A DNA stretch of 64,000 nucleotides, taken from an uncultured Chloroflexia bacterium (GTDB lineage Bacteria > Chloroflexota > Limnocylindria > QHBO01). The stretch spans positions 96,001-160,000 of the forward strand of contig CAWFCQ010000005.1 in the NCBI GenBank assembly GCA_963814375.1, given 5' to 3'. A program made the translations under genes and the position numbers. The notes under the pieces were generated by a model. That model was given only the letters and a program-made list of their open reading frames with translations. It did no database searches and had not been told where the DNA came from. Below are positions 1 through 64,000 of the stretch, one piece after another (the stretch's first letter is position 1; each line of letters begins with the position of its first letter).

Positions 1-1220
1 GCCGAGTCGTGAGCCACCGACCTCGAGTCACGCACCGAGACGGCTGCGCGCGGAGCACCCGCCGCAGGCGTCGGTGCCCGACGAGCCTCCGCGGGGAGTC
101 TTCGGCCGCCGGGTGACAAATGGCGATCATCCCGCTCGCCGCGATCGCGGGTGGGCTCATCGTGGGCGCGGTGTCATGATCCCTCGAGCCTCCCTCGGGA
201 TCGGCTTCGACCCGCTCCTGCCGCTCACCGGCCTACGCGCCTGGTCGCCGGATCGTTCGGCATCGTTCGATGCGATCAGCTTCAACATCGCTGGTGCCAG
301 GCCACGCCCCTCGTCCTGACGGGACTGGCGGTGGGCCTCGGCTTCAAGGCGGGGCTCTTCAACATCGGCGCCCAGGGCCAGTTCCTCATCGGCGCCCTGC
401 GGCGCCGCGGTCGTCGTCGCGAACTGGCGGCCTCGCCTCCGATCGTCGCCATCCCGGCCGCGTCGGCGCCGGCATGCCTCGCCGGGGCTGGCCTACGGGA
501 TTCATCCCCGGCTTCCTCAAGGCGTGCACCGGTGCCCACGAGGTGGTGACGACGATCATGCTCAACTACATCGCGATCCAGTTCATCGCCTACATCGGCG
601 TCCGGTCCACTGCGCGGCGAGGACGTCAGCTTCGCGCGGACCGACACGATCAGGACCGCGGCCCTGCCGGTGATCGTCGGACGGGACGTCCACATCGGCG
701 TCTTCTTCGCGTTCGGCCGTCGTGCCGATCGTCTAGGTGGCTGCTCTTGCGCAGCACGCTCGGCTTCGAGATCCGCACCGTCGGCGCCAACCCCGATGCG
801 GCACGCTACGCCGGCATGCACCCCGCCGGCCTGATCGTCCTGACGATGTCGCATCGCCGGTCTGCTCGCCGGCCTCGCCGGCGCCACGGAGATCCTCGGC
901 TCAGGTGGGCACATGCCCGCCTCCTACGCGACGTCAGCGTCGGCTTCGACGCGATCGCGGTTGCGTTGCTGGGCCGCGCCCACCCGGTCGGCATCCTCTT
1001 CGCCGGCGCTCCTGTTCGGAGCGATGCGCGCCGGGGCCGGGCTCATGCAGATCCAGGCCGGCATCCCGGTCCAGATGGTGAACATCCTGCAGGCCGTGAT
1101 CCTCTTCTTCCTCGCCGCCGAGGTCGTCGTCCGCTACCTCTTCCGATTCCGACGACCGGGCTCGAGCCGTCGGAGATGCAGACGATCACGCGCTCGTACG
1201 GCGAGCAGACGGCGAAGTAG
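1..1220 (+). CDS. Nucleoside/sugar (BMP-type) ABC transporter permease 1; multiply frameshifted, 5' end uncertain
   Basis: Fragments in different frames: TPLVLTGLAVGLGFKAGLFNIGAQGQF, GAHEVVTTIMLNYIA, TLGFEIRTVGANPDAARYAGM, GFDAIAVALLGR. Confidence 0.85.
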
Positions 1221-1224
1221 ACCG

Positions 1225-2339
1225 ATGGAGTTCCTGTACGGCCTGCCCGTCATCGGCTATGTCTTCCAGTTCATCGGGTACCTGATCGAGGTCATGCCGA
1301 TCATCGCGCCGACGATCGTCGGCGCTGGCCACCGCGATCGCCCTCGGCGCCCTCTGCGGGTTCATGAACGAGCGCTCGGGAGTCGTCAACATCGGCATCG
1401 AGGGGATGATGCTGACCGCCGCCTTCGTTGCGTGGTGGACGGCGTCGATCAGCGCCCAGCTGGTACCGGCCGGGACGATCGGCCCGCTCGGAATCTCGGC
1501 CCCGCTCCTCATCGGGCTGGCGGCGGCCGTGGCGGCTGCGATGCTCGTCAGCCTCGCCCACGCGTGGCTGTCGATCACGGTGCAGGCCGACCAGATCATC
1601 TCCGGCACGATCATCAACATCTTCGCGGTGGGCATCACCGGCTACCTCAACCTGCTCATCAGCCAGGACGCGCCTCCGTCCGCCGGCCAGTTCGCCCAGT
1701 GGCAGCCTCCCGCGGTCCTGACCGACCTGCCTCTGGTCGGATGGCTGCTTCGAGGCGCTCCTCGCCCAGGGGCCGATCGGGCTGAGCCTGCTCGTGTCGG
1801 TGATCGTCCTGCAGCTCCTGCTCTTCCGATCCCGGTGGGGCCTGCGGACGCGGGCGGTCGGGGAGCACCCGGAGGCAGCCGAGACGGTGGGGATCGACGT
1901 GATCGGCCTGCGCTACCGGAACGTGATCCTCGGCGGCATCTTCGCCGGCCTGGCCGGTGCCTACCTCACGATCGAGTTCGGGAACTCCTTCCAGGGCGAG
2001 ATGACGAATGGCCGCGGCTTCATCGCGCTGGCGGCGCTCATCTTCGGCCGCTGGACGCCGATCGGGGCATTCGGAGCGGCGCTCCTCTTCACCGCCTCGG
2101 AGGGAATCCAGCGCGCCGTCCGCTTCGGGCCGCCGGAGGGGGCGCTCGGAGAGTTCCTGTCGGCCATTCCGACCCAGTTCTACAGCGCGCTCCCCTACCT
2201 GATCACGATCATCGTGCTGGCGGGAGTCGTCGGACGCTCGATCGCGCCCGCCGCAGTCGGGAGGCCATTCACGCGCGAGAAGCGGGAGAAGCGCGGCGGG
2301 ACCGTTACGCCCGCCGCGGAACCTGCGACCGAATCCTAG
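1225..2339 (+). CDS. Nucleoside ABC transporter permease 2; frameshifted near 1320 and 1750
   Basis: ERSGVVNIGIEGMML, ADQIISG, GLRTRAVGEHPEAAETVGI, GRGFIALAALIFGRW, ALPYLIT motifs; ATG at 1225 just after the upstream stop. Confidence 0.88.
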
Positions 2340-3082
2340 GCGGAGGCGGCCTCTGGGGCGAGGTGCGAGCGGACCGCCGGCGGCTCGCGCAGCAGGTCGA
2401 TCGACCGCCCCGCCGACGCCATGTCACGCACGACCGAGAGATGGTCGTAGTCGACCGCCCGGAACCCGACGGCGATGTCCGGCTCGCCAATGTAGATCAC
2501 GGCGTAGCGGGCCCGCGCATCGCCGTCCGTCCCGCATCCGACCGACCCACACGCCACGACGTGAGCCTGCCCGACGACCCGGTGGAACGCCTCGTGGGTG
2601 TGCCCGAAGCAGAAGAGATCGTCGGCCTCGTCGCTGGCGAGGCGCGCGAAGACACGTGACGGGCGCGCCGCCCACATGTACTCGCTCTGCCTGATCGGCG
2701 AGCCGTGGAAGAGGAAGACGGATCGGCCGCCGAGCGTGATGCGGAGCGTCTGCGGAAGCTGGCGCAGCCACGCCTTGTTCTCATCGGTCAGGCACTCGGC
2801 GGTCCAGGCCATGGAGGCGTTGCCTTCGGCCTCCGCATCGGCCGTGGCCCAGGAGGCACCGGTCTGCTCGCGGTCCATGCCGACCGCCTCGTCCCAGTTC
2901 CCCTGCACGGTCGGGATCTCGAGGCGCCGAAGCTCCTCGACCACCTCGTTGGGATGCGGCCCGCGGCCGACGACGTCACCGACGCAGTACAGAGCCTCGG
3001 CGCCGATGCGTGCCACGTCGTCGATGACCGCCCGGAGCGCCGGGAGGTTGGCGTGGATGTCGCCCATGACCGCGATGCGCAT
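2336..3082 (-). CDS. Calcineurin-like metallophosphoesterase (YfcE-like)
   Basis: DIHAN, GDVVG, GNWD, HGSP, GHTH motifs. Confidence 0.9.
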   Translation of the reverse strand: MRIAVMGDIHANLPALRAVIDDVARIGAEALYCVGDVVGRGPHPNEVVEELRRLEIPTVQGNWDEAVGMDREQTGASWATADAEAEGNASMAWTAECLTDENKAWLRQLPQTLRITLGGRSVFLFHGSPIRQSEYMWAARPSRVFARLASDEADDLFCFGHTHEAFHRVVGQAHVVACGSVGCGTDGDARARYAVIYIGEPDIAVGFRAVDYDHLSVVRDMASAGRSIDLLREPPAVRSHLAPEAASA

Positions 3083-3191
3083 GGGCGGATTCTGCCGATG
3101 GGTATCTTCGGCGGCAATCCCCCGACCGGAGAGCGAGCAAGGGGACTTCGGAGCCGGGTCCCCGGAGCGGTCCTGACGGGTTGGGGGTGGT

Positions 3192-4280
3192 TCAGGCCAC
3201 TGCGGTGCCGATTGCCGTGGGAGCGGCCAGTACGCTCACCTTGCCGGCCACGGTCCGGGCGACCTCCCGCAACGCGGCCGCGGCGGCGGAGTCCTCCCCG
3301 CCCGGATACTGAGTCGAGGTGATCGGTACGCCGGCATCGCCTCCGGCGCGCACGCCGGGCTCGATCGGGATGCGGCCCAGCACCTCGAGATCGAGCTCGC
3401 GAGAGAGCTTCTCTCCACCGCCCGAACCGAAGATATCGTGCTCGCTGCCGCAGTCGGGGCAGACGAAGCCGCTCATGTTCTCGATCACCCCGAGCGTGCG
3501 CACGTTGACCTTGTTGAACATTCCGACCGCCTTGCGGGCGTCGAGAAGGCTCACCTCCTGGGGCGTGGTGACGATGACGGCACCGGTCAACGGGATGATC
3601 TGCGAGAGCGAGAGCGCCGCATCGCCGGTGCCGGGCGGCAGGTCGATGACGAGGTAGTCGAGGTCGCCCCACTCCACGTCGCGCAGGAACTGGTTGATGG
3701 CGCTGTGGATGAGCGGCCCGCGCCAGATGACCGGCTGGTTGGGATCGAGGAAGTACTGGATGCTCATCATCTTCACGCCGTGCGCGGAGACCGGGTTCGG
3801 ACGCCCGCTGGTGCCGGTGACATGCGATCCCTGGGTGCCCATCATGAGCGGCACGTTCGGACCCGTGATGTCGGCGTCGAGCAGGCCGACCTGCGCGCCG
3901 TCGCGCGCCAGGCTGACCGCGAGATTCACCGCCACGGTGGACTTGCCGACGCCCCCCTTGCCGGACGCAACGGCGATCGTGTTTCGCACGCCCGGGATCA
4001 GGTCGGCGGCCGGTCCCCCGAACGAGCGCTTGACGTTGCTCGCCCAGTCGACCCGGACGAGGCTGGCACCGAGGCCGGAGAGCGCCTCGCCGATGTCGTT
4101 CTCGATCGTCGCCTTGAGCGGGCACGCCGGCGTCGTCAGCTCGACGGTCAGGTCGACGACGCTGCCGTCGATCGCGATGCTCTTGACCATACCGAGCGAT
4201 ACGAGGTCGCGCCCGATCTCGGGATCCTTCACCCCGCCGAGCGCGGCGAGGATGTTCTCGTCTGTCAGCTGATTGGACAT
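3192..4280 (-). CDS. mrp: Mrp/NBP35 (ApbC) Fe-S cluster carrier ATPase with N-terminal DUF59 domain
   Basis: DPEIGRDLVSLG, LTTPACP, SGKGGVGKST, DLPPGTGD, ENMSGFVCPDC. Confidence 0.95.
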   Translation of the reverse strand: MSNQLTDENILAALGGVKDPEIGRDLVSLGMVKSIAIDGSVVDLTVELTTPACPLKATIENDIGEALSGLGASLVRVDWASNVKRSFGGPAADLIPGVRNTIAVASGKGGVGKSTVAVNLAVSLARDGAQVGLLDADITGPNVPLMMGTQGSHVTGTSGRPNPVSAHGVKMMSIQYFLDPNQPVIWRGPLIHSAINQFLRDVEWGDLDYLVIDLPPGTGDAALSLSQIIPLTGAVIVTTPQEVSLLDARKAVGMFNKVNVRTLGVIENMSGFVCPDCGSEHDIFGSGGGEKLSRELDLEVLGRIPIEPGVRAGGDAGVPITSTQYPGGEDSAAAAALREVARTVAGKVSVLAAPTAIGTAVA

Positions 4281-4370
4281 GGGCTTCTGATCGGGACCTC
4301 AATGCGGGGCCGATGCGGCCGATTGAGCGTAGCAGAGCCTGCTGCGGGCTTCACACAACCGATGTTGAGG

Positions 4371-5237
4371 CTACGGGAGTCCCTCGAAGAGGCCGCGCTC
4401 GGAGGACTCCTCGCCACCTGCGGCAACCGGCAGCGCCGATGCCGCCAGGCGATAGTGCTCGGCGGCGAGGAAGGCGTCACGCGCCGCCGGGCCCCAGTCG
4501 TGGAACGGCCCGGATGACCCGGTCTGGGAGATGTGGCGGCTGATCGCGGCGAGCTTCAGCTGGGAGAGCTCACCGAGCTCGATCGAGAGTGTCGGTGTCG
4601 TCGGCGAGCCGTATCCGTCGGCCGGCAGCCGCGGCCCGAGCGCCTCGTATGCGCTGGGCGGAACGACGAGCTCGTACAGCTTGGCGGCCTGCCAGGCAAC
4701 CTGGTCCTCCTCGAGGTCGTCCTCGTAGTCGAGGGGCTGTGCCGCACGCTGGTAGGCGGCGGCGGCGGCGCGCGCGAGCACGACGTGGTCGCCGTCGCCG
4801 GTCGCGCCGTCCGGGCCGAAGGAGACGATCACATCCGGCCGATGCATCCGGATCGGCTCCACGATCCGGCCCACCAGCTGATCGAAGTTGGCGCGATCGA
4901 GGTCACCCTCGGCGTAGTCGAGCATGCGGACGACGCGCACGCCGAGCACCGCCACGGATCTGCGCAGCTCATCCTCCCGCACGGTGTCGAGGTTGCGCCA
5001 GTTGATGGCGGCGTCCTTGACGTCCCGGTTCTTGCCTCCCGGGAGGGGCGATGCCACGCGCAGCCGGGCGTCGAACCATCCGCGCGTGACGCACACCACC
5101 ACGACGTAGGCGCCCTCCGCCGCGGCGCTCGCGATTGCGCCTCCGAAGCCGAAGGCCTCGTCACCCGGATGGGCGACGATGACCATCAGGCTGCGGGTTG
5201 GTGCGCGCTCGCGAACCGGCCGCCAGATGGAGGACAC
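4371..5237 (-). CDS. PIG-L/LmbE-family deacetylase-like protein with degenerate active-site motifs
   Basis: AHPGDE, VTRG, REDELRRS, SFGPDG..GDGDH, KLAAISRHISQ. Confidence 0.8.
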   Translation of the reverse strand: MSSIWRPVRERAPTRSLMVIVAHPGDEAFGFGGAIASAAAEGAYVVVVCVTRGWFDARLRVASPLPGGKNRDVKDAAINWRNLDTVREDELRRSVAVLGVRVVRMLDYAEGDLDRANFDQLVGRIVEPIRMHRPDVIVSFGPDGATGDGDHVVLARAAAAAYQRAAQPLDYEDDLEEDQVAWQAAKLYELVVPPSAYEALGPRLPADGYGSPTTPTLSIELGELSQLKLAAISRHISQTGSSGPFHDWGPAARDAFLAAEHYRLAASALPVAAGGEESSERGLFEGLP

Positions 5238-5260
5238 GGCCGGAGTATAGGAGGCTCGAT

Positions 5261-6329
5261 TCAGACCTCGACGGGGATCGCCGCATGGCCGTTCGGGCCA
5301 CCGTCGCGGCCTGCCACGGAGCTGTCGATGACCGGTGCGCGGTCGAGGAAGCTCGCCTGCTCACCGACGTCGATGACGCGCTTCACCTCGTCGAGCGAGA
5401 GGATCTCGTTGCGCATGAGCATCCCGAGCTCGTCGCGCAGGTAGCTGCGCAGCATCTCCGGGCCGTCGGTGCTGACCGTGAATCGGACCTGGTGATCGAC
5501 CAGAGCACGGACCACCCTGCGCACCTCGGGCACACCTCGCAGCACGCCGGTGCTGAGGTTCGAGCTGGGGCACACCTCGAGCACCGTCCCGCGCTCGTGC
5601 AGCATCTCCAGCACGGCCGGATCCTCGGCGCTGCGGACGCCATGGCCGATGCGATCCGGCTCGAGCGCCTCGAGTGCGTCGCGGACCTCGTCGGCGCCGC
5701 CCGTCTCCCCGGCGTGGACCGTGAGGCCCAGCCCGGCTCGCCGGCAGGTGGCGTAGATCTCGGAGTAATCGGCGAAGTCGAAAGCCGTCGACGACCGGTC
5801 CGGCGATGTCGATTCCAACGACCCCGCGGCTCTGCCAGGCGATCGCCTTGGCCGCGATGATCTCGTTCAGCTCCCGGCTGAAGGCACGGTCGAGGCAGAA
5901 GATCAGGCCGGCCCGGACCTGGGGATACTCGAGCACGGAGCGGTCCATCCCGCGCACCGCCGCGGCGATGATGTGGTCGAGATCCTGCTCGCCGCCGCGG
6001 TTGCGCTTCATCGGATTGAAGCGCAGCTCGAGCTTGGTCACGTTGTTCTTGCGATAGGCGCCGCCGATCACCTCGTACACGCTGCGCTCGACCGCGATCG
6101 GGCTCGACTGAATCAGCTCGGTCCAGTGGAAAAGGTCGAGATAGGCCTCGAACGACCGACGGCGGCGCCCGGCGGTGATGAGCTCGCGAAACGCCCAGTA
6201 GTCCTTCGTCGGCAGGCGGATCCCCTGCGCGTGGGCGATGCCCCACATGATGGCGGGCGTCACTGCCGCTCCGAGGTGCACGTGGAGCTCGCTCAGCGGC
6301 GTCCGGGGATCAAGGCGCTGGCGCGACAT
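5261..6329 (-). CDS. add: Adenosine deaminase family protein; frameshift near 5785
   Basis: ELHVHLG, ELRFNP, GIDIAG in one frame; TVHAGE, RIGHG, EVCPSSN, STDGP in the next. Confidence 0.9.
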
Positions 6330-6395
6330 CTGGCTCCGCTGCTCGCGTGTTCGGCGGAGTGTAACGCACGGGCCCGATGCTAGAATCGCGGCGGC

Positions 6396-6797
6396 ATGGA
6401 GGTCATTCGCGACGCCATCGAGTGGGCCGCCACCGAGACGGTGTCGGTCACGGCGACCCTCTTTCCCTACCTCCTCATCGGCCTGCTCGGGCTGTGGGTG
6501 CTGTGGGTCGTCATCGGCTACCTGCGCGTCAGCCAGATCGGCCTCGGAGAGGGCCGCGACCAGCAGGCGGTGGCCTTGCCCGGCCCGACCGAAGCCGGCG
6601 ACGAGACTCGACCGCGCGGGCTCCCCTATTGCGCCGTCGACAACCTCCAGTTCCCGCTCGGCGCCCGGTTCTGCACGCAGTGCGAGCGCGATCTCATCCT
6701 CGACTGCGTGAACTGCGGCGCAACCCTGGGCGGCGGTGACGCGTCCTGCTACCGATGCGGCACCCCCACCGGTGCCGACGCCGCTCTCTCGCCCTGA
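6396..6797 (+). CDS. Membrane-anchored double zinc-ribbon protein
   Basis: N-terminal TM helix, then CAVD..CTQC..CVNC..CYRC; TGC-TAGAAT -10 element at 6378-6386. Confidence 0.75.
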   Translation: MEVIRDAIEWAATETVSVTATLFPYLLIGLLGLWVLWVVIGYLRVSQIGLGEGRDQQAVALPGPTEAGDETRPRGLPYCAVDNLQFPLGARFCTQCERDLILDCVNCGATLGGGDASCYRCGTPTGADAALSP

Positions 6798-6835
6798 CCG
6801 GCTGACGCCGGTCGCCTCGTCCGGCCGGTCCAACG

Positions 6836-7717
6836 GTGATCACGATCGTCCCGCTCCTGCTCGTCGCCGCGCTCATCTGCCTTCTTGCCGCCACCGCCCT
6901 CGGCATCGCCGCGGTGGTGGCCATGGCGGCTCGGCGCTCACCGGCCCCGGCGATCGCCGGCACCTCCGGCTCCGTGACCGCCGCTCCGGCTCACGGGTGG
7001 CTCGACCGGGCGTCGACGGTCGCGCTGATCGTCGCGTTCGTCCTGCTGGTCGCGGCGCTGGTCATACGAGCCCTCGACGCGGGACACGCTCCCTGGTCGA
7101 ACCTGTACGAGTTCAGCCTCGCCTTCGCTGCCGCGCTCATCGGGACCTACCTCCTCCTGCTTCGCGACTTCGCCATCGCCGGGCTGGGGATCGGGATCGC
7201 CCTGCTGGCCGCGGCGATCGTCGGGTTCGCGCTCGGTCTCGACAGCGGCGTGGATCCGCTCGTGCCAGCGCTCCAGCAGCCGGTCCTGCTGACCATTCAT
7301 GTCGGCGCCGCTGTCCTGGCCTACGCAGTCGCCGGCGTCGCCTTCGTGGCCGCGGTTGCCGAGCTCGTTCAGCGCGGGACGGGCGATGCGATCCGCGCCC
7401 TGCCGACGGCATCCACATCTCGCGTGGTCGGACATCGAGCGGTGCTGATCGCGTTCCCGATCCTCACCATCGCCATCGCGCTCGGCTCGGTGTGGGCGAA
7501 CGTGGCGTGGCGCTCCTACTGGAGCAACGACCCGAAGGAGCTGGCGGCAGCGGCGACGTGGTTCGTCTTCGGCGCGTACCTGCACGTCGCGAACCGCCGT
7601 GATGGGCTCGAGCGGTTGGCGCCGTGGCTCATCGTGATCGGCTTCGTCGGCGTGCTCTTCACCTTCATCGGGGCCGGTCTCTTCATCGTCGGCGAGCACA
7701 GCTACGGCACCTCGTGA
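6836..7717 (+). CDS. ccsA: Cytochrome c biogenesis protein CcsA (system II)
   Basis: GHAPWSNLYE, PLVPALQ, LTIHV, GSVWANVAWRSYWSNDPKE, C-terminal GEHSY. Confidence 0.9.
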   Translation: MITIVPLLLVAALICLLAATALGIAAVVAMAARRSPAPAIAGTSGSVTAAPAHGWLDRASTVALIVAFVLLVAALVIRALDAGHAPWSNLYEFSLAFAAALIGTYLLLLRDFAIAGLGIGIALLAAAIVGFALGLDSGVDPLVPALQQPVLLTIHVGAAVLAYAVAGVAFVAAVAELVQRGTGDAIRALPTASTSRVVGHRAVLIAFPILTIAIALGSVWANVAWRSYWSNDPKELAAAATWFVFGAYLHVANRRDGLERLAPWLIVIGFVGVLFTFIGAGLFIVGEHSYGTS

Positions 7718-8181
7718 CGCGCCTGATCGGAGTGGCGTTGCTGGTGACGGTGCTCGCCGCCGGGTGCGGCGCCGCCCCCAGACCGAGTACGACCGGTCTG
7801 CGTTTCGAGGAGGTGTCGGCGGCCGATGCGCGCGAGATGCCGCCCGCCGTCGGGCAGCGAGAGGGCCGGCCGGGGCCTGACGGCGGCACCATCCTCGTGG
7901 CGACCTCGGCGCTGATCGATGCCGGCGTGCCCTACCGCTTCAGCCTCGGCCACTGCGGGCTCTTCTCTCCCGTCGACGTCGACGGCGCCTTCTGGGACGC
8001 CATCGATGGCGTGTCGAGCAGCGGAGGGGCGGTCGACCTCGACAGCGACGGTGAGATGATCAACGCCACGCCAGGGGTGATCGTGGTGATCGGCGACGAG
8101 GCCAGGTTTCGAACGGAGAGCGGGTCGGTCATCCGCTTCAGGCGCCATGACGGCGAGAAGGAGTTTCCCGGCTGCGACTAG
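7714..8181 (+). CDS. Hypothetical lipoprotein
   Basis: GTG overlaps the ccsA stop; signal peptide with lipobox LAAGC; HCG motif and C-terminal GCD. Confidence 0.65.
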   Translation: MTRLIGVALLVTVLAAGCGAAPRPSTTGLRFEEVSAADAREMPPAVGQREGRPGPDGGTILVATSALIDAGVPYRFSLGHCGLFSPVDVDGAFWDAIDGVSSSGGAVDLDSDGEMINATPGVIVVIGDEARFRTESGSVIRFRRHDGEKEFPGCD

Positions 8182-8189
8182 CCGGCATC

Positions 8190-8588
8190 ATGGAGACGCG
8201 CGAGCTCGTCATGGAGACGGGCGCGACCTCGGGCCTGAGCGATCTGACCGATGCCTGCGCCCATTTCCTGCGTGAGATCGCCGCCGGTGACGGGCTGCTG
8301 ACCGTCTTCGTTCCGCACGCCACCGCTGGGCTGGTCGTGGTCGAGCTCGGCGCCGGGTCCGATTCCGATCTCCTCGCCGCCCTGGATCGGCTTCTGCCGC
8401 GCGACGCGCGCTGGCGCCACGCCCACGGCAGCCCGGGGCACGGCGCCGATCACGTCGTGCCGCTGCTCGCGTCCCCGTCGCTCGTGGTGCCCATCGTCGA
8501 CGGGCACATGACGCTCGGCACGTGGCAGTCGATCGCTCTCCTCGACACGAACCGCGACAACCCGACTCGCACGGTCCGGCTGACGTTC

Positions 8589-8600
<12 letters not shown>
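8190..8600 (+). CDS. yjbQ: YjbQ/UPF0047 family protein
   Basis: FVPHATAG, HGADH, LGTWQSI motifs. Confidence 0.9.
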
Positions 8601-10642
<2,042 letters not shown>

Positions 10643-10702
10643 GTCGGTCAGTGTGGCATGCGGACCGCTGAGGGCCGCGCGCGCGGAAGGACGATCGCCG
10701 GG

Positions 10703-12605
10703 TTAGCCCGCGGACTCCACTGCGAATTGCTCCTGGTAGAGCTTGGCGTAGAGGCCCTCCTGGCGAATGAGCTCGGCGTGCGTGCCGCGCTCGACGATGC
10801 GCCCGCGCGCCATCACCAGGATCTGGTCGGCGCGCAGGATCGTGCTGAGCCGATGCGCGATGGCGATCGTCGTGCGGCCCTGCTCGAGTCGCGCCAGGGC
10901 GGCCTGGATGAGCCGTTCGCTCACGGTGTCGAGGGCGGAGGTGGCCTCGTCGAGAATGAGGATCCGCGGGTCCTTGAGCAGGACGCGCGCGATGGCCACC
11001 CGCTGCTTCTCGCCGCCGGAGAGCTTGTAGCCGCGCTCGCCGACCACGGTGTCGTACGCCTCGGGCAGCTCGAGGATCCGATCGTGGATCGCGGCGGCGG
11101 TCGCGGCAGCCTCGATCTCCTCCATCGTCGCCTCGGGCTTCGCGTAGCGCAGGTTGGACAGCACCGTGTCATGGAAGAGGTAGGTCTCCTGGGTGACGAA
11201 GCCGATCTCCCGCCCCAGCGACTGGAGCCTGATGCCGCGCACATCGATCCCGTCGATCAGGATCGACCCCGCGTCGACGTCGTAGAGGCGCGGGATGAGG
11301 TAGGTCGAGGTCGTCTTTCCGCCGCCCGATGGCCCCACCAGCGCCACCAGCTGGCCCGGTGCGGCGGTGTAGGTGATGTCCGCGAGGGCGAAGGGCATGA
11401 CGCGGCTCGGCATCGCGCGGCCGTCGGCCTCGGCCTCGACCATCTCCCGGGTCGCGTCGAGCTGCCCGGTCGACCACCGGGTAGTGGAAGGAGACGCCAT
11501 CGAAGCGAACCTCGCCGCGCATGGTCTCGGGGGTCAGCGTGACGGCGTCGGGCGCATCGACGATCTCGTGGTCCATCTCGAGGTACTCGAAGATGCGGTC
11601 GAAGAGCGCGAGGGCGCCCTGGATCTCGACCTGGACGTTGAGCAGCTGTCCGAGCGGGAAGAAGAGGCGCGACTGAAGGGTGGTGAACGCCACGATCGTC
11701 CCGATCGTAACGTCCGCCTCGCCGCCGATGATGAAGCTGCCCGCCAGCAGGTAGACGAAGGCCGGCATGATGCTGAAGAAGGTGCCGATGAGGGCGAAGA
11801 ACCAGCGCCCGATCATCTGGCCGCGCACCTGGAGGTCGCCGAGGCGCTGCGACTCGGCGCGGAATCGCTCGATCGACGCCTCCTGCTGACCGAACGTCTT
11901 GCTGAGGAGGATGCCCGAGACGCTGAGCGACTCCTCGGTGATCGCGCTCATCTCGGCCATCGATCGCTGGGTCAGAGTCGAGACCTCGCGCCGAACCTTC
12001 CCGACGCGGTAGGTGATGTACGCGAAGATCGGGAGCAGGCCGAGGCTCAGGATCGTGAGGCGCCAGTCGAGGATCCACATCGCGATGACGGTCGTGGCGA
12101 CCGTGGCGAAGTTCGAGAGGATGGAGGCGGCCGTATCGGTCACCACCGCCTGGACACCGCCGACGTCGTTGGCGATGCGGCTCTGGATCTCGCCGGTGCG
12201 CGTCTCGGTGAAGAAGCGCAGCGGCATCCACTGCAGGTGGCGATAGAGGGCGAGCCGCAGATCGTTCATGACCCGCTGGCCGACGACGTTCGACAGGTAC
12301 GACTGCCACACCCCGAGGGCGCTGGTGATGATCGGCAGGACGATCATGAGCCCGCACTGGATCCAGAGCAGGCTGAGGTCCTGCGGGCCGGTCAGGTTGT
12401 CGATGACCAGCTTGAGCAGGATCGGGTTGACCACGCCGATGCTGACGGTCACCAGGATCAGGACCGCGATGAAGGCGAGCCTCGCGCGGTAGGGCCTGAA
12501 GAAGCCGGCGATCCGCCGCAGCGTCGGCCCTTCGCTCCCCGGCCGTCGGCTCAGGTCCGGCTCCGGGCCGCCACCCCACATGCCACCGCCGCCGCGCCGG
12601 GTCAT
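10703..12605 (-). CDS. ABC exporter, fused permease/ATPase; frameshift near 11480
   Basis: TMD with [19 protein letters not shown]; [33 protein letters not shown]. Confidence 0.92.
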
Positions 12606-13330
12606 TCGAGGATGATCGAGGCGAACGCCTGTGCCATGCCAATTCCCTGCGGCTCACCGACCATGCGAGCCCGCTCTTTCATCCGCTCGGTCACCTCGTC
12701 GGCCTCGACCTGGCTGGCGTGGGCCAGGATGGCGCGCAGACCGGTCTCGAAGGTGGCTTCCACGTCCACCCACAGATTGGGCTCGTCGACGCCCGAGATC
12801 AGCACCTGGCGCACCTTCCATGGCTCGAGATGCTCCTGCTTCCACAGCTCCGGGAAGTTGAGATGATCGCGTGCCGCCGGATAGACCGATGCGAGCGTGG
12901 CCTCGCCCGTGGCGAGGTGGTCGGGATGGCCGATGTACGGGTTATGGTCCAGGCGCCGCTGCGGGTTCTGGGTGATGACAAGGTCCGGTCGGAACCGGCG
13001 GATCTGCCTCGTGATGTCGCGCCGCAGGTCGAGCGACGGCTCCAGGTACCCGTCCGGGTAGCCGAGATGCACGATATCGGTCACGCCGAGGATGTCGGCA
13101 GCATCGCGCTGCTCCGCGATCCGCGTCGCCGCAAGCGCCTCCGGGGCGACGTCCGGATCCTCCGTCCCCTTCGCGCCGTCCGTGGTCACGACGTAGTCGA
13201 CCCGCGCCCCGGCGGCAGTGAGGGCCGCGATCGTCGAGCCGGCGAGAAACTCCGCGTCATCGGGATGGCTGACCACGACGAGCGCCCGCTCCAGCGGGCG
13301 GATCAGCTCATGGCGCTCCAGCGTGGTCAC
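12602..13330 (-). CDS. PIG-L/LmbE-family deacetylase with intact motifs
   Basis: SHPDDAE, TDGAKG, RIAEQRDAA, GHPDH, AHASQ. Confidence 0.9.
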   Translation of the reverse strand: MTTLERHELIRPLERALVVVSHPDDAEFLAGSTIAALTAAGARVDYVVTTDGAKGTEDPDVAPEALAATRIAEQRDAADILGVTDIVHLGYPDGYLEPSLDLRRDITRQIRRFRPDLVITQNPQRRLDHNPYIGHPDHLATGEATLASVYPAARDHLNFPELWKQEHLEPWKVRQVLISGVDEPNLWVDVEATFETGLRAILAHASQVEADEVTERMKERARMVGEPQGIGMAQAFASIILE

Positions 13331-13404
13331 GCCGTCATGCTACCCGCATCCGGCGGCCCGCTCGATTGACCGCCCAGTGCCGCGCTCACATACTGCCCCG
13401 CAGT

Positions 13405-13755
13405 ATGAGCACCGATGCGCCGGCACCACACTTCCGCCACTCCTACACGCAGGACAAGCACCAGCTCGTGACGCGCCTTCGGCGCATCGAGGGACAGGCG
13501 CGCGGCATCCAGCGCCTCGTCGAGGAGGAAGCGTACTGCCTCGACATCCTCCAGCAGGTGGAGGCCCTCACCGCGGCTGCCGACCAGGTTGGCCTGCTCC
13601 TGATCGAGGACCACATCGACGGGTGCCTCACCCATGCCATCGAGACCGGGCAGGGCCGACCCTACGTCGACGAGGTGATGACCGTGGTCCGGCGCGCGAT
13701 GGGCCGCCGTGCGAGCAGCAGGCGGTCTGATCGGCCGGCTCAGAAGGCTGACTGA
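13405..13755 (+). CDS. csoR: CsoR/RcnR-family metal-sensing repressor
   Basis: RLRRIEGQARGIQR, YCLDILQQ, EDHIDGC (Cys-His-Cys ligands). Confidence 0.88.
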   Translation: MSTDAPAPHFRHSYTQDKHQLVTRLRRIEGQARGIQRLVEEEAYCLDILQQVEALTAAADQVGLLLIEDHIDGCLTHAIETGQGRPYVDEVMTVVRRAMGRRASSRRSDRPAQKAD

Positions 13756-13790
13756 AAGGGAGTGCCGCAGGGGGGAACCACGGCACTCCC
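13754..13790 (-). terminator. GC-rich hairpin followed by TTTC on the minus strand, between convergent genes
   Basis: GGGAGTGCCG (13758-13767) / CGGCACTCCC (13781-13790) perfect 10-bp inverted repeat. Confidence 0.6.
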
Positions 13791-13841
13791 GAGCCTGAGT
13801 CTACGACTCGCTCGGAGAGCGAGTAAGCGAATTCGAACTGG

Positions 13842-16622
13842 CTACTCGCCGAACATCGTCAGCTGCTCGCCACCGCGCTCGATCAGCGGATCCAGGCCGA
13901 GGACCGGCTCCAGCCACTCCATCCGGGCACCTGGGCGCGCGGCGAGGGTGGCGAGGTGCTGCCACTTCAGCACGTGCCAGTTCTGCCGGTCCATCTCGTC
14001 GCGCAGCCACGGAGAGCGCTGAATCTTCAGGCGCAGCAGCTCGGAGCGCTCGGCGGGGATGACGAGGAACCGTGCCTGCTGGTCGCCGACGGGAATCTTC
14101 CGGCCCCGAGTGAGGACGGCGTCGCCGACCATCGCGGTCCACTCCACCTCGAACAGGAACGCCAGCTTGCCGCGCACGTACCACAGCGCGTCCACCGCTC
14201 CCAGGGCCTCGACCGGCGCCCGGATCACCAGGGGCAGGTAGACGCGGCGCTCGTCGTCGTTGAGGCGGCTCGAGAGCCGCTCTCCATCGACCACGCGGTC
14301 GTGCTCACGAGCCGCGATCCAGGACCGCAGGCCGAGCCGATGTCCGTAGTCGGCGAGTGTGGCCAGAACGCGGGCGTGGTCCTCGGTTCGTCGCGCGAGG
14401 TCGTCATCGGTCGCGAGCGAGCCGAGCTCACCCGGCGCGACATAGGCGGCCAGGCACGCTCGCACCAGCTCTTCGTCAGGAGCCGCGAGGCCGGGGAAGA
14501 GCCGGAAGATGCGGTCGAAGAACCCGGCCTCGTCGATTCGTCCGGCCGTCGCGAGCACGGACCAGGTCGCCCACTCCACCCGGTCCGCCAGCGGCTGCTC
14601 GGCCACCTCGGGGTTGCGGAGCCACCACAGCGGCCTCGCTTCGTCACCGATGCGGACGAGCGAGGGATGGTCGTCGCGCCACAGCTCCTCGCGCACCAGC
14701 GAGCCCAGCATGTGCGGCCCGCTGCCCTCGATGCGATCCTCGGGAGCGTCGTCGTCGCCAGCCCGCGTCACGGCGATACGCCGCAGCAGGCCGGAGCGAC
14801 CGAGCTCCGCGACGATGGCCGCGACCATGCGCGTCAGCCCCGCCGGCTCGCCGCGGTCGCGGAGCAGTGCCGAGGCGGCGCCATCGATGCCGGCCGCCAG
14901 CTCGGGATAGGTCAGGTGCCCACCCTCGACACCGAGACGCAGGGGGCTCGGCGTCACCGCACGCCGAAGGCGATCCTCGGCCGAGGGCTTGCGCAGGTGG
15001 AGCACGACGCCATCGCCGGTGCGGCCCGACTCGCGGTGAATGACGTCGACCAGCTCCAGGCCCGCGGCAGCACCGGCAACCGCGGTGGCGAGAAGCCGGT
15101 CCGGATCGGCATCCTCGATGAGAAGCGTGCACCAGCCGCCCGGCTTGAGGGCGCCGGCCGCAGAGCTGAGCCCGTGCCTGAGGGCAGTGGCCTCGGCCCC
15201 GGATGCCTGCCCGCCGCTGCCGAAGATGGGCTCCAGCCGCAGGGTCTCGGCCGCCTCCCTGCCGAGGATCCAGGACGTTGCCAGGTACTCGTACGACAGC
15301 TCGTCGATCGATGGGCTGGCGGGAGGCGCCGCCACGACGAGATCGACGCCCTCGGCCGGAACGTACTGTCCGACCACTGCGGGCCGTGACCTCAGCCACA
15401 GAACGTTCGCCGCACCCATCCCACCCAGCTCACCGTAGTCCGCGGCAAAGCGCGCCTCCTGGCGGTCGCGAGGCAGGGCGGCGATGGTCGCCCGCACGTC
15501 CGCGAACGAGGATTCGAAGGCGCGCCACACGTTGACCTCGCGCTGATGGCGGCTCGCCGGCTGTCGGACGTGGCCGCCCGAGATCCTCAGCGACGCGACG
15601 CGGCCCGGATAGCCGTTGAGCCGGCTTGCGGGGAGCAGGCACGCCGCGAGGGCCAGGCGCATCGCCGCGACCGTCCCGGCGTCGCGGAGCTCCGACTCGA
15701 TCTTCGAGCCGATGGCGTGGAGCGCGTAGAGGTTGCGCGCGGTGTACAGGTCGAGGAGCTCCTCGACGAGGTCATCGCGGCCGTCGAGCACCGGAAATCG
15801 TGCCCGGAGCTCGAGGTACTGCGGGCTGTGGCGCACGCCGCCGGCGGCCGCAGCGACCGGCACCGGATCGGGGCGCACGGTCGATGCGAAGCGCGGGCCA
15901 TCGCCCAGCGGCGGATCGGTGACAGCCGGCGGTGGCGATGGCGGCCCGCCCGCCTCGCCGAATGGCTCGTCGTCCGCCCCGGGCAGCGGCGGGTCGGGCT
16001 CGGTCAGGCCGACGGGCGCCGGGGGAAGGTCGTCGGCAGCCGCATCGGGAACGCTGGGTCCGTCCCCGAGCTCTCCGCGCTCGATCCCGAGCTTGGCGAG
16101 GTCGACTTCGTCCACCGGGGCGGCACGCTCCTCCGGGCCGCCGAGCGACGCGTCGCAGCTCGCGCAGCGGTAGAGCTTGCGTCCCGGAGCGTCGCCGTCC
16201 CGGGGCCAGATGAACTGGTCGGCAACGACGGGACGCCGGCAGGTCCCGCAGCGCGTCGCGTACAGCTCCTCGATGTGCTGACGCAGCGGCACGTCGACGC
16301 GGCGCGAGCTGGCGAGCTGGGCAAACGCCGCATCGAGCACCGCCGGATCCGGGGCAGACAGGAAACAGATCGCCGCGAGCTGGTTGAAGGGGCTCGGATC
16401 GGCAGCCACGGCCCGCATGCCATGGCCGATCGCGCGCCGCGCCGTCCAGCCGGTGCCCGCCCAGGGATCGAGGACGGTGTCGCCGGAGGACGCGAAGGCG
16501 CTGAGCTCGGCGTCGAGCAGGTTGTCGGCCGGTGGCGGCCGATAGCGCTCGAGAAGGGCGAGGCCGGGGCGCCGTCGCGGGAGGACGACGTGGTCGAGTC
16601 CTGTCCGCTCCGGCTCGCTCAT
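13842..16622 (-). CDS. 926-aa DNA amino-methyltransferase-like protein (degenerate) with Zn-finger insertion and C-terminal PD-(D/E)xK-like nuclease domain
   Basis: GDTVLDPWAGTG (motif I), CGTC..CASC, LYTARNL, NVW, VDLVVAAPP (motif IV position), LKPGG, VDALWY..FEVEW, C-terminal QLTMF. Confidence 0.7.
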   Translation of the reverse strand: MSEPERTGLDHVVLPRRRPGLALLERYRPPPADNLLDAELSAFASSGDTVLDPWAGTGWTARRAIGHGMRAVAADPSPFNQLAAICFLSAPDPAVLDAAFAQLASSRRVDVPLRQHIEELYATRCGTCRRPVVADQFIWPRDGDAPGRKLYRCASCDASLGGPEERAAPVDEVDLAKLGIERGELGDGPSVPDAAADDLPPAPVGLTEPDPPLPGADDEPFGEAGGPPSPPPAVTDPPLGDGPRFASTVRPDPVPVAAAAGGVRHSPQYLELRARFPVLDGRDDLVEELLDLYTARNLYALHAIGSKIESELRDAGTVAAMRLALAACLLPASRLNGYPGRVASLRISGGHVRQPASRHQREVNVWRAFESSFADVRATIAALPRDRQEARFAADYGELGGMGAANVLWLRSRPAVVGQYVPAEGVDLVVAAPPASPSIDELSYEYLATSWILGREAAETLRLEPIFGSGGQASGAEATALRHGLSSAAGALKPGGWCTLLIEDADPDRLLATAVAGAAAGLELVDVIHRESGRTGDGVVLHLRKPSAEDRLRRAVTPSPLRLGVEGGHLTYPELAAGIDGAASALLRDRGEPAGLTRMVAAIVAELGRSGLLRRIAVTRAGDDDAPEDRIEGSGPHMLGSLVREELWRDDHPSLVRIGDEARPLWWLRNPEVAEQPLADRVEWATWSVLATAGRIDEAGFFDRIFRLFPGLAAPDEELVRACLAAYVAPGELGSLATDDDLARRTEDHARVLATLADYGHRLGLRSWIAAREHDRVVDGERLSSRLNDDERRVYLPLVIRAPVEALGAVDALWYVRGKLAFLFEVEWTAMVGDAVLTRGRKIPVGDQQARFLVIPAERSELLRLKIQRSPWLRDEMDRQNWHVLKWQHLATLAARPGARMEWLEPVLGLDPLIERGGEQLTMFGE

Positions 16623-16628
16623 CGGTCG

Positions 16629-17463
16629 CTACGTCTCTTCTACCAGCTCCTCTTCGAGCTCGGGCTCACCGGAGTACTCCGGAAGGGTGGTGTCGAGCTC
16701 CTCGACCTCCTCCGAGTCCTCGTCGGCCTCCTCCACCTCGTCCTCGTCATCGTAGCGAAGCGCGCTGCCCTTGATGTACGGTCTGACGCCACCGCCTCCC
16801 TGCGTGACCGTCGGGAACGAGACCTTTCCGAAGTTCGCGGGAGCGGTGAAGACCTCGCGGATGATGATCGTGACGTCGCCGCCCGCCTCGTGGATGGTGG
16901 TGAGCGCCGCCTCGTATCGGTTCCCGCTGGTGATCAACTTGAGGAGACGAGCGGCGATTCGTGGCTCGACGCTTCCGATGGCGGACTTGCCGACACGAGC
17001 CACCAGCTCGTCGCCGCTGGCATCGAGATCGACCGCATCGCCGGGCGACAGCGGCGCGAGGACGCGCGGGGCGGCCAGGTTGATGAGACGGGCGCGCCCG
17101 GTCTTGCCCATCTCCTCGATGAAGAGGGTCGCCGGCGCCTTGTCGGTCCGGCCCTTGCCGTCGTACGGCGGGACGGTCGGCGGAGCTCAGGACACGCAGG
17201 CGTTCGACATTGCGCTGCGCGATCCGGTTCGTCGCATCCCGTTCCAGGGCCTGCTCGTAGGCATCGAGCGCCTCGCCGTGCCGATTCAGCTCGGCGAGGG
17301 CCTTGCCGAGGCGGTTGTACCCATCGATGTCGGGGCCGAGCTCGAGCAGGGCGCGGTTGGTGTCGACCGCGGCTTCCCACTCACCGCGCGTCGCCTGCGC
17401 GATCGCTGTCTCGCTCAGCTGGCGGCGTTGTCGGGTCGTGGCGTCGGCTTCTCCAAGTGCCAT
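16629..17463 (-). CDS. TPR protein with HIRAN-like C-terminal domain and acidic tail; frameshift near 17180
   Basis: YNRLGKALAEL..ALDAYEQAL..NRIAQRN TPR; EEMGKT..LSPGDAV..IGSVEPRIAARLLKLITSGNRYEA; D/E-rich tail. Confidence 0.75.
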
Positions 17464-17524
17464 GGGCGGTGAAGGCATCTCCGACTAAGGACATCCGGAC
17501 GGCGGGAAGGGCCGAGGGCGCACA

Positions 17525-17553
17525 CTTTTACCACCGGCCATGGGGGGTGTCAA
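17525..17553 (-). promoter_or_regulatory. Sigma70-type promoter for the TPR/methyltransferase-like operon
   Basis: TTGACA (17553-17548), 17-nt spacer, TAAAAG (17530-17525) preceded by TGG. Confidence 0.65.
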
Positions 17554-18351
17554 CGCGGGGCTGCCAGTCCCCCGCCCATCGCCGACGCGAGCAGGCCGAC
17601 GACCAGCCCGAGGATCATCAGCGACCCGTACTCGGTCGCGACCGCTCGACCCGACGCATCACCGCGAAGGGCGTCGACCGCGCCCGGCCCACGTGTAGAA
17701 GGCGAGCGCCATGAGGGCGGCCATCACGGCGCTCGAAATGTCGAGCAGCACGGATGCCACCCCGATCTGGATGATGACGAGGAGGTGCAGCACCGCCTGG
17801 CCGAGCGCCTGGACCCCCATCGTCCCTCGCGCCTCTGCCGAGCGAATGGCAACCGGCAGCGTGAGGCCGGCCACGAGGATGAACGGCGTGGGCCACACGC
17901 GGGCCCCGAAGAGGCCGAGGATGCCGGCTGCGGCGGTGAAGACGATCGACGTCAGCAACAGCTCGCCGATGGTGCGTCCGCCCGTACCCCGCTCGATGCG
18001 CAGCTCCAGGTAGGTCACCGCCCACAGCAGGACCGCCACGATCGGGATCAGCAGGAGGCTCAGGCCGCCTGGGATGAGACGCCCGAAGAGGGTCGCGGCG
18101 ATGCCGGCCACCGAAGGCATCGCGTATCGCGCCAGGCCGAGCTCGGAGCGCGCGGGCCCGATCACGTACACGGCGGCCAGGCCACCCAGCACCAGCTGGG
18201 CGGCGATGACCACCGCGAGCACGACCGGATCCGCGAACCAGCCGACCGCGGCGACCAGCGCCTGGAGCACGGCGATCAGGACCGCGGCGGGCCGGTCGAT
18301 GCGGCGTAGGACGGAGAGGCGCCGTCGGTCGGCCAGGACCCTCCCGATCAC
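17550..18351 (-). CDS. Polytopic membrane protein (DUF5656-like); frameshift near 17685
   Basis: GTG overlaps the polX stop; about 8 hydrophobic segments; repaired C-terminus ..AVATEYGSLMILGLVVGLL.. Confidence 0.6.
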
Positions 18352-20099
18352 GCGAGCACCTCGAGCAGCGCCGTAGCCGAGCGCGTGGCGAGGAGCTGGT
18401 CGGGCTCGAGCCAGGCACGGCGCGCGAGGTCGACGGCGTAGCGCTGCTGGTCGAGCTCCTCGGTCCGGTGCGCGTCCGAGGCGAGCGTCAGGCGCGCCCC
18501 GGCGCGCGCCGCCGCCCGCGCGAGCGGGTCGTCGAGGTCCAGCCTCGGACTGCCGTTGATCTCGAGCGCGGTGTTGCATCGCGCCGCGGCCTCGAAGACG
18601 CGTGGCCAGTCGATCGGGAGGGGGTCGCGGGTGTTGACGATACGCCCGGTCGGATGGGCAAGAACGTCGACGTGCGGATGCTCGACCGCGGCGAGCGCGC
18701 GGCGGGTGAGCTGCTCGGACGACTGGCCGCGACCGGTGTGGATGCTTGCGATGACGACCTCGAAGCGCTCGAGGAGCTCGTCCGGATAGTCGAGGGTGGC
18801 ATCCGCCCTGATCTCGAGCTCGGTGCCGTGGAGCACACGGAATGGGGCGAGCTCCGCGTTGACCCGCGCGATCTCGGCACGTTGCTCCTCGACGCGGTCG
18901 GGGAGGAGGCCGCGGGCCACCCCGAGCGAGGGTGAATGGTCGGTCAGGACGATGTACTCGTGGCCCCGATCCCGCGCCGCCCGCGCCATGACCTCGATGG
19001 AGTCGACCCCGTCGGTCCAGTTCGAGTGGGTATGGGTGTCGCCGCGAACGTCCCGGTGGGTGACGAGGTTGGGAAGCCGCCCATCCCTGGCGGCCTCGAT
19101 CTCGCCTGCCGCCTCGCGGAGCTCCGGCGGGATCCACGGGAGCCCGAGGCGCTCGTAGACGTCGGCCTCCTCGGCGTCGAGCAGCAGGTCACCGGTCTCG
19201 ATGACCTTGAAGCCCTTCTCCGAGAGCGACCAGCCACGGTCGAGGGCCATCCCGCGCAGCGCGATGTTGTGATCCGCGTTCCCCGTGAAGTGGACGAGAT
19301 GCGAGCCCCAGGTCTCCGGCGGGCAGACCATGAGGTCGACGCGCGGTCCGTCGGCGAGCAGGATGCTCGTCTTGTCGGTCCCGGCGGCCACGACCTTGTC
19401 GACCTCGCGCAGCCGGTCCAGCGCCGCGATCACCGCCGGTGGGTCATCGACGGCAGCGAGCAGGTCGATGTCACCGATCGTCGTGCGCCGCCTCCGCAGC
19501 GACCCGGCCCGCTCGATGCGGCTCACGCCCCGTGCTTCCCTCAGCTGGTCGATCAGCCCGGCGACGAGCTCATCGGCGTCGTGGAGCAGCATCCGGTCGT
19601 AAACGCGCTCCATCCGCGCGATGCCGTCGATGATGTTCGCTTCCGTTCGTTCGGAGAGGCCCTTCACGTGCCGCAGGCGGCCCTCCTCGGCGGCCGCTCG
19701 TAGCGCTTCGACGGAGTCGATGCCGAGCTCGGTGTGGAGCAGCCGGACCGTCTTGGGGCCGACGCCAGAGATCCGAAGGATCTGGAGGAGGCCGTCTGGC
19801 ACCTGCGCGCGCAGCCGCTCGTAATATTCGAGGCGTCCGGTTTCCGCCAGCTCCGCGAGCTTGGCGGTCAGTGCCTCGCCGGCGCCGGGGATCTTCGGTG
19901 GCTGGCCGCGACGGTAGAGCGCAGCGACGTCGTCGGGATAGCGCTCAACCGCATCGGCGACGCGGCGGTAGGCGACGGCCTTGTACACCACCTCGCCGAG
20001 GATCTCGAGCATGTCGCCGATCTCGTTGAAGATCCGCGCCAGCTCCGCGTTGCTGATGACGGTGCCGTCGGTGCGCGACACGCTCCTGGGTCGAGGCAT
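18348..20099 (-). CDS. polX: DNA polymerase X / PHP 3'-5' exonuclease
   Basis: HhH GVGPKT, GSLRR..GDIDLL, VDL, HFTG, PHP HTHSNWTDG, TDHS, AHPTGR, SDAH. Confidence 0.95.
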   Translation of the reverse strand: MPRPRSVSRTDGTVISNAELARIFNEIGDMLEILGEVVYKAVAYRRVADAVERYPDDVAALYRRGQPPKIPGAGEALTAKLAELAETGRLEYYERLRAQVPDGLLQILRISGVGPKTVRLLHTELGIDSVEALRAAAEEGRLRHVKGLSERTEANIIDGIARMERVYDRMLLHDADELVAGLIDQLREARGVSRIERAGSLRRRRTTIGDIDLLAAVDDPPAVIAALDRLREVDKVVAAGTDKTSILLADGPRVDLMVCPPETWGSHLVHFTGNADHNIALRGMALDRGWSLSEKGFKVIETGDLLLDAEEADVYERLGLPWIPPELREAAGEIEAARDGRLPNLVTHRDVRGDTHTHSNWTDGVDSIEVMARAARDRGHEYIVLTDHSPSLGVARGLLPDRVEEQRAEIARVNAELAPFRVLHGTELEIRADATLDYPDELLERFEVVIASIHTGRGQSSEQLTRRALAAVEHPHVDVLAHPTGRIVNTRDPLPIDWPRVFEAAARCNTALEINGSPRLDLDDPLARAAARAGARLTLASDAHRTEELDQQRYAVDLARRAWLEPDQLLATRSATALLEVLA

Positions 20100-20136
20100 C
20101 GCCGGCCATTCTACGGCCGGCTGGCGCGCGTGCCCG

Positions 20137-20295
20137 TCAGCCGATGAGGCGGCGTCCCAGCACGGTCAACCCGAAGCGCGTCGCCCGACGCCGTGGCCTG
20201 ACGCCACGTCGAGAGACCTCTCGCAGCAGCTCCTGCTCGTGCAGCTCGGCCTGGATGTCGATGAGGCTCGTCGAGCGGAAACGGTGTCGTTCCAT
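20137..20295 (-). CDS. 52-aa hypothetical small basic protein
   Basis: GGAGA RBS, ATG at 20295: MERHRFRSTSLIDIQAELHEQELLREVSRRGVRPRRRATRFGLTVLGRRLIG. Confidence 0.55.
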   Translation of the reverse strand: MERHRFRSTSLIDIQAELHEQELLREVSRRGVRPRRRATRFGLTVLGRRLIG

Positions 20296-20309
20296 GGTTG
20301 CTTCTCCGA

Positions 20310-20420
20310 TCAGATCGCGCGATGCGGCTCGTCGTCGAGCGAGGGTCGGCTGTCGCTGCCCTTCAGCGAGGCGAGGACCGCAGCCACGATCAGGATGAGG
20401 AGGATCAGCGCCAGTTCCAT
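20310..20420 (-). CDS. 36-aa single-TM small protein (absent from the ORF track)
   Basis: GGAG RBS; MELALILLILIVAAVLASLKGSDSRPSLDDEPHRAI*. Confidence 0.65.
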   Translation of the reverse strand: MELALILLILIVAAVLASLKGSDSRPSLDDEPHRAI

Positions 20421-20436
20421 GATCGTCAGCTCCGAT

Positions 20437-20516
20437 GTAACTACTATGAAGGCTCTTATCGGTTACCAGCATGGTAGGCTTCGGCAGTAACCATGTCAAG
20501 GCTATGATATGGTTAC
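20437..20516. promoter_or_regulatory. Two GTAAC-N20-GTTAC inverted-repeat operators in a divergent promoter
   Basis: GTAAC 20437-41 / GTTAC 20462-66 and GTAAC 20487-91 / GTTAC 20512-16; TATGAT -10 at 20503-08. Confidence 0.7.
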
Positions 20517-21171
20517 ATCTGAGATGACCGATCCGCACGAAGGCCGGCCCGAGCCCGCCCATCCGTCCGAGCTGTTCGTCGATTTCGCGAACCGCTCGCG
20601 GCTGTCCAGCTCGGAGCCTGCCGATCCCGCCCGGGAGCTCACGCGCCTGGCCGCGTGGCTGGCCGAGCAGTCACTGGTGACCGATGGAGCCTCGCGCGCT
20701 CGACTGAAGCCTGAGCTCCCCGCCTTCCGGGACCTGCGGGAGCTCATCCAGGACGTGGCGCAGCGGCTCGATGACGGCGCTCCCCCCACCCGCGCGCAGG
20801 TGGCCGCCATCAACGAGGTCATGCGCGAGGGCCTGCACTACCACGCGCTGCGGGCCGACGGTGCCGGCTCGCGCTTCACGATGACGCCGGTGGGCGACGA
20901 GCTCGACCAGGCGCGGTCGGCAATCGCCGGGTCGCTGGCGCACTATCTCGCCGAGCACGACCGTCGACGGCTGCGGGTGTGCGCCGACGGGACGTGCCGC
21001 TGGCTCTTCGTCGACCGCTCCCCCGGCGGGCGTCGCCGCTGGTGCGACATGCGCACCTGTGGCAATCGCGCCAAGGTCGCACGCCATCGCGCGCGGCAGA
21101 CCGCTGTAACTTCTCCTCAGCGGGACCGCGCCCGAAGGGTCAGGCGCCGATCGGGTGCCAGACCGTCTTGA
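20509..21171 (+). CDS. CGNR zinc-finger / ABATE-domain transcriptional regulator (start may be 20524)
   Basis: VDFAN; RLRVCADGTCRWLFVDRS..RRWCDMRTCGNRAKV. Confidence 0.92.
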   Translation: MVTSEMTDPHEGRPEPAHPSELFVDFANRSRLSSSEPADPARELTRLAAWLAEQSLVTDGASRARLKPELPAFRDLRELIQDVAQRLDDGAPPTRAQVAAINEVMREGLHYHALRADGAGSRFTMTPVGDELDQARSAIAGSLAHYLAEHDRRRLRVCADGTCRWLFVDRSPGGRRRWCDMRTCGNRAKVARHRARQTAVTSPQRDRARRVRRRSGARPS

Positions 21172-22129
21172 CCTCGACGAACTCGCCGATGAAGTACGGC
21201 GACTGCGCCTCGGGCGCGCGCCAGTCGTAGCGATCGAGCCCGGCGGCCGGCGGGCGCACGAAGCGCTTCACGTTCTCGACCGCGACCTCCTCGAGGGTGG
21301 CTGCCTCGTCCGGTGAGGCACCGAACGCGTCCAGCCCGTTGACGTCCATGTGGCCCGCCAGGTGCCCGACCAGCTCCTGCCGCAGCCCGGTCACCAGGTT
21401 GACGACGCCACCCGGCACGTCGGACGTCGCGAGGACTTCGGTCAGGGTCACCGCCGGGAGAGGCCGCCGCTCCGAAGCGATGACGACCGCGGCATTGCCG
21501 CTGACGACGGCCGGAGCGAGCCGGCTCACCAGGCCGAGCAGCGACGATGACTCGGGCGCGATGACTCCAACCACGCCGGTCGGCTCAGGGACGCTGAAGT
21601 TGAAATAGCTGCCGGACACCGGGTTGACCGTTCCGATCAGCTGGGTGTACTTGTCGGCCCACCCGGCGTACCACACCCAACGATCGATGGCCGCGTCGAC
21701 ATCCTTGGCTGCACGCGGCCGCGAGATGCCCTCGGCGGCGATCACCTCGGCCACGAACTGGTCGCGCCGGCCCTCCATCAGCTCCGCGATGCGGTACAGG
21801 ATCTGGCTGCGGTTGTACGCGGTCTTCCCGGCCCAGCCCGGCTGTGCCTTGCGAGCGGCCCGCACCGCCTCGCGGATGTCCTTGCGGGTTCCGCGCGACG
21901 CGTTGGCGAGCAGCTGGCCCTTCGCCCCGAAGATCTCGTACGCACGCCCGGACTCGGTGCGAGGGAAAGCGCCGCCGATGTAGAGCTTGTACGTCTTGCG
22001 CACCCCAATGCGTTCCCCGCGACCAGCCGAGCCGTTCGTCGTCGCCAGGGGCTGCGCCGACCGTTGATTGAGCACCGACGCTCCCTGAAGCCTGCCTCGC
22101 TTCGTCGCTGCTGGACGTCTTGCGGCCAT
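21140..22129 (-). CDS. Short aldehyde dehydrogenase-family protein (NAD-binding domain only)
   Basis: VRKTYKLYIGGAFPRTESGR, WYAGWADK, PEPTGVV, PGGVVNLVTG, EVKTVWHPIG; no ELGGK or catalytic Cys. Confidence 0.85.
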   Translation of the reverse strand: MAARRPAATKRGRLQGASVLNQRSAQPLATTNGSAGRGERIGVRKTYKLYIGGAFPRTESGRAYEIFGAKGQLLANASRGTRKDIREAVRAARKAQPGWAGKTAYNRSQILYRIAELMEGRRDQFVAEVIAAEGISRPRAAKDVDAAIDRWVWYAGWADKYTQLIGTVNPVSGSYFNFSVPEPTGVVGVIAPESSSLLGLVSRLAPAVVSGNAAVVIASERRPLPAVTLTEVLATSDVPGGVVNLVTGLRQELVGHLAGHMDVNGLDAFGASPDEAATLEEVAVENVKRFVRPPAAGLDRYDWRAPEAQSPYFIGEFVEVKTVWHPIGA

Positions 22130-22482
22130 CAGGAGGAACCCTCCTCGCCGTATTGCTTCGTATCGGATCGTTCGACGAGGAGTGCGTAGGCCGGTCCGGC
22201 ATCGGCGACCGGCCGATGGCGCTGACCCCGCGGGACGAGGAAGATCTCGCCCGGCGACAGATGCGCCGCCGCGCGGCCCTCGAGCTCGATCCGAAAGGCG
22301 CCGCGCCAGCAGAGGAACAGCTCGTCCTCGGCATGGTGGTGCCAGGCAAACTCGCCCTCGAGGCGTGCGAGCCGCAGTGTGGCTTCGTTCACCACCGCCA
22401 GGTCGATCGGCTTCCAGGGCTCCGTCAGCGCATCAGCCACTGCGTCGAGCGCGATCTCGCTGCCGGTATCCGGGACGATCAT
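22129..22482 (-). CDS. Cupin-domain protein
   Basis: W.P..LAVVN, GEFAWHHHAEDELF, PGEIFLVPRGQRHRP. Confidence 0.85.
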   Translation of the reverse strand: MIVPDTGSEIALDAVADALTEPWKPIDLAVVNEATLRLARLEGEFAWHHHAEDELFLCWRGAFRIELEGRAAAHLSPGEIFLVPRGQRHRPVADAGPAYALLVERSDTKQYGEEGSS

Positions 22483-24002
22483 CGGCCGCTTGATCCGTTG
22501 CCCGACAGGTCGAGATAGGCACCGAGGCCGTGGATGCCGCCCTCGCGGCCGTAGCCGGACTCCTTGTAGCCGCCGAACGGGCTGGTCGGGTCGAAGCGGT
22601 TGAAGGTGTTGGCCCACACCACTCCGGCGCGCATGGCCGAGACCATCTTGAAGATGCGGCTGCCCTTCTCGGTCCATACCCCGGCGGAGAGGCCGTAGGG
22701 CGTGTTGTTCGCCTTCTCGATCGCCTCGTCCGGCGTGCGGAAGGTGAGCACCGAGAGGACCGGCCCGAAGATCTCCTCCTGCGCGATCCGGTGGCTCTGG
22801 CTCACGCCGGTGAAGAGGGTGGGGCGGAAGAAGAAGCCCTTGTCGGGCAGCACACAGTCGGGCTGGAAGATCTCGGCGCCCTCGGCGATGCCCGACTCGA
22901 CCAGCTCCTGCACCTTCGCGAGCTGGCCGGCCGAGTTGATCGCCCCGACATCGGTGTTCTTGTCGAGCGGGTCGCCGACGCGCAGCGTGCCGAGGCGTGC
23001 CTTGAGCTTGTCGAGCAGTGGCTCGTACACCGACTCCTGCACGAAGAGGCGCGAGCCGGCGCAGCACACCTCGCCCTGGTTGAAGTAGATGCCGTTGATG
23101 ATGCCCTCGATGGCCTGGTCGAGCGGCGCGTCGTCGAAGACGATGTTCGCCGCCTTGCCGCCGAGCTCGAGCGTAACCTTCTTGCCCGTCCCCGCGAGGG
23201 CGCGCGCGATCATCTTGCCCACGGCCGTCGAGCCGGTGAACGCGACCTTGGCCACGTCGGGATGGGTGACGAGCTCCATCCCGATCTCGCCTGGCCCGGT
23301 GATGATGTTGACCACGCCCGGCGGCAGGTCGGCCTGGCGCACCACATCGGCGAAGAGGTAGGCGGTCAGCGGCGTTGTCGAGGCCGGCTTGAGGACGACG
23401 GTGTTGCCGGCGGCCAGTGCGGGAGCGATCTTCCAGGCCAGCATGAGCAGCGGGAAGTTCCACGGGATGACCTGGGCCGCGACGCCGAGGGAGCGGGGCT
23501 TGCGGTTCGGGAATGCGTACTCGAGCTTGTCCGCCCAGCCGGCGTAGTAGAAGAAGTGCGCCGCGGCGAGCGGCACGTCGACGTCACGCGACTCCTTGAT
23601 CGGCTTGCCGGAGTTCATCGACTCGACCACCGCGAACTCGCGGCTGCGCTCCTGGAGGATGCGCGCGATGCGGTAGAGGTACTTGGCGCGCTCTCGGCCC
23701 GGCAGCTTCGCCCACTCGGACCGATGCGCCTCGCGGGCGGCGGCGACCGCACGGTTGACGTCCGCCTTCGAGGCGTGCGCGACCTTGGCCAGTGGCTCCT
23801 CCGTCGCCGGGTTGATGACGGTGAACGTCTTGCGCGGCTTCGACGGGCGGAACTCGTTGCCGATGAAGAGGCCGTACTCGGGCTCGAGGTGGATGTGATC
23901 GGTCGCCTCGGGCGCCGGGGCGTACTCCCAGGGATGGTCTCCGGCGGCCAGGCCCCACGAGGCCGGGGCGGGGCGGCTCTCGGGCTTCTTGGTGAGCGTC
24001 AT
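22479..24002 (-). CDS. Aldehyde dehydrogenase
   Basis: IPWNFP, LKPA, FTGST, LELGGK, NQGEVCCAG, EEIFGPV, PFGGYKESG. Confidence 0.95.
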   Translation of the reverse strand: MTLTKKPESRPAPASWGLAAGDHPWEYAPAPEATDHIHLEPEYGLFIGNEFRPSKPRKTFTVINPATEEPLAKVAHASKADVNRAVAAAREAHRSEWAKLPGRERAKYLYRIARILQERSREFAVVESMNSGKPIKESRDVDVPLAAAHFFYYAGWADKLEYAFPNRKPRSLGVAAQVIPWNFPLLMLAWKIAPALAAGNTVVLKPASTTPLTAYLFADVVRQADLPPGVVNIITGPGEIGMELVTHPDVAKVAFTGSTAVGKMIARALAGTGKKVTLELGGKAANIVFDDAPLDQAIEGIINGIYFNQGEVCCAGSRLFVQESVYEPLLDKLKARLGTLRVGDPLDKNTDVGAINSAGQLAKVQELVESGIAEGAEIFQPDCVLPDKGFFFRPTLFTGVSQSHRIAQEEIFGPVLSVLTFRTPDEAIEKANNTPYGLSAGVWTEKGSRIFKMVSAMRAGVVWANTFNRFDPTSPFGGYKESGYGREGGIHGLGAYLDLSGNGSSGR

Positions 24003-24028
24003 CGCGCTCGATTATCGCACCCGCCGCC

Positions 24029-24427
24029 CTACTCCACGGAGCCGAAGAGGGTGACGCCCTCGGCCCAGCGCACGCCGTTCGCCTCCTCGAGGCCTTCGAC
24101 GTCGTCGAGGTCGAGCCCCTCGACCGCCATGCGGGCGCCCCCGCACTGGGGCGGGAACGACTCGGCGATTGCGTCGCAGATGAGGACGGTTCCATCGGCT
24201 GCAACGAACAGCGCGCCGCTCACCGCGACCAGGTCGTCGGTCGGGCCGTGCGTGGCGCCATCGACGACGGAGAGGCCCGCTCCGTCGATCACGCCCCCAT
24301 CGGCGGCGACGACCAGCGTCCAATCGTCGTCCACGGCCGGTGGCGGCGCATCTGTCGGGTCATGAGGCAGCAGGCCGGCGCAGCCGGCGAGCAGCGAGGC
24401 AACGAGGAGGGAGGCGGTGAGACGCAT
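24029..24427 (-). CDS. Hypothetical lipoprotein
   Basis: Lipobox LLAGC; C..IAESFPPQC motif. Confidence 0.7.
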   Translation of the reverse strand: MRLTASLLVASLLAGCAGLLPHDPTDAPPPAVDDDWTLVVAADGGVIDGAGLSVVDGATHGPTDDLVAVSGALFVAADGTVLICDAIAESFPPQCGGARMAVEGLDLDDVEGLEEANGVRWAEGVTLFGSVE

Positions 24428-24463
24428 CGGCTCGGCAGGCTCCGTGAGGGTGTCGGTTGCCCC

Positions 24464-25102
24464 TCAAACGCTCCCCGACCCCGGATCGTTCCCCGGCAGG
24501 ACTCCCTCGAGATGAAGCAGGTAGCGCTTGCGCTCGAGGCCGCCGGTGTAACCGCCCAGCCCGCCGCCGGTATGGAGCACCCGATGGCAGGGCACGACGA
24601 TCGGCATCGGGTTCGAGCCCAACGCGTTGCCGGCGGCGCGGTACGCGTTCGGAGAGCCCGCCGCCACGGCGATCTCGCGATAGCTGGAGACGCTTCCGAA
24701 CGGGATGCGCGCCGCGGCGCGCAGGACCTCGGCGCGGAAGCCTGCCAGCAGGCGCCAGTCGATCGGCAGGTCGAAGCGACGGCGGCTCCCGGCGAAGTAC
24801 TCGTCGAGCTGGCGGCGGATCGTGTCAGTCCGCTCGGGGGCGGCCAGCACCCGTGGTGAGATCGTGGCGGCGAGCTCGTCGAGCTGAGCGTCGATCGGCT
24901 CCCCGGGGTACGAGAGGCGCACGAGGCCGCGGGGCGTCACGAACGCCGTCAGGGCTCCCAGGGGCGAGTCGAGGCTGCCGTAGGCGACGTCGAGGATGCC
25001 ATCGGCCGCCGCCCGTCGCGCGAGGGATTGGCGCAGCGCGGTGAGGTCGAGAGGCGCGCCCGTCGGCGGATCGCCGAGGCGGCGCTCGAGGTCGTCGGTC
25101 AT
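24464..25102 (-). CDS. ogt: Methylated-DNA-protein-cysteine methyltransferase with N-terminal extension
   Basis: DSPLG, QLDEYFAG, IPFG..SY, RAAGNA..NP, VVPCHRV. Confidence 0.93.
   Translation of the reverse strand: MTDDLERRLGDPPTGAPLDLTALRQSLARRAAADGILDVAYGSLDSPLGALTAFVTPRGLVRLSYPGEPIDAQLDELAATISPRVLAAPERTDTIRRQLDEYFAGSRRRFDLPIDWRLLAGFRAEVLRAAARIPFGSVSSYREIAVAAGSPNAYRAAGNALGSNPMPIVVPCHRVLHTGGGLGGYTGGLERKRYLLHLEGVLPGNDPGSGSV
24467..24492 (-). promoter_or_regulatory. ECF-type promoter GGAAC-N17-CGTT upstream of the lipoprotein
   Basis: GGAAC (24492-24488), 17 nt, CGTT (24470-24467). Confidence 0.5.
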
Positions 25103-25566
25103 GGCGCCACCTCCCTGCGCAGCCGCCGGAGCCCGGCGCTCACGTTCTGCCGGGCGGCCTCCTCGCTCGTGCCCATCCGAGCGCCGATCTCGGCGTAGGC
25201 GAGGTCGAGCACGAACCGATGCACGATCGCCGCCCGCTGCTTGGCGGGCAGCTCGCGCACCGTCGACCACAGCCCATCGTCCGCCGGCTCGGGCGATGCC
25301 GCGGCGACCGGGTCGATGGCGGCGAGGTCGCTCGTCGGGCGACGCGCGCGGCGACGGACGGCATCGGTGGCCTTGCGCTGGGCGATCGTGTACAGCCAGG
25401 CACGGAGGTTCTCAGCGTGGCGGATGCGCGGATAGGCGCGGAGCGCGGACATGAAGGTCTCCTGGAGGCAGTCGTCCGCCTCGGTCGGGCCCACGAGGCC
25501 CACGAGGAACCGATGCAGCTCGTGCGCGTGATCGTCGACGAGCGACTCGAACGGCGGCAGGTGCAC
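25099..25566 (-). CDS. ECF RNA polymerase sigma factor
   Basis: ADDCLQETFMSA, AWLYTIA, LPAKQRAAI, LAYAEIG..M..S. Confidence 0.9.
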   Translation of the reverse strand: MHLPPFESLVDDHAHELHRFLVGLVGPTEADDCLQETFMSALRAYPRIRHAENLRAWLYTIAQRKATDAVRRRARRPTSDLAAIDPVAAASPEPADDGLWSTVRELPAKQRAAIVHRFVLDLAYAEIGARMGTSEEAARQNVSAGLRRLRREVAP

Positions 25567-25574
25567 GCTGAGTG

Positions 25575-25602
25575 GAACGCCCTACGCCGGCTCGACGTGA
25601 GA
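25575..25602 (-). promoter_or_regulatory. Possible autoregulatory ECF promoter
   Basis: TCTCAC-N17-CGTTC ending 8 nt before the sigma GTG start. Confidence 0.35.
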
Positions 25603-25613
25603 TCGGCCGGCCC

Positions 25614-26300
25614 TCACGTGGCGTCCGCCGCTCGCCGCAGAAGATCGTCGATCGCGGTCGGGTCGTCGGCGATGATGCGAGCCTCTCCGCCGCCGAATCC
25701 ATCCTCCACCCAGGCCGTCTCGATTCCCGGATTCTGGGCATTCGTTCCGTCCGGCGCGAAGAGGTGGGCGGACCCGCGCACTTCGTCGCCCGCGGCGACC
25801 GCCCAGTCGTCGAGCAGCTGCCGCCTCGCGCGGCCGTCGTCGAGCGCAGCGGCCAGGGCGGCGACATCCACGGAGTCCGCCTCGTTCGCCACCTCGAGGA
25901 TGACGTGGCGCAGGCTGATGCATCGGCTCTCGCCGAAGAATGCGCGCCGCAGGCCACGGTCGAGCGCCTCGGACGCTGCCAGCGACTGCTCCTTGGCGGC
26001 GATCACGGCCTCCATCGGCGGCAGCATCGTCACCGGCCACCCGTGATCGGGCGCCGCCCACGACTGCCAGCCGGCTCGAGGGGCCAGCCGCTCGGCCACC
26101 GGCCACTCGGCGTCGAAGCGCGCGCGCGGCGTCGGCTCGCTGTTGAAGAGCTCGAGCGGGAAAGCGTGATGATCGAAGGCGACGCGACTGTCCAGGCCGA
26201 GCCGGCGCCGTGAGTCGTGGAGCCGCCAGACCACCGCGTGCGACCACGCGCAGCCGATGTCGGACCACACGGCGATCGTGCCCGGCGCAGCCCCGACCAC
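25614..26300 (-). CDS. DsbA/FrnE-like thioredoxin-fold protein
   Basis: VWSDIGCAWS, HAFPLE, LRRAFF; start approximate. Confidence 0.75.
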   Translation of the reverse strand: MVGAAPGTIAVWSDIGCAWSHAVVWRLHDSRRRLGLDSRVAFDHHAFPLELFNSEPTPRARFDAEWPVAERLAPRAGWQSWAAPDHGWPVTMLPPMEAVIAAKEQSLAASEALDRGLRRAFFGESRCISLRHVILEVANEADSVDVAALAAALDDGRARRQLLDDWAVAAGDEVRGSAHLFAPDGTNAQNPGIETAWVEDGFGGGEARIIADDPTAIDDLLRRAADAT

Positions 26301-26301
26301 C

Positions 26302-27135
26302 TCAGGTGTCGCCCAGCTGGTCCGGGTCGACACGAACGTCGACGGCTCGATCGTCGAGCACGCTGACGTTGAGGTCGTTGTTGATCAGGATGTTGCCGGT
26401 CACCACCACGCCGTGGGCATCGGCATCGATGAGCACGCCCCAGTGCGCGTTGGTGATCGTGTTGCCCTCGACGCGCAGGTTCTCCGGCCCCGGATCGTGG
26501 AAGACGTGGATCGCGCCGCCCGACAGGCCGTCCGCGTCCAGCGTGCAGTCGCGCACAGTGAGGTCGCGCACCGGCCCCGGCCCGGGGTAGATGAGATGCT
26601 CGGTCCATCGGCCGGCGGGGGCGTCGCGATGGTTCCCGGTCATGGTGAGGCGCTCGAGCGTGATCCCCTCGGACGGGCCGTTGATGACGAGCACGCCCGT
26701 GTCGAGCGGCTCGTAGCCGGTGATCGTCATGTCGCGGATCGTGACGTTCGAGATCTGGTCGAGGATGAGGAACGATCCGGTGCCATCGCCGTCGAAGGTG
26801 GCGATCTCGCCCGGGTAGCCGGCGAAGACGATCTGCGCACCGGGCTCGCCGCTCGCCGCCCAGCCATCGCCACCCTGGCCGGTGTACCGGCCGCCCCGCG
26901 CCAGGAGCGTGTCGCCGGGGCCAAGGACGTCTGCCGCGTGGAACATCGAGCGCCACGGATCGTCGATCGCGCCGGTGCCCTCGTCCGATCCTTCGGGGGA
27001 GAGGTAGTACACCGTGCCCGTCCCGATCTCTCCGCTCTGCGCCGGCGCGGCCAGGGGCGCGGGAGCGGGCGGCACCGCGCACGAGGCCAGCAGCAGGATG
27101 ATCCCCACCAGTGGCAGCCTTGATGTGCGGGGCAC
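26302..27135 (-). CDS. Lipoprotein with right-handed beta-helix (DUF1565/pectate lyase-like)
   Basis: Lipobox LASC; YYLSPEGSD..G..DPW, PGDT..RGGRY, GYPGE, HLIY. Confidence 0.75.
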   Translation of the reverse strand: MPRTSRLPLVGIILLLASCAVPPAPAPLAAPAQSGEIGTGTVYYLSPEGSDEGTGAIDDPWRSMFHAADVLGPGDTLLARGGRYTGQGGDGWAASGEPGAQIVFAGYPGEIATFDGDGTGSFLILDQISNVTIRDMTITGYEPLDTGVLVINGPSEGITLERLTMTGNHRDAPAGRWTEHLIYPGPGPVRDLTVRDCTLDADGLSGGAIHVFHDPGPENLRVEGNTITNAHWGVLIDADAHGVVVTGNILINNDLNVSVLDDRAVDVRVDPDQLGDT

Positions 27136-27139
27136 CGAG

Positions 27140-28103
27140 TCAGTCCAGGGTGAAGTAGTCGGCGCCGGAGTAGCGGCCGGTGCGCTCCTTGCGGATCTGC
27201 ATCAGGACGTCGTTGAGGAGGCTCGATGCGCCGAACCGGAACCGGTCAGGCGTCATCCAGTCCGGCCCCAGCGTCTCGTACAGCGTCGTGAGGTAGGCGA
27301 TCGCCTCCTTCGAGGTGCGAATCCCGCCCGCCGGCTTCATCCCGACCGCTCGGCCGGTCTGGGCGTGGAAGTCGCGGATCGCCTCCAGCATCACGAGCGT
27401 CACCGGCAGCGTCGCCGCCGGCTGGACCTTGCCGGTCGATGTCTTGATGAAGTCGGCGCCGGCGGCCATGGCCAGCACCGATGCGCGCCGCACGTTGTCG
27501 TAGGTCTCGAGCTCGCCCGTCTCGAGGATCACCTTGAGGTGCGCGTCTCCACAGGCCTCCTTGACCGCGGTTATCTCGTCGTAGACCGATGCATAGTCGC
27601 CGGCCAGGAAGGCGCCGCGGTCGATCACCATGTCGATCTCGTTGGCGCCCATCTCGACCGCCGCGCGCACGTCGGCCAGCTTCACCTCCAAGCGGCGCCT
27701 GGCCGGACGGGAAGTAGGTCGCGACCGCTGCGACCTTCACCGACGAGCCGGCGAGCGCCTCGACCGCGACCGGGACCATGTTCGGGTAGACGCAGATGGC
27801 GGCGACGCTCGGGATCGAAGGATCGGTCGGGTCCGGGCGGCGTGCCTTCCCGCACAGGGCCCGCACCTTGCCCGGCGTGTCCTTCCCCTCGAGGGTGGTC
27901 AGGTCCATCATGCGGATGGCGAGGTCGAGCGCCCAGAGCTTCGCCTCGCGCTTGATCGAGCGCTTGGCGAGCGACGCGGCACGCTCCTCGATCCCGACCG
28001 CATCGACGGCCCAGACGCGGCCGAGGAGGCTGCCCAGGTGCTGGTGCCGCTTGGTGATGAGATCGCGGCGTGCGTTCGCGCGCGTCGGGCTCGTGGTCGT
28101 CAT
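27140..28103 (-). CDS. deoC: Deoxyribose-phosphate aldolase; frameshift near 27692
   Basis: DLTTLEG, AICVYP, FPSGQ; EIDMVI, LKVILETGEL, FIKTSTGK, KPAGGIR, RFGASSL. Confidence 0.95.
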
Positions 28104-28150
28104 CGGCCGCTGATTGTACCGCCCGATCGGACTGCTACCCTTCGGAGCCG

Positions 28151-28522
28151 ATGGCCGCCGATCCGATCGTCTACTGCCTGACGCGTGACCGAGACCTCGC
28201 CGCCGGGCTCGACGAGGGCCTGGTCGGCGCGATCGCCTTCTTCTACAACGATGCGGCGCGGCTCCACCAGGCAGTCACGCTGCGCAGCCCGCACCTCGTG
28301 CTGGTGGACACCGGCGCCATTCGCGCCGAGTACGGCGATGCCGGGCTCGGGCCGGTGGTCGAGTTCGTGCGCGATCGAGCGGCCGGGGCGCGGATCCTGG
28401 TGCGACCGGCCGCCGGCGTCGATCGCCTCGTGGCCGCGGAGGCCGGCGCCGGCGTCGAGATCGTGCCCTCGGCCTCCGAGGGCTGCATCGCCGCCGTGGT
28501 CGGCGCATGCGCGAGCCCATGA
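28151..28522 (+). CDS. Hypothetical protein, receiver-domain-like
   Basis: 123-aa ORF with PHLVLVD pattern; stop overlaps the next gene start. Confidence 0.5.
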   Translation: MAADPIVYCLTRDRDLAAGLDEGLVGAIAFFYNDAARLHQAVTLRSPHLVLVDTGAIRAEYGDAGLGPVVEFVRDRAAGARILVRPAAGVDRLVAAEAGAGVEIVPSASEGCIAAVVGACASP

Positions 28523-28887
28523 CGCCGAGCGAGCTTCTCTCGGCTCACGCGGCCGACCGGGTCTGCCACCTCCAGACGATCGGGCGGACGTCGGGACGGC
28601 CGCGCACGATCGAGATCTGGTTCGCGACCGATGGCGCGCGGATCTACCTCCTCGCCGGCGGTGGCGATCGCGCGCACTGGGTCCGCAACCTGCGCGCGGA
28701 CCCGCGCGTGCGCGTGCGCATCGGCGGGAGAACGGTCGCAGGCGCGGCCCGAACGATCGAGGGAGAGGAGGCGGAGAGCCTCGCGCGTCGGCTGCTTGCC
28801 GCGAAGTACCAGGGCTGGGTGGAAGGGGCGCCGCTCAGCTCGTGGGCGGCAGGCTCCCTCCCGGTCGAGATCGCGCTCGACGACTGA
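28519..28887 (+). CDS. Deazaflavin (F420)-dependent nitroreductase family protein
   Basis: LQTIGRTSGRPRTIEIWF, AHWVRNLRADPRV. Confidence 0.85.
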   Translation: MTPSELLSAHAADRVCHLQTIGRTSGRPRTIEIWFATDGARIYLLAGGGDRAHWVRNLRADPRVRVRIGGRTVAGAARTIEGEEAESLARRLLAAKYQGWVEGAPLSSWAAGSLPVEIALDD

Positions 28888-28889
28888 GC

Positions 28890-29339
28890 TCAGTGCCCGG
28901 CGACGAGCGCCTCGGGCACGGCACAGGCGGGCTCCCCTCCCTCGTCGACCGGCTCGAGCGCCTGCGGGGCAGCCGGGATCAAGCCGATGCGGTCGATCGG
29001 CCAATAGCGATAGAGCGCGCGCCATTCGACGGCATCGGACGGCACGGCGCCGAAGGCACGCCCGTCGGTGCTGGCACTGGGGTTGTCGCCGCGGAGGCCG
29101 ATCTCGCCTCGGTCGAGGCGAGCCACGCGCTTGACGAGCTCGCGGCCCGGCGCTCGCGGATCGGCCGCCAGGACCACGTCGCCCCGCCGAGGCGGGACGC
29201 GTGCCACGAGCAGACGGTCTCCGGGGAGCAGCGTCGGGGCCATCGACCGGCCTCGAACCTCGACGACGTCCAGCCAGCGCCGGGCCGCCACGCCGACGAG
29301 GATCGCGATGAGCGCCCAGGTCACGCCGCTGGGGCGCAT
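28890..29339 (-). CDS. sodX: Ni-SOD maturation protease (S26 family)
   Basis: GRSMAPTL, GD.LL, LVKRV, GDN..STDGR.FG; directly downstream of sodN. Confidence 0.9.
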   Translation of the reverse strand: MRPSGVTWALIAILVGVAARRWLDVVEVRGRSMAPTLLPGDRLLVARVPPRRGDVVLAADPRAPGRELVKRVARLDRGEIGLRGDNPSASTDGRAFGAVPSDAVEWRALYRYWPIDRIGLIPAAPQALEPVDEGGEPACAVPEALVAGH

Positions 29340-29346
29340 CGGTCCC

Positions 29347-29778
29347 TCAGGAGGGCCGGCCGTTCACGCGAGTCTTCTCGGGACCGCCGGTCGCCTTCCA
29401 CATCTCGTCGATCGAGTCGATCATGAGCAACAGCTCCTTGGCCGCGCCCGCATCGAGCGATTGCTTCACCTTCGAGGCCTGCTTCGTCGCCTTCCAGAAG
29501 GTCTCGTGGATCCCTGGGTGCTTCTCGAGGTGCTCCGGCTTGAAGTAGTCGTGCCACAGGACGTCGAGGTGGTGCTTCACGAGCTCGGCCCGCTCCTCCT
29601 TGACGTGGATGCAGCGTGCCCTGAAGAGCGGGTCGTCGCTGGCCTCGTATTTCTCGATGATGCGGAGGCAAGACTCCGCCTCTATGCGCGCCTGCTCCGG
29701 GTCGTAGACGCCGCACGGAATATCGCAGTGCGCGTCGACGATGCGGGTGGGGCGCAGGATGGTGCGCAGGGAAAGCAT
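29347..29778 (-). CDS. sodN: Nickel superoxide dismutase
   Basis: Leader, then Ni-hook AHCDIPCGVYDP; VLWHDYFKP; GAGAGGAG RBS. Confidence 0.96.
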   Translation of the reverse strand: MLSLRTILRPTRIVDAHCDIPCGVYDPEQARIEAESCLRIIEKYEASDDPLFRARCIHVKEERAELVKHHLDVLWHDYFKPEHLEKHPGIHETFWKATKQASKVKQSLDAGAAKELLLMIDSIDEMWKATGGPEKTRVNGRPS

Positions 29779-29867
29779 CGGTCTCCTCTCAAGTGAGCGT
29801 TCGCTTGGTTGGCGTGGGTTCATCCTAAGCCTGTGCAAGCCGCGCGCCTGCGGGACCCGTGGGCAGG

Positions 29868-30623
29868 TCAGCTCCCCATCACGATGCCGCCGTCGACGCC
29901 GAGCACCTGTCCCGTGACGTAGCGTGCCTCGTCGGAGGCGAAATAGACGGCGGCGCCGGCTACGTCGTCGACGGTGCCAACGTATCCGAGGGGAGTCGCC
30001 GATGTGAGCGCCTCGGTCGCGGCAGCCGGAAGGTCGGCCGTCAGATCGGTCTCGATCAGGCCGGGCGCGATGGCATTGCAGGTGATGCCGCGGCTGGCCA
30101 GCTCGCGCGCCGTGGTCTTCGTCAGGCCGATCAGCCCGGCCTTGGCGGCGGCGTAGTTGGCCTGTCCGGGATTCCCCATCCGGCCGGCGGCGCTGCTCAT
30201 GTTGATGATGCGACCGGAGCGCGCCTTCATCATCGGCCGGGCGATGGCGCGCGTCATCCAGAACGGTCCACCCAGGTTGGTGTCGATCACCGCGTCCCAC
30301 TCCTCGGCGTCCATCCGCATCAGGAGGTTGTCGCGCGTGATACCGGCGTTGTTGACGAGGATGTCGACCGAGCCGAGTCCGTCGATCGCGGCCTTCACGA
30401 TCGCCTCGCAGGCCTCACGCCCCGCGCTCGTGTCGCCCTGGACGGTGACTGACCGACGGCCCAGCGATCCGATCGCACTGGCGACCTCGTCGGCTGCCTC
30501 GACATTGCCGCGGTAGTTGATGGCCACGTCGGCACCCTGCCCGGCGAGCGCGATCGCGATTGCGCGGCCGAGCCCGCGGCTTCCGCCGGTGACGAGCGCG
30601 GTCTTGCCGGTGAGATCGAACAT
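29868..30623 (-). CDS. fabG: 3-oxoacyl-ACP reductase
   Basis: TGGSRGLG, NNAGITRD, GQANYAAAK. Confidence 0.93.
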   Translation of the reverse strand: MFDLTGKTALVTGGSRGLGRAIAIALAGQGADVAINYRGNVEAADEVASAIGSLGRRSVTVQGDTSAGREACEAIVKAAIDGLGSVDILVNNAGITRDNLLMRMDAEEWDAVIDTNLGGPFWMTRAIARPMMKARSGRIINMSSAAGRMGNPGQANYAAAKAGLIGLTKTTARELASRGITCNAIAPGLIETDLTADLPAAATEALTSATPLGYVGTVDDVAGAAVYFASDEARYVTGQVLGVDGGIVMGS

Positions 30624-31699
30624 CAGATGCCGACCCCGGCCAGCTCCCCAGCACCTCGTTGGGGCTGGCCCATCCGCGTCTGCGAGCCGGGCGCCAGGAA
30701 GGCGCGCGCGGGATCGGCCGTCCATTCGACCACCGCTGCCCCCGCCGTGTAGCCGGCGCCGAAGGCCGCCATCAGGAGGCGGTCGCCCTGCTTGATGCGA
30801 CCCTCGGCGATGGCCTCGACGAGCGCCATCGGCACCGATGCCGCCGAGGTGTTGCCGTAGCGCGCGATGTTGAGGTACGTCTTGTCGCCCGGGATGCCCA
30901 CCGCGTTCTGCACGCTCTCGATGATCCGCAGGTTCGCCTGGTGGAAGAGAAACTGGTCGACGTCGTCGACGGCCAGGCCGGCGTCCGACAGCGCCGAGCG
31001 GGCCGACTCCGCGAGCTGGCGCGTCGCGTACTTGTAGACCTCCTTGCCGGCCATGTGCACGAAGTGGCCGCCCTCGGCGATCGTCTTCGCCGTCGTCGGG
31101 CACGCGGAGCCTCCGGCCGGGAAGATGATCCCCTCCTTCCCGCTGCCGTCGCTGTACATGTCGAGGCCCATCAAGCCGCCGGGCTGATCCGATGCGGACA
31201 CGATGACCGCACCCGCCCCATCGCCGAACAGCACGCAGGTGTTGCGGTCGGTGTAGTCCAGGAACCGGCTCAGCAGCTCGACCCCGATGACCAGCACGTT
31301 GCGGTACATGCCGCTGCGCACGTAGGCGGTGGCGGTCGCGAGCGAGAAGACGAAGCCGGAGCAGGCGGCCATCAGGTCGAAGCCGGCAGCGCGGGTCGCG
31401 CCGAGCTCGTGGCCCACGAGCACCGCCGTGGCGGGCATGTAGTAGTCGGGCGAGCAGGTGCCGACGATGACGAGGTCGAGCTCGGTCGGCGTCATTCCGG
31501 CCACCGCCAGCGCGTCGCGCGCGGCGTGAACGCTCAGGGTGGTCGTCGTCTCGTCGTCGGCCGCGATGCGACGCTCGCGGATGCCGGTCCGGCTGACAAT
31601 CCACTCGTCGCTGGTGTCGACCAGCCTGGTGAGATCCTCGTTCGTCATCACCCGAGCCGGTGCGTACATTCCCCAGCCGGTAATCAGGGCGTTCGTCAT
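30623..31699 (-). CDS. fabH: Beta-ketoacyl-ACP synthase III
   Basis: DTSDEWIVSRTGI, AACSGF, FGDGAGA, HQAN, GNTSAAS. Confidence 0.95.
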   Translation of the reverse strand: MTNALITGWGMYAPARVMTNEDLTRLVDTSDEWIVSRTGIRERRIAADDETTTTLSVHAARDALAVAGMTPTELDLVIVGTCSPDYYMPATAVLVGHELGATRAAGFDLMAACSGFVFSLATATAYVRSGMYRNVLVIGVELLSRFLDYTDRNTCVLFGDGAGAVIVSASDQPGGLMGLDMYSDGSGKEGIIFPAGGSACPTTAKTIAEGGHFVHMAGKEVYKYATRQLAESARSALSDAGLAVDDVDQFLFHQANLRIIESVQNAVGIPGDKTYLNIARYGNTSAASVPMALVEAIAEGRIKQGDRLLMAAFGAGYTAGAAVVEWTADPARAFLAPGSQTRMGQPQRGAGELAGVGI

Positions 31700-31733
31700 C
31701 GTGGTCGTGCTCCTTCCCGGCGCTCCCGCCGGG

Positions 31734-32213
31734 TCATCGGGGGTCGATCTCCATCAGGGGCTGCTTGCGCTTCACGAGCGTGCCGTTCTCGACCATCACG
31801 CGCGTGATCCGGCCGGATGCATCGGACTTGATCTCGTTGAACAGCTTCATCGCCTCGATCAGCCCGACCACCTGACCAGACGCGATCTCGTCCCCCTCGT
31901 TGACATACGACCGCGCTCCGGGCGAGGGCGCCGGATACCACACGCCGGTGAGCGGAGCGCTCACGAAGCGCATGCCCGGCGCAGGCTCGCCGAACGGTGT
32001 GAGGCCGTCGCCGCCGGCGACGGGGGCGAGAGCCGGGGCGCTGGGCGCCTCGGCCGGCAGCGGGGCCGGTGCGGCCACAGGCGCCGGACGTGGGCGGGCC
32101 AGGCGCACGCGGAGATCGCCGGCCTCGAGCTCGAGCTCGTCGAGCCCGGCCTCGGCGAAGGCGGGGGCCAGCAGGTCGATCGCCGCGAGGAGGGCGTCCG
32201 GCTGATCGGTCAT
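31734..32213 (-). CDS. accB: Biotin carboxyl carrier protein
   Basis: IEAMKLFNEI biotinylation motif; PAPSPGA thumb loop; Pro/Ala linker. Confidence 0.93.
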   Translation of the reverse strand: MTDQPDALLAAIDLLAPAFAEAGLDELELEAGDLRVRLARPRPAPVAAPAPLPAEAPSAPALAPVAGGDGLTPFGEPAPGMRFVSAPLTGVWYPAPSPGARSYVNEGDEIASGQVVGLIEAMKLFNEIKSDASGRITRVMVENGTLVKRKQPLMEIDPR

Positions 32214-33475
32214 GCGCCGTCGTACCGGCGAAAGACGAGGGTCGCGTTGTGGCCACCGAACCCGAAGCTGTTGCTCATGCCGACCGTCACCTCGGCCTGA
32301 CGCGCCTCGTGCGGCACGTAGTCGAGGTCGCAGTCGGGGTCGGGATGGTCCAGGTTGATGGTCGGCGGGATGATGCCGGTGTTGATCGTCTGGATCGTGG
32401 CGATCGCCTCGACCCCGCCCCCGGCTCCCATGAGGTGGCCGGTCATCGACTTCGTGCTGCTGATGGGAACCTTGTAGGCACGCTCGTCGAAGAGCGTCTT
32501 GATGGCGGCCGTCTCCGAGCGGTCGTTCGGCGGCGTGCTCGTCCCGTGGGCGTTGATGTAGTCGATGTCGTCGGTGGTAAGACCGGCATCGGCGATGGCG
32601 ATGCGCATGCTCTCGACCGCCCCGCGACCGCCCGGTGCCGGCAGCGTGATGTGCGAGGCGTCGTCGGTCGCGCCGTAGCCGATCACCTCCGCGTGGATGG
32701 TGGCGCCACGCCCGCGCGCGTGCTCGAGCTCCTCGAGCACCAGGACCCCCGCACCGTCTGCCATGACGAAGCCGTCTCGCTGCGCGTCGAACGGGCGCGA
32801 GGCCTTCTCCGGCTGCTCGTTGCAGTTCGTCGAGAGGGCACGCATCGCGCTGAAGGCTCCGACCGGGATCTCGCCGATCCCCGCCTCCGCACCGCCGGCG
32901 ATCATGATGTCGGCATCACCGCGGCGGATGATGTTGAGCGAGTCGCCGATGGCATGGTTGGCGCTCGAGCAAGCGCTGACCGTGGCGTAGTTCGGGCCGC
33001 GGGCGTTGGCGTAGATGGCGACGTACCCAGCCGCCATGTCGGGGATCATCGCGGTCACCAGGAAGGGGCCGACGCGCTCGACGCCCAGCTCGTGCGCCTC
33101 GATGACGTCGCGGATCATCGTGTTGATTCCGCCGATGCCGGAGCCGATGATCGTGCCGGTGCGCCACGCCAGCGCCTCGTCGGTGATCGGATTCTCCAGC
33201 CCGGCATCGCGCATCGCCTCCGCCACCGCCGCCCAGGCGAAATGCACGTAGCGGTCGTTCCGCCGCACCTCCTTTTTCGGCATGATCGCGTCGGCATCGA
33301 AGCCCTTGATCTCGCCGGCCACCTTGCTGGCGGTCCTGGCCGGGTCGAAGATCGTGATCCGGGTAATGCCGCTGCGCCCGTTGACCAGGGAGTCCCAGAA
33401 GGCGGGCACGTCGTTCCCGATAGGGGTCAACGCGCCCATGCCGGTGATCACCACTCGCCGCTCGCCATCACGCAT
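32210..33475 (-). CDS. fabF: Beta-ketoacyl-ACP synthase II
   Basis: [33 protein letters not shown]. Confidence 0.95.
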
Positions 33476-33959
33476 CGCTGACGCTCCCGCTGAGCTGCTG
33501 GTCACGCGGAAAGATGACCGAGATCGTCGCCTCCACCGCCACCTCGCCGTCAACCGATCCAACGGCGCGGGCACGCCCGAAGATCCCGCGCAGCTTCTCG
33601 ATGGTGGCCTCGAGGCGGAGCGTGTCCCCCGGGACGACCATTCGCTTGAAGCGGCACTCGTCGATGCCCGCGAAGAGCCCGAGCTTGCCCTGGTACTCCG
33701 GCATCGTGACGACGGCGATGCCCACCGCCTGGGCCAGCGCCTCGACCATCAGGACGCCGGGCATGATCGGGCGTCCGGGGAAGTGCCCGGTGAACTGCGG
33801 CTCGTTGGCGGTCACCGCCTTGATCGCCACGATTCGCTTGCCGGGCTCCAGCTCGACGACACGATCGACGAGGAGGAACGGGTAGCGATGCGGCAGGATG
33901 CCCATGATGTCGGCCGCCTCGAGCGGCGGGGTGAAGGTGCTGATCGTCTCGATGGTCAT
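33468..33959 (-). CDS. fabZ: 3-hydroxyacyl-ACP dehydratase
   Basis: [26 protein letters not shown]. Confidence 0.95.
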
Positions 33960-33973
33960 GAGCTCCGTTCTCT

Positions 33974-35332
33974 CTAGCCTCCGACGAAGGCCGCCGGCCC
34001 GACGCGATCGAGGAGGTTGGTGCTGACGCGCGCGTCGAGGAACGCGTCGTTGTTGATGATGCCGCGGTGGAACGGGATGTTGGTCTTCAACCCATCCACC
34101 TCGAACTCGGCGAGCGCGCGCCGCGACCGCGCCAGCGCGATCTCCCGTGTCTCGCCCCACACGATGAGCTTGGCGAGGAGGCTGTCGTAGAAGGGCGGGA
34201 CCTCGTAGCCAGGGTAGATGTGCGTGTCGACCCGGACGCCCGGGCCGCCCGGCAGGTTGACGGAGCCGATCTCGCCGGCCTGCGGCGAGAAGTTGTCGCT
34301 CGGATCCTCGGCGTTGATCCGAAACTCGATCGCGTGCCCACGAAAGCGGATCTCGTCCTGGCGCAGGCTGAGGCGCTCGCCGGCGGCGACCCGGATCTGC
34401 TCGGCGATCAGGTCCACGCCGGTCACCATCTCGGTGACCGGGTGCTCGACCTGGATGCGGCAGTTGATCTCGATGAAGTAGAAGTTCCCGTCGGCGTCGA
34501 GCAGGAACTCGAGCGTCCCGGCGCTCTCGTAGCCGGCCGCCACGACGCTCCGGACGGCGAGGTCGCGAAGTCGCTCGCGGGCGGCGTCGTTCATCGCCGG
34601 CGACGGCCCCTCCTCGATGATCTTCTGATGCCGGCGCTGGACGCTGCAGTCCCGCTCGCCGAGATGGACCCCGCTCCCGTGCTGGTCGATCATCACCTGG
34701 ACCTCGACGTGGCGCGACTCCTCGATCCACCTCTCGAAGTAGATGCTGTCATCGCCGAAGGCGGCCTGCGCCTCCGAGCGCGCCAAGGGCAGCGAGGTCT
34801 CCATCTCGCGCGGTGAGCGAATGAGCCGCATGCCCCGACCGCCTCCTCCCGCCGACGGCTTGAGAAGGACCGGGTAGCCCGCCTCGCCGGCCTGCTCGAG
34901 CGCGTCACCCAGATCAGTGACGATCCCGCGGCTGCCCGGCACCGTGGGCAGGCCGTTCGCGGCCAGCATCCGACGCACGGCGTACTTCGACGCGAAGCGT
35001 TCGAGCACCTCCGGTCGCGGGCCGATGAAGGTGAGGTCGTGCGCCCCGCACGCCTCGGCGAAGCTCGCGTCCTCGCTCAGGAATCCGTACCCGGGATGGA
35101 CCGCGTCGCAGCCGGTGATCATCGCCGCGCTGATGACGGCTGGCTGGTTGAGATAGCTCTTGCGCGCCTCGGCAGGCCCGATGCAGATCGCCTCATCAGC
35201 CAGTCGCACTGCCAGTGACTCGCGGTCGGCCTCGCTGAAGGCGACCACCGCCGGCAGGCCGAGGTCGCGGCAGGCGCGAAGGATGCGCACGGCGATCTCG
35301 CCACGGTTGGCGATGAGAATCTTGGTGACCAC
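33974..35332 (-). CDS. accC: Biotin carboxylase
   Basis: [44 protein letters not shown]. Confidence 0.95.
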
Positions 35333-35334
35333 GG

Positions 35335-36282
35335 TCAGACCGCGACCCCGGCGCGCTGGCGCAGGAGCCCGGCTGTTGCCTCGAGGCTCCGAGCATCGGT
35401 CACCGTGGCTGTTCCGGCGTCGGGCGCGATGCGCTTCACCATCCCGACCAATGCCGCGCCGGTGCCGCACTCGATGAGGAGGTCGACCCCGTCGTCGACC
35501 ATGCGCCGCACGCAGGCCACCCACTCGACGGGCGAGCGCACCTGCTCGGCAAGGAGCGAGCGGATCCGACCGACGTCGGTGAGCGGCTCGGCGGTGACGT
35601 TGCTCATGACCGCGATGCGTGGGGCGTGCCACTCCTCCGCCTCGAAGGCGTCCGACAGCGCGTCGGCGACGCCGCTCATGAGCGGCGAGTGGAAGGCGCC
35701 CGAGACGGGGAGCCTGAGGACGCGCTTCGCACCGGCCGCGCGCATCGGCTCCTCGGCGGCGAGGAGCGCATCAGGGGCGCCGGAGATGACGACCTGGCCG
35801 GGAGCGTTGTCGTTGGCGACCACGAGCTCGGTGGGGCGGGCCACGGAGTCGACCACCGATTGGACGGCGTGGCGCTCCATGCCGATGACCGCCGCCATGC
35901 CGCCGCCGCCGTCGGCCTCGGCCATCAGCTCGGCGCGGCGCTGAACGAGGCGCAGCGCAGCGGGCAGCTCCAGCACGCCGGCGGCCACGAGCGCCGCGTA
36001 CTCGCCGACCGAGTGCCCGGCCACGATGGAGGGCCGCACCTCGACCGCTTCCTCGAGCGCGCGCAACGCCGCGACCGACGTCGCGAGAAGGCATGGCTGC
36101 GTCTGGCGCGTGTCGTTCAGCCGATCCTCCGGACCGTCCCAGCAGGCCGAGGACACCGACCAGCCGAGGGCGGCATCCGCCTCGTCGAAGGCCGAGCGCG
36201 CCGCCGGGGAGCGCTGGGCGAGCTCGCGGCCCATCCCGATCGCCTGTGAGCCCTGCGGGCTGAAGAGCAGCGCGAGGCTCAT
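35335..36282 (-). CDS. fabD: Malonyl-CoA:ACP transacylase
   Basis: QGSQ, TQP, GHSVGEY, VSGAFHS. Confidence 0.93.
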   Translation of the reverse strand: MSLALLFSPQGSQAIGMGRELAQRSPAARSAFDEADAALGWSVSSACWDGPEDRLNDTRQTQPCLLATSVAALRALEEAVEVRPSIVAGHSVGEYAALVAAGVLELPAALRLVQRRAELMAEADGGGGMAAVIGMERHAVQSVVDSVARPTELVVANDNAPGQVVISGAPDALLAAEEPMRAAGAKRVLRLPVSGAFHSPLMSGVADALSDAFEAEEWHAPRIAVMSNVTAEPLTDVGRIRSLLAEQVRSPVEWVACVRRMVDDGVDLLIECGTGAALVGMVKRIAPDAGTATVTDARSLEATAGLLRQRAGVAV

Positions 36283-36752
36283 CTCGGCGCCTCCGGTGGC
36301 TCGAGCTCGAGGACGACCTGGCCGTACTCGACCGCCTCGCCGCTCTCGGCCACGAGGTGGAGGACGGTGCCGGCGCGTGGCGCGCGCACGTCGTGGCGGA
36401 CGCCGAGCATCTCGATGTGGCCGAGCGCATCGCCCTTGCCGACCGTGAGTCCGGGGCCGAGGCCCTCGGCGTAGACGAAGAACCCCACCGCGGGCGAAGC
36501 GACGCCGACCGATGCGGGGGCACCCGGGGGCTGCGTCGCGGGCGCCGGCGCGGAGTCCTGCGCCACTCTCGCCGGCCCGGGTGCCGGCGCGGGCGTCATG
36601 CCACCGGAAGCCGCGCTGACGCGAAGCCGCAGGTCGCCCCGCGACACCTCGATCTCGCCCAGCCCGTGTCGGGCGAGCCGCTCGGTGAGCTCGGGCAGAA
36701 GCTCCTCGGCGGCGCGCGTGATGGCCTGGAGCGCCTCGTCGCGATCGGTCAT
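36279..36752 (-). CDS. BCCP-like protein lacking the biotinylated lysine
   Basis: [29 protein letters not shown] (in place of EAMK), GEAVEYGQ. Confidence 0.85.
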
Positions 36753-37768
36753 GCGCCTCCCTCGTTCTCGCCGTCATCGTCGGCGCTCGGCCAGATCTCG
36801 CTCCAGCGCGGGCGGCGCGGCGCGCCCGGCAGGTGAAGAATGCGCCCGATGCGACGGGTCAGCGACGGGGCCTCGGGCGCCTGCGTCGAGCCCGCCTCGG
36901 TCTCGAGATAGGCACCCGCGCTGCGCAGACGAGCGTAGCGCGTGGCGAGCAGCTCTGCCGTGTCGCGGCCCGAGAGGCCACGAAGCGCCGCGAGCAGGGC
37001 CGAGCGCACGGCCCTGGCGGTGGCGGCGTGATCCGTGTGCGCGCCCTCGCCCGGCTCGCGGATGACCGTATCGACGACTCCGAGCTCGGCCTGGTCGGCC
37101 GCCGTCATGCGCATCGCGGCCGCGGCCACCTGCGCCTCGTCGCGCGAGCGCCACAGGATCGACGAGGCGCCCTCGGGGCTGATGACCGAGTACACCGAGT
37201 TCTCGAGGGCGAGCACGGTGTCGCCAACGCCGATCGCAAGCGCTCCGCCGGAGCCTCCCTCCCCCAGAACCACCACGACGATCGGCACCTGGAGGCCCGT
37301 CATGAGCTTGATGCTCGAGGCGATCGCCTCGGCCTGGCCGCGCTCCTCGGCGGCCGGGCCCGGGAAGGCGCCAGCCGTGTCGAGGAAGGTGACGATCGGC
37401 AGGCCGAGCTTGTCGGCGAGGCGCATCAGCCGCTGCGCCTTGCGAAAGCCCTCCGGGTGAGGTGAGCCGAAGTTCCGCGCGATGTTGGAGTCGGTATCGG
37501 TCCCCTTCTGGTGGCCGATCACCATGACGGCGCGGCCTTCGAGGAGAGCGGGCCCGCCGACGATCGCCGGATCGTCACCGAACGCCCGGTCGCCGTGCAG
37601 TTCGAAGAACCCCTCGAAGATGAGGGACACCAGGTCGAGCGTGCGCGGCCGCTGCGGATGACGCGCCAGCTGGACGTGCCGCCAGGCAGACTCGATCGCC
37701 GCTCGATCCAGCGGGGAGCCGGACGGCAGTGCGGCAACGGCGGCAACCGGCTCGAGCGGCTCGGTCAT
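36749..37768 (-). CDS. accA: Acetyl-CoA carboxylase carboxyltransferase alpha
   Basis: [40 protein letters not shown]. Confidence 0.95.
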
Positions 37769-38781
37769 CGCTCATCTTCCCCCGCGTCGGCCGGGGCTCG
37801 GGACGCGGCCGGGCCACGCCCGTTGCCACCCTCGGCCTCGGCGTCGACATCGATTCCGATCGTTTCGCTCACGGCGCCGCCCAGCCGCTCGGCGAACCCG
37901 GAGAGCGCGCCGATCGGGCCCCAGGCGCGCTCCGCCTCTTCGGCTGCGGCGTCAGCCGCGCGCGGCACGGGGAGGAGCCTGAGCAGCCGGCCCAGGGTGG
38001 CTCGCAGCTCGGGCCGGGGCACGATGGCATCGACGAATCCGTGAGCCAGCAGGAACTCCGCGGTCTGGAAGCCCTCCGGCATCTCCTCGCCGACCGTGTC
38101 GGACGCGACCCGGGCGCCAGCGAAGCCGATGAGCGCCTTCGGCTCGGCGAGCACGACGTCGCCCAGGCTCGCGAAGCTGGCGAGGACGCCGCCGGTTGTC
38201 GGATCGGTGAGCACGGCGATGAACGGGACACCCGCATGGTCGAGCCGGACGAGGGGAGCTGTCGTCTTCGAGAGCTGCATCAGCGACAGCGTCCCCTCCT
38301 GCATGCGCGCGCCCCCCGAGGCGCTGACCACGATGGCGGGGATCCGCTCGGCGAGCGCCGTCTCGAAGCAGCGCGCCAGCTTCTCACCCACCACGCTTCC
38401 CATGCTGCCGCCCATGAAGCGGAAGTCGAAGATGCCGATGGCGACCCGCCTGCCCTCGATCTGGCCAACCCCCCAGACCACGGCGTCTCGCAGGCCGGTC
38501 TTGATGCGCGCGGCCTCCAGACGGTCCGAATACGGCTGCGCATCGTGGAAGCCGAGACGGTCCACCGACTCCAGCCCTCCATCACGCTCCTGGAAGGTGC
38601 CCGGGTCGAGCAGCATGTCGATCCGCTCGCCGACCGACATGCGGAAGTGGTGGCCGCACGAGGGGCAGAGGCGCAGTCCGCGCTCGAGCTGCCGGCTGAA
38701 GACCTGCGCGTCGCAGCTTGGGCACTTCGTCCAGGCGTCGCTCGGGGCCGCGCGGCGGCTGAACGGAAACTTGATCGGCAA
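37765..38781 (-). CDS. accD: Acetyl-CoA carboxylase carboxyltransferase beta (TTG start)
   Basis: [40 protein letters not shown]. Confidence 0.95.
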
Positions 38782-38795
38782 TCTCGTTCCCCCGC

Positions 38796-39152
38796 CTACC
38801 GGTGCAGCAGCCGATGCGGCGCGCGGAGCCGCGCTCCGCGCCAGACGGCGAATGCCGTCACTCCCACCCCCACCGCCGATCCGACCGCTCCGGTCACAAT
38901 CAGCCGACCGGGATGCCGCAGGATCCACGGCGACGGCGAGATCGAGAGACGGGCGCCGAGACGGGCCTCGAATCGGGGCGCCACCAGGGAGGTGCCGAGC
39001 TGCTCACGCAGCCTGGCAGCCGTGGCGAGCAGCGGCCGATCAGCGTCGGTGACGCCGGCGCCTGCCGCCGCGACCGCCGGCGTGGCGCCCGCCAGCAGAT
39101 CGTCGAGGGCACGGTCGAGCCGCTCGGCACGCGTGGGACGTTGGATCATCAC
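38796..39152 (-). CDS. Small single-TM protein, putative minimal anti-sigma factor
   Basis: Helical N-terminus (LDRALDDLL..PRFEARLGARL), one TM helix, short basic tail; follows the ECF sigma. Confidence 0.55.
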   Translation of the reverse strand: MMIQRPTRAERLDRALDDLLAGATPAVAAAGAGVTDADRPLLATAARLREQLGTSLVAPRFEARLGARLSISPSPWILRHPGRLIVTGAVGSAVGVGVTAFAVWRGARLRAPHRLLHR

Positions 39153-39160
39153 GCTCCTGC

Positions 39161-39187
39161 TAACACCGCGGAGCGCAAAACGTTACA
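39161..39187 (-). promoter_or_regulatory. ECF-type promoter TGTAAC-N16-TGTTA
   Basis: TGTAAC (39187-39182), TGTTA (39165-39161), then AGGAG RBS. Confidence 0.45.
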
Positions 39188-39197
39188 CCCCTCGGAT

Positions 39198-39767
39198 TCA
39201 CCCCCGGCCGAGATGATCCGCGAGGTCGCGCAGGGCTCGATGCTGAAGCACGCGGACGGCTCCTTCGCTGCGGTCCATGACCGACCCGATCTCTCGAGCC
39301 GTCAGGCCGTCGACGAAGCGGAGCACGACGACCTGCCTCCGGTCCTCGGGCAGCAGGCTCAGGGCCCAGCGCAGGCGGCGTGTCTCCTCGGCCCGGCCCA
39401 CCAGGCCGGCCGGATCGACGTCGGCGATCGGCTCAGCCACTGCCTCGAGCGACGCGGCGACGTGGCGCCGCCGCGTGCGCAGGGCGTTGGCGAGCTGATT
39501 GTGGGCAATCCGAAAGAGCCAGGCGCGGAACGTCGCTCCCTCATCGCGGAAGCCGTCGATGGCGGCCAGGGCCGCGGCAAACGTTCGCTCGGTGGCGTCC
39601 TCGGCGTCGTGATGGTCGCCCAGGAGGTAGAAGCAGTACCCGTACACCCGGTCGATGTAGCGGCGGTAGAGCGGGCCGAACGCCGCTCGGTCGCGCTGTG
39701 CCGCGCGCACCGCCTCGAGGTCCGGATCGGCGGCCGCGGCGCGGCGACGTGCCGGTTCGGCGCTCAC
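39198..39767 (-). CDS. ECF RNA polymerase sigma factor
   Basis: AFGPLYRRY, DAEDATERTF, AWLFRIAHN, LPEDRRQVVVLRF, SEGAVRVLQHRAL. Confidence 0.92.
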   Translation of the reverse strand: MSAEPARRRAAAADPDLEAVRAAQRDRAAFGPLYRRYIDRVYGYCFYLLGDHHDAEDATERTFAAALAAIDGFRDEGATFRAWLFRIAHNQLANALRTRRRHVAASLEAVAEPIADVDPAGLVGRAEETRRLRWALSLLPEDRRQVVVLRFVDGLTAREIGSVMDRSEGAVRVLQHRALRDLADHLGRG

Positions 39768-40570
39768 GACGCTCCTCCGCGCTGGACCCGGACGACCTCG
39801 CCTCCGGCCAGCGCGTGGCGGCCATCCTCCGCCTCTACGACAAGGGCGCCGGTCGGATCGAGATCGACCGCTCGCCCGTGGACCGCGCCCTCCGGCGTGG
39901 CGACGGTCACGAACGCGCCGAGCGTCGAGCAGGCGTCGCGGTAACGCTCGAGCGGCGACCGTCCCGCCTCGATCCCCTCGATCTCGTCCGAGAGCGCGTC
40001 GAGCAGCGCACGCAGCAGGTCGGCGCGATCGATGGGGCGGCCGGCGAGGTCGGACAGCGAGGTCGCCCGCGCGGCGATCTCGGCGGGCATCTCCGCGCGC
40101 GGCCAGTTTACGTTGAGGCCGATCCCGACGATCGCGCCCCGGAGCCGCTCCCCCTCCGTGATCGTCTCGATGAGCAGACCACCGACCTTCCGTCCGTCGA
40201 GGCCCTCGACGTCGTTGGGCCACTTCAGCCGAACGGGAGCCGCGGCAGCGGACGCCACCGCCACGCCGAGTGCGGCACCCATGCCGAGCTGCCAGGCATC
40301 GGCCGGCGCCAGTCGGGGCCGGAGGGCGACGCTGAACGTGAGGTTGCGCCCCGCCGGCGACAGCCAGCTGCGGCCCAGCCGGCCGCGTCCGCCAGTCTGC
40401 TCCTCGGCCAGCACCACGCTGCCGTCGCCTGACGGAGCATCGAGCAGCGTGCGTGCTCGGTCGTTGGTGGACCCGATGCGGTCGTGCGCCTCGATCGCGT
40501 GGCCCACCCGCCGCATCGGCCGCACGGCCGCCTGCCACGCATGGCTGGGGGTCGCGAGAGGCTCGATCAT
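39764..40570 (-). CDS. birA: Biotin-[acetyl-CoA carboxylase] ligase without HTH (class I)
   Basis: STND, QTGGRGRLGRSW, KWPND, KVGGLLIE, GIGLNV. Confidence 0.93.
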   Translation of the reverse strand: MIEPLATPSHAWQAAVRPMRRVGHAIEAHDRIGSTNDRARTLLDAPSGDGSVVLAEEQTGGRGRLGRSWLSPAGRNLTFSVALRPRLAPADAWQLGMGAALGVAVASAAAAPVRLKWPNDVEGLDGRKVGGLLIETITEGERLRGAIVGIGLNVNWPRAEMPAEIAARATSLSDLAGRPIDRADLLRALLDALSDEIEGIEAGRSPLERYRDACSTLGAFVTVATPEGAVHGRAVDLDPTGALVVEAEDGRHALAGGEVVRVQRGGAS

Positions 40571-40637
40571 GGGGCGCAACGATACCCGCTCGCGGGCGGG
40601 CTGCCCATCGGAGCCGTGCGCTACACTCACTCGTCCC

Positions 40638-41657
40638 ATGAGCCAGACCCTTGACGCTCCGAGCGCCTCCAGCGGCCCGGTGCGCGAGCGCGTCTTCAGC
40701 GGAATCCAGCCTTCCGGAGCCTCGCACCTGGGCAATTACCTCGGTGCGCAGGTCAACTACGTGGCCATGCAGGACGAGTACGACACGATCTACGGCATCG
40801 TCGACTACCACGCCCTGACGACCGTGCACGATGGCGCCGAGCTGCGGCGGCTGACGCACGAGATGGTGCTGGACCTCCTCGCCGTCGGCCTCGACCCCGA
40901 GCGCTGCGCACTCATCCGCCAGTCCGACCTGCCGGAGCACGCCGAGCTGGCCTGGATCTTCAACACCGTGACGCCGGTGAGCTGGGCGGAGCGAACGCCG
41001 ACCTACAAGGAGAAGCGGCAGCAGGGCGTCGAGAACAGCCTGGGCCTGCTCGACTACCCGATCCTCCAGGCGGCCGACATCGTCATCTACAAGGCCAGCC
41101 GCGTGCCGGTCGGCAAGGACCAGGCCGCCCACCTCGAGCTGAGCCGTGAGGTGGTGCGCGCCTTCAACCGCCGCTACGGGCCGATCTTTCCGGAGCCGGA
41201 GCCGGTCTTCACCGATGCACCGACGGTGATGGGCATCGACGGGGCCACCAAGATGAGCAAGAGCGCGAACAACACCATCCCGATCTTCGCCGAGCCAGAC
41301 GAGATCCGGCGCCTCGTCATGAGCATGGTCACCGACCCGCTGCGCATCAAGCGAACCGATCCCGGCCGGCCGGAGATCTGCAACGTGTGCCAGCTCCACC
41401 GGTTCTTCGGTGAGGACTACCTCCAGATCCACGACGGCGAACGAACCGCGCGCACCGGCTGCGTCGAGACCAAGCAGCTCCTTGCGGAGCGGATCATCGA
41501 GCACTTCCGGCCGATGCGCGAGAAGCGGATGCGCCTCGCGTCGGAGCCGAACGTGGTCGAGCAGACTCTCGCCGCGGGCGTCGCGAAGGTGCGGCCGATC
41601 CTCGATGCCACGATGGCCGAGGTGCGCGCGGCGATCGGCATCGGGCCGGTGGCGTGA
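40638..41657 (+). CDS. trpS: Tryptophan-tRNA ligase
   Basis: FSGIQPSG, HLGN, YPILQAADI, VPVGKDQ, KMSKS. Confidence 0.96.
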   Translation: MSQTLDAPSASSGPVRERVFSGIQPSGASHLGNYLGAQVNYVAMQDEYDTIYGIVDYHALTTVHDGAELRRLTHEMVLDLLAVGLDPERCALIRQSDLPEHAELAWIFNTVTPVSWAERTPTYKEKRQQGVENSLGLLDYPILQAADIVIYKASRVPVGKDQAAHLELSREVVRAFNRRYGPIFPEPEPVFTDAPTVMGIDGATKMSKSANNTIPIFAEPDEIRRLVMSMVTDPLRIKRTDPGRPEICNVCQLHRFFGEDYLQIHDGERTARTGCVETKQLLAERIIEHFRPMREKRMRLASEPNVVEQTLAAGVAKVRPILDATMAEVRAAIGIGPVA

Positions 41658-42934
41658 CCGAATCGCCGCCTCCGGCCCCGACCGGGGCGGTGCTGCCGCC
41701 CCGCGAGCGACGGTGGCTGCTGACGTTCCTCATCCTCGGCAGCGCGACCTTCTTCCTCCTCCTCGCGGATCGGGCAATCGGCCTGATCGGAGGGTTCGCG
41801 ACGATAGGCCTGATCGTGTTCCTGGCCTGGCTGCTCGCCTTCGTCATGTCGCCGCTGGTCGCCTGGCTCGAGGAGAACATCGGGGCGCCGCGCAGCCTCA
41901 TCGTGGTGGGCACGTACCTCGTGGCGCTCGTCGTCTTCGGGTTCGTCCTCTTCTACACCGGCGCCTCGATCACCCAGCAGGTTGCCGAGCTGGCCCGCAA
42001 CTACCCCCAGACCGAGCGCGACGTGCTGGCGGTCCTCGCCGACTGGGAACGCGGGCTGGTCTTCGGCCGCCTCGAGATCGACCTGACCGGGCTCTACGAG
42101 GGCGCGGTGGCCCAGGCCGAGGGGATCGGCGCCGACCTGGTCGCCCAGGCGGAGAGCATCGCCGGCGTCACGATCGCCACCCTCGGCTCGCTGCTGCTCA
42201 TCATCGTGCTCTCGCTCTACATGCTGATGGACTCGGGACGGATCCTGGCCCGCATGCACGCGGGCGTGCCGCGCCGTTATCGCGACGAGGCGGAGCTCCT
42301 CGAGCGCAGTGTGACCCGCGCCTTCGGCGGATTCCTGCGCGCGCAGCTCATCCTGGCCACGATGCAGGCGCTCCTCGTGGCGGTGGTCGGCACGGTCTTC
42401 TCGATCCCCTATCTCTTCCTGTGGGGAACGGTGAGCGCGCTGCTGATGCTGATCCCGTTCTTCGGCCCGCCGCTGGCCCTGGTGCCTCCGATCATCGGCG
42501 CGTTCCTCTTCACCGACGCGGCGCTGCCGGTGGCGATCATCCTGATCGGGGTCCAGACGGTGCTCGTCAACTGGCTCCAGCCGCGGCTCATGCGCGACTC
42601 ACTGGGCCTGCATCCGATCCTCGTCCTGGTCGGGCTGCTCATCGGCGCGGAGGTGGCGGGCATCTGGGGCGCGCTGTTCGGCATCCCGATCATCGCGGTG
42701 CTGTGGGTCTTCATCGGCTACCTCGGCTTCGGCACGATCCCGAACGTCGCATTGCCGGAGACGGAGCGCCTGAGCGACGTCGACGAGCACGTCATGGTCA
42801 GCGTCAGCAAGGAGCAGGTCGGTGACGAGACGCATCCTCACATCCACGTCACCCGGACGCGGCGCGCCGACGGCACCGAGCAGATCGAGCTCCGCACCGA
42901 GGGACCGGAGCCGATACCCGGCTCGGAGGGCTAG
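41654..42934 (+). CDS. AI-2E family transporter
   Basis: [38 protein letters not shown]. Confidence 0.9.
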
Positions 42935-44055
42935 GAGAGCCTCCGCTCGTTGAGCGGGGTGACGTCCTCGGCGAAGTGGCAGGCGCTCATGTGCCCGCCG
43001 CCTATGTCGCGCAGCGGCGGCTCCTCCACCGTGCAGATCTCCTGCGCCATGGGGCAGCGCGTGTGGAAGCGGCAGCCCGACGGCGGGTTGGCCGGAGAGG
43101 GCAGGTCTCCCTTGAGGACGATGCGCTCGCGGCGGACGGTCGGATCCGGGATCGGGATGGCCGAGAGGAGAGCCTTCGTGTACGGGTGCTTGGGCTGCTC
43201 GTACAGGGAGTCTGCCTCCGCCAGCTCGACGAGCTTGCCCAGGTACATCACGCCGACGCGGCTCGAGAGGTGCCGCACGACGGCGAGGTTGTGGGCGATG
43301 AACAGGTAGGTGAGCTGGAACTCGTCCTGGAGGTCGCTCAGCAGGTTGAGCACCTGCGACTGAATGCTGACGTCGAGGGCGCTGACCGGCTCGTCGCACA
43401 CGATGAACTTCGGCCGCAGCGCCAGGGCGCGCGCGATCCCGATGCGCTGGCGCTGGCCACCGCTGAACTCGTGCGGATAGCGGTGGATGTGCTGCTGGTT
43501 GAGGCCCACCCGCTTGAGCAGGTCGCGGACCGCGGCCTCACGCTCGCGCTTGTTCGTCATCCCATGGACGAAGAGGCCCTCGCCGACGATCTCACCCACG
43601 CTCATGCGGGGGTTGAGGCTGGCGTACGGGTCCTGGAACACGACCTGGATGTCGCGGCGGGCCGCCTTCAGCTGGCGAGCATTGAGCGAGAAGAGCGGCT
43701 TCCCCTCGAAGCTCACGCTTCCGCCCGTCGGCGGAATGAGGCGGAGGATGACCTTGCCCAGCGTCGTCTTGCCGCAGCCCGACTCGCCTACCAGGCCGAG
43801 GGTCTCGCCCTCGTGCACGTTGAAGCTGACGCCGTCCACCGCGCGCACCGCGCCGAGCTTGGTGAAGCCGAACAGGCCGCCCCGGATATCGAAATGCTTG
43901 ACGAGATCGGTGACCTCGAGGAGCGGCGCGCCGGCCGCGCCACCGCGTGCAGTCGTTCGCTGAGCGCTGGTCTGCCCGCCACTCGTCGTATCGCCCTCAG
44001 CCGCGGGCGGCGGGTCGGGCCTCCGCTCGGACAGCTCCGGCGTCTGGCTCGTCAT
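42931..44055 (-). CDS. oppF: Oligopeptide ABC transporter ATPase
   Basis: [43 protein letters not shown]. Confidence 0.93.
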
Positions 44056-45149
44056 GCCGTCGCCTCCTGAGTGGAGAGCGTGTCCGCCACTGGCTCGACG
44101 GTCAGCTGCGCGGCAGCCGCGAGCGCCTCCTCGCCGGTCGCGTCGGCGCCGGCCTCGGGCGTCTCCCCGGCAGGCGTCAGCCAGCATCGGCTCAGATGGC
44201 CCTCGCCGACCTTGCGGTACGGCGGGGCGGTATCGCAGATCTGCATCCGATGCGGGCACCGGCGCTTGAAGAGGCAGCCGCTCGGGAGGTTGTAGGGCGA
44301 GGGCACGGTGCCCTTGATGACCTCGAGCCGATCAACCCGCTCGTCCAGCCGCGGGATCGAGTGCAGCAGCCCCTGCGTGTAGGGGTGATGGGGCGACCCG
44401 AAGATGATGCGCACGTCACCGCGCTCGACGACCTTGCCGGCGTACATGACCACGACCTCGTCCGCCATCTCGGCCACGACGCCGAGATCGTGGGTGATGA
44501 GCATGATCGCCATCCGGTTCTTCTGGCGCAGGTCGCGCATCACCTCCAGGATCTGGGCCTGGATCGTGACGTCGAGGGCGGTCGTCGGCTCGTCGGCGAT
44601 GAGCAGGTCGGGATCGGTCGAGAGCGCCATCGCGATCATGACGCGCTGGCGCATGCCGCCGCTGAGCTGGTGCGGATACTCCTTCGCGCGCCGCTTCGCG
44701 TCGGAGATGCCCACCAGCGAGAGCATCTGGACGGCGCGGTCCATGCCTTCCCGCGCACTTGCGGCGGTGTGCTGCTGCACGGCCTCGCTGATCTGGTCGC
44801 CGCAGGTGAATACCGGGTTCAGGCTCGTCATGGGCTCCTGGAAGATCATGCTCACCTGGTCGCCGCGGACGTCGCGGATCTCCTCGTTGGACTTCTCCAG
44901 AAGATCCTCGCCGTTGAGCACGATCTGGCCCGCGACGATCCTGCCGGGCCGCTCGATGAGCCGCATCACCGAGAGGCTGGTGATGCTCTTGCCGCAGCCG
45001 GACTCTCCGACAACGCCCAGCGTCTGCCCGTGCCCGATCTCAAAGGTTACGCCGTCGACCGCCTTGACCGTCCCGTCCTGGGTGAAGAAATGGGTCTTGA
45101 GGCCCTTGATCTCCAGGAGAGGGCCGACATGCCGGGCGGCGTCCGTCAT
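44052..45149 (-). CDS. oppD: Oligopeptide ABC transporter ATPase
   Basis: [34 protein letters not shown]. Confidence 0.93.
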
Positions 45150-46084
45150 CGCTCGACGCGCTGACGCGGGTCGAGCGCATCGCGCATTCCGTCGCCCAGG
45201 AAGTTCGCGGAGAGGACGATGAGGATCAGCACGATGCTCGGGAAGACGACGAGGTACGGCTCGCGGTTCAGGTACTCGAAGGCGACGTTGAGCAGCGTCC
45301 CCAGGCTGGCCTGGTCGGCGCTGATGCCGAAGCCGAGGAAGCTGAGGGCGGCCTCCAGCACCACCGAATCGGCCACCCCGAGGCTGGCGGCGACGATGAT
45401 CGGCGCCAGCGCCGGCGGCAGCATGTGGCGCATGATGATGCGCCGCGGGCTGGCGCCCAGCGCCTTCGCCGCGGCGACGTAGTCGGCCTCGCGCAGCGAG
45501 AGGAACTCGGCGCGCACGAGGCGCGCGGAGAGCGTCCAGCCGGTGATGCCAATGGCCAGGATGATCGAGGCGATGCTCGCTCCCCAGAAGGCCACGAAGG
45601 CGATGATGATGAAGAGGCCAGGCAGGGCCAGCGCGATGTCGACCACCCGCATCAGCAGGTTGTCGACCCAGCCACCCGCGAAGCCGGCCACCGAGCCGAC
45701 CAGCGTGCCGATGATCACGATGATCAGGACCGCCGCGAAGCCGATCATGAGCGACGTGCCCGTGGCGGCCATGAGCACGCCGAAGATGTTGTACCCGGTG
45801 CGCGCGTAGCCGAGGATGGCCAGGGTCAGCTGGCCCTGATCGTTGAAGATCTCGGGCGGGTCGAAGCTGCGGCTGGCGCTCAACCGCAGCGTATCCCCCG
45901 CGACGGCCGGCACGACGAGCGACAGAACGATCAGCGCAACGAGGGTAAGGGCGCCGATCACCGCCAGGCGATGATGGACGAACCGTTGTCGTGCGAGCTG
46001 CCAGTAGCTCCGAACCTCGGTCCGGTCGATGTCCTCGGTGTCGTCGAATTGCCCCTGGCGAACGTCGATCGTCGTTTCGGCCAT
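45146..46084 (-). CDS. oppC: Oligopeptide ABC transporter permease
   Basis: DNLLMRVVD, ARLVRAEFLSLRE..AAKALGA, EAALSFLG, GDGMRDALDP. Confidence 0.92.
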   Translation of the reverse strand: MAETTIDVRQGQFDDTEDIDRTEVRSYWQLARQRFVHHRLAVIGALTLVALIVLSLVVPAVAGDTLRLSASRSFDPPEIFNDQGQLTLAILGYARTGYNIFGVLMAATGTSLMIGFAAVLIIVIIGTLVGSVAGFAGGWVDNLLMRVVDIALALPGLFIIIAFVAFWGASIASIILAIGITGWTLSARLVRAEFLSLREADYVAAAKALGASPRRIIMRHMLPPALAPIIVAASLGVADSVVLEAALSFLGFGISADQASLGTLLNVAFEYLNREPYLVVFPSIVLILIVLSANFLGDGMRDALDPRQRVER

Positions 46085-46093
46085 GGGTGGCTC

Positions 46094-47056
46094 CTAGTAC
46101 TTGATGCGGGGATCGACGACCCCGTACATGATGTCGGCCACGAGGTTGCCGAGGACCACGGCGATCCCTCCCATCAAGACGAATGCCATGACCACCGGGT
46201 AGTCACGCTGGCCGACCGCCTCGAGCCCGAGCAGGCCGAGCCCTGGCCACGAGAAGATGCCCTCCGTGATCGCGGCGCCGGCGATCAGGCTCGGCAGCGA
46301 AAGGCCGAGCAGCGTGATGACCGGGATGAGGGCGTTGCGCAGGGCGTGGCGGAAGTTCACGCGGCGCCCACCGAGCCCCTTCGCCTTGGCGGTGCGGATG
46401 TAGTCCTGGTGGAGGACTTCCAGCATGGTGGCGCGCACGTAGCGCGACCATCCGGCGATGCTCTGGATCGCGAGGCTGGCGACTGGCAGCACCATGTGCC
46501 ACGCGATGTCGAGCGGGTCACCCTCGACCCGGAGGCTGCTCGTCATGCCGCGCGCCGGGAAGATGCCGAGATAGAAGGCGCCGAAGTAGAGGAGGTAGGT
46601 GCCGATCACGAACGACGGCATCGCGTAGCCGATCGTCGCGAAGGTCGTCACGACCTTGTCGGCGATGCTGTACTGCCTGATCGCCGCCAGCATCCCTAGC
46701 GGGATCGCCACGATGACGGTGACGAGCAGCGCCGTCCCCATGAGCAGCAGCGTCGCCGGCGTGCGCTCGGCGATGAGCTCGAGGACCGGCCGCCGGGCCG
46801 TGATGCTGATGCCCCATGCATCGATGCGCCAGATCTGGACGTAGTTCGTGATCCAGCCGACGAACTGCTCCGGCAGCGGCTCGTTCAGCCCATAGATATC
46901 GCGCAGGCGCTCGATCGTCTCGGGCGACACGTTGGGGGTATAGAAACGCCCCAGGGGGTCACCCGGGGCGAGGTACACGAGCAGGAATGAGATAACCGCG
47001 ACACCGAAGAGAATCGGGATGGCAAGGATGATTCGTCGGATCACGTAGCTGAGCAT
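46094..47056 (-). CDS. oppB: Oligopeptide ABC transporter permease
   Basis: PGDP, QDYIRTAKAKG, HALRNA, RDYP, DPRI. Confidence 0.92.
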   Translation of the reverse strand: MLSYVIRRIILAIPILFGVAVISFLLVYLAPGDPLGRFYTPNVSPETIERLRDIYGLNEPLPEQFVGWITNYVQIWRIDAWGISITARRPVLELIAERTPATLLLMGTALLVTVIVAIPLGMLAAIRQYSIADKVVTTFATIGYAMPSFVIGTYLLYFGAFYLGIFPARGMTSSLRVEGDPLDIAWHMVLPVASLAIQSIAGWSRYVRATMLEVLHQDYIRTAKAKGLGGRRVNFRHALRNALIPVITLLGLSLPSLIAGAAITEGIFSWPGLGLLGLEAVGQRDYPVVMAFVLMGGIAVVLGNLVADIMYGVVDPRIKY

Positions 47057-47132
47057 TCGCGTCGATCTCGTTTCTGCTCCTGTGACGGAGCCTGCTGACG
47101 ACTGGCTCGGATCGAATCAACGAAAGGTTAGC

Positions 47133-47204
47133 GGGTGGATGACGCCGAGAGGCGTCACCCACCCCGGGTGAGATGGTCGCGGGGCGCCCGCGGTGGGCAC
47201 CCCG
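47133..47204 (-). terminator. Two stem-loops between oppA and oppB (attenuator or mRNA stabiliser)
   Basis: CGGGGTGCCC..GGGCGCCCCG and GGGTGGGTGACGCC..GGCGTCATCCACCC on the minus strand. Confidence 0.55.
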
Positions 47205-47215
47205 CTCACGATCGA

Positions 47216-49276
47216 CTACTCGTCGGCGGCCTTCGCGAGATGCTCTCGCCTCCAGCCCCAGAGCGGCGAGTCGAGCTCGAGTGGCCCGTCGTCGTACTGC
47301 ATGCCAGCCGACAGGCCGTCCGCGTTCACGTTGGACCACGCGAACAGGTACGGCTGCAGCTCCTGCATGCGAGCCTGGTACTGGAAGTAGATCTCGGTTC
47401 GCGCCGCCTGGTCAGAGGTGGCGAGGCCATCCTCGATCAGCTGGTCGATCTCGTCGTCCTGCAGGCACACGTAGTTGTACCCGTCCGGTGCATCCTCACT
47501 CGTGCACTGCGAGCTGTGGAAGAGCGCGTACGGATCGGGATCCGGCGTCACGCCCCACCCACCGAAGTAGGCATGCCACGGCTCGTTTTGGCCCGGCGGG
47601 ATGTGCGGGTAGGTCAGCGAGGGGATGAGGACGGTCTGGAAGTCAGCCGCCTCGACCTGGATCTCGATGCCGCATTCGAGAACCTCCTCCGCGAGGAGGT
47701 TCATGAAGTCGACACGGTCCTGCTGGCCCGCGCGAACGAGCACGAGGGCCGAGAGGCGCTCGCCATCCTCGTTCACGTAGATCCCGTCGTCGCCCTCCGT
47801 CCACGTGTGGACGGTCGCGGTCTCGATCAGCTCCCGAGCATGCTCGGGATCCTTCTCGACGGCGACGATGTCGGGGTTGAACGCCCACGACGCCGGCGGG
47901 ATGTCGGACTCGATCGGCACACCGTTCCCATCGGTCGCGATCTCGACCAGGCCCGGCTTGTCGATGCAGTACTGCACTGCCTGGCGCAGGTTGATGTCAT
48001 AGAACCAACCCTGCCACTCCTCGCCACTCGCGAGGGTCGTGGACTCATGCATGTTGTACTGCATGTCGTAGTTGCCGAAGTCGTTGTACTCGGCCAGTTG
48101 GAGGGATCCATCCTCCACGGCGCTGGCGACGGCCGCACGGGCGTCCGGCGTCAGGTCGTTGACCCAGTCGAGCTGGCCGCCGGCGAGCGCGTTGGCCGCG
48201 GTCGCGACGTCCGTGAAGATCGGCATCTCGATGGTCTGGGTGACCGGAGCGCCGTTCCAATAGTCGGCGAAGGCGGTGAGGACACAGCCCTCGGTGCTGC
48301 ACTCGTCGAGCTGATACGGGCCCGATCCGACCGGTTCGCGGTTGAAGCTCAGCAGCTGGTAGGCGGCGGCGACCGAGTCGATGCCCTCCGTGGCCAGGCT
48401 GTCAGCAACGCTCGTGGTCGGAACGATCAGGCTGTCGGCAAACTCGCACTTGCCGTCGCTCGTCTCGTCGACGTCCGCGGTCTCGGGATCATCCTCGGCC
48501 ACGAAGTCTTCGACTGCACCGTGCTCGATGCCAGCCGTGTCAAGGATCTCGACTGCCGCGTTGGCAGCCGTCTCGCACGCAGCCGTATCGAGCGGATCGG
48601 CGGTCGAGGTGGTCTCCAGCGCGGTGACCGCGGCGGCGACATCCTCGGCGCTGAGGCCCTCGGTGCCACCCGCGAACTCCTCGTAGGCGGCCTCGATGAC
48701 GGCCTTCGACTCGATGCCGATGCCGGGGAGAACCGTGGTCGAAAACGGCGCGTACGGCTCGATCAGCGTGAACACGACGGTCGTGTCGTCAACCGCTTCA
48801 ACCGACTCCAGGAAGGGAGCCAGGCAGACCGACGGGTTGAACGTGCAGTTCTCGCTGATGGCGAGCTGATAGCTGTACACCACGTCATCGACGGTGATCG
48901 GGTCACCGTTGTGGAAGAACGCGTTGTCGACGATCGTGCAGGTCCACGTGATCTCGTCCTCGCTGACCTCGCAGAGGTCGGCGGCGAGCTGCGGCACGGG
49001 GGTCAGCGTGTCGTCGAGCGTGTACATGAAGTCGTAAATCAGGGCCGTGATGCGGCCGGTCGGAACGTCAGTGTTGGCGTTCGACATGTTGCCGACCTGG
49101 GCGTCCAGCGCCATCGTGATCGTGTCGGCAAAACCAGTTGGGGCTTCACTGCCCGCCGGCTCGGAGCCAGCTGGCTCAGAGCCTTCCGGGGACTCTCCGG
49201 TCTGCGTACCACACGCAGTCAGGATCAGAGCCCCGGAGAAGAGGAATGCAAGCGCATTCCACTTGGTCCGTCTCAT
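47216..49276 (-). CDS. oppA: Peptide ABC transporter substrate-binding lipoprotein
   Basis: GGAGGGAG RBS, lipobox LTAC, PQLA, FHNGDPITVDDV, PVGSGPY, LRQAV. Confidence 0.92.
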   Translation of the reverse strand: MRRTKWNALAFLFSGALILTACGTQTGESPEGSEPAGSEPAGSEAPTGFADTITMALDAQVGNMSNANTDVPTGRITALIYDFMYTLDDTLTPVPQLAADLCEVSEDEITWTCTIVDNAFFHNGDPITVDDVVYSYQLAISENCTFNPSVCLAPFLESVEAVDDTTVVFTLIEPYAPFSTTVLPGIGIESKAVIEAAYEEFAGGTEGLSAEDVAAAVTALETTSTADPLDTAACETAANAAVEILDTAGIEHGAVEDFVAEDDPETADVDETSDGKCEFADSLIVPTTSVADSLATEGIDSVAAAYQLLSFNREPVGSGPYQLDECSTEGCVLTAFADYWNGAPVTQTIEMPIFTDVATAANALAGGQLDWVNDLTPDARAAVASAVEDGSLQLAEYNDFGNYDMQYNMHESTTLASGEEWQGWFYDINLRQAVQYCIDKPGLVEIATDGNGVPIESDIPPASWAFNPDIVAVEKDPEHARELIETATVHTWTEGDDGIYVNEDGERLSALVLVRAGQQDRVDFMNLLAEEVLECGIEIQVEAADFQTVLIPSLTYPHIPPGQNEPWHAYFGGWGVTPDPDPYALFHSSQCTSEDAPDGYNYVCLQDDEIDQLIEDGLATSDQAARTEIYFQYQARMQELQPYLFAWSNVNADGLSAGMQYDDGPLELDSPLWGWRREHLAKAADE

Positions 49277-49529
49277 TAACTCCCTCCAGTGGATGGGGAT
49301 GGGGAACGGTGTGCGGGCACGCCGTTGGACGCGCACGAGCGAGCGTCCGGCCCGACCGGCCGTTGATTATATCTGCCTGTCCACCTCCTTGCGCACTCGC
49401 AGAGTCCCTGGGACTCGGCGAAAGTTCTCGGGTTGGCCAAGCTTCGGGCGCATGCCGTTGCCGGAGACCCGAGCAGGCCTCCCGAATTGCGTCCGTTTCC
49501 CGTTACTAGGCCCGCGGTGGCGGGAAGGT

Positions 49530-50363
49530 TCATTCGCCTCGGGACGGGTCGCTCGGCGTCGATGCCACCGCCGCCACCAGCGCCCGGCGTCCATCGGCCG
49601 TGAACGCCTCCTCGACGGCGACGCCGAAGGCCCGCTGGGCGAGCGCCGGGTCGATGCCGTGCAGCCCGTCGCCGGCGGGGAGCAGCCGACCCGCGTGAAG
49701 GAGCATCGTCCGATCGGCGAAGGCGTCGGCGAGGTTCAGGTCGTGCAGCACGGCCACCACCGTGAGCCGCCGCGCGGCGCGGAGCCGCTCGAGCGTCCGG
49801 AGCAGCCCGAGCTGATGCCCCACGTCGAGGTGCAAGGTCGGCTCGTCGAGCAGGAGGAGCGACGGCTCCTGGGCCAGCGCCAGGGCGACGAGGGCGCGTT
49901 GTCGCTCGCCGCCGGAGAGCTGGTCGATCGGGCGAGATGCGAGGTCCTCCGCGTCGGCGTCGCGCAGCGCGTCGCCCACCGCCTCCGCGTCCTGTGCGGT
50001 CGAGCTGAAGAGGGTGGTCGCATGCGGGATGCGACCGAGCGCGACGACCTCCGCAACCGTCAGCCCCGCGGGCAGCTCGGCCAGCTGCGGCAGGACCGCG
50101 ACCCTGCGGGCGACTTCGCGCCGCGTCCACGACCGCAACGGCCGGCCATGCAGGCGCACCTCGCCCTGGTCCGGCGCGAGGGTCCCGCCGAGCACGCGCA
50201 GCAGCGTCGTCTTGCCGCTGCCGTTCGCCCCGAGCACGGCGACCATCTCGCCGCTGGCCACGGCGAGGTCGACGCCGTCGAGGACGTGGCGTCGCCGATC
50301 CGGTGCCCCGTAACCGGCCGAGACGGATCGCAGCTGCGCGACCGCTGCAGCGAGCTCAGCCAT
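49530..50363 (-). CDS. btuD: Cobalamin/Fe-chelate ABC transporter ATPase
   Basis: GANGSGKT, LSGGERQR, LDEPTLHLD, LHDLNLA. Confidence 0.88.
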   Translation of the reverse strand: MAELAAAVAQLRSVSAGYGAPDRRRHVLDGVDLAVASGEMVAVLGANGSGKTTLLRVLGGTLAPDQGEVRLHGRPLRSWTRREVARRVAVLPQLAELPAGLTVAEVVALGRIPHATTLFSSTAQDAEAVGDALRDADAEDLASRPIDQLSGGERQRALVALALAQEPSLLLLDEPTLHLDVGHQLGLLRTLERLRAARRLTVVAVLHDLNLADAFADRTMLLHAGRLLPAGDGLHGIDPALAQRAFGVAVEEAFTADGRRALVAAVASTPSDPSRGE

Positions 50364-51429
50364 GAACCGCCAGCGAGCGTCGCAGGAGCCAGAGGAAGAA
50401 CGGTGCGCCGATCAGGGCGGTGACGATGCCGACCGGGATTCCGCCGGCTAGCCGGGCGCCGAGGTCCGCCAGCACGAGCAGCACGGCGCCGTAGACCAGG
50501 CTGGCAGGCAGCAGGAGCCGATGGTCGGGCCCGAACGCGAGGCGCAGCAGGTGAGGCACCACCAGGCCGACGAACCCGATCGTCCCCGCGATCGCGACGC
50601 CGGCCGACGTGGCCAGGGCGGCGAGGGAGATCAGGATCGCCTTCTCGCGCTCCACCTCCAGGCCGAGGTGCAATGCGCCGGGCTCACCCAGAAGGAACGC
50701 GTTCAGCGTCCGCCATCGGACGAGGATGAGGATGAAGGCCATGACGATCAGGGGGGCGGCGACCGCGAGACGTGGCCAGCTCGCCCCCGCGAGCGAGCCG
50801 AGCAGCCACGTCACCACCGCGCCGAGCCGATCCCCCGACAGGAACATCAGCATCGCCACGCCGGCCGACAGCAGCGACGAGACGGCATAGCCGGCCAGCA
50901 GCAGGGTCACGACGGGCGTGCCGGCTCGTCCGCGCGCGATGGCGTACACGACGGTCACCGCGGCCAGGCCCCCGGCGAAGGCGAGCAGCTGGACGAAACC
51001 GATGCCGAGCCATGCCGGTGCCGTGATGACCAGGAGGGCCGGCACGATGAGCGCGGCGACCGCACCGAGGGAGGCGCCGGCCGCCGTGCCGATCACGTAC
51101 GGGTCCGCCATCGGGTTGCGCAGGACCGCCTGGAACACGGTTCCCGCGCACGCCAGGCCGGCGCCGACCACGATGCCGGCGGCGATGCGCGGCAGGCGCA
51201 GCTCCCACACGATCGTCTCGGCCGATGCCGGCCAGCTCACGGATCCAACCCCGAACAGTCGATGCGCGACGATGGCCACGGCATCGGCGGGGCCGACACC
51301 GCTCGTTCCGAGCGCCAGCGCCGCCAGCACGGCCACCGCCAGGGCCAGCAGGCCGGCGCCGAGCACGAGCGTCGTGCGGCCGAGGCTCGGCCCGAGCGTC
51401 AGCGTGCGCGGAGCGGCGATGGCGCCCAC
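50356..51429 (-). CDS. btuC: Cobalamin ABC transporter permease (FecCD)
   Basis: ELRLPR, RNPMADP, IGFVGLVVPH, PVGIVTALIGAPFF. Confidence 0.9.
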   Translation of the reverse strand: MGAIAAPRTLTLGPSLGRTTLVLGAGLLALAVAVLAALALGTSGVGPADAVAIVAHRLFGVGSVSWPASAETIVWELRLPRIAAGIVVGAGLACAGTVFQAVLRNPMADPYVIGTAAGASLGAVAALIVPALLVITAPAWLGIGFVQLLAFAGGLAAVTVVYAIARGRAGTPVVTLLLAGYAVSSLLSAGVAMLMFLSGDRLGAVVTWLLGSLAGASWPRLAVAAPLIVMAFILILVRWRTLNAFLLGEPGALHLGLEVEREKAILISLAALATSAGVAIAGTIGFVGLVVPHLLRLAFGPDHRLLLPASLVYGAVLLVLADLGARLAGGIPVGIVTALIGAPFFLWLLRRSLAVHG

Positions 51430-51432
51430 CGC

Positions 51433-52431
51433 TCAGTCGAACCGATCCGGGTGAATGGCGCGCGCCAGCGCCTCGAGGCCATCCACGATCCTCGGCCCCG
51501 GCCGCGTCGTGACGATGTCGTCGAGGTAGGGCACGACATCACCGCCGCTCACCGCGGTCAGCTCGGCCCATCCCGGCCTGGCGGCCACCGTCGCGAGCGC
51601 GGACTCCGGGTCGGCGAGGGCGGGGTCATACGACGCCGAGCCAAGCAGGATGAGCTCGGGATCGGCGGCGACGAGGTCCTCCGGTGCGATCAGCCCCTGG
51701 GCGTCGCCCGTGACCGGCGTTCCGCCGGCAAGCTCGACGAGCGACGCGAGGAACGAGCCCTCGCCGGCGGTGTAGATCGATCCCTCGGCGTAGAAGACCT
51801 CGTACATGGTGCGGGGCAGCTCGACGCCCTCGAGCGCCGCGGTCACCGCATCGACGCGATCGCGCATCTCGCCGACGAGGTCATCGGCCGCAGACGATGC
51901 GTCGATGGCCTGTCCGACCAGCTCGATGCCGGCATAGACCTCGTCGAGCGACTCGGGGTAGAGGACGAGCACCTGGAGCCCGAGCTCGTCGAGCTGCTCG
52001 ATCACCGTGGTCGGCGTGATCTCGTTGCCGGCGGCCAGGACGAGGTCCGGCTCGGCTGCGACGACGAGCTCCGGATCGACCTGGGCGGCAATGACGACGT
52101 CGGCAACGTCTGCGACCTCGGGCGGGTAGTCGTCGAAGTCGGTCACGCCCACGAGCCGGTCGCACGCGTCGAGCGCGCAGACGATCTCCGTGTTCGACGG
52201 AGCGAGACTGACGATTCGCTCCGGTGCCGCGTCGAGGGTGATCTCCCGCCCGGCATCGTCCGTCAGCGTCACCGGAAAGGCGGGAGCCTCGCTTGCGCTC
52301 TCCCTCGGCGAGCTGGGGACAGAAGCCGCCGGCTCCGTGGGCGAGGCGGAAGGGTCCGTGCCGCTGCAGGCGGCGAGCAGGGCGAGGCCGAGACTGGCCA
52401 GGGGAAGAAAAAGCCGCGTTCGAGAAGCCAT
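51433..52431 (-). CDS. btuF: Cobalamin ABC transporter substrate-binding lipoprotein
   Basis: Lipobox LAAC, FPVTLTDDAG, PERIVSLAPSNTE, RPGPRI; downstream of a cobalamin riboswitch. Confidence 0.9.
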   Translation of the reverse strand: MASRTRLFLPLASLGLALLAACSGTDPSASPTEPAASVPSSPRESASEAPAFPVTLTDDAGREITLDAAPERIVSLAPSNTEIVCALDACDRLVGVTDFDDYPPEVADVADVVIAAQVDPELVVAAEPDLVLAAGNEITPTTVIEQLDELGLQVLVLYPESLDEVYAGIELVGQAIDASSAADDLVGEMRDRVDAVTAALEGVELPRTMYEVFYAEGSIYTAGEGSFLASLVELAGGTPVTGDAQGLIAPEDLVAADPELILLGSASYDPALADPESALATVAARPGWAELTAVSGGDVVPYLDDIVTTRPGPRIVDGLEALARAIHPDRFD

Positions 52432-52474
52432 GGCTGATGCCGTTCCCTTTCACTCGAGGGGGCATGACATCGCG

Positions 52475-52610
52475 ATCGGGCTGGTCGACCTGGCTCCCGC
52501 GTCCCGTCCGGTTGGTCCGGGGCGCGGATACAGTAGCGGGACTGCGCCGGCCTTGAACCGGCTTCGCCAATTAACCGTCCGCCTTTCGGGGACGGCACCC
52601 GTCGTGCGTG
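52475..52610 (-). ncRNA. Cobalamin riboswitch
   Basis: Minus strand GGTGCC..TTAATTGGCGAAGCCGGTTCAAGGCCGGCGCAGTCCCGCTACTGT..GAGCCAGG.CGACCAGCC (B12 box) upstream of btuF. Confidence 0.9.
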
Positions 52611-52665
52611 TCTTCGGTTGACGCGGCTGATGCTACCACCGGCGGTGCGCCGGCTCAGCGCCGGC

Positions 52666-54105
52666 TCAGCGCGGGCTCGGCGACGCCTCGGCCAGCATCT
52701 CGGCCGCGGCCCTGTCGCGGTCCTCGGCGCTGCGCGTGGTGAGGTAGGCATCGGTCGGGCCCAGCCGGAGGCGGATGGCGGGTGCGCTGCCGGCGAGCCG
52801 GTACAGCCGCCCGGACTCGATCCGCGAAGCCGATGGATCGCGTGGCACGGTCACGAGCGCGGACTGATCACGCTCGTGGATGACGAGCCGATCCTGCTCG
52901 CCCGCCGCCTCGGCCTTGTAGCGCTCCTCCGCCTCCTGCCGCGAGAGGTCGCGCGGCAGCATCCCGTAGCGCCACATGCGGAGGGCGATCTCCGCGATCC
53001 CGAGCCGCTCGACCGCACCCGGGCTCCGCGCCAGGGTGATCGAGCCGTCCAGTCGCTCGAGCTTCCCGGTGATCTCGACCTCGATGCCGGCGCCCTCCGC
53101 GAGGCTGCGAGCGGGTGCCGGGAGGGCACCGGCGCCGAAGACCGGGTAACCGACCAGCAGGCTGGCCAGCAGCAGCAACGCCAGGACCGCGTAGATGATG
53201 GTCGGGACCCAGGACGCGGGGACGGTGATCGGCGGCCGGCGATCGGCTGAGAAGGCGCGCTCGGTCGACACCTCGGCGTCGATGGCAGCGAACCAGTCGC
53301 TGTCGAGGACCGGCGCAAGATCGAAGGTGTCTCGCTGGTAGAGGCCCTGGAGGCGCACCGGCTGCGCGTCCGGCGGATGCGGCGACCGCAGGATGATCGT
53401 GCTGCCGCCCTCCGCATCGGCGAGGTAGTAGTACCAGGCGGCGTCGGACCCCTCGCAGCCGTCGTCGGAAGCGCACGCGGAGAACTGCTCGGGGGAGACG
53501 ACCCGCCCGGTCACGAGCAGCTCCGAGCCAGGCTCCTCGTCGTCGAGGTCGGAGGGGCGGAAGGCCTGGTCGGCCTGACCGCCATCGCCGACCTCTTCCA
53601 GATAGCGGGTCGAGTCGACCGAGAAGGCGCCGGGCAGGGCTCCGAGGGCGTCGGTCGCGGCAGCCACGACGTCGGGGTCCTCGACCAGCCGCGCCGAGAT
53701 CACGCGCTCACGGATGAAGGCGTCGTTCTGCGCGCTCCGTACCAGCAGGCCGGTCGACGGGTCCGTCGGGTCGCGGGCAAGGTAGAAGAAGGTGCCGAGA
53801 TCGGCGGGAGCCTCGAAATGCGTCTGGTCCACCACGGCGTCGAACTCGAACCAGATGCTGCCGCCCTCGTCGTCGCCGCGACTCGCGACATCGGCGAGCG
53901 TCGTGTCCTGGACGGTGGGACGAGAGGCGAGGATCGTCGCCGTATCGCGCGCCGTGAGGACGGCTGCCAGCGCCAACCCGCCGATGAGGAGGGGCACCGC
54001 GAAGCGGGCGAGCGAGCGTGCGCCCACGAAGCTGAGGAGCGCGCCGACGAACTGGCGGATGCCGTAGGCGATCGAGCCCAGCAGGGCGAGGAGGCGGTGC
54101 GTCAT
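52666..54105 (-). CDS. Hypothetical membrane protein (479 aa)
   Basis: N-terminal TM, acidic extracytoplasmic region with an apparent internal repeat, second TM, cytoplasmic domain. Confidence 0.7.
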   Translation of the reverse strand: MTHRLLALLGSIAYGIRQFVGALLSFVGARSLARFAVPLLIGGLALAAVLTARDTATILASRPTVQDTTLADVASRGDDEGGSIWFEFDAVVDQTHFEAPADLGTFFYLARDPTDPSTGLLVRSAQNDAFIRERVISARLVEDPDVVAAATDALGALPGAFSVDSTRYLEEVGDGGQADQAFRPSDLDDEEPGSELLVTGRVVSPEQFSACASDDGCEGSDAAWYYYLADAEGGSTIILRSPHPPDAQPVRLQGLYQRDTFDLAPVLDSDWFAAIDAEVSTERAFSADRRPPITVPASWVPTIIYAVLALLLLASLLVGYPVFGAGALPAPARSLAEGAGIEVEITGKLERLDGSITLARSPGAVERLGIAEIALRMWRYGMLPRDLSRQEAEERYKAEAAGEQDRLVIHERDQSALVTVPRDPSASRIESGRLYRLAGSAPAIRLRLGPTDAYLTTRSAEDRDRAAAEMLAEASPSPR

Positions 54106-54174
54106 GCGCGCCGGCGGCCGCCGCGCTGCCGCCCGGCGACGCGATGCCGGCGGGCCCCTGCAGCGAGGATGGAC

Positions 54175-54468
54175 CTAGGCCGGTACGGCCTCCTCCTCGG
54201 GCGATTCGACGTGGCCGTAGAGCGGCGTCTCGCGAGCGGCATCGGTGAGCATCGGGTCGAGCATCTTCTGGATCGCAAGGGTGTGGGTGCATCCACCCGC
54301 CGACTCGAAGAGGTGGCAGTCACAGTGCCACGCGTCGGCGTCGAGCGACACGGTGTGGGTGCCGTTGTCGCCGGCGAAGCTGGCCCGAACGGCCTGGAGC
54401 TTCACTCGGTCTGGCTCGTGCGCATAGCGCATCGCCTTCTCGACCTTGCCGATCATGCTCGAATGCAC
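54175..54468 (-). CDS. Small SWIM-type zinc-finger protein (Chloroflexota-type conserved hypothetical)
   Basis: GGAGGT RBS; SMIGKVEKAMRYA.EPDR, CDC-x8-CTH. Confidence 0.8.
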   Translation of the reverse strand: MHSSMIGKVEKAMRYAHEPDRVKLQAVRASFAGDNGTHTVSLDADAWHCDCHLFESAGGCTHTLAIQKMLDPMLTDAARETPLYGHVESPEEEAVPA

Positions 54469-54511
54469 GTCGCGGTTACCTCCATCGGCGCCGGTGGCCC
54501 CGGCGCCCTAT

Positions 54512-55705
54512 CTACGTGGCGCCCGTCGGGTCGGTTCCGGTGGCCCTGGCGAGCCGCTCCTTCAGCATCGCCAGCAGTGTAACCGGCGTCGGGTCGGTCT
54601 GGTAGAGGATGGCGAGGTAGACGCTGACGAGATCGCCGTAGGCGACGGCTCCGAGCACCTTCGCCAGCGGCGACGGCCCCTCGGCCCACACCTCGGACCG
54701 ATTCGTGGCGCGCTCGCCGAGGAGCTCCTCGACGACCCGGTAGCGCTCGCGCAGGGCCTCGGGCTCGTCGGGGTCGCGCAGCTGGACGACGTAGAGGGCG
54801 TCGGACAGCTCGCGCGGGTTGAGGCTGCCCTCGATCGCGTTGTGGTTGGCCTCCGGCATCGGCTCCCACGCCGCCCAGGCCTTGGCGTTCTCGTTGAGCT
54901 GCGTCTTCCAGCGGTGCGCGACCGCCGCCATCGACCCATGACCGTAGATCACGGCGATGCGGCCGAACATCGACCACGCGAGCTGCTTGGCGGGGTTCGC
55001 ATCGGTCTCGACCGACGGGCCGAGCCGCTCGAAAAGCGACTCGAGGCTTGCGACCGCCGGGCCGATCGGGTCGCCGCCATCGATGAGCTCGAGCCGCGTG
55101 AGCAGCTCGTGGACGAGGCCAACGCCGAAGCCGATCGCCGCGCGCGGCTGGCCGGCGAGCTGGTACTGGAGGAGCGGGATGCGATGCTCGGTCGCCTGCG
55201 CCGCGAGCGACCCGCCGGTGGTGATGACGGCCAGTGGGAGGCCGCGCTCGCGGGCAGCGGCGAAGCCGGAGAGGGTCTCGACCGTCTCGCCCGAGTGGCT
55301 GGCCGCGATCACGAGCGTCCTGGGGCCGACGCCGGCGGGCAACCCGTAGTCGCGATGCACCGCCACGGGCACGCGCAGGCGGTCGCCGGCGGCGGCAGCC
55401 ACGAGCTCGGCGCCGATCGCCGACCCGCCCATCGCCAGGACAACGACCGCGTCGACGGAACGAAGCGACTCCGGGAGCTCGGCAGCCGCGGCCACGCGTC
55501 GTGCCTGGGCGAGCTGCCGCGGAAGCTCGGCGACGCGGCCGAGCATGTCCTCCGGGTCGATCTTGCGCAGGGCCTGGGGGTCATCGAGCGTGACCGCCTC
55601 CTCGAACAGGGGCGGCCGCTCGGCATCGGTCCCGTCGTCGCCCTCCGGTCGGCGCCCCGGCTCCTCGTCCGCGTGCTTGTATCCGAAGAAGTCGCGCGCG
55701 TCCAT
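54512..55705 (-). CDS. Bifunctional phosphoglucose/phosphomannose isomerase (SIS)
   Basis: AMGGSAIG, SHSGETVET, TTGG, QPRAA, NPAKQLA, RWKTQLNENAK, PEANHN. Confidence 0.92.
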   Translation of the reverse strand: MDARDFFGYKHADEEPGRRPEGDDGTDAERPPLFEEAVTLDDPQALRKIDPEDMLGRVAELPRQLAQARRVAAAAELPESLRSVDAVVVLAMGGSAIGAELVAAAAGDRLRVPVAVHRDYGLPAGVGPRTLVIAASHSGETVETLSGFAAARERGLPLAVITTGGSLAAQATEHRIPLLQYQLAGQPRAAIGFGVGLVHELLTRLELIDGGDPIGPAVASLESLFERLGPSVETDANPAKQLAWSMFGRIAVIYGHGSMAAVAHRWKTQLNENAKAWAAWEPMPEANHNAIEGSLNPRELSDALYVVQLRDPDEPEALRERYRVVEELLGERATNRSEVWAEGPSPLAKVLGAVAYGDLVSVYLAILYQTDPTPVTLLAMLKERLARATGTDPTGAT

Positions 55706-57175
55706 CAGGTCGCGGCGGCGGCCCGCGGCTGCTCGGCGCCGGCGATCTGGCGACCCTCCGCCAGGAGCGCGTCGACGTCCGTCGGGCGAACGAGCCTCGG
55801 CGTAGACGCGCAGCAGCGCCTCCGTGCCGCTGAAGCGGATGAGCATCCAGGAGCCGTCGGCCCGGTAGAACTTGAAGCCGTCGTTCGTCTCGAGCTTGAA
55901 CCGCTCGACGACCTCCAGGCCGGAGAGCTCGGTGGGCGCCTCGTTCTCGAGCCGCGCCAGGGTCTCGGCCTTCACCGCCTCGTAGCCCTCGCGCGCGAAG
56001 CGGATGTCGATGCGGTTGTAGTACGAGGGGCCGGCGAGGGCCTGGAGCTCGGCCAGCACCTCGGACGCCTTCTTGCCCCGCGTCAGCCACAGGTCGAGCA
56101 GGAAGAGGCCCGATGCGATGCCGTCGCGCTCGGGAATGTGCATCCCGAACCCGAAGCCTCCCGACTCCTCCCCGCCGATGACAGCGTTCGTCTCGGTCAT
56201 CTTCGGGCCGACGAACTTGAAGCCGACGCCCGTCTCGTGCGCCTGCGTGCCATAGATCTCGGCCAGTCGCTTCGCCATCGAGGTGGTGGTGACGGTGTAG
56301 ACCGCCGGGCCGATCTGGCCGCGCACCTCGAGCAGGTACCAGTACAGGAGGCCGTAGACCTGGAGCTGGTTGACGAAGACCCCCTCCTCGGTCGCCATGC
56401 CGACCCGATCCGCGTCTCCGTCGAACGCGATGCCGATCTCGGCGCCCCAGCGCGGGATCTCCTCGAGCCACTCGTCGATGTTGGGGCGGATCGGCTCGGG
56501 ATTGACGCCGCCGAAGTATGGATTGCGCTCGGTGTGCAGCTCGCGAACCGTGAGCCGCCCATCGCCGATGAGACGGGTCATCCACCCCGAGCCGGAGCCG
56601 AAGAGGGTCTCGACCAGCACGCGCCGATCGGCGGCTCGGATGCGCTCGAGATCGACGATGCTCGCCAACTGGTCGCGGAAGCGCGGGTATGGATCGAAGG
56701 TCTCGACCAGGCCGGCGGCGACCGCGTCGTCGTAGTCGCGCCGCGGCGGCAGCTCGTCCTCGGGATGGGTGTCCATGGTCGCCTCGATGGCGGCCAGCAT
56801 CTCGGGCGCGGCAGCACCACCGCTGTCGGCCTTGACCTTGAAGCCGTTGTCGGTCCACGGGTTGTGGCTGGCGGTGATGACGATCCCGGCCCCCGCACCC
56901 AGCTCGCGCGTGAAGAAGCTGCCGACCTGGGTGGGGACCGCCTCGGGCGGCGCCAGGGTGCGGATGTCGTGGGCCGCGAGCACCTCGATGCAGGCACGGG
57001 CGAAATGCTCGCTCGCGAAGCGGCGATCGTGGCAGACCACGACGCCACGATCGGCGGCGCCGATCGCACGAAGGTGCTCGGCCACGCCGCGCGCGCAGCG
57101 TCGGACGTTATGGAAGGTGTAGTCCTCGGCGATGGCCGCGCGCCAGCCGTCCGTCCCGAACTTGATCTTCGTCAC
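55705..57175 (-). CDS. Phosphoglucomutase/phosphomannomutase; an extra base near 55781 makes it read through into the next gene
   Basis: FGTDGWR, ITASHNP, FDGDADR, GGEESGG, RFSGTE; repaired frame ends ..RAAAAT* with TGATG overlap. Confidence 0.93.
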
Positions 57176-57238
57176 TGCTGGAGAGCACTCGTCGGCGATT
57201 GCTCGCCCATGGTAGCGGCTCGATTGTAGCGACCGCTG

Positions 57239-57902
57239 TCACCCAAGGCGGTCGGACGGCGTCGTCCGTCGAACGGCCGGAATCGGCCGCGATCGCGCGG
57301 TGGGCTCGTCCAGCGCCGCCTGGAGCCGGATCAGCAACGGCCGCAGCCGCTCACGCTCGCCGACCTGGATCGGTTCAGCCTCGTCCACCCGCAGGCGGCA
57401 GAACGGGAGCGGAACGATGTGGCGATCCCAGCGACCACTGAGCCGCAGGGCAGGCTCGGCCCGCACGGCCCAGGGCTGGAGCGGCAACCGCGACTCGCGG
57501 GCGACGATCAGGGCCCCGGGCTTCGCGCGCCGGTAAGGCCCGTTCGGGCCGTCCGGGCTCACGACCAGGGTCGCGCCCGACGCGCCGAGACGCGCCATCT
57601 CACGCGAGAGCCGCGCAGCCTCGGCCGCTTCTCCCTCGGCGGGCAGCGGCACCGACCCAGCGCTGAGCGCCGACAGCATCGCGTCCATGACCTCGCCGCG
57701 GAAGGTCTGCGGTGCTGAAGCTGACGTGCCATAACTTACGCCGTAAGCGAAACGCGGCGATCGCGGCGACGAGGTTGTACTCGTGCCAGAAGGCGAGCAC
57801 GACCTGGGACTGGGTGACCGATCCGTCGACGCGGCAGGTGGCGGCCACGAGCCGAACGTAGCCGGCCATGGCAAGGCCGACGAGACGAGCCAGCGGACGC
57901 AT
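57239..57902 (-). CDS. DUF374 / lysophospholipid acyltransferase-family protein; frameshift near 57710
   Basis: VLAFWH, RGE, VSPDGPNGP, AKPGAL, WDR..VPLPF. Confidence 0.75.
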
Positions 57903-57913
57903 CGGCGCGCCGC

Positions 57914-58984
57914 CTACAGGTAACGGTCGCCGGCGGTTCGGGCGATCTCGTCCAGCACCGGCTTGATCTCCTCCGCCCGGTCGCGGCTGCACACCAGCAG
58001 GGCATCGGGGGTGTCGACGATGATCACGTCCTCGAGCCCGACCGTCACCACCAGCCGGTCGCCGCCATGCACCAGGACGCGGTGCGAGTCACGGTCGAGA
58101 TGGCGCCCGCTGGCGACGAGGTCCTTCCCCTCCGCGGCGGAGAGGGCCTCGAGCAGCGCCGACCACGAGCCGATGTCGGACCATCCCGCCGAGAGCGGCA
58201 CGACGGCGATGCGACCCTCGGCCGCGGCGGGCTCCGCGATGCCGACGTCGATCGTGATCGCCGGCACCGGCTCCAGCAGATCGCGCACCTGGCTCATCCA
58301 CCCGGGCGTGCGGTGGAGGGCGCCGATGCGGTCGAGCGCTTCGGCCAGTGCCGGCTGGAAGCGCTCCACCGCCTGCCGGAAGGCGTACACGCGCCACACG
58401 AATATCCCTGCATTCCACAGGTATCCGCCCTCCTCGAGCATGGCCGTGGCCGTGGACGCGTCGGGCTTCTCCGCGAATCTCTCGACCTTGGCGGTCGTGC
58501 CGGACGGGTGCAGCGGCTCCCCGGCCTTGATGTACCCGTAGCCCGTGGCAGCGTGCGTGGGCACGACGCCGAGGGTGACGAGGTACCCGCGCTCGGCAGC
58601 TCTCGCAGCCTCGCGCAGCGCATCGGCGAACGCGCCCTCGTCGGCGACGAAGTGATCGGCCGGCAGGACCAGGGCCACCTCGTCGCTCTCGCGCCGGGCG
58701 AGAACGGTCGCCAGCCCGGCGGCGACCGCCGTCGAGCGGGCGAGCGGCTCCCCGAGGACGTTGTCCGGCGGCAGCTGGGGAAGCTGGTCCTGCGTGGCTC
58801 GCACATGTGCCTGGCTGGTGATGACATAGATGTCGTGCGGCTTGAGCAGCGCACCCAGTCGGGCCACGGTCTGCTGGAGCAGGCTCGTGTCGCCGGTCAG
58901 CGCCAGGAGCTGCTTCGGCGTGCCTCGGCGCGAGAGCGGCCAGAGGCGTGTGCCGGCCCCACCGGCCATGACGATCGCGAACAT
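57914..58984 (-). CDS. manC: Mannose-1-phosphate guanylyltransferase
   Basis: MAGGAGTRLWPLSR..PKQ, PADH, TGYGYI, FAEKP, WNAGIF, WSDIGSW. Confidence 0.95.
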   Translation of the reverse strand: MFAIVMAGGAGTRLWPLSRRGTPKQLLALTGDTSLLQQTVARLGALLKPHDIYVITSQAHVRATQDQLPQLPPDNVLGEPLARSTAVAAGLATVLARRESDEVALVLPADHFVADEGAFADALREAARAAERGYLVTLGVVPTHAATGYGYIKAGEPLHPSGTTAKVERFAEKPDASTATAMLEEGGYLWNAGIFVWRVYAFRQAVERFQPALAEALDRIGALHRTPGWMSQVRDLLEPVPAITIDVGIAEPAAAEGRIAVVPLSAGWSDIGSWSALLEALSAAEGKDLVASGRHLDRDSHRVLVHGGDRLVVTVGLEDVIIVDTPDALLVCSRDRAEEIKPVLDEIARTAGDRYL

Positions 58985-59826
58985 CAGTCGCGCTCGACCT
59001 CCGCCTCGAGACGCTCGCCGAGCTCGAGCGTTCGCCGATAGGCCGCCCATACGGCGTCCGAGAAGACGGTGCGGATGCGACCCTTCTCGAGCTCGTAGAT
59101 TGCCGCCGCGCTCGTCCCGCCCGGCGACGTCACCAGGTTGCGGAGCTGGGCCGGATGCAGCTCCGACCGCGCGGCGTACTCGGCCGAGCCGATGAGGGTT
59201 TCCACCACCAGGTCGTGGGCGAGCTCGCGCGGGAAGCCGAGGTGGACGCCGGCATCGATGAGCGCCTCCATGACCGCGAAGAGATAGGTCGGTCCGGTTC
59301 CGGAGAGCGCCGTCGCCATGGCGACGAATGACTCGTCGCCCACCTCCCGCTCGTCGCCGAGCGCGCGCAGCACGCTGCGGGCGAGGTCGCGCTGACGCTT
59401 CGTGCAGGCCTCGCTCGCCGACCAGACGCTCATGCCCCGCCGGATCTGGCTGGGCGTGTTGGGCATCGCCCGCACGACGGCGGCGTGCTGGAGACCGTCG
59501 ACCAGGGTGCGCACGGTGGCGCCGGCGACGATCGAGACGACGACCTGGTCCGCCTCCAGCCTGCCGCGGAGCTCGCGCATGACGCGTACCAGCATCTGTG
59601 GCTTGACGGCGAGGACGACGACCTCTGCATCGGGCAGCGCATCCCGGTTCGCGGCAACGGGCCGGATCCCGTGTCGCTCCGCCAGGGCGTCCCGTCGATC
59701 CCGGCGCGGATGGCTCGCCGCCAGGGTCGTCGGCGCGACGGCACGGTCGGCGATGAGGCCGGCGATCATCGCCTCGGCCATGACCCCGGCGCCGACGATG
59801 CCGACCCGCATGGTCCGTCGCGTCAT
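58984..59826 (-). CDS. proC: Pyrroline-5-carboxylate reductase
   Basis: GAGVMA, LAVKPQ, RAMPNTP, TALSGTGP, VTSPGGT. Confidence 0.95.
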   Translation of the reverse strand: MTRRTMRVGIVGAGVMAEAMIAGLIADRAVAPTTLAASHPRRDRRDALAERHGIRPVAANRDALPDAEVVVLAVKPQMLVRVMRELRGRLEADQVVVSIVAGATVRTLVDGLQHAAVVRAMPNTPSQIRRGMSVWSASEACTKRQRDLARSVLRALGDEREVGDESFVAMATALSGTGPTYLFAVMEALIDAGVHLGFPRELAHDLVVETLIGSAEYAARSELHPAQLRNLVTSPGGTSAAAIYELEKGRIRTVFSDAVWAAYRRTLELGERLEAEVERD

Positions 59827-60469
59827 CGCGCCGCCTCCTGTCGCTCCCCGACCGATACCTCGCTGCCAACCAGCCGTCGGGCCGCCTCGATCTCCGCTGC
59901 CGGAGCGCCCGACCGGACGAGCAGATCCACCGCGGCCGATGCGATGCGGCGCGCGGCAGTCACGTCCCCCAGGTCGAGAAGCGCCTGACCGAGCCCGAGC
60001 GATGCCCGGCCCTGCTCGTGCTCCGCTCCGATGTCGCGCGCCTCGTCGATCGCCTCCGCATAGTACCGGCGCGCGCTGAGCGGATCGCCGGCCGCGACGC
60101 GCAGGTCGCCGATGCGACGTGCCTGGCGCGTGGCCTGGAGGGTCATCTCCGCCCGCTCGAAGTGCCACAGGGCACGATGCGCCCACACGTCGGCGGGCCA
60201 CCAGTCCCCCGTCGCCACGCCGTGCTCCATCGCCGCCACCGCGGCGGCCGCGGCGCGGCGGTGATCCGCCGCGCGCTCCGCCTCCAGGTACGGGACGGCC
60301 AGCTCGCTGCGTCGCAGCACGAGCGGGAGCTCCGGCAAGCCGCTCTCCGCAACCGGCCGGCGTGCCCCCGATAGCCAGCCGCGCCCGGGCCACGAGCCTG
60401 CTCGACGACGCCGGGCGCCGGCTCGCCCCAGGCCGGGTGCGACGATGTGGACGCGCGCCGGTCGCTCAT
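59823..60469 (-). CDS. Hypothetical TPR-like helical protein (5' part probably frameshifted)
   Basis: IGDLRVAAGD..ARRYYAEAI, ASLGLGQALLDLGD TPR-like pattern in ORF 59823-60338; ATG at 60469 after metK. Confidence 0.55.
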
Positions 60470-60479
60470 GGCGGCTGGC

Positions 60480-61664
60480 TCAGCCGACGGCGCTTCGCAG
60501 GTCGTCGACGCGGTCGACTCGCTCCCACGGAAGATCGAGGTCGGAGCGCCCGAAGTGACCATAGGCCGCCGTCTGGCGGTAGATCGGCCGCTGCAGATCG
60601 AGCTCGCGGATGATGGCGCCCGGACGCAGGTCGAATGCCTCCTGGACGATGCTGGCCAGGTGCGCGTCGGGCAGGACACCGGTGCCCCACGTCTGAACGT
60701 TGACCGCCAGCGGGTGGGCGACGCCGATGGCGTAGGCGAGCTGGATCTCGCAGCGCCTGGCGAGCCCGGCGGCGACGACGTTCTTCGCCGCGTAGCGCGC
60801 CATGTACGCTCCCGAGCGGTCCACCTTGGTCGGGTCCTTGCCGCTGAACGAGCCTCCGCCGTGACGGGCCATGCCGCCGTAGGTGTCGACGATGATCTTT
60901 CGCCCGGACAGGCCCGAGTCGCCCATCGGCCCACCGATGACGAAGCGACCGGTCGGGTTGACGAGGTGCCGCGTCTCGTCGTCGAGCAGCTCGGCCGGGA
61001 TGGCCGCCTCGACGACATGCTCGCGAACTGCCGCCGCCAGCTCGTCGATCTCCACCTCCGGGTCGTGCTGGGTGCTCACCAGCACGGTGTGCACGCGGCG
61101 CGGCACCAGGTCGGCGTCGTACTCAACCGTGATCTGGCTCTTGCCGTCGGGCCGCAGGAACGGCAGCGTGCCGGCACGGCGCACCTCGGCCAGCCGCCGC
61201 GCGACACGGTGCGCCAGCATGATCGGCATCGGCATGAGCTCATCCGACTCGTCGGTCGCGTAGCCGAACATCATTCCCTGGTCGCCGGCGCCGAGCTCGT
61301 CGGCCTCGCGTCCCTCGCGCGCCTCGAGCGCGTGATCGACGCCGCGGGCGATGTCGGGAGACTGCTCCTTGATCGCCGTCAGGGTCCCGCACGTCTCCCA
61401 GTCGAAGCCGAGCCGGCTGTCGGTGTAGCCGATCTCCCGCACCGTGCGTCGCACGACCTCCTGGACGTCAACGTAGTGGGTGGTCGTGACCTCGCCCAGC
61501 ACGATCACCATGCCGGTCGTCGTCGCCACCTCGACCGCGGAGCGCGCATCGGGATCGTGCCCGAGGACATCGTCCAGCACGGCATCGGCGACGGCGTCAC
61601 ACAGCTTGTCGGGATGGCCCTCGGTGACCGACTCCGATGTGAAGAGGGTGGACTCCGCTGGCAT
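60480..61664 (-). CDS. metK: S-adenosylmethionine synthetase
   Basis: [46 protein letters not shown]. Confidence 0.97.
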
Positions 61665-62923
<1,259 letters not shown>

Positions 62924-62945
<22 letters not shown>

Positions 62946-63784
62946 GGGATTCGCATTGCCTCTCGTATCGGTCGCATCAGTCCCCAGCCGCCGGCACGCC
63001 TGCGGACAAGGCGTTCGATGAGCTGGCAGTGCGTACGGTAGCCGAGGCGCGTGTAGGCCGCGACGGCCGGGTCGTTGTCGGCGTGGACGTTGAGCGCGAC
63101 GTCGCTCACTCGATCGAGCAGCTCGGCCGTCACCGCGCTCGTCACCATCTTGGCGAAGTCGTGCCCGCGAAAGTCGAGATGGGTCATGACGTTGCCGACG
63201 ACCGCGATGCCCTCGCGGGCGTTGATGGCGTGCGTTCCGGCCGCGCTGACGAGCTTGCCGCGGACCCGGATGCCGTAGTACGTGCCTTCCTCCAGCACCG
63301 ATGCCGGAAAGCCGCCGCGGAAGCCGAGCTGGTAGAGCCGGTTGAGGTCATCCACGTCGAGCGCGGTCAGCCGTTCGGCCGGCCCGGCGAACGGCACGTA
63401 CGTGTCGCGGTCGACGACCATGCGCAGCATCCGTATCGGCACGTCGAGCTCGTAGAGGTCGCGCACGGCATCCTCGTGCTCCTCGAGCCCCTGGAGATAG
63501 GCGTCGCGCGGCTTCAGGACGGAGTCGAGGATCGCGCGGCAGCCCTCCGGGTCGCCCATGAGGAACAGCGGCTGCGGCACGAGGCCCTCGTGGTGCATCA
63601 CCAGGGCGGTGGGGCGGCCGGCGTCATCGGTGGCGATTCCCCACGCCACGCGGCCGCGGTTGGGTCCGTCGAGATCGCCGAGCGCGTAGGCGGCGTAGAC
63701 CCGGTCGGTGCGCAGGAATGCCGCGATCTCGGCGCGGTCGCTGACCGCACGAGCGCGAGAACGGGTCGAGGTCGCGACCGCCAT
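62924..63784 (-). CDS. GNAT (FR47-like) acetyltransferase
   Basis: [38 protein letters not shown]. Confidence 0.88.
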
Positions 63785-63807
63785 CGGGCCTTCCGCGCCT
63801 CCGGCGC

Positions 63808-64000
63808 TCAGTAGCTCAGGAGCGCGTGGATCTCGAACTCGCCGAGCTTGTCGCGCCCGCGGAGCGCGCTCAGCTCGACCATGAACGAGAGGCCAGCGAT
63901 CTCGCCGCCGAGCCGCCGGACGAGCTCGATGGTGCCCATCACCGTCCCGCCGGTCGCCAGCAGGTCGTCGACGATGAGGACGCTCTGTCCGGGCTCGATC
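63808..64000 (-). CDS. apt: Adenine phosphoribosyltransferase, 3' part (runs off the window)
   Basis: Minus strand reads [39 protein letters not shown]. Confidence 0.9.

Follow-up and report, generated by a model that had tools for sequence, protein, structure and literature searches.

Four adjacent genes in the chromosome of a soil Chloroflexota bacterium (Candidatus Limnocylindria) raise the question of whether they encode one DNA surveillance and repair module, and of what the 926-residue protein at their end may do, in which a methyltransferase fold, a nuclease-like domain and a clamp-binding-type motif are combined. All positions below refer to the window, i.e., the whole stretch of 64,000 nucleotides that was analysed. 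The genes and the signals between and behind them are as follows:

18348..20099, minus strand: PolX, with a family X DNA polymerase part (residues ~16-330) followed by a PHP domain (residues ~348-580)
17550..18351, minus strand: multi-pass membrane protein, read from the frames and split by one extra base near 17682
17525..17553, minus strand: sigma-70-type promoter, with TTGACA at 17553..17548, a 17-nt spacer and TAAAAG at 17530..17525
16629..17463, minus strand: TPR protein
13842..16622, minus strand: 926-residue protein
13758..13790, minus strand: terminator-like hairpin after the gene of the 926-residue protein, with a G+C-rich 13-bp stem and a 7-nt loop, followed by UUU

Gene order and genomic setting

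The four genes had been described as co-oriented in an earlier note on this DNA, and all of them were indeed found on the minus strand, embedded in housekeeping DNA. The same note had regarded the region as core genome rather than a restriction-modification island, a view that is supported by its even base composition, its neighbours and the phage search. The G+C content of the locus is 0.70-0.73 versus 0.65-0.74 over the whole window, without any compositional shift. Among the 43 neighbouring ORFs scanned, neither an integrase nor a transposase nor a restriction gene was present, as had been claimed, and every named ORF was a housekeeping gene; the scan of these ORFs also revealed no cognate active methylase or mobile-element gene near the gene of the 926-residue protein. 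No match was obtained in 50,697 phage records. Two marks of a restriction-modification system or defence island, an active cognate methylase and a mobile context, are thus missing at this locus. The ORF survey also showed that dnaN is absent from the window. Two of the four genes, those of the TPR protein and the membrane protein, carry one-base frameshifts in the window copy.

The four genes are two separate, tightly coupled pairs, namely polX with the membrane protein gene and the TPR gene with the gene of the 926-residue protein. In the first pair, the GTG start of the membrane protein gene overlaps the polX stop (GTGA), and an NTGA start/stop overlap of this kind was observed in 47 of 61 loci. 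The TGA stop of the membrane protein gene falls within the -35 hexamer of the next promoter, which is the TTGACA-N17 element previously proposed ahead of the TPR gene. This promoter, which also possesses an extended -10 TG at 17533..17532, is present and conserved: CGTTGACA and the -10 TA.AA are invariant in 23/23 aligned upstream regions that otherwise vary, and a script scan located TTGACA at most 260 nt upstream of the start in 38/38 loci. A strict consensus promoter scan did not report TTGACA-N17-TAAAAG because the -10 hexamer lacks a T at position 6. Since the second pair has a promoter of its own, its co-regulation with polX is not implied. The 6-nt spacing within this pair was confirmed (16623..16628, between the TPR stop and the start of the 926-residue protein), and 70 of the 71 loci have a corresponding gap of 0-31 nt. 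The terminator that had been placed after the pair corresponds to a terminator-like element. Downstream of the last stop lies the G+C-rich hairpin (the fold of 101 nt gives -42.2 kcal/mol, z -3.9, with 0/200 shuffled sequences as stable), but just UUU follows it, and a stricter terminator scan returned 0 sites.

Synteny in relatives had been named as a check on the proposed module. The 80 loci retrieved all belong to one class, with at least 64% identity, and their flanks are largely syntenic too. The four-gene block kept its order and strand in 61/61 Limnocylindria loci with enough flanking sequence, so that the check was passed within Limnocylindria. Of the flanking genes, the CGNR gene upstream was retained in 43 of 57 loci, and PIG-L, on the downstream side, in 60 of 72. 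The proposed functional link to PolX did not hold up as well: the sole argument for it is adjacency, in one class with largely syntenic flanks, and the TPR pair is preceded by its own conserved promoter.

PolX, the membrane protein and the TPR protein

The polX product matches NCBIfam NF006375 (E 7.6e-141, 470.5 bits, cut-off 426) and contains the Pfam domains HHH_8, HHH_5, DNA_pol_B_thumb and PHP. It aligns over its full length with PolX of Thermus thermophilus (PDB ID: 3b0x, E 6e-122), including the palm motifs GD.D and VDL, and both hallmarks of a bacterial PolX are present, i.e., a polymerase-beta-like core with its catalytic aspartates and a C-terminal PHP domain. The membrane protein had no match in Pfam or NCBIfam and belongs to no known family; its intact homologue comprises 266 residues (L001:6258-7058).

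For the TPR protein, the following parts were distinguished:

17179..17463, minus strand: TPR domain, residues 1-95 (Pfam TPR_1, E 1.7e-7; helices 2-95 in the model)
17163..17166, minus strand: position of the inserted base by which the gene is split, from its frames compared with the intact homologue P0121
16833..17105, minus strand: HIRAN-like beta domain with six strands, residues ~120-210 in the numbering of the intact protein (model pLDDT 76-90)
16632..16811, minus strand: conserved, predicted-disordered segment and acidic C-terminal tail, residues ~218-277 (pLDDT <50)

The start at 17463 is backed by homologues, which share a conserved ATG with GGAG upstream. The gene spans 835 nt, equal to 277 codons, a stop and one base, and intact homologues of 277 residues (P0121-P0123) are 99% identical. 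Across 32 TPR proteins (62-89% identity), residues 227-276 contain many invariant columns.

The model of the TPR protein has a mean pLDDT of 72, and its second domain consists of six strands and a helix. With Foldseek, the best match was 3k2y (E 6.9e-4, TM 0.73; modest scores, obtained on a predicted model), the bacterial lp_0118, which we take to be a member of the HIRAN family. The HIRAN domain of HLTF (4s0n, E 3.2e-3, TM 0.55; 4xzg; 6kcs, TM 0.61) was matched with E-values of 3e-3 to 1e-2 and TM scores of 0.55-0.61, and Rad5 (6l8o) was also found. A HIRAN domain is described as having six strands plus a helix (PMC4666394). At the sequence level, none of the 32 family members matched Pfam HIRAN (PF08797) at E-values up to 10, and a sequence-profile search of the PDB with the TPR protein returned TPR matches only. 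The earlier assignment as HIRAN-like was thus supported by the fold but not by the sequence profile, and the second domain appears to resemble HIRAN by fold only, with modest E-values for the predicted structure.

Architecture and descent of the 926-residue protein

The 926-residue protein can be divided into the following parts:

14943..16622, minus strand: DNA-methyltransferase-like Rossmann module, residues 1-560 (profile and fold matches, model)
14409..14909, minus strand: two helical, winged-helix-like modules, residues ~572-738 (secondary structure of the model; RGEP and DRVE motifs family-wide)
13941..14399, minus strand: NmeDI_C (PF27126) restriction-endonuclease-like domain, residues 742-894 (D748, D811, E825, E827)
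13851..13865, minus strand: QLTMF, residues 920-924 of 926, a beta-clamp-binding-type motif in a flexible C-terminal tail

The family profile of the N-terminal module matches N6/N4 DNA methylases, with 2zie (E 8.9e-12) and M.RsrI among them, and the fold matches obtained in structure searches with the model are methyltransferases. Motif I, DPWAGTG (residues 52-58), is retained and aligns together with D75 to M.RsrI and 2zie (TTHA0409-type methylases), so that the SAM-binding motif I and the acidic residue ending strand 2 of N6/N4 methyltransferases are both in place. In contrast, the catalytic motif IV, (D/N/S)PP(Y/F/W), is absent from the protein and has decayed to AAPPASP (residues 431-437). 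The same pattern is seen in close homologues, where D52-P-W-A-G-T-G and D75 are kept in 119/120 sequences or nearly as many, in contrast to a freely variable motif IV. DPPY is present in just 3 of 59 aligned relatives, and the same three carry full PF01555 matches. The Pfam scan of the window protein returned 0 families, PF01555 remaining below its gathering threshold, which was reached by 5 of the 30 relatives scanned. The earlier description as a pseudo-methyltransferase was borne out by the confirmed methyltransferase fold and the missing catalytic motif, and, judged from these residues, methyl transfer has certainly been lost. The module also contains a zinc ribbon with four cysteines (C125, C128, C153 and C156), which is kept in 57-59 of 59 aligned family members, and a disordered insert rich in proline and acidic residues (residues 186-262). 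In the middle region, R590, P593 and E683 are nearly invariant in the family; the winged-helix-like label for residues ~572-738 is our reading of the predicted topology and was assigned by no tool.

The assignment of the C-terminal domain to PF27126.1 was precomputed for an identical cluster representative (P0001) and many homologues. In addition, hhalign aligned residues 748-892 to a plasmid-encoded protein annotated as a type II restriction endonuclease (probability 96%, E 3.3e-9), and tblastn retrieved 74 plasmid records, where the matches span the C-terminal domain only and occur in unrelated Firmicutes. The model shows the canonical order helix-strand-strand-strand-helix-strand, bearing D748, D811 and E825.E827. 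Among close homologues, D811 and E825 occur in 120/120 and E/D827 in 119/120 sequences, whereas neighbouring positions vary, which argues for selection on these residues. The acidic triad is likewise kept in 12/12 rows of the clade of the window protein. Over all 59 aligned family members, the triad is kept in 25 and lost in 34 while the tail motif persists, suggesting that the family-wide function need not be cleavage. The canonical lysine of a (D/E)xK motif is absent from this domain, in which W828 takes its place; the related plasmid enzyme carries a K at this position. Whole-chain structure searches gave no solved-structure match for the domain, since the methylase part dominated them. Of the nuclease domain claimed previously, the restriction-endonuclease-like assignment is supported (PF27126, hhalign), but the domain lacks the canonical lysine and its triad has been lost in more than half of the aligned family.

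The tail ends in RGGEQLT(M/I)FGE, the best-conserved stretch of the disordered tail at the extreme C-terminus. Its block-mean pLDDT falls from 77 (residues 911-920) to 47 (residues 921-926), with residues 923-926 below 50. QLT(M/I)F is found in 120/120 close homologues, and, of the 59 aligned family members, 55 retain Q920. A relaxed form of the clamp motif occurred within the terminal 30 residues of 50/63 full-length representatives versus 13/1645 internal windows, and the strict form in 25/63 versus 0/1645. The consensus for binding to the beta clamp is given as QL(D/S)LF, usually in flexible termini (PMC6511837). The QL[S/D]LF-type motif noted previously was hence found as a conserved and enriched QLTMF in a flexible tail, and this tail fits the motif of a beta-clamp (DnaN) partner, making it a putative docking site as far as the sequence can tell.

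The family comprises 1236 representative clusters at E-values up to 0.001 from several Chloroflexota classes, and relatives are present in Dehalococcoidales and Anaerolineae records. Trees were calculated from 57 of the 59 rows, after two frameshifted-looking rows had been dropped, and rooted on the three DPPY-bearing relatives. In the FastTree result, the dead-methylase clade forms a single branch with support 100, and IQ-TREE agreed with it both in the number of triad changes counted and in the clades starred around the window protein. On the tree, the acidic triad disappears at least 3-5 times, once in a whole clade of 29 rows. The 926-residue protein descends from methyltransferase-nuclease fusion enzymes of restriction-modification type. 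With the tail described above, it is an undescribed variant of candidate clamp-tethered DNA-processing proteins.

Possible functions and comparison with known systems

The core of the finding is the two-gene operon of the TPR-HIRAN-like protein and the 926-residue protein, which we tentatively read, at somewhat less than an even chance, as encoding a putative clamp-docked DNA-processing enzyme with its partner. The tail of the 926-residue protein would dock on DnaN clamps that stay behind on DNA after replication or repair, and the dead methylase, zinc ribbon and helical modules would bind DNA, possibly with SAM as a ligand although the protein could not methylate. The nuclease-like domain might then nick or cut DNA, while the HIRAN-like partner may recognise a 3' end of DNA or the structure of a fork and steer or restrain the enzyme. 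The polX-membrane protein pair, a separate transcription unit, may supply gap filling and 3'-end trimming, for which conserved adjacency is the one argument. A much more far-reaching form of this reading seems improbable to us: a Chloroflexota-specific, clamp-tethered nicking enzyme domesticated from a restriction-modification fusion, whose SAM-binding dead methylase would read a feature of new DNA (its methylation state, a mismatch, or a base that is modified or misincorporated), whose HIRAN-like partner would sense a nearby 3' end and whose gap PolX would refill. This would amount to a third, independent post-replicative strand-directed repair system beside MutS/MutL(/MutH) and NucS.

It comes close to an even call that the two gene pairs are functionally unrelated operons, adjacent just through the inherited gene order of Limnocylindria. 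A conserved promoter separates the pairs, translational coupling with polX involves the membrane protein gene and not the TPR gene, and relatives of the 926-residue protein occur in Dehalococcoidales and Anaerolineae records. The intact block in all 61 loci, maintained while both flanks break in part, speaks for a closer relation; the 80 loci, however, stem from a single class in which the flanking genes are mostly conserved as well. PolX, the HIRAN-like protein and the clamp-motif protein would also share a theme of DNA ends and repair, as we infer from their domains.

Two further explanations concern the 926-residue protein itself. It could be a non-catalytic pseudoenzyme, i.e., a clamp-bound DNA-binding scaffold or regulator in replication, chromosome organisation or factor recruitment, with a nuclease-like domain that merely binds DNA. 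The conservation of the triad in its own clade and in close homologues, amid variable neighbours, points to selection on these residues and leads us to consider this rather unlikely, although the certain loss of methyl transfer, the missing lysine and the precedent of ImuB (PMC10421592, PMC11791113) agree with it, as does a family-wide conservation that lies in the zinc ribbon, the helical-module motifs and Q920 and not in the repeatedly lost triad. A role in defence is quite improbable. In that case, the protein would be an orphan restriction-type nuclease for which clamp binding finds replicating foreign DNA and which, being methylase-dead, would have to be Type IV-like or self-limited. Its descent from methylase-nuclease fusions would fit such a role, and so would a C-terminal domain common to plasmid-borne restriction endonucleases and the PADLOC likenesses to Type II methylase and PglXI models (MTase_II, E 6.5e-9, for the window protein; PglXI, E 3.2e-49, for its distant relative P0363). 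Defence genes are usually patchily distributed, whereas the conservation of this protein is high and even across the class and its housekeeping position is fixed in every locus with enough flank. Neither a cognate methylase, a mobile-element gene nor a compositional shift accompanies it, phage records gave no match, and the plasmid matches cover the domain only, in unrelated Firmicutes.

The preferred reading, a clamp-docked enzyme with a HIRAN-like partner, matters because the partners of the sliding clamp define which activities travel with replication, and this family unites a clamp motif with a methylase that is disabled and a nuclease-like domain of restriction type. If true, it would offer a clear example of how a selfish or defence enzyme became domesticated for chromosome maintenance, and DNA repair in an abundant and almost uncultured lineage of soil bacteria would gain a player. 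The list of bacterial clamp partners in PMC9690074 names polymerases, ligase, MutS/MutL, NucS, Nei2, XthA and SocB, and a protein derived from a methylase or restriction enzyme is absent from that list.

In comparison with bacterial PolX from Thermus thermophilus and Deinococcus radiodurans, the window enzyme is orthologous over its full length, has both the polymerase and the PHP domain and is itself ordinary; what is unusual is that the translational coupling of its gene to that of an uncharacterised membrane protein is conserved. In its model, the HIRAN-like domain seems to resemble the HIRAN domains of HLTF/Rad5 and lp_0118 (3k2y) in a six-stranded beta barrel with a helix (TM 0.55-0.73 over 94-103 aligned columns), but the identity is 7-16%, without a match to Pfam HIRAN, and its fusion partners are a short TPR array and an acidic tail instead of a SWI/SNF ATPase.

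The closest relatives of the 926-residue architecture are active N6/N4 methyltransferase-NmeDI_C fusions (P0363, P0372 and P0381; Atlas clusters with PF01555 and PF27126), which align over the full length with 21-25% identity. They share the order of motif I, zinc ribbon, motif IV, helical modules and NmeDI_C with D...EVE. With GxG and DPPY intact, they presumably work as methylases, whereas the window protein has AAPPASP, and the relaxed tail motif is present in the last 30 residues of just one of the three. R.NmeDI and plasmid enzymes such as QFG64299.1 (Listeria plasmid CP044431.1) appear homologous in the C-terminal domain (PF27126), the D...FEVE strand pair included. However, these are stand-alone nucleases of 351-427 residues without the methylase-like module or QL.LF tail, situated on plasmids or in restriction-modification loci, and the residue after EVE is K in the plasmid enzyme but W in the window protein.

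ImuB, described as an inactive Y-family polymerase that serves as a clamp-binding hub (PMC10421592, PMC11791113), is likewise a pseudoenzyme that retains its parental fold and a clamp-binding motif, but this fold is that of a polymerase instead of a methyltransferase, and ImuB has no nuclease-like domain. NucS, too, carries a clamp-binding motif (PMC9690074). With NucS/EndoMS, the clamp-mediated mismatch endonuclease of Actinobacteria and Archaea that had been invoked as an analogue, the likeness is conceptual, comprising a fold of (here putative) restriction-endonuclease type, a C-terminal clamp motif and a core-genome position. The 926-residue protein gave no match to a NucS family in Pfam or NCBIfam, so that no relationship in sequence or family emerged, its size and architecture are quite different, and it contains no recognisable mismatch-binding domain.

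Domain composition of the 926-aa protein

The 926-aa protein (13842..16622, minus strand) gave nothing above noise in local Pfam and NCBIfam scans. Its N-terminus aligns to the SAM-binding motif I of M.RsrI-type methylases, and the profile of its family matched N6/N4 DNA methylases with an E-value of 8.9e-12. An exhaustive search yielded 1236 representative clusters at E <=0.001; the cluster representative P0001 is identical to it. For the analysis of conserved residues, a 59-row alignment was assembled from the query and 58 relatives, namely 54 of the 63 representatives of >=700 aa among the matches listed and four close homologues, while a separate alignment comprised 120 close homologues. 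The four zinc-ribbon cysteines are retained in 57-59 of the 59 aligned members, and DPPY is found in just three, all of them bona fide PF01555 methylases. Among the 120 close homologues, motif I (DPWAGTG) and D75 are retained in 119, and the catalytic methylase motif IV varies freely.

The AlphaFold model of the protein is confident (mean pLDDT 86.6, pTM 0.85) and consists of a Rossmann module with the zinc ribbon, a disordered insert, two helical modules, a C-terminal unit and a floppy tail. Whole-chain fold searches returned methyltransferase-type matches only, with the best PDB match at E 1.2e-3 and an N4-cytosine methylase as the best match in the viral search (E 2.7e-6). The Pro/Asp/Glu-rich insert follows the zinc ribbon (residues about 186-262, window 15837-16067), and its disordered stretch in the model covers residues 192-251. 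It is present solely in the window protein and the representative P0241 in the first alignment and is the least conserved part among the close homologues (0.65). Combined, the retention of motif I, the loss of motif IV and the outcome of the fold searches bear out the earlier reading of a methyltransferase fold that has lost catalysis.

The earlier note had also proposed a nuclease, and the profiles point to a restriction-endonuclease-like C-terminal domain. The Pfam 38 domain PF27126, named NmeDI_C in the Atlas, is precomputed on many homologues including the identical P0001, and residues 748-892 aligned with the C-terminal half of a plasmid 'type II restriction endonuclease' at an hhalign probability of 96% (E 3.3e-9). 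R.NmeDI itself, a type II restriction endonuclease of 351 aa, has been characterised (PMC2095814), and the accessible text of that paper assigns no catalytic residues. The plasmid enzyme and the window protein share the pattern D...FEVE, where the next residue is K in the plasmid enzyme and W in the window protein. In the model, the C-terminal unit follows the order helix-strand-strand-strand-helix-strand, with D748 in helix 1, D811 at the start of strand 2, and E825 and E827 in strand 3. This placement of acidic residues is the arrangement known for PD-(D/E)xK nucleases. Neither the whole-chain fold searches (PDB and viral) nor the PDB sequence searches gave a match for the C-terminal domain.

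The triad D811/E825/E827 is retained in 25 of the 59 aligned family members. To place this retention on a phylogeny, trees of 57 rows were rooted on the three DPPY proteins; the representatives P0359 and P0368 were left out because both look frameshifted. The FastTree tree was drawn, and the IQ-TREE summary gave the same counts. The dead-methylase proteins form one clade with a support of 100, in which the window protein belongs to a 12-row clade (support 99) with the triad in all 12 rows, while the triad was lost in one 29-row clade. At least 3-5 changes of the triad are required on the tree. The likely sequence of events is that methylase death came first and was followed by repeated decay of the nuclease in some lineages, but not in that of the window protein.

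The C-terminal tail carries QLTMF (residues 920-924), and all 120 close homologues share RGGEQLT(M/I)FGE as their last residues. No other region of the protein is as well conserved as this tail, in which the mean majority fraction is 0.93 versus 0.84-0.85 in the folded domains. The pattern Q[LIVM].[LIVMF][LIVMFW] occurs within the last 30 residues of 50 of the 63 full-length representatives compared with 13 of 1645 internal 30-residue windows, and the stricter QL.[LM]F in 25 of 63 compared with 0 of 1645. The 13 proteins lacking the motif include several that appear truncated or frameshifted and two active methylases. QL(D/S)LF is the consensus of beta-clamp partners and usually lies in flexible terminal regions, as outlined in the accessible part of PMC6511837. 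QLTMF fits this consensus and is both conserved and enriched, and it would be the putative clamp tether of the earlier note.

Fold and conserved tail of the TPR protein

The TPR protein (16629..17463, minus strand) was modelled with a mean pLDDT of 72. Residues 1-95 form five TPR helices followed by a disordered linker, and residues 120-210 form a beta domain of six strands and a helix with pLDDT values of 76-90. The earlier note had described the protein as TPR/HIRAN-like, and the predicted fold of this part resembles HIRAN at modest scores. The best non-TPR match in Foldseek was 3k2y (E 6.9e-4, TM 0.73), and further matches included the HLTF HIRAN domain (4s0n, 4xzg, 6kcs and 4xzf; E 3e-3 to 1.5e-2) and Rad5. 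HIRAN is a six-stranded barrel according to the available text of PMC4666394. However, the Pfam HIRAN profile matched none of the 32 members of the TPR-protein family, and a PDB sequence search found no match beyond TPRs. Therefore, 'HIRAN-like by fold' seems the fair label for the predicted domain. A Protein Atlas search with the HIRAN-like part returned just unnamed Chloroflexota clusters.

Residues 218-277 are predicted to be disordered yet are highly conserved, with many invariant columns among 32 sequences. In P0121, an intact 277-aa homologue, residues 227-277 (window 16632-16784) are almost invariant and comprise a basic RPY.KG..LRYDD followed by an acidic run ending in EEL.EE. Since the fold matches include TPR domains that recognise acidic C-terminal peptides of the MEEVD type, the tail might loop back onto the protein's own TPR or onto a partner. 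A complex prediction for the full 926-aa protein with TPR-protein residues 204-277 (score 0.00, mark 0.32) points neither way on binding.

Organisation of the four-gene block

All four genes of the block (polX, the membrane gene, the TPR gene and the 926-aa gene) lie on the minus strand at the positions first assigned to them. The two features below are referred to in this section.

18348..20099, minus strand: PolX, an ordinary full-length bacterial PolX with a PHP domain
22479-24002: full-length aldehyde dehydrogenase, beside an aldehyde-dehydrogenase fragment and a cupin ORF

The G+C content of the window is about 70% with no local shifts. The ORFs in it are of the housekeeping type and specify fatty-acid synthesis, acetyl-CoA carboxylase, a class I tRNA synthetase, ABC transporters, SAM synthetase and aldehyde dehydrogenase. 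On the minus strand, the SAM synthetase gene is followed directly by a gene for a second small TPR protein (59823-60479 and 60480-61664).

To assess synteny, 80 related loci were collected with a 12-sequence alignment of 926-aa homologues; all are close relatives of one class with an identity of >=64%. Chloroflexota or Candidatus Limnocylindria labels are attached to the nearest relatives of the protein and to 70 of the 80 loci; the remaining 10 are labelled as other bins or 'uncultured bacterium' but share the gene order at 65-81% identity. Relatives of the protein are also found under the labels Dehalococcoidales, Anaerolineae and Chloroflexota, and Chloroflexota is the commonest source of the nearest Atlas clusters. 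Within the one class of the 80 loci, polX, the membrane gene and the TPR gene precede the 926-aa gene in the same order and on the same strand in all 61 loci with >=3.6 kb of upstream flank. Of the flanking genes, CGNR/ABATE upstream adjoins polX in 43 of 57 loci and PIG-L downstream is adjacent in 60 of 72; the block therefore outlasts both flanks. In the window, the ABATE/CGNR zinc-finger putative stress regulator (20509-21171, plus strand) is transcribed away from polX, and the interval between the two (20471-20508) has promoter-like sites on each strand.

The four genes had been proposed earlier as a single module, but the data support two tightly coupled pairs, polX-membrane and TPR-926aa. 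A functional tie between these pairs is hypothesised. In the first pair, the GTG start of the membrane gene overlaps the polX stop (GTGA, 18348-18351), and an overlap of the NTGA type recurs in 47 of 61 related loci; for the remaining 14, the extrapolated start falls on a non-start codon. Judged by this sequence arrangement, the repair polymerase is translationally coupled to a multi-pass membrane protein of uncharacterised function. Pfam and NCBIfam scans gave no match for the membrane protein, and neither this protein nor PolX nor the TPR protein matched in PADLOC. The sole match in an Rfam scan of 13300..20600 was a sub-threshold SECIS_2 at the polX/membrane junction (18368-18418, minus strand; 29.1 bits versus a gathering threshold of 70, E 0.014), which is probably due to chance.

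In the second pair, 6 nt do separate the TPR stop from the 926-aa start, and across the loci this distance amounts to 0-31 nt in 70 of 71, with a truncated TPR frame in the exception, L055. The TTGACA-N17 promoter of the earlier note is likewise present and conserved, though a strict scan left it unlisted. It is the best-conserved part of an intergenic region that otherwise varies: CGTTGACA, TG and TA.AA show no or almost no variation across 23 of 23 aligned upstream sequences, and TTGACA was found in all 38 loci scanned. The TGA stop of the membrane gene sits within this -35 hexamer (17548-17553). A conserved GCGC(C/T)(C/T)T box stands at the beginning of the TPR operon's 5' leader (17461-17519 and equivalent stretches of the loci), which also holds a short GGCCG...CGGCC hairpin; no convincing covariation was found for the hairpin (double change in one of five pairs). 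As for the proposed terminator, the strong hairpin stands, but it has just three U and the terminator scan detected none.

Several reading frames are broken in the window. One extra base near 17682 interrupts the membrane gene, whose true C-terminus is in the frame ending at 17550, as in the intact 266-aa homologue of locus L001. In the TPR gene, whose homologue-supported start is at 17463, an extra base near 17163-17166 breaks the frame, and intact 277-aa homologues with 99% identity exist. The downstream ABC transporter (TMD/NBD, 11169-11500) is split between frames by an apparent single extra base and is a single frame in L001. With three such single-base shifts in 7 kb, assembly errors look likelier than biology, although real pseudogenisation may also account for them. 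Elsewhere, a partial aldehyde dehydrogenase (profile positions 15-232 of 461) adjoins a cupin-domain ORF (21140-22129 and 22129-23463), and this may be another broken or overlapping-frame region.

Relation to known systems

No description of the 926-aa family was found in the openly accessible articles searched. The family is of interest chiefly because the predictions of clamp binding and nuclease function are cheap to test. The 926-aa protein lacks the catalytic motif of the N6/N4 methylases, and its gene is not in the context of a restriction-modification system. For the putative domestication of a restriction-type nuclease, MutH may offer a parallel. The 926-aa protein is not a member of NucS; however, it may resemble NucS by analogy in its working logic of a clamp-tethered nuclease, as presented in the accessible part of PMC9690074. 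In the same way, its predicted features recall the logic of a clamp-binding pseudoenzyme described for ImuB in the accessible text of PMC10421592 and PMC11791113.

Follow-up and report, generated by a model that had tools for sequence, protein, structure and literature searches.

A Limnocylindria core protein that looks like a restriction-modification enzyme turned replication-linked DNA-surveillance protein

Introduction

Type IIC/IIG enzymes carry a methyltransferase and a nuclease in one chain. In other restriction systems, the two activities are encoded separately. For instance, R.NmeDI of Neisseria meningitidis, a Type II restriction endonuclease of 351 residues, is a stand-alone nuclease that has a separate C5 methyltransferase as its partner and cuts on both sides of RCCGGY (PMC2095814). 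R.NmeDI is the namesake of the NmeDI_C Pfam family, to which the present protein's C-terminal domain is assigned.

MutH is a nuclease governed by methylation state. In eukaryotes, a methyltransferase fold is brought to the sliding clamp by a short motif in the Dnmt1-PCNA pair. In Bacillus subtilis MutL, the nuclease is governed by the sliding clamp (PMC6511837). In NucS/EndoMS, present in archaea and in Actinobacteria, a RecB-like nuclease of the restriction-endonuclease type is joined to a distinct domain that senses DNA and ends in a peptide that binds the clamp; the protein is described as having a role in repair (PMC4929162).

Here we report the analysis of P0001, a protein of 926 residues encoded in a 64,000-nucleotide window (the whole stretch of DNA analysed) from an uncultured Chloroflexia bacterium. 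P0001 looks like a restriction-modification enzyme turned replication-linked DNA-surveillance protein.

Results

Comparison of P0001 with described systems

The closest known counterparts of P0001 form a sister clade of active N6_N4_Mtase and NmeDI_C fusion proteins of approximately 810–830 residues, whose named members come from Woesearchaeota and Aenigmarchaeota; a literature search found no paper on this clade. These proteins match P0001 in phmmer searches with E values of 1e-36 to 1e-39 and share with it the order of modules: N-terminal half of the methyltransferase, zinc ribbon, helical region, C-terminal half of the methyltransferase, middle helical region, NmeDI_C domain and short C-terminal tail. 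Their nuclease residues are also the same, reading FE[VI]E[NH]T in 121/121. Unlike P0001, they feature DPFxGSG and TDPPYG motifs (DPPY in 121/121), score above the Pfam cut-off, lack the Pro-rich linker and mostly end in tails of the PIP type (82/121) rather than in QLTMF.

P0001 differs from R.NmeDI in carrying a fused, almost certainly dead amino-methyltransferase and a clamp motif, and in having no partner gene. Type IIC/IIG enzymes share with P0001 the placement of methyltransferase and nuclease in one chain, and the methyltransferase module of P0001 matches the PADLOC MTase_II profile (1344 positions) with an E value of 6.5e-9. Unlike these enzymes, P0001 has very probably lost methyltransferase activity, is encoded by a core rather than a mobile gene and features a clamp tail. 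P0001 was not classed as a Type IIC/IIG enzyme, as motif IV is lost, the gene occupies a syntenic core position and no copy was found in 72,556 plasmid records.

In outline of working, P0001 would resemble NucS/EndoMS, as a nuclease, a sensing domain and a clamp peptide are combined in both. In contrast, NucS is much shorter (251 residues in Pyrococcus abyssi), and its sensing domain is Sm/OB-like, with no methyltransferase fold. No sequence match to NucS was found, and P. abyssi NucS (2vld) is a weak, non-significant Foldseek match (E 0.64). Membership of the NucS/EndoMS family was rejected, as no sequence homology is detectable. In MutL and MutH, strand choice or activity of the nuclease is tied to the clamp or to methylation, as we propose for P0001. 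P0001 has neither a GHKL nor a MutL endonuclease domain, and no homology to MutH; a link to mismatches is speculation.

Genomic context of the P0001 gene

The features discussed below are listed in Table 1. The gene had been reported to be intact over 2.8 kb, and P0001 is indeed encoded by a single uninterrupted ORF, the GC3 of which (0.87) is in the range of the real genes of the same window. An unbroken ORF of at least 900 residues is found in 66 of 80 related loci.

Table 1 Features of P0001 and of the adjacent gene. Coordinates refer to the window; all features are on the reverse strand.
Feature	Residues	Coordinates	Strand	Evidence or remark
Whole ORF, P0001	926 aa	13842..16622	-	Almost certainly dead methyltransferase, NmeDI_C nuclease-like domain, predicted clamp-binding tail
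Upstream TPR-domain gene		16629..17478	-	TPR Pfam matches; 6 nt from P0001 start codon
Motif I (SAM loop), DPWAGTG	52-58	16449..16469	-	DPWAG[TSAI]G in 117/119 close homologues, DPWGGTG in 2
Motif II acid, end of strand 2	D75	16398..16400	-	D in 119/120 close homologues
Cys4 zinc ribbon, insert in methyltransferase fold	C125, C128, C153, C156	16155..16250	-	Conserved Cys, modelled strands
Pro/Asp-rich disordered linker	186-262	15837..16067	-	pLDDT 41-56; mean conservation 0.39
Helical/beta region with LYTARNL and REVNVW	R296; E362, N364, W366	15525..15749	-	Family-invariant residues
Degenerate motif IV, VDLVVAAPPA	426-435	15318..15347	-	TDPPYG at 431-436 in active relatives
LKPGG, start of methyltransferase-fold core strand	492-496	15135..15149	-	Modelled strand 492-503
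Middle region, helical/winged-helix-like	570-740	14403..14915	-	Secondary structure, pLDDT >90
NmeDI_C nuclease-like domain	741-900	13923..14402	-	PF27126.1 precomputed for the P0001 cluster
Putative active-site residue	H749	14376..14378	-	20/20 nuclease-retaining dead-clade rows, 100% of 121 active relatives
VDALWYVRGKLAFLFEVEW	810-828	14139..14195	-	Contains D811...E825-V-E827
Putative catalytic acids, D811...E825-V-E827		14142..14192	-	D..EV[ED]WT in 119/120 close homologues
Candidate active-site acid, helix after strand 4	E858	14049..14051	-	Invariant in C-terminal alignment A3
C-terminal tail, MEWLEPVLGLDPLIERGGEQLTMFGE	901-926	13845..13922	-	Most conserved segment of P0001
Predicted beta-sliding-clamp-binding motif, QLTMF	920-924	13851..13865	-	QLT[MI]F in 120/120 close homologues

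The gene located upstream encodes a TPR-domain protein and is split in the window by a frame change between positions 17156 and 17167. At locus L001, the same gene is a single ORF of 282 residues, which ends 6 nt ahead of the P0001 homologue. The TPR gene lies upstream of the P0001 homologue in 70/80 loci, is a single HSP in 68 of 70 and is probably co-transcribed with it.

All 80 Limnocylindria loci are syntenic, the gene order being PolX, membrane protein, TPR protein and P0001 homologue, followed by CsoR, PIG-L and ABC transporter genes. The synteny of P0001 homologues with PolX is no better than that with unrelated neighbours. P0001 homologues share a median identity of 68% across loci, versus 74% for PolX. 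No match to P0001 was found among 72,556 plasmid records, and the neighbouring genes inspected include neither a methyltransferase partner nor a defence gene. Judged by its genomic placement, the P0001 gene belongs to the Limnocylindria core genome and is inherited vertically, rather than being a mobile defence gene. The original prediction treated P0001 as a variant restriction enzyme, an emphasis that suits neither such a gene nor the conserved, predicted clamp-binding tail of its product; core-gene status, tail and non-catalytic relatives had all been missed. Together, vertical inheritance and the conserved tail shift the probable role away from defence and nearer to replication or repair.

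Defence genes are usually patchy in distribution and subject to turnover. The constant position of P0001 homologues amid housekeeping genes, a divergence resembling that of their neighbours and the lack of plasmid copies therefore count against a modification-dependent (Type IV-like) or other defensive nuclease, in which the dead pocket would recognise foreign modified bases and the tail would target replicating invader DNA. PADLOC matches are only weak, and a literature search gave no clamp-binding tail in Type IV enzymes. In favour of a defensive role, restriction-modification enzymes are ancestral to the module, the nearest stand-alone plasmid methyltransferases adjoin AAA ATPase and DUF2357 genes, and related clusters in the Atlas have an N6_N4_Mtase and Mrr_cat architecture. 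The nuclease residues are moreover retained, and a non-catalytic, product-like pocket might suit a reader of methylated bases. On balance, we regard a defensive nuclease as unlikely.

The methyltransferase module

Conservation over hundreds of relatives puts the motif features of P0001 far outside what chance would give. Motif I, found at exactly the reported position, aligns with FAGSG of M.RsrI. The glycines of its G-x-G loop (G56 and G58) are conserved in 121/121 active relatives, versus 0/48 of the other dead-clade representatives. In class I methyltransferases, the motif II acid position binds the ribose of SAM. An acid is present at the equivalent position 75 in 20/20 dead-clade representatives retaining the nuclease residues versus 4/32 nuclease-dead ones, a correlation that corresponds to only three changes on the tree, two of which are forced by well-supported branches. 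Because this acid tracks nuclease retention, the cofactor site may be coupled to the nuclease.

The Pfam N6_N4_Mtase profile (PF01555) scores 12.7 bits on P0001, below the cut-off of 26.7 bits, and matches residues 40–69 (motif I) alone, while the active relatives P0243, P0252 and P0261 score above the cut-off at 73–77 bits. The AlphaFold model of P0001 (pLDDT 86.2, pTM 0.84) retrieved in Foldseek PDB searches exclusively SAM methyltransferases, all of them weak matches (best E 8.8e-4). As modelled, the methyltransferase module retains a class I (Rossmann-like) fold.

The CxxC..CxxC, LYTARNL (residues 292–298) and LKPGG elements picked out from the sequence alone were all recovered. The zinc ribbon is modelled as beta strands across residues 122–169. 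Across 58 diverse sequences, C125, C128 and C153 never vary and C156 is at least 90% conserved, and each of the family's three functional states has these cysteines. R296, E362 and W366 are invariant in the same 58 sequences and likewise common to the three states; the LYTARNL/REVNVW region is a probable DNA-contact or target-recognition part. L492 and K493 are shared with active relatives. The middle region features RGEPA, PLADRVEWA and FPGxxxPD motifs, and R590, E592, P593, E683, F709, P715 and Y727 are near-invariant. Among aligned relatives, the Pro/Asp-rich linker is confined to the Limnocylindria group and is missing in P0125-type relatives. Within it, the short motifs LPPAPVGLT, PLGExGGPP, xDPP[ST]G and PRFASTV are conserved.

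Loss of catalytic motif IV

When P0001 was aligned by HMM with the 121 relatives that are catalytically intact, their T-D-P-P-Y-G residues (98–100% conserved each) fell on its residues 431–436, and in the AlphaFold model a beta strand (residues 426–431) precedes AAPPA, as with motif IV. Since alignment and model agree, AAPPA occupies the motif IV position; the VDLVVAAPPA stretch, initially put at about 15313–15350, was refined to the span shown in Table 1. Loss of DPPY is family-wide, as a canonical (D/N/S)PP(Y/F/W) motif is present in 0/120 close homologues and in 3/85 distant representatives. Residues A, S and T are found at the D position, and P, A, V, S, R, Q and I at the aromatic position. 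These catalytic positions rank with the most variable of the domain (0.3–0.7 identity), whereas motif I is near-invariant. Of the residues that do not vary in active relatives, P0001 retains 10 of 32 in the N-terminal half of the methyltransferase fold, 11 of 58 in its C-terminal half and 6 of 7 in the zinc ribbon. The sequence evidence supports the original prediction, in that the methyltransferase module has almost certainly lost catalysis: the catalytic loop and most residues of the target-base pocket are lost, and the ability to methylate DNA would therefore be gone.

A working Type IIC/IIG-like restriction-modification enzyme would need an unconventional catalytic loop, perhaps the linker motif xDPP[ST]G. 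Motif I and D75 are intact, and the [DS]PPx motif in the linker of 113/120 homologues resembles the TDPPYG of active relatives. However, this motif lacks the aromatic residue in 118/120 homologues, lies in a segment with a pLDDT of about 41 and a conservation of 0.39, and is missing from all other dead-clade groups. P0001 itself has no (D/N/S)PP(Y/F/W/H) motif elsewhere in its sequence, and the two close homologues (of 120) that have one carry it in the disordered linker. Given also the erosion of the fold's catalytic half and the variable D and aromatic positions of motif IV, a working enzyme is extremely unlikely.

The active and dead groups are split by one branch with a support of 100/100, and a single change was reconstructed in 100% of 200 bootstrap trees. 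Because the tree is unrooted, reading this change as loss and not gain of motif IV rests on knowledge of methyltransferases and not on the tree.

The C-terminal nuclease-like domain

The assignment of the C-terminal domain to NmeDI_C, a name taken from the Atlas, relies on the precomputed domains of the P0001 cluster; PF27126.1 is also listed for many P0001 homologues, and a Pfam search of P0001 itself did not report it. Seven of the 15 C-terminal sequences searched match the PADLOC REase_II profile PDLC03534, the best of them with an E value of 1.5e-5. The 351-position REase_II profile, which from its length presumably represents R.NmeDI, aligns to residues 743–833. In the model, secondary structure elements follow an alpha-beta-beta-beta-alpha-beta order (helices 742–762 and 833–842; strands 766–769, 812–816, 819–826 and 850–855). 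Foldseek searches with the C-terminal model gave nothing significant (best E 0.058 in the PDB and 0.031 in a viral library), and a profile search of PDB sequences with this domain gave no match. Restriction-type nucleases are frequent among the weak Foldseek matches.

The VDALWYVRGKLAFLFEVEW segment was found exactly where it had been reported. It contains D811-x13-E825-V-E827, in which an acid replaces the K of PD-(D/E)xK; the second acid of the E825/E827 pair is D (EVD) in 17/120 close homologues. An ExE variant is active in BamHI. The proposal that P0001 features an ExE variant of PD-(D/E)xK holds as regards membership of a restriction-endonuclease family and conservation of the acids, but structural confirmation fell short, given the lack of a significant Foldseek match. 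Retention of the D811/E825/E827 triad, with E or D as the last acid, extends to 119/120 Limnocylindria-group homologues and 121/121 active relatives, but not to the 32 nuclease-dead representatives, in which E825 is kept in 0%, E827 in 6% and H749 in 3% of the rows. E858 is conserved at 0.85 and 0.97 in the two nuclease-retaining groups, versus 0.31 in the nuclease-dead group. H749, D811, E825, E827 and E858 are thus retained or lost jointly across the family, which suggests that the nuclease site of P0001 works. From this pattern, the NmeDI_C domain probably continues to act as a nuclease or nickase that depends on Mg.

A sister group lacks the nuclease site as well: nuclease residues have been lost in 32/52 dead-clade representatives, and 29 of these 32 still have the tail. 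Whatever function is conserved in the wider clade therefore does not depend on a nuclease. Furthermore, the features conserved in all three states (zinc ribbon, R296, E362/N364/W366, W814, R859, W882 and the tail) are non-catalytic. These data could fit a clamp-bound DNA-binding scaffold or regulator at the replisome, in which both enzyme modules are relics and the acids bind only metal or DNA. The joint retention of the five residues, the same set as in the 121 active relatives, resembles purifying selection on an active site and counts against such a factor, as does the retention of the triad, motif I and D75 in the Limnocylindria group. We consider a wholly non-catalytic factor unlikely for P0001.

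The C-terminal tail

In 120 homologues, the tail has a mean conservation of 0.97, and 22 of its 26 positions are invariant; its end (residues 919–926) is disordered in the model (pLDDT <50). The terminal peptide, GEQLTMFGE, resembles the beta-clamp-binding consensus QL(D/S)LF (PMC6511837). Motifs of the clamp and PIP types were defined as given in PMC6511837 and PMC4929162. A Q[LIVM]x[LIVM][FLIW] tail is present in 62/67 dead-clade representatives, versus 1.0 expected from shuffling. Tails in the bacterial Chloroflexota dead clade are QLxLF, with PIP-type motifs in 0/67. In contrast, a PCNA-type PIP box, Qxx[LIVM]xx[FYW], is found in 82/121 active relatives (1.1 expected from shuffling), while 16 have a bacterial-type tail and 23 have no recognisable motif. 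The three active relatives carrying an organism name are all DPANN archaea with PIP tails.

P0001 was modelled in complex with the Escherichia coli clamp, a foreign stand-in. The complex scored 0.74, versus 0.02 for the best of three controls; that mark is attained by 116/157 solved complexes and by 2/215 mismatched pairs. Runs share at least 92% of contacts, with a partner pLDDT of at least 47. Residues 917–924 and 926 of P0001 contact clamp residues 172–177, 242, 247, 275–280, 320, 344–346 and 360–366, which include the cleft residues Met362, Met364 and Phe278 named in PMC6511837. Because many clamp-peptide complexes have been solved, this result may only mirror likeness to known motifs. The C-terminal peptide matches the motif that docks in the hydrophobic cleft of the beta clamp, and the model supports binding.

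Clamp motifs are short, degenerate and commonly over-predicted (PMC6511837). The likeness might hence be coincidental, with the peptide serving instead for contacts within the chain or for oligomerisation in the NmeDI_C family; the motif-less active relatives and a complex model that uses a foreign clamp and may owe its score to known complexes would fit this explanation. However, the motif sits at the extreme disordered terminus, in the most conserved segment, and shuffling yields approximately one motif per group, far fewer than observed. In addition, the motif type changes by group (QLxLF versus PIP box), which is unexpected of a self-contact element, and the contacts in the model map to the cleft of the clamp. 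We judge a self-contact peptide very unlikely.

Discussion

Our preferred reading, to which we give about an even chance, is that P0001 is a domesticated, clamp-tethered nuclease with a dead methyltransferase that reads DNA or SAM. P0001 would descend from a single-chain methyltransferase-endonuclease enzyme. The clamp would bring the protein to newly replicated or repair-patch DNA and orient it there. The dead methyltransferase, the zinc ribbon and the helical module would then sense a DNA feature, such as a sequence or modification state, a mismatch, or a base that is flipped or damaged, with SAM as a possible allosteric ligand, and the readout would license a cut by the nuclease domain. Binding to SAM, DNA and the clamp, like cleavage, is inferred for P0001. 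It is plausible, as originally put forward, that the dead methyltransferase senses SAM or DNA and so controls the nuclease; the retained G-x-G loop and D75, together with the tie between the position-75 acid and nuclease retention, would back this indirectly.

Dnmt1, of the C5 methyltransferase lineage, differs from P0001 in mechanism and purpose and has no nuclease. Its coupling to PCNA may describe, as an analogy only, the active sister clade.

The methyltransferase-nuclease protein P0001 and its family

P0001, a 926-aa protein, is encoded by a single intact ORF in chromosomal DNA of high GC content (about 70%). The motifs named in the original prediction were all found, at the positions it had assigned or a few bases away (Table). 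The 2.8-kb ORF is unbroken against a background of split genes: three housekeeping genes of the window consist of two to three overlapping ORFs in differing frames (two pieces in the hydrolase gene), and the membrane and ATPase parts of the ABC transporter overlap by about 330 nt. Because several housekeeping genes are broken in this way, indel errors in the assembly are suggested.

Table. Features of P0001 and of other genes in the window. Domain boundaries are those of the AlphaFold2 model.
Feature	P0001 residues	Window coordinates	Strand
P0001 ORF	1-926	13842-16622	(-)
N-terminal half of Rossmann-type methyltransferase fold, including motif I	1-120		
DPWAGTG (motif I)	52-58	16449-16469	(-)
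D75 (motif II acid)	75	16398-16400	(-)
Zinc ribbon	121-185		
Zinc ribbon cysteines	C125, C128, C153, C156		
Disordered linker	186-262	15837-16067	(-)
xDPP motif of the linker		15903-15923	(-)
Helical/beta region	263-400		
LYTARNL	292-298		
Methyltransferase fold, second half	401-560		
VDLVVAAPPA (motif IV position; strand 426-431)	426-435	15318-15347	(-)
LKPGG	492-496		
Middle region, helical	570-740		
Alpha-beta-beta-beta-alpha-beta domain	741-900		
VDALWYVRGKLAFLFEVEW	810-828	14139-14195	(-)
Tail, disordered	919-926		
QLTMF	920-924		
TPR-domain gene		16629-17478	(-)
Family X polymerase gene with PHP domain (PolX)		18348-20099	(-)
O6-methylguanine-DNA methyltransferase gene		24464-25270	(-)
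Split thioredoxin-domain YyaL-like gene		8589-10642	(-)
Split ABC transporter gene		10703-12605	(-)
Split S-adenosylhomocysteine hydrolase gene		61690-62945	(-)

A word-indexed search, in which 8000 candidates were scored, yielded 1393 proteins with E<=1e-3. The best 120 of these are 73-100% identical and 849-946 aa long, and the named members among them are Candidatus Limnocylindria or Chloroflexota MAGs. When 50%-identity representatives were searched exhaustively, 1236, 711 and 185 were found at E<=1e-3, E<=1e-10 and E<=1e-30, respectively. One member of the representative set, P0137 (207 aa), joins the first 184 residues of the family to an acidic tail that is almost the same as the C-terminal end of the TPR protein encoded upstream of the P0001 gene, and is probably a chimera of assembly or gene call.

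The precomputed Pfam domain of P0001's own cluster is PF27126.1, called NmeDI_C in the Atlas. With full-length P0001 as query, no family of the local Pfam or NCBIfam library rose above cut-off. From Pfam came solely N6_N4_Mtase, which matched at motif I and stayed below threshold (12.7 bits, cut-off 26.7, E 0.13), and NCBIfam matches to 'YLP-box' and MTA/SAH nucleosidase (E 0.03-0.7) were dismissed as noise. Among PADLOC profiles, a Type II methyltransferase matched residues 286-526 (E 6.5e-9), and a 351-position Type II restriction enzyme matched residues 743-833 (E 0.047); the latter profile also matches 7 of 15 C-terminal family sequences (best E 1.5e-5). R.NmeDI is described as a characterised Type II endonuclease of 351 aa (PMC2095814). 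In a phmmer search of PDB sequences, P0001 matched M.RsrI only, at motif I (E 0.065), and a profile of its C-terminal region found no match there. When shorter proteins were searched for an NmeDI-like relative that stands alone, only fragments of P0001's own family were found.

The AlphaFold2 model of P0001, obtained from a 58-sequence alignment, has a mean pLDDT of 86.2 and a pTM of 0.84. Compared with the PDB using Foldseek, the whole model retrieved SAM-dependent methyltransferases only (best E 8.8e-4). A separate model of residues 575-926 (pLDDT 81.0) retrieved nothing significant, the best E values being 0.058 in the PDB and 0.031 in a viral library. Restriction-type nucleases (Can2, MspJI, FokI, HindIII, BstEII, NucS 2vld and AF1548) are frequent among the insignificant matches, a frequency that is no confirmation of a nuclease fold in the modelled domain.

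Loss of the methyltransferase catalytic loop

The loss of DPPY, which the original prediction proposed to follow in an alignment of orthologues, extends across the family. None of the best 120 homologues carries a canonical (D/N/S)PP(Y/F/W/H) at the motif IV position, the D being replaced by A, S or T and the aromatic residue by P, A, V, S, R, Q or I. Among distant representatives, the position was covered in 85 of 150, and TDPPY is present in 3 of those 85. Conservation over the 120 homologues is 0.3-0.7 at the catalytic positions, and DPWAGTG is near-invariant.

Catalytically intact relatives were collected with P0243, a canonical representative, which found 871 proteins with E<=1e-3 when 8000 candidates were scored. 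The best 120 of these, together with P0252, form an active set of 121 proteins, mostly of 790-900 aa. All 121 feature DPPY and the nuclease triad, and 117 feature [DN]PFxGxG. Three organism names occur among the active relatives listed, two Woesearchaeota and one Aenigmarchaeota. Many active-clade proteins (P0243 and P0409-P0526; roughly 820 aa) are annotated at source as '16S rRNA G966 N2-methylase RsmD' or 'DNA modification methylase'; since the NmeDI_C nuclease domain is complete in them and most have a tail of the PIP-box type, these annotations are probably wrong or incomplete.

Positions at least 93% invariant in the active set were scored as kept when over 90% of the 120 Limnocylindria proteins share them. 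By this measure the N-terminal half of the methyltransferase keeps 10 of 32 positions, the zinc ribbon 6 of 7, the helical region 12 of 19, the C-terminal half of the methyltransferase 11 of 58, the middle region 17 of 37 and the nuclease domain 16 of 31. The methyltransferase residues retained are D52, P53, G56 and G58, all in the SAM loop, and D75, the motif II acid; T431-D-P-P-Y-G436 is gone, as are many aromatic residues.

A single branch divides the active from the dead group in all unrooted trees, with an SH-like support of 100 in FastTree (76 rows), a support of 100 in a quick IQ-TREE run (47 rows) and an ultrafast bootstrap/SH-aLRT of 100/100 in a careful one (47 rows, 812 columns). 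The motif IV state changes once in 100% of 200 bootstrap trees of the careful run. Motif IV is generally conserved in methyltransferases, and for this reason the change is read as a loss, the trees being unrooted.

An unlikely rival explanation, that P0001 is a restriction-modification enzyme which is still active, has on its side the intact motif I and D75 and a [DS]PPx motif in the linker, and against it the family-wide loss of motif IV. An intact catalytic motif elsewhere in P0001 was rejected, because DPP motifs are confined to the disordered linker, where they have no aromatic residue. As judged from the alignments, the methyltransferase of P0001 is almost certainly dead, as had been predicted, and its catalytic loop was lost across the family in an old and single event.

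The linker, which is missing from the aligned non-Limnocylindria relatives, carries the conserved short motifs LPPAPVGLT, PLGExGGPP, xDPP[ST]G and PRFASTV. A [DS]PPx motif occurs in the linker of 113 of the 120 homologues and resembles the TDPPYG loop of active relatives, minus the aromatic residue; it may be a docking site for another partner.

Putative nuclease site and family states

D..EVE, the retention of which had also been left to an alignment of orthologues, is kept as D..EV[ED]WT in 119 of the 120 best homologues, and the nuclease residues are retained in the Limnocylindria group. More widely, D811, E825 and E827 are kept together in 20 of 52 dead-methyltransferase representatives and not in the remaining 32. 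The residues compared were those whose conservation extends from the 121 active relatives to the 20 nuclease-retaining rows of the dead clade: in the 32 nuclease-dead rows, H749 is kept in 3%, E825 in 0%, E827 in 6%, E858 in 31% and D811 in 69%. On the tree, no fewer than three changes are needed for the nuclease-dead state, and well-supported branches force two of them. Catalysis by an ExE arrangement is known from BamHI. P0001 might instead be a purely non-catalytic factor bound to the clamp, a condition that the 32 nuclease-dead rows would exemplify and that is at odds with the 119 of 120 close homologues. The putative nuclease site of P0001 appears alive, all-or-none retention being the pattern of a selected active site.

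The family may be sorted by sequence into state A (active methyltransferase and nuclease), state B (dead methyltransferase and nuclease), to which P0001 belongs, and state C (both dead). The zinc ribbon, R296, E362/N364/W366, W814, R859 and W882 are common to all three. The G-x-G of the SAM loop is found in 121/121 state A proteins and in the Limnocylindria group, in 0/16 other B rows and in 0/32 C rows. The acid at position 75 is present in 121/121 A, 20/20 B and 4/32 C rows. This last difference between B and C is a hint of functional coupling between the cofactor site and the nuclease, in a contrast that comprises few independent changes and is confounded by phylogeny.

The C-terminal tail and the sliding clamp

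The last 26 residues are the best-conserved part of P0001 (mean 0.97; 22 of 26 positions invariant in 120 proteins). Tail motifs were scored in the last 16 residues, with expectations from the shuffled last 40 residues. QLT[MI]F is present in 120/120 close homologues (1.6 expected). Among 67 dead-clade representatives with an intact C-terminus, 62 carry Q[LIVM]x[LIVM][FLIW] and none the PIP type (1.0 expected). The 121 active relatives feature Qxx[LIVM]xx[FYW] in 82 cases (1.1 expected), only the pentapeptide type in 7, QxxLF in 9 and no motif in 23; the PIP-type tail is present in 3/3 named archaeal members. Within the last 30 residues, a tail motif is found in 29 of 32 state C and 19 of 20 state B rows. 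Consensus sequences are reported as QL(D/S)LF for the bacterial beta clamp (PMC6511837) and QxxLxxFF, alias QXXhXXaa, for PCNA (PMC6511837, PMC4929162), both typically located in flexible termini. The tail of P0001 evidently matches such clamp-binding motifs.

The beta clamp DnaN was not found in the 64-kb window, and the E. coli protein therefore served as a stand-in from another phylum. Modelled with this foreign clamp, P0001 residues 890-926 (14-row alignment) scored 0.74, against 0.02 for the best of three controls; 116 of 157 solved complexes attained the score mark, as did 2 of 215 mismatched pairs. Contact agreement between runs was at least 92%, and the partner pLDDT at least 47. P0001 residues 917-924 and 926 contact clamp residues 172, 174-175, 177, 242, 247, 275, 277-278, 280, 320, 344, 346, 360 and 362-366, which include Met362, Met364 and Phe278, all described as residues of the binding groove (PMC6511837). 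Many such peptide complexes have been solved, and the pass may therefore reflect likeness to known motifs, which leaves room for the opposing explanation that the tail is no clamp ligand; the 120/120 retention of QLT[MI]F speaks for a ligand. The model, foreign clamp included, supports, short of demonstrating, binding of the P0001 tail to the beta clamp.

Functional interpretation

P0001 would be recruited by the clamp to DNA that has been replicated or repaired; it would read this DNA with its dead methyltransferase module, perhaps together with SAM, and its nuclease domain would then cut. P0001 would thereby join kinds of protein already known, namely restriction-modification fusions, clamp clients and pseudoenzyme sensors; the reuse of dead-enzyme domains in sensing is a theme that recurs. 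The nearest analogue in function is NucS/EndoMS, a nuclease of restriction fold that bears a clamp motif at its C-terminus and to which P0001 shows no detectable homology. Among PMC open-access papers and bioRxiv, no description was found of a methyltransferase-endonuclease fusion with a clamp-binding motif, of P0001's Chloroflexota family, or of a restriction-modification enzyme that became a core chromosomal protein tethered to the clamp. The passages of a Limnocylindraceae genomics paper that discuss the loss of base-excision-repair glycosylases do not mention P0001 (PMC13212565).

The three states may provide a natural series for the domestication of a defence enzyme, from active methyltransferase and nuclease, through dead methyltransferase and nuclease, to both dead with the tail kept. 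P0001 may be a sign that the replisome or repair interactome of Chloroflexota has a member so far overlooked, and the archaeal tails suggest that many archaeal 'DNA modification methylases' are PCNA clients. Chloroflexota is a large, mostly uncultured phylum. The predictions on P0001 are open to direct test with recombinant protein and peptides.

A bolder and improbable proposal is that the family as a whole, active and dead, makes up a so far undescribed class of DNA-surveillance enzymes coupled to the sliding clamp. A methyltransferase-nuclease tethered to PCNA or the beta clamp would mark and police nascent DNA in archaea and some bacteria; a single conversion in Chloroflexota would have produced a housekeeping, clamp-oriented reader-nuclease; P0001 would incise strand-specifically behind the fork, and SAM occupancy of its dead methyltransferase would be the licence. 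If true, this would be a third route to post-replicative correction of errors or lesions, beside MutH/MutL and NucS.

Genomic context

A scan of one genome per species with a 14-sequence alignment matched at least 598 stretches, 581 with a relative, and the best 80 loci, all Limnocylindria-like, were kept. The gene arrangement is the same in 80/80: genes for PolX, a membrane protein and the TPR protein lie upstream on the same strand, and a convergent CsoR-type repressor gene, followed by PIG-L, ABC transporter and YyaL-like genes, lies downstream. The TPR, CsoR and PolX genes, present in 70, 69 and 67 of the 80 loci, respectively, are absent solely at contig ends. The ORF is intact (at least 900 aa) in 66 loci, cut by contig ends in 9 and interrupted in 5, all 5 being assemblies with isolate names starting with MFD. 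Median identity to the window proteins, among the loci listed, is 68% for P0001, 74% for PolX, 78.5% for PIG-L and 67.8% for the C-terminal part of the TPR protein. These comparisons show the P0001 gene to be a syntenic core gene.

P0001 could also be a modification-dependent defensive nuclease. The methyltransferase part of P0243 matches 211 plasmid records, none spanning 80% of the query, and the two best matches adjoin AAA ATPase and DUF2357 genes, which is evidence of the module's restriction-modification ancestry. On the other side stand the conserved synteny, a tblastn search in which P0001 matched none of 72,556 plasmid records, and a neighbourhood in which no partner methyltransferase or defence genes were found. 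A promoter/terminator scan revealed one promoter-like site, at the CsoR gene, and no terminators.

The TPR gene, the relatives of which are Chloroflexota-specific TPR proteins, ends 6 nt from the P0001 start codon. In the window it consists of two overlapping ORFs with a frame change between 17156 and 17167; elsewhere it is one 282-aa ORF (locus L001), and 68 of 70 related loci yield one HSP for it. The split reflects an indel of the assembly or else a genuine frameshift.

Two DNA-repair genes lie nearby, PolX being two genes upstream of P0001 on the same strand; the stop of PolX and the start of the membrane-protein gene that follows it share 4 nt in L001. Synteny of P0001 with the repair genes is no stronger than with unrelated neighbours, and a functional link with PolX was set aside because every neighbour is syntenic to an equal degree.

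Eight loci (L006, L007, L017, L021, L038, L053, L057 and L068) are labelled with unrelated taxa (Steroidobacteraceae, Binatia, Dormiibacterota, Pleomorphomonadaceae and Methylomirabilota). Their gene order is unchanged and they share 65-81% identity with the Limnocylindria gene; they are probably mis-binned or mislabelled contigs.

Follow-up and report, generated by a model that had tools for sequence, protein, structure and literature searches.

A lysine-less paralog of the biotin carboxyl carrier protein in the fatty-acid synthesis operon of a soil Chloroflexota bacterium and its likeness to plant BADC

The assembly and regulation of heteromeric acetyl-CoA carboxylase (ACC) are still unsettled, even in E. 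coli and plant plastids. In the plant enzyme, BADC subunits serve as targets in efforts to increase seed oil; whether they inhibit ACC or hold it together is a matter of debate. BADC proteins lack the conserved lysine of BCCP, the biotin carboxyl carrier protein, and bind biotin carboxylase (BC), and the Chlamydomonas BADC is described as stoichiometric with the carboxyltransferase (CT) subunits (PMC13585458). They have been pictured as a “glue” or a “cap” for BC-BCCP and, in the abstract of the same paper, are called “unique to the plant htACCase” (PMC11926652). In that source, accessory subunits of bacterial acyl-CoA carboxylases, which are small non-catalytic proteins, are likewise credited with a “glue” function in carboxylase assembly (PMC11926652). 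Brassica orthologues of Arabidopsis BCCP-like 2 carry CYIEQLGGQFPIESDV in place of CIIEAMKLMNEIE (PMC9578262), which gives some support in print to the statement, made in a sequence-only reading of the DNA analysed here, that BADC has a glycine at the biotin site. A search of open-access papers and preprints for bacterial lysine-less BCCP paralogs found no description. Here, we describe such a paralog, which lies in one operon with the four catalytic subunits of ACC.

Operon context and protein architecture

The DNA analysed is a stretch of 64,000 nucleotides (the window) from a soil Chloroflexota bacterium, in which the paralog gene sits within a fatty-acid synthesis operon (Table 1). The neighbouring genes were assigned by Pfam to accD, accA, fabD, accC, fabZ, fabF, fabH and fabG. 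Canonical accB was found 4 kb downstream of the paralog gene and birA 3 kb upstream of it; accA, accB, accC and accD all share one operon with the paralog, in the window and likewise in the loci of the host's class. As the sequence shows, the gene has an ATGA overlap at either end: the ATG of the gene (36752-36750) shares bases with the TGA of accA (36751-36749), and its TGA (36281-36279) with the ATG of fabD (36282-36280). Through these overlaps, translational coupling joins the paralog to accA upstream and to fabD downstream. The sequence-only reading had placed a second, coupled BCCP-type gene between accA and fabD, in an operon that also has a canonical accB with the motif IEAMKLFNEI, and both statements were borne out.

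Table 1 Features of the lysine-less BCCP paralog and of its operon (window positions)
Feature	Position	Strand	Remarks
Canonical accB	31734..32213	-	PF00364 55.1 bits; IEAMKLFNEI, Lys123, thumb present
accC (biotin carboxylase)	33974..35332	-	PF00289, PF02786, PF02785; modelled partner of the paralog
fabD	35335..36282	-	PF00698, 139.6 bits; start overlaps paralog stop
Lysine-less BCCP paralog	36279..36752	-	ORF, 157 aa; frame intact
N-terminal module, residues 1-46 (helix 2-29, beta-hairpin 33-46)	36615..36752	-	AF2 pLDDT 84-93; aligns to the N-terminal segment of E. coli BCCP
Pro/Ala-rich flexible linker, residues 47-80	36513..36614	-	AF2 pLDDT 48-74; length and sequence differ among relatives
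Biotinyl-domain-like beta-sandwich, residues 81-151, thumb-less	36300..36512	-	AF2 pLDDT 97-98
Hairpin tip IEMLGV, residues 113-118	36399..36416	-	Gly117 (GGC, 36404-36402) replaces the biotinyl lysine
accA (carboxyltransferase alpha)	36749..37768	-	PF03255 ACCA, 382 bits; stop overlaps paralog start
accD (carboxyltransferase beta, zinc ribbon)	37765..38928	-	PF01039 and PF17848 Zn_ribbon_ACC; true start may be further downstream
birA-type biotin protein ligase	39764..40735	-	PF03099 and PF02237; upstream of the operon

The encoded protein has the full architecture of AccB/BCCP, with a helix and hairpin at the N-terminus, joined by a Pro/Ala linker to a biotinyl-domain fold. It matched Pfam PF00364 with 26.1 bits and the curated BCCP model TIGR00531 with 37.5 bits, below the cut-off of 115.2, where the window's own AccB scored 96. 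The best solved match of the family profile was E. coli BCCP (4hr7_B, E 2.6e-27), and the alignment runs from the N-terminal segment to the C-terminus. In a Foldseek search, the domain of the paralog matched 1bdo (TMt 0.84 at 2.1 A) and 2ejf_C (TMt 0.91 at 1.3 A). Thus, AF2, Foldseek and the profile locate both the biotinyl-domain fold and the N-terminal module and linker of a functional BCCP in the paralog. The N-terminal segment (GLGEIEV..GDLRLRV) and GEAVEYGQ, which had been noted before as retained, were both found and align with the matching segments of E. coli BCCP. A preprint on the E. coli filament predicts an alpha/beta/beta motif for the first 30 residues of BCCP and models them as a beta-barrel oligomer (PMC11160672).

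Other assignments of the domain were considered and rejected. A lipoyl carrier or GcvH was discarded, as the hairpin tip has no lysine and ACC-type BCCPs give the best matches by profile and by structure; lipoyl E2 domains matched far more weakly (E 1e-5 or worse). An HlyD/RND adaptor was also discarded, with HlyD_3 scoring 18.2 bits, below the cut-off of 22.2, and spanning 33 residues only.

Biotin site and conservation

When the paralog is aligned by BLASTP with the AccB of the window (24% identity, E 2e-7), IEMLGV comes to lie opposite IEAMKL, and by this pairing the biotinyl lysine is replaced by glycine. The family profile has the Lys-to-Gly exchange in the same column against E. coli BCCP 4hr7_B, and counts over the cluster representatives (minimum length 120 aa) gave Gly at the biotin site in 117 of 128, Lys in 6 and another residue or a gap in 5. 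Positions L116 and G117 hardly vary across the aligned family. At E<=1e-3, 3325 homologues were found; among the matches listed, the hairpin reads [VI]E[MV]LG[VI] in 86 of 120 homologues, as judged by a loose motif expression, which in the other 34 caught an upstream segment so that the hairpin was not read there. Opposite the E. coli thumb (TPSPDAKAF), the family profile has a gap of six residues and, therefore, the thumb of the paralog is absent. The earlier claims of a Lys-to-Gly replacement and of a missing thumb loop thus both hold. The thumb reportedly has an important function in E. coli BCCP, and it has been proposed as the contact of BADC on plant BCCP1 (PMC11926652). Since it is missing here, the interactions of the paralog domain may differ from those of AccB.

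The sole lysine of the paralog is K106. In relatives, the corresponding position mostly has R, A or S, and K106 was discarded as an alternative modification site; a search of the family alignment for a conserved lysine found none at any position that is invariant or nearly so. The sequence-only reading had named modification of another lysine as a possibility that would overturn it, and the unconserved K106 gives this no support. Since there is no lysine at the hairpin tip, the paralog would be unable to carry CO2 and, judging from its sequence, it cannot be biotinylated, in agreement with the earlier description of a non-biotinylatable BCCP paralog beside a canonical accB in the acc/fab operon.

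The low score against the curated BCCP model would speak for a decaying duplicate of accB, or for a mistake in sequencing or assembly by which AAG or AAA became GGC. This explanation is hardly credible, as the frame is intact, the same motif recurs in hundreds of independent assemblies, two base changes are required for Lys-to-Gly and the domain is modelled with the high pLDDT given in Table 1. The dN/dS ratios of the three closest ortholog pairs (0.05, 0.09 and 0.13) likewise argue against decay. More distant, partly saturated pairs gave 0.23-0.47; for pairs below ~70% identity, dS amounts to 0.6-1.3 and dN/dS is unreliable. By these sequence comparisons, the paralog is conserved under purifying selection. 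Two further contigs cover the glycine codon: X1 (36350-36503) is a DNA contig from another run, and X8 (36298-36422) comes from an RNA library; the latter is short and may stem from DNA carry-over. Neither has a listed difference at this codon. Each sequencing run contained at most 0.20 of the sampled words, the contigs are short and uncovered parts are uninformative. The possibility, also raised before, that reads or relatives would carry EAMK is contradicted by the glycine in the 117 representatives and by the agreement of X1 and X8 at the codon.

Distribution of lysine-less BCCP paralogs

A lysine-less copy was found in 45 of 45 sampled genomes of the host's class. At E<=1e-28, the profile A1 detected it in 43 of the 45, namely in all genomes of the families f1 (16/16), f2 (23/23) and f3 (4/4) and in none of f69 (0/2); the two f69 genomes have a more divergent lysine-less copy with the motif VQSLG, in addition to canonical accB. 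The lysine-less paralog and canonical accB were found together in 12 of the 16 class loci fetched, the remaining four being too short to extend to accB. Sister families have the gene order accD-accA-paralog-accC-fabZ-fabF-accB-fabH-fabG, in which accC directly follows the paralog. Altogether, lysine-less BCCP paralogs were seen in 20 Chloroflexota families, one Fervidibacter MAG and one unclassified MAG, where sampling outside Chloroflexota was incidental; clusters beyond Chloroflexota were not found in an Atlas search. Among 80 loci listed from genome contigs with the pattern G[EQ][AP]VE[YF]GQ, seven have a BCCP-like gene without the biotin lysine (L029, L030, L031, L034, L038, L046 and L050). 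Since this pattern also matches canonical BCCPs of many phyla, the 80 loci are no survey of other phyla.

The wider lysine-less family has G, N, Q, H, R, D, E, M or A at the biotin site. Judged by these sequences, Lys-to-Gly is not the defining mark of the bacterial family, and the K-to-G exchange, which the sequence-only reading had proposed to survey in acc operons, failed as a family hallmark. Thumb loss is not general among the lysine-less relatives either. In other lineages, the lysine-less gene is located between efp and xseA in the order pepP-efp-gene-xseA or directly upstream of accC, and canonical accB follows fabF; in several Chloroflexota families the gene lies between efp and xseA with no acc gene adjoining. 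The lysine-less BCCP is thus not special to the operon described here: across Chloroflexota, it is found mostly at the efp-accB or accB-accC position.

The position next to efp is a classical accB position, known from cyanobacterial and Bacillus gene order. Being no new context, it speaks against the view that the paralog has left ACC for another process, as a decoy for BirA or PII, as an autoregulator of acc through its N-terminal part or as a carrier modified elsewhere, a view which we regard as quite improbable. The most conserved residues, moreover, make up the modelled BC-docking surface (see below), and there is no conserved lysine able to carry a cofactor. What can be said for it is that birA is nearby, that the gene lies away from acc genes in the families mentioned and that in E. 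coli residues 1-68 of AccB repress accBC expression and GlnB sequesters AccB (PMC11160672).

In the phylogenetic tree, the lysine-less proteins part from the canonical AccB of nine phyla in one or two steps. Relaxed constraint common to these proteins, or long branches, could account for part of their grouping. It is conceivable but very doubtful that a single old lysine-less family in Chloroflexota, reaching Fervidibacterota, took the ancestral accB locus and became an obligate second carrier-like subunit of ACC, and that plant and algal BADC, which share the E-x-L-G hairpin, derive from this family or were acquired from it and not from plastid BCCP. That the paralogs extend over 20 Chloroflexota families suggests a catalytic and a structural carrier which have long divided the work between them. 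Such a division bears on the use of carrier stoichiometry in the ACC complex, for which two BCCP per BC have been suggested in E. coli (PMC11160672). In public databases, lysine-less proteins bear the names “acetyl-CoA carboxylase biotin carboxyl carrier protein”, “biotin/lipoyl-containing protein” or “hypothetical protein” and, therefore, automated metabolic reconstructions of Chloroflexota may choose the wrong gene as carrier.

Modelled docking, proposed role and comparison with known systems

Complex modelling covered AccC as the sole partner chain. The model of AccC with the paralog reached an ipSAE of 0.65, compared to 0.00 for the best of three controls; 58 of 80 solved complexes and 2 of 110 mismatched pairs attain this mark, in a calibration in which our own alignments had no part. 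The model runs share at least 54% of contacts, and the partner pLDDT is at least 66. Residues 88-91, 115-116, 118, 140 and 142-145 of the paralog form the modelled interface, including M115, L116 and V118 of the hairpin tip. Of the 16 family columns that are invariant or nearly so, six lie in this interface (V89, G90, L116, E142, G144 and Q145), and the conserved patches SPAVGF, EMLGV and AVEYGQ are predicted to be the surface which docks on AccC. As a BC-BCCP pair has already been solved (4HR7), the score may reflect likeness to 4HR7 and not retained binding.

We propose that the paralog is probably a non-catalytic subunit of ACC which works like plant BADC. It retains the three parts by which AccB joins the complex, i.e. 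the N-terminal module, the linker and the biotinyl-domain fold, of which the N-terminal helix-hairpin module would oligomerise and anchor BCCP. Made together with AccA and AccD by virtue of translational coupling, it could assemble jointly with AccC and with AccB, the true carrier, and occupy places of BCCP. As a result, either the complex would be held together or fewer catalytic carriers would reach AccC, both of which are roles reported for plant BADC; a scaffold and an inhibitor are indistinguishable from sequence. A purely negative regulator, which would compete with holo-AccB for the BC site and throttle malonyl-CoA synthesis without any structural role, is unlikely. Its modelled interface does comprise the same hairpin and C-terminal patches as in BCCP, and the first account of plant BADC was that of an inhibitor competing for BC (PMC12706156, PMC13585458), but coupling of the gene to accA is constitutive and translational, and it lies directly upstream of accC in sister families. 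An inhibitor made at a fixed ratio would regulate little unless some signal changes its affinity, and no such signal is visible. A core subunit also fits better than an accessory brake because the gene is kept in all sampled genomes of the class.

The sequence-only reading had suggested a BADC-like regulatory or structural ACC subunit. Of this, a conserved protein which is apparently non-biotinylatable and is predicted to dock on AccC has stood; the K-to-G exchange, the loss of the thumb and the operon, in turn, proved not to be distinctive. With a lysine-less BCCP and the four catalytic subunits in one operon, the compact bacterial system offers a simple and reconstitutable model of ACC.

Compared with canonical AccB (E. 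coli AccB, 4HR7, 1BDO; TIGR00531), the paralog has the same three-part architecture from end to end, the same fold and the same genomic neighbourhood, including the efp-accB or accB-accC position in relatives. Unlike AccB, it has neither the biotinyl lysine nor the thumb, stays below the TIGR00531 cut-off and is separate on the tree. Accessory subunits such as the actinobacterial epsilon subunit are likewise small non-catalytic proteins, but epsilon-type subunits are not known to be homologues of BCCP or to have the biotinyl-domain fold.

The closest likeness is to BADC, of which the paralog may be the bacterial counterpart by analogy. Both are BCCP homologues with a biotinyl-domain fold that miss the biotinyl lysine, and both exist alongside a catalytic BCCP and a four-subunit ACCase. 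From the model, the paralog is expected to bind BC as BADC does, and its gene is coupled to accA, as the Chlamydomonas protein is stoichiometric with CT (PMC13585458). In contrast to BADC, the paralog is bacterial, operon-encoded and small and has no transit peptide, and its bacterial relatives carry many different residues at the biotin site. At the motif level, and at this level only, the two are alike in sequence: IEQLGG in the Brassica BCCP-like 2 orthologues (PMC9578262) and IEMLGV in the paralog both have Lys replaced by Gly and share E-x-L-G.

Anatomy and operon of the lysine-less BCCP paralog

The ORF that the sequence-only reading had claimed as a second BCCP-like gene proved to be real when read in the sequence. 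It is a member of a minus-strand acc/fab operon whose genes were all confirmed by Pfam, and it is joined to its neighbours by two ATGA overlaps, also read in the sequence, one combining the accA stop with the ATG of the paralog and the other the paralog stop with the ATG of fabD. From their coordinates the birA-type ligase gene, accB and the paralog are at most 9 kb apart. The window's genome (2.5 Mb, 8 contigs) contains five PF00364 matches, including the paralog and accB. An ECF-type sigma factor gene and a 118-aa ORF, which matched no Pfam family, are located between the ligase gene and the operon. Directly downstream of fabG come genes for a nickel superoxide dismutase (PF09055, 135.9 bits) and then for an S26-type peptidase; the two resemble the sodN-sodX pair.

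Features of the acc/fab region and parts of the paralog protein
Feature	Position	Strand	Basis or remark
birA-type biotin protein ligase	39764-40735	-	PF03099 + PF02237; just upstream of the operon
ECF-type sigma factor	39198-39950		
118-aa ORF	38796-39152		
accD	37765-38928	-	Pfam
accA	36749-37768	-	Pfam
lysine-less BCCP paralog	36279-36752	-	ORF, 157 aa, between accA and fabD
fabD	35335-36282	-	Pfam
accC	33974-35332	-	Pfam
fabZ, then fabF	between accC and accB	-	Pfam
accB (canonical)	31734-32213	-	Pfam
fabH, then fabG	after accB	-	Pfam
nickel superoxide dismutase	29347-29850	-	PF09055
S26-type peptidase	28890-29339	-	
Paralog, N-terminal helix	residues 2-29		AlphaFold2 model
Paralog, hairpin	residues 33-46		AlphaFold2 model
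Paralog, Pro/Ala linker	residues 47-80		AlphaFold2 model, low confidence
Paralog, beta-sandwich	residues 82-151		AlphaFold2 model, pLDDT 97-98

BLASTP aligned IEMLGV of the paralog with IEAMKL of the window's AccB (24% identity, E 2e-7), confirming the replacement of the biotin Lys by Gly that had been read from the sequence. Profile A1, built from 28 members of the paralog family, had its best match among solved structures in full-length E. coli BCCP (4hr7_B, E 2.6e-27). The alignment extends from the N-terminal segment through the C-terminus, the Gly faces the biotinyl Lys of E. coli BCCP, and a 6-residue gap falls exactly at the E. coli thumb, in agreement with the loss of the thumb proposed earlier. 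The AlphaFold2 model (mean pLDDT 87) has a beta-sandwich which superposes on the BCCP biotinyl domains 1bdo (TMt 0.84) and 2ejf_C (TMt 0.91). The sole lysine, K106, is in a column that is not conserved in the family alignment; invariant or nearly invariant are E33, P71, P87, V89, G90, G107, G111, L116, G117, V122, G128, G138, V141, E142, G144 and Q145. With a curated BCCP model the paralog remained below the cut-off (37.5 bits vs 115.2). In this reading all parts by which AccB joins the enzyme are kept in the paralog, and only the biotin-carrying residue is lost.

Conservation within the class

Close relatives are labelled Candidatus Limnocylindria or Chloroflexota by their sources. Profile A1 matched 43 of the 45 sampled class genomes at E<=1e-28 with 128-197 bits, comprising all genomes of the coded families f1 (16/16), f2 (23/23) and f3 (4/4) and neither of the two of f69. 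In both genomes of f69, accA is followed by a lysine-less copy that has diverged further (VQSLG), and a canonical accB is also present. The gene order in f2 and f3 is accD-accA-paralog-accC-fabZ-fabF-accB-fabH-fabG, and in f1, the family of the window, and in f69 fabD is placed between the paralog and accC. Paralog and canonical accB were found together in 12 of 16 fetched class loci; the other four end before accB.

The Gly could reflect a sequencing error, with EAMK in relatives, or the gene could be a relic. A search at E<=1e-3 gave 3325 homologous proteins. In 86 of the 120 listed, a loose motif regex found the hairpin to be [VI]E[MV]LG[VI]; in the remaining 34 it landed on an upstream V-x-K-G-D segment, leaving the hairpin unread there. 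An exhaustive search of cluster representatives gave 2133 matches at E<=1e-3. Among 128 representatives of 120-400 aa, taken from the best 150 of these and aligned, the site is Gly in 117, Lys in 6 and another residue or a gap in 5. The three closest ortholog pairs had dN/dS values of 0.05, 0.09 and 0.13. Contigs of other sequencing runs lend weak support to the Gly codon, with no listed difference in a DNA-run contig (36350-36503) or an RNA-library contig (36298-36422); the accA/paralog junction is spanned by an identical 151-nt RNA-library contig. Since the motif is common among relatives, dN/dS is low and these contigs show no listed difference at the Gly codon, sequencing error and relic were both rejected.

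Lysine-less copies beyond the class and their origin

A further 46 places were fetched from genomes of the phylum and pooled with the earlier loci, giving 177 distinct ACC-type BCCP sequences. Lys occupies the biotin site in 111 of these and another residue in 66 (G 43, N 7, Q 5, R 4, H 2, D 2, M 1, A 1, E 1). Lysine-less copies were seen in 20 coded Chloroflexota families; the few places fetched from f4, f13, f30, f49, f52, f63 and f65 gave canonical sequences only, which does not imply absence. Gene context was viewed at five loci of f20, f25, f76 and f27 (L136, L138, L139, L140 and L141; genomes G071, G035, G113, G359 and G042). At four of them the lysine-less gene lies within pepP-efp-[gene]-xseA; at L138, one of two f20 loci, it follows pepP-efp and its other neighbour is a solute-binding-protein gene, not xseA. 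A place next to efp is classical for accB in cyanobacteria and in Bacillus. The Lys-bearing accB comes after fabF in those f20 genomes that were checked (L137, L145). The ancestral accB locus of other Chloroflexota families seems to hold the non-biotinylatable copy. Lysine-less copies directly upstream of accC, with a canonical accB elsewhere in the genome, were found in a Fervidibacter MAG (G301; L038/L146; IDALGV) and an unclassified MAG (G302; L050/L114; IEAMHL). A thumb-length insert is kept in lysine-less copies of f16, f6, f23 and some of f20; judged by these sequences, thumb loss is not general. We regard the architecture and distribution of the lysine-less paralog as solidly established.

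The low-GC cluster representative P0245 (233 aa) seems to have two tandem lysine-less biotinyl-like domains, the first with IRALGVSTKVV; in the family alignment this pattern of segments recurs in its C-terminal extension.

A tree of 133 rows was calculated from ACC-type domains, leaving out other biotinyl domains and with canonical sequences of other phyla randomly subsampled to 26. All 67 canonical rows, from Chloroflexota and eight other phyla, were on one side of a single branch (SH-aLRT 94), and therefore Lys versus non-Lys amounts to one change. After removal of the hairpin and thumb columns two changes were counted, compared to a shuffled mean of 44.5. Constraining all 66 lysine-less rows together gave a log-likelihood 21.5 above that of the free search and was not rejected (p-AU 0.83). 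These results fit one old origin of the lysine-less copies, in a tree based on 139-163 alignment columns with several long-branched rows, where a shared relaxed constraint could also group rows.

The canonical BCCP of L057, IVEAMKLMNEIE, from a record titled Candidatus Limnocylindrales, pairs with a Dormibacterota sequence (support 99), apart from Limnocylindria accB, pointing to mis-binning of the contig or to gene transfer.

AccC docking and comparison with BADC

Work on E. coli filaments of ACC predicts that the 30 N-terminal BCCP residues form an alpha/beta/beta motif, which lends itself to modelling as a beta-barrel oligomer at the centre of the tube, and reports BC as the docking partner of BCCP (PMC11160672). 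When AccC of the window and the paralog were modelled as a complex, the score was 0.65 compared to 0.00 for the best of three controls. Solved complexes attained this mark in 58 of 80 cases, mismatched pairs in 2 of 110. As the structure of the BC-BCCP pair has been solved (4HR7), the score may echo that structure. Contacts agreed between runs to at least 54% and partner pLDDT was at least 66. The modelled interface comprises paralog residues 88-91, 115-116, 118, 140 and 142-145, and includes 6 of the 16 columns that are most conserved in the family. The model shows retention of the docking surface rather than binding as such, and supports a putative binding of the paralog to AccC. Since the parts that join AccB to the enzyme are kept and docking to AccC is modelled, the paralog is most likely a non-catalytic ACC subunit that would occupy BCCP positions and act as scaffold, modulator or both, as described for plant BADC; this function we infer.

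A search of the open-access literature, which does not cover some key BADC papers, found bacterial lysine-less BCCP paralogs nowhere described, and BADC is termed "unique to the plant htACCase" in one abstract (PMC11926652). Public names of such paralogs, where given, are BCCP, biotin/lipoyl-containing protein or hypothetical protein. Gly at the BADC site, proposed in the sequence-only reading, is supported by the Brassica motif, printed as CYIEQLGGQFPIESDV vs CIIEAMKLMNEIE, a Lys-to-Gly replacement in E-x-L-G context (PMC9578262). Like BADC, the paralog lacks the lysine and coexists with a catalytic BCCP; its docking to BC is modelled, and its production is coupled to the CT subunits, here by gene coupling, similar to Chlamydomonas BADC, whose amount matches CT alpha and beta stoichiometrically (PMC13585458). 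By likeness of these features, the paralog would work like BADC.
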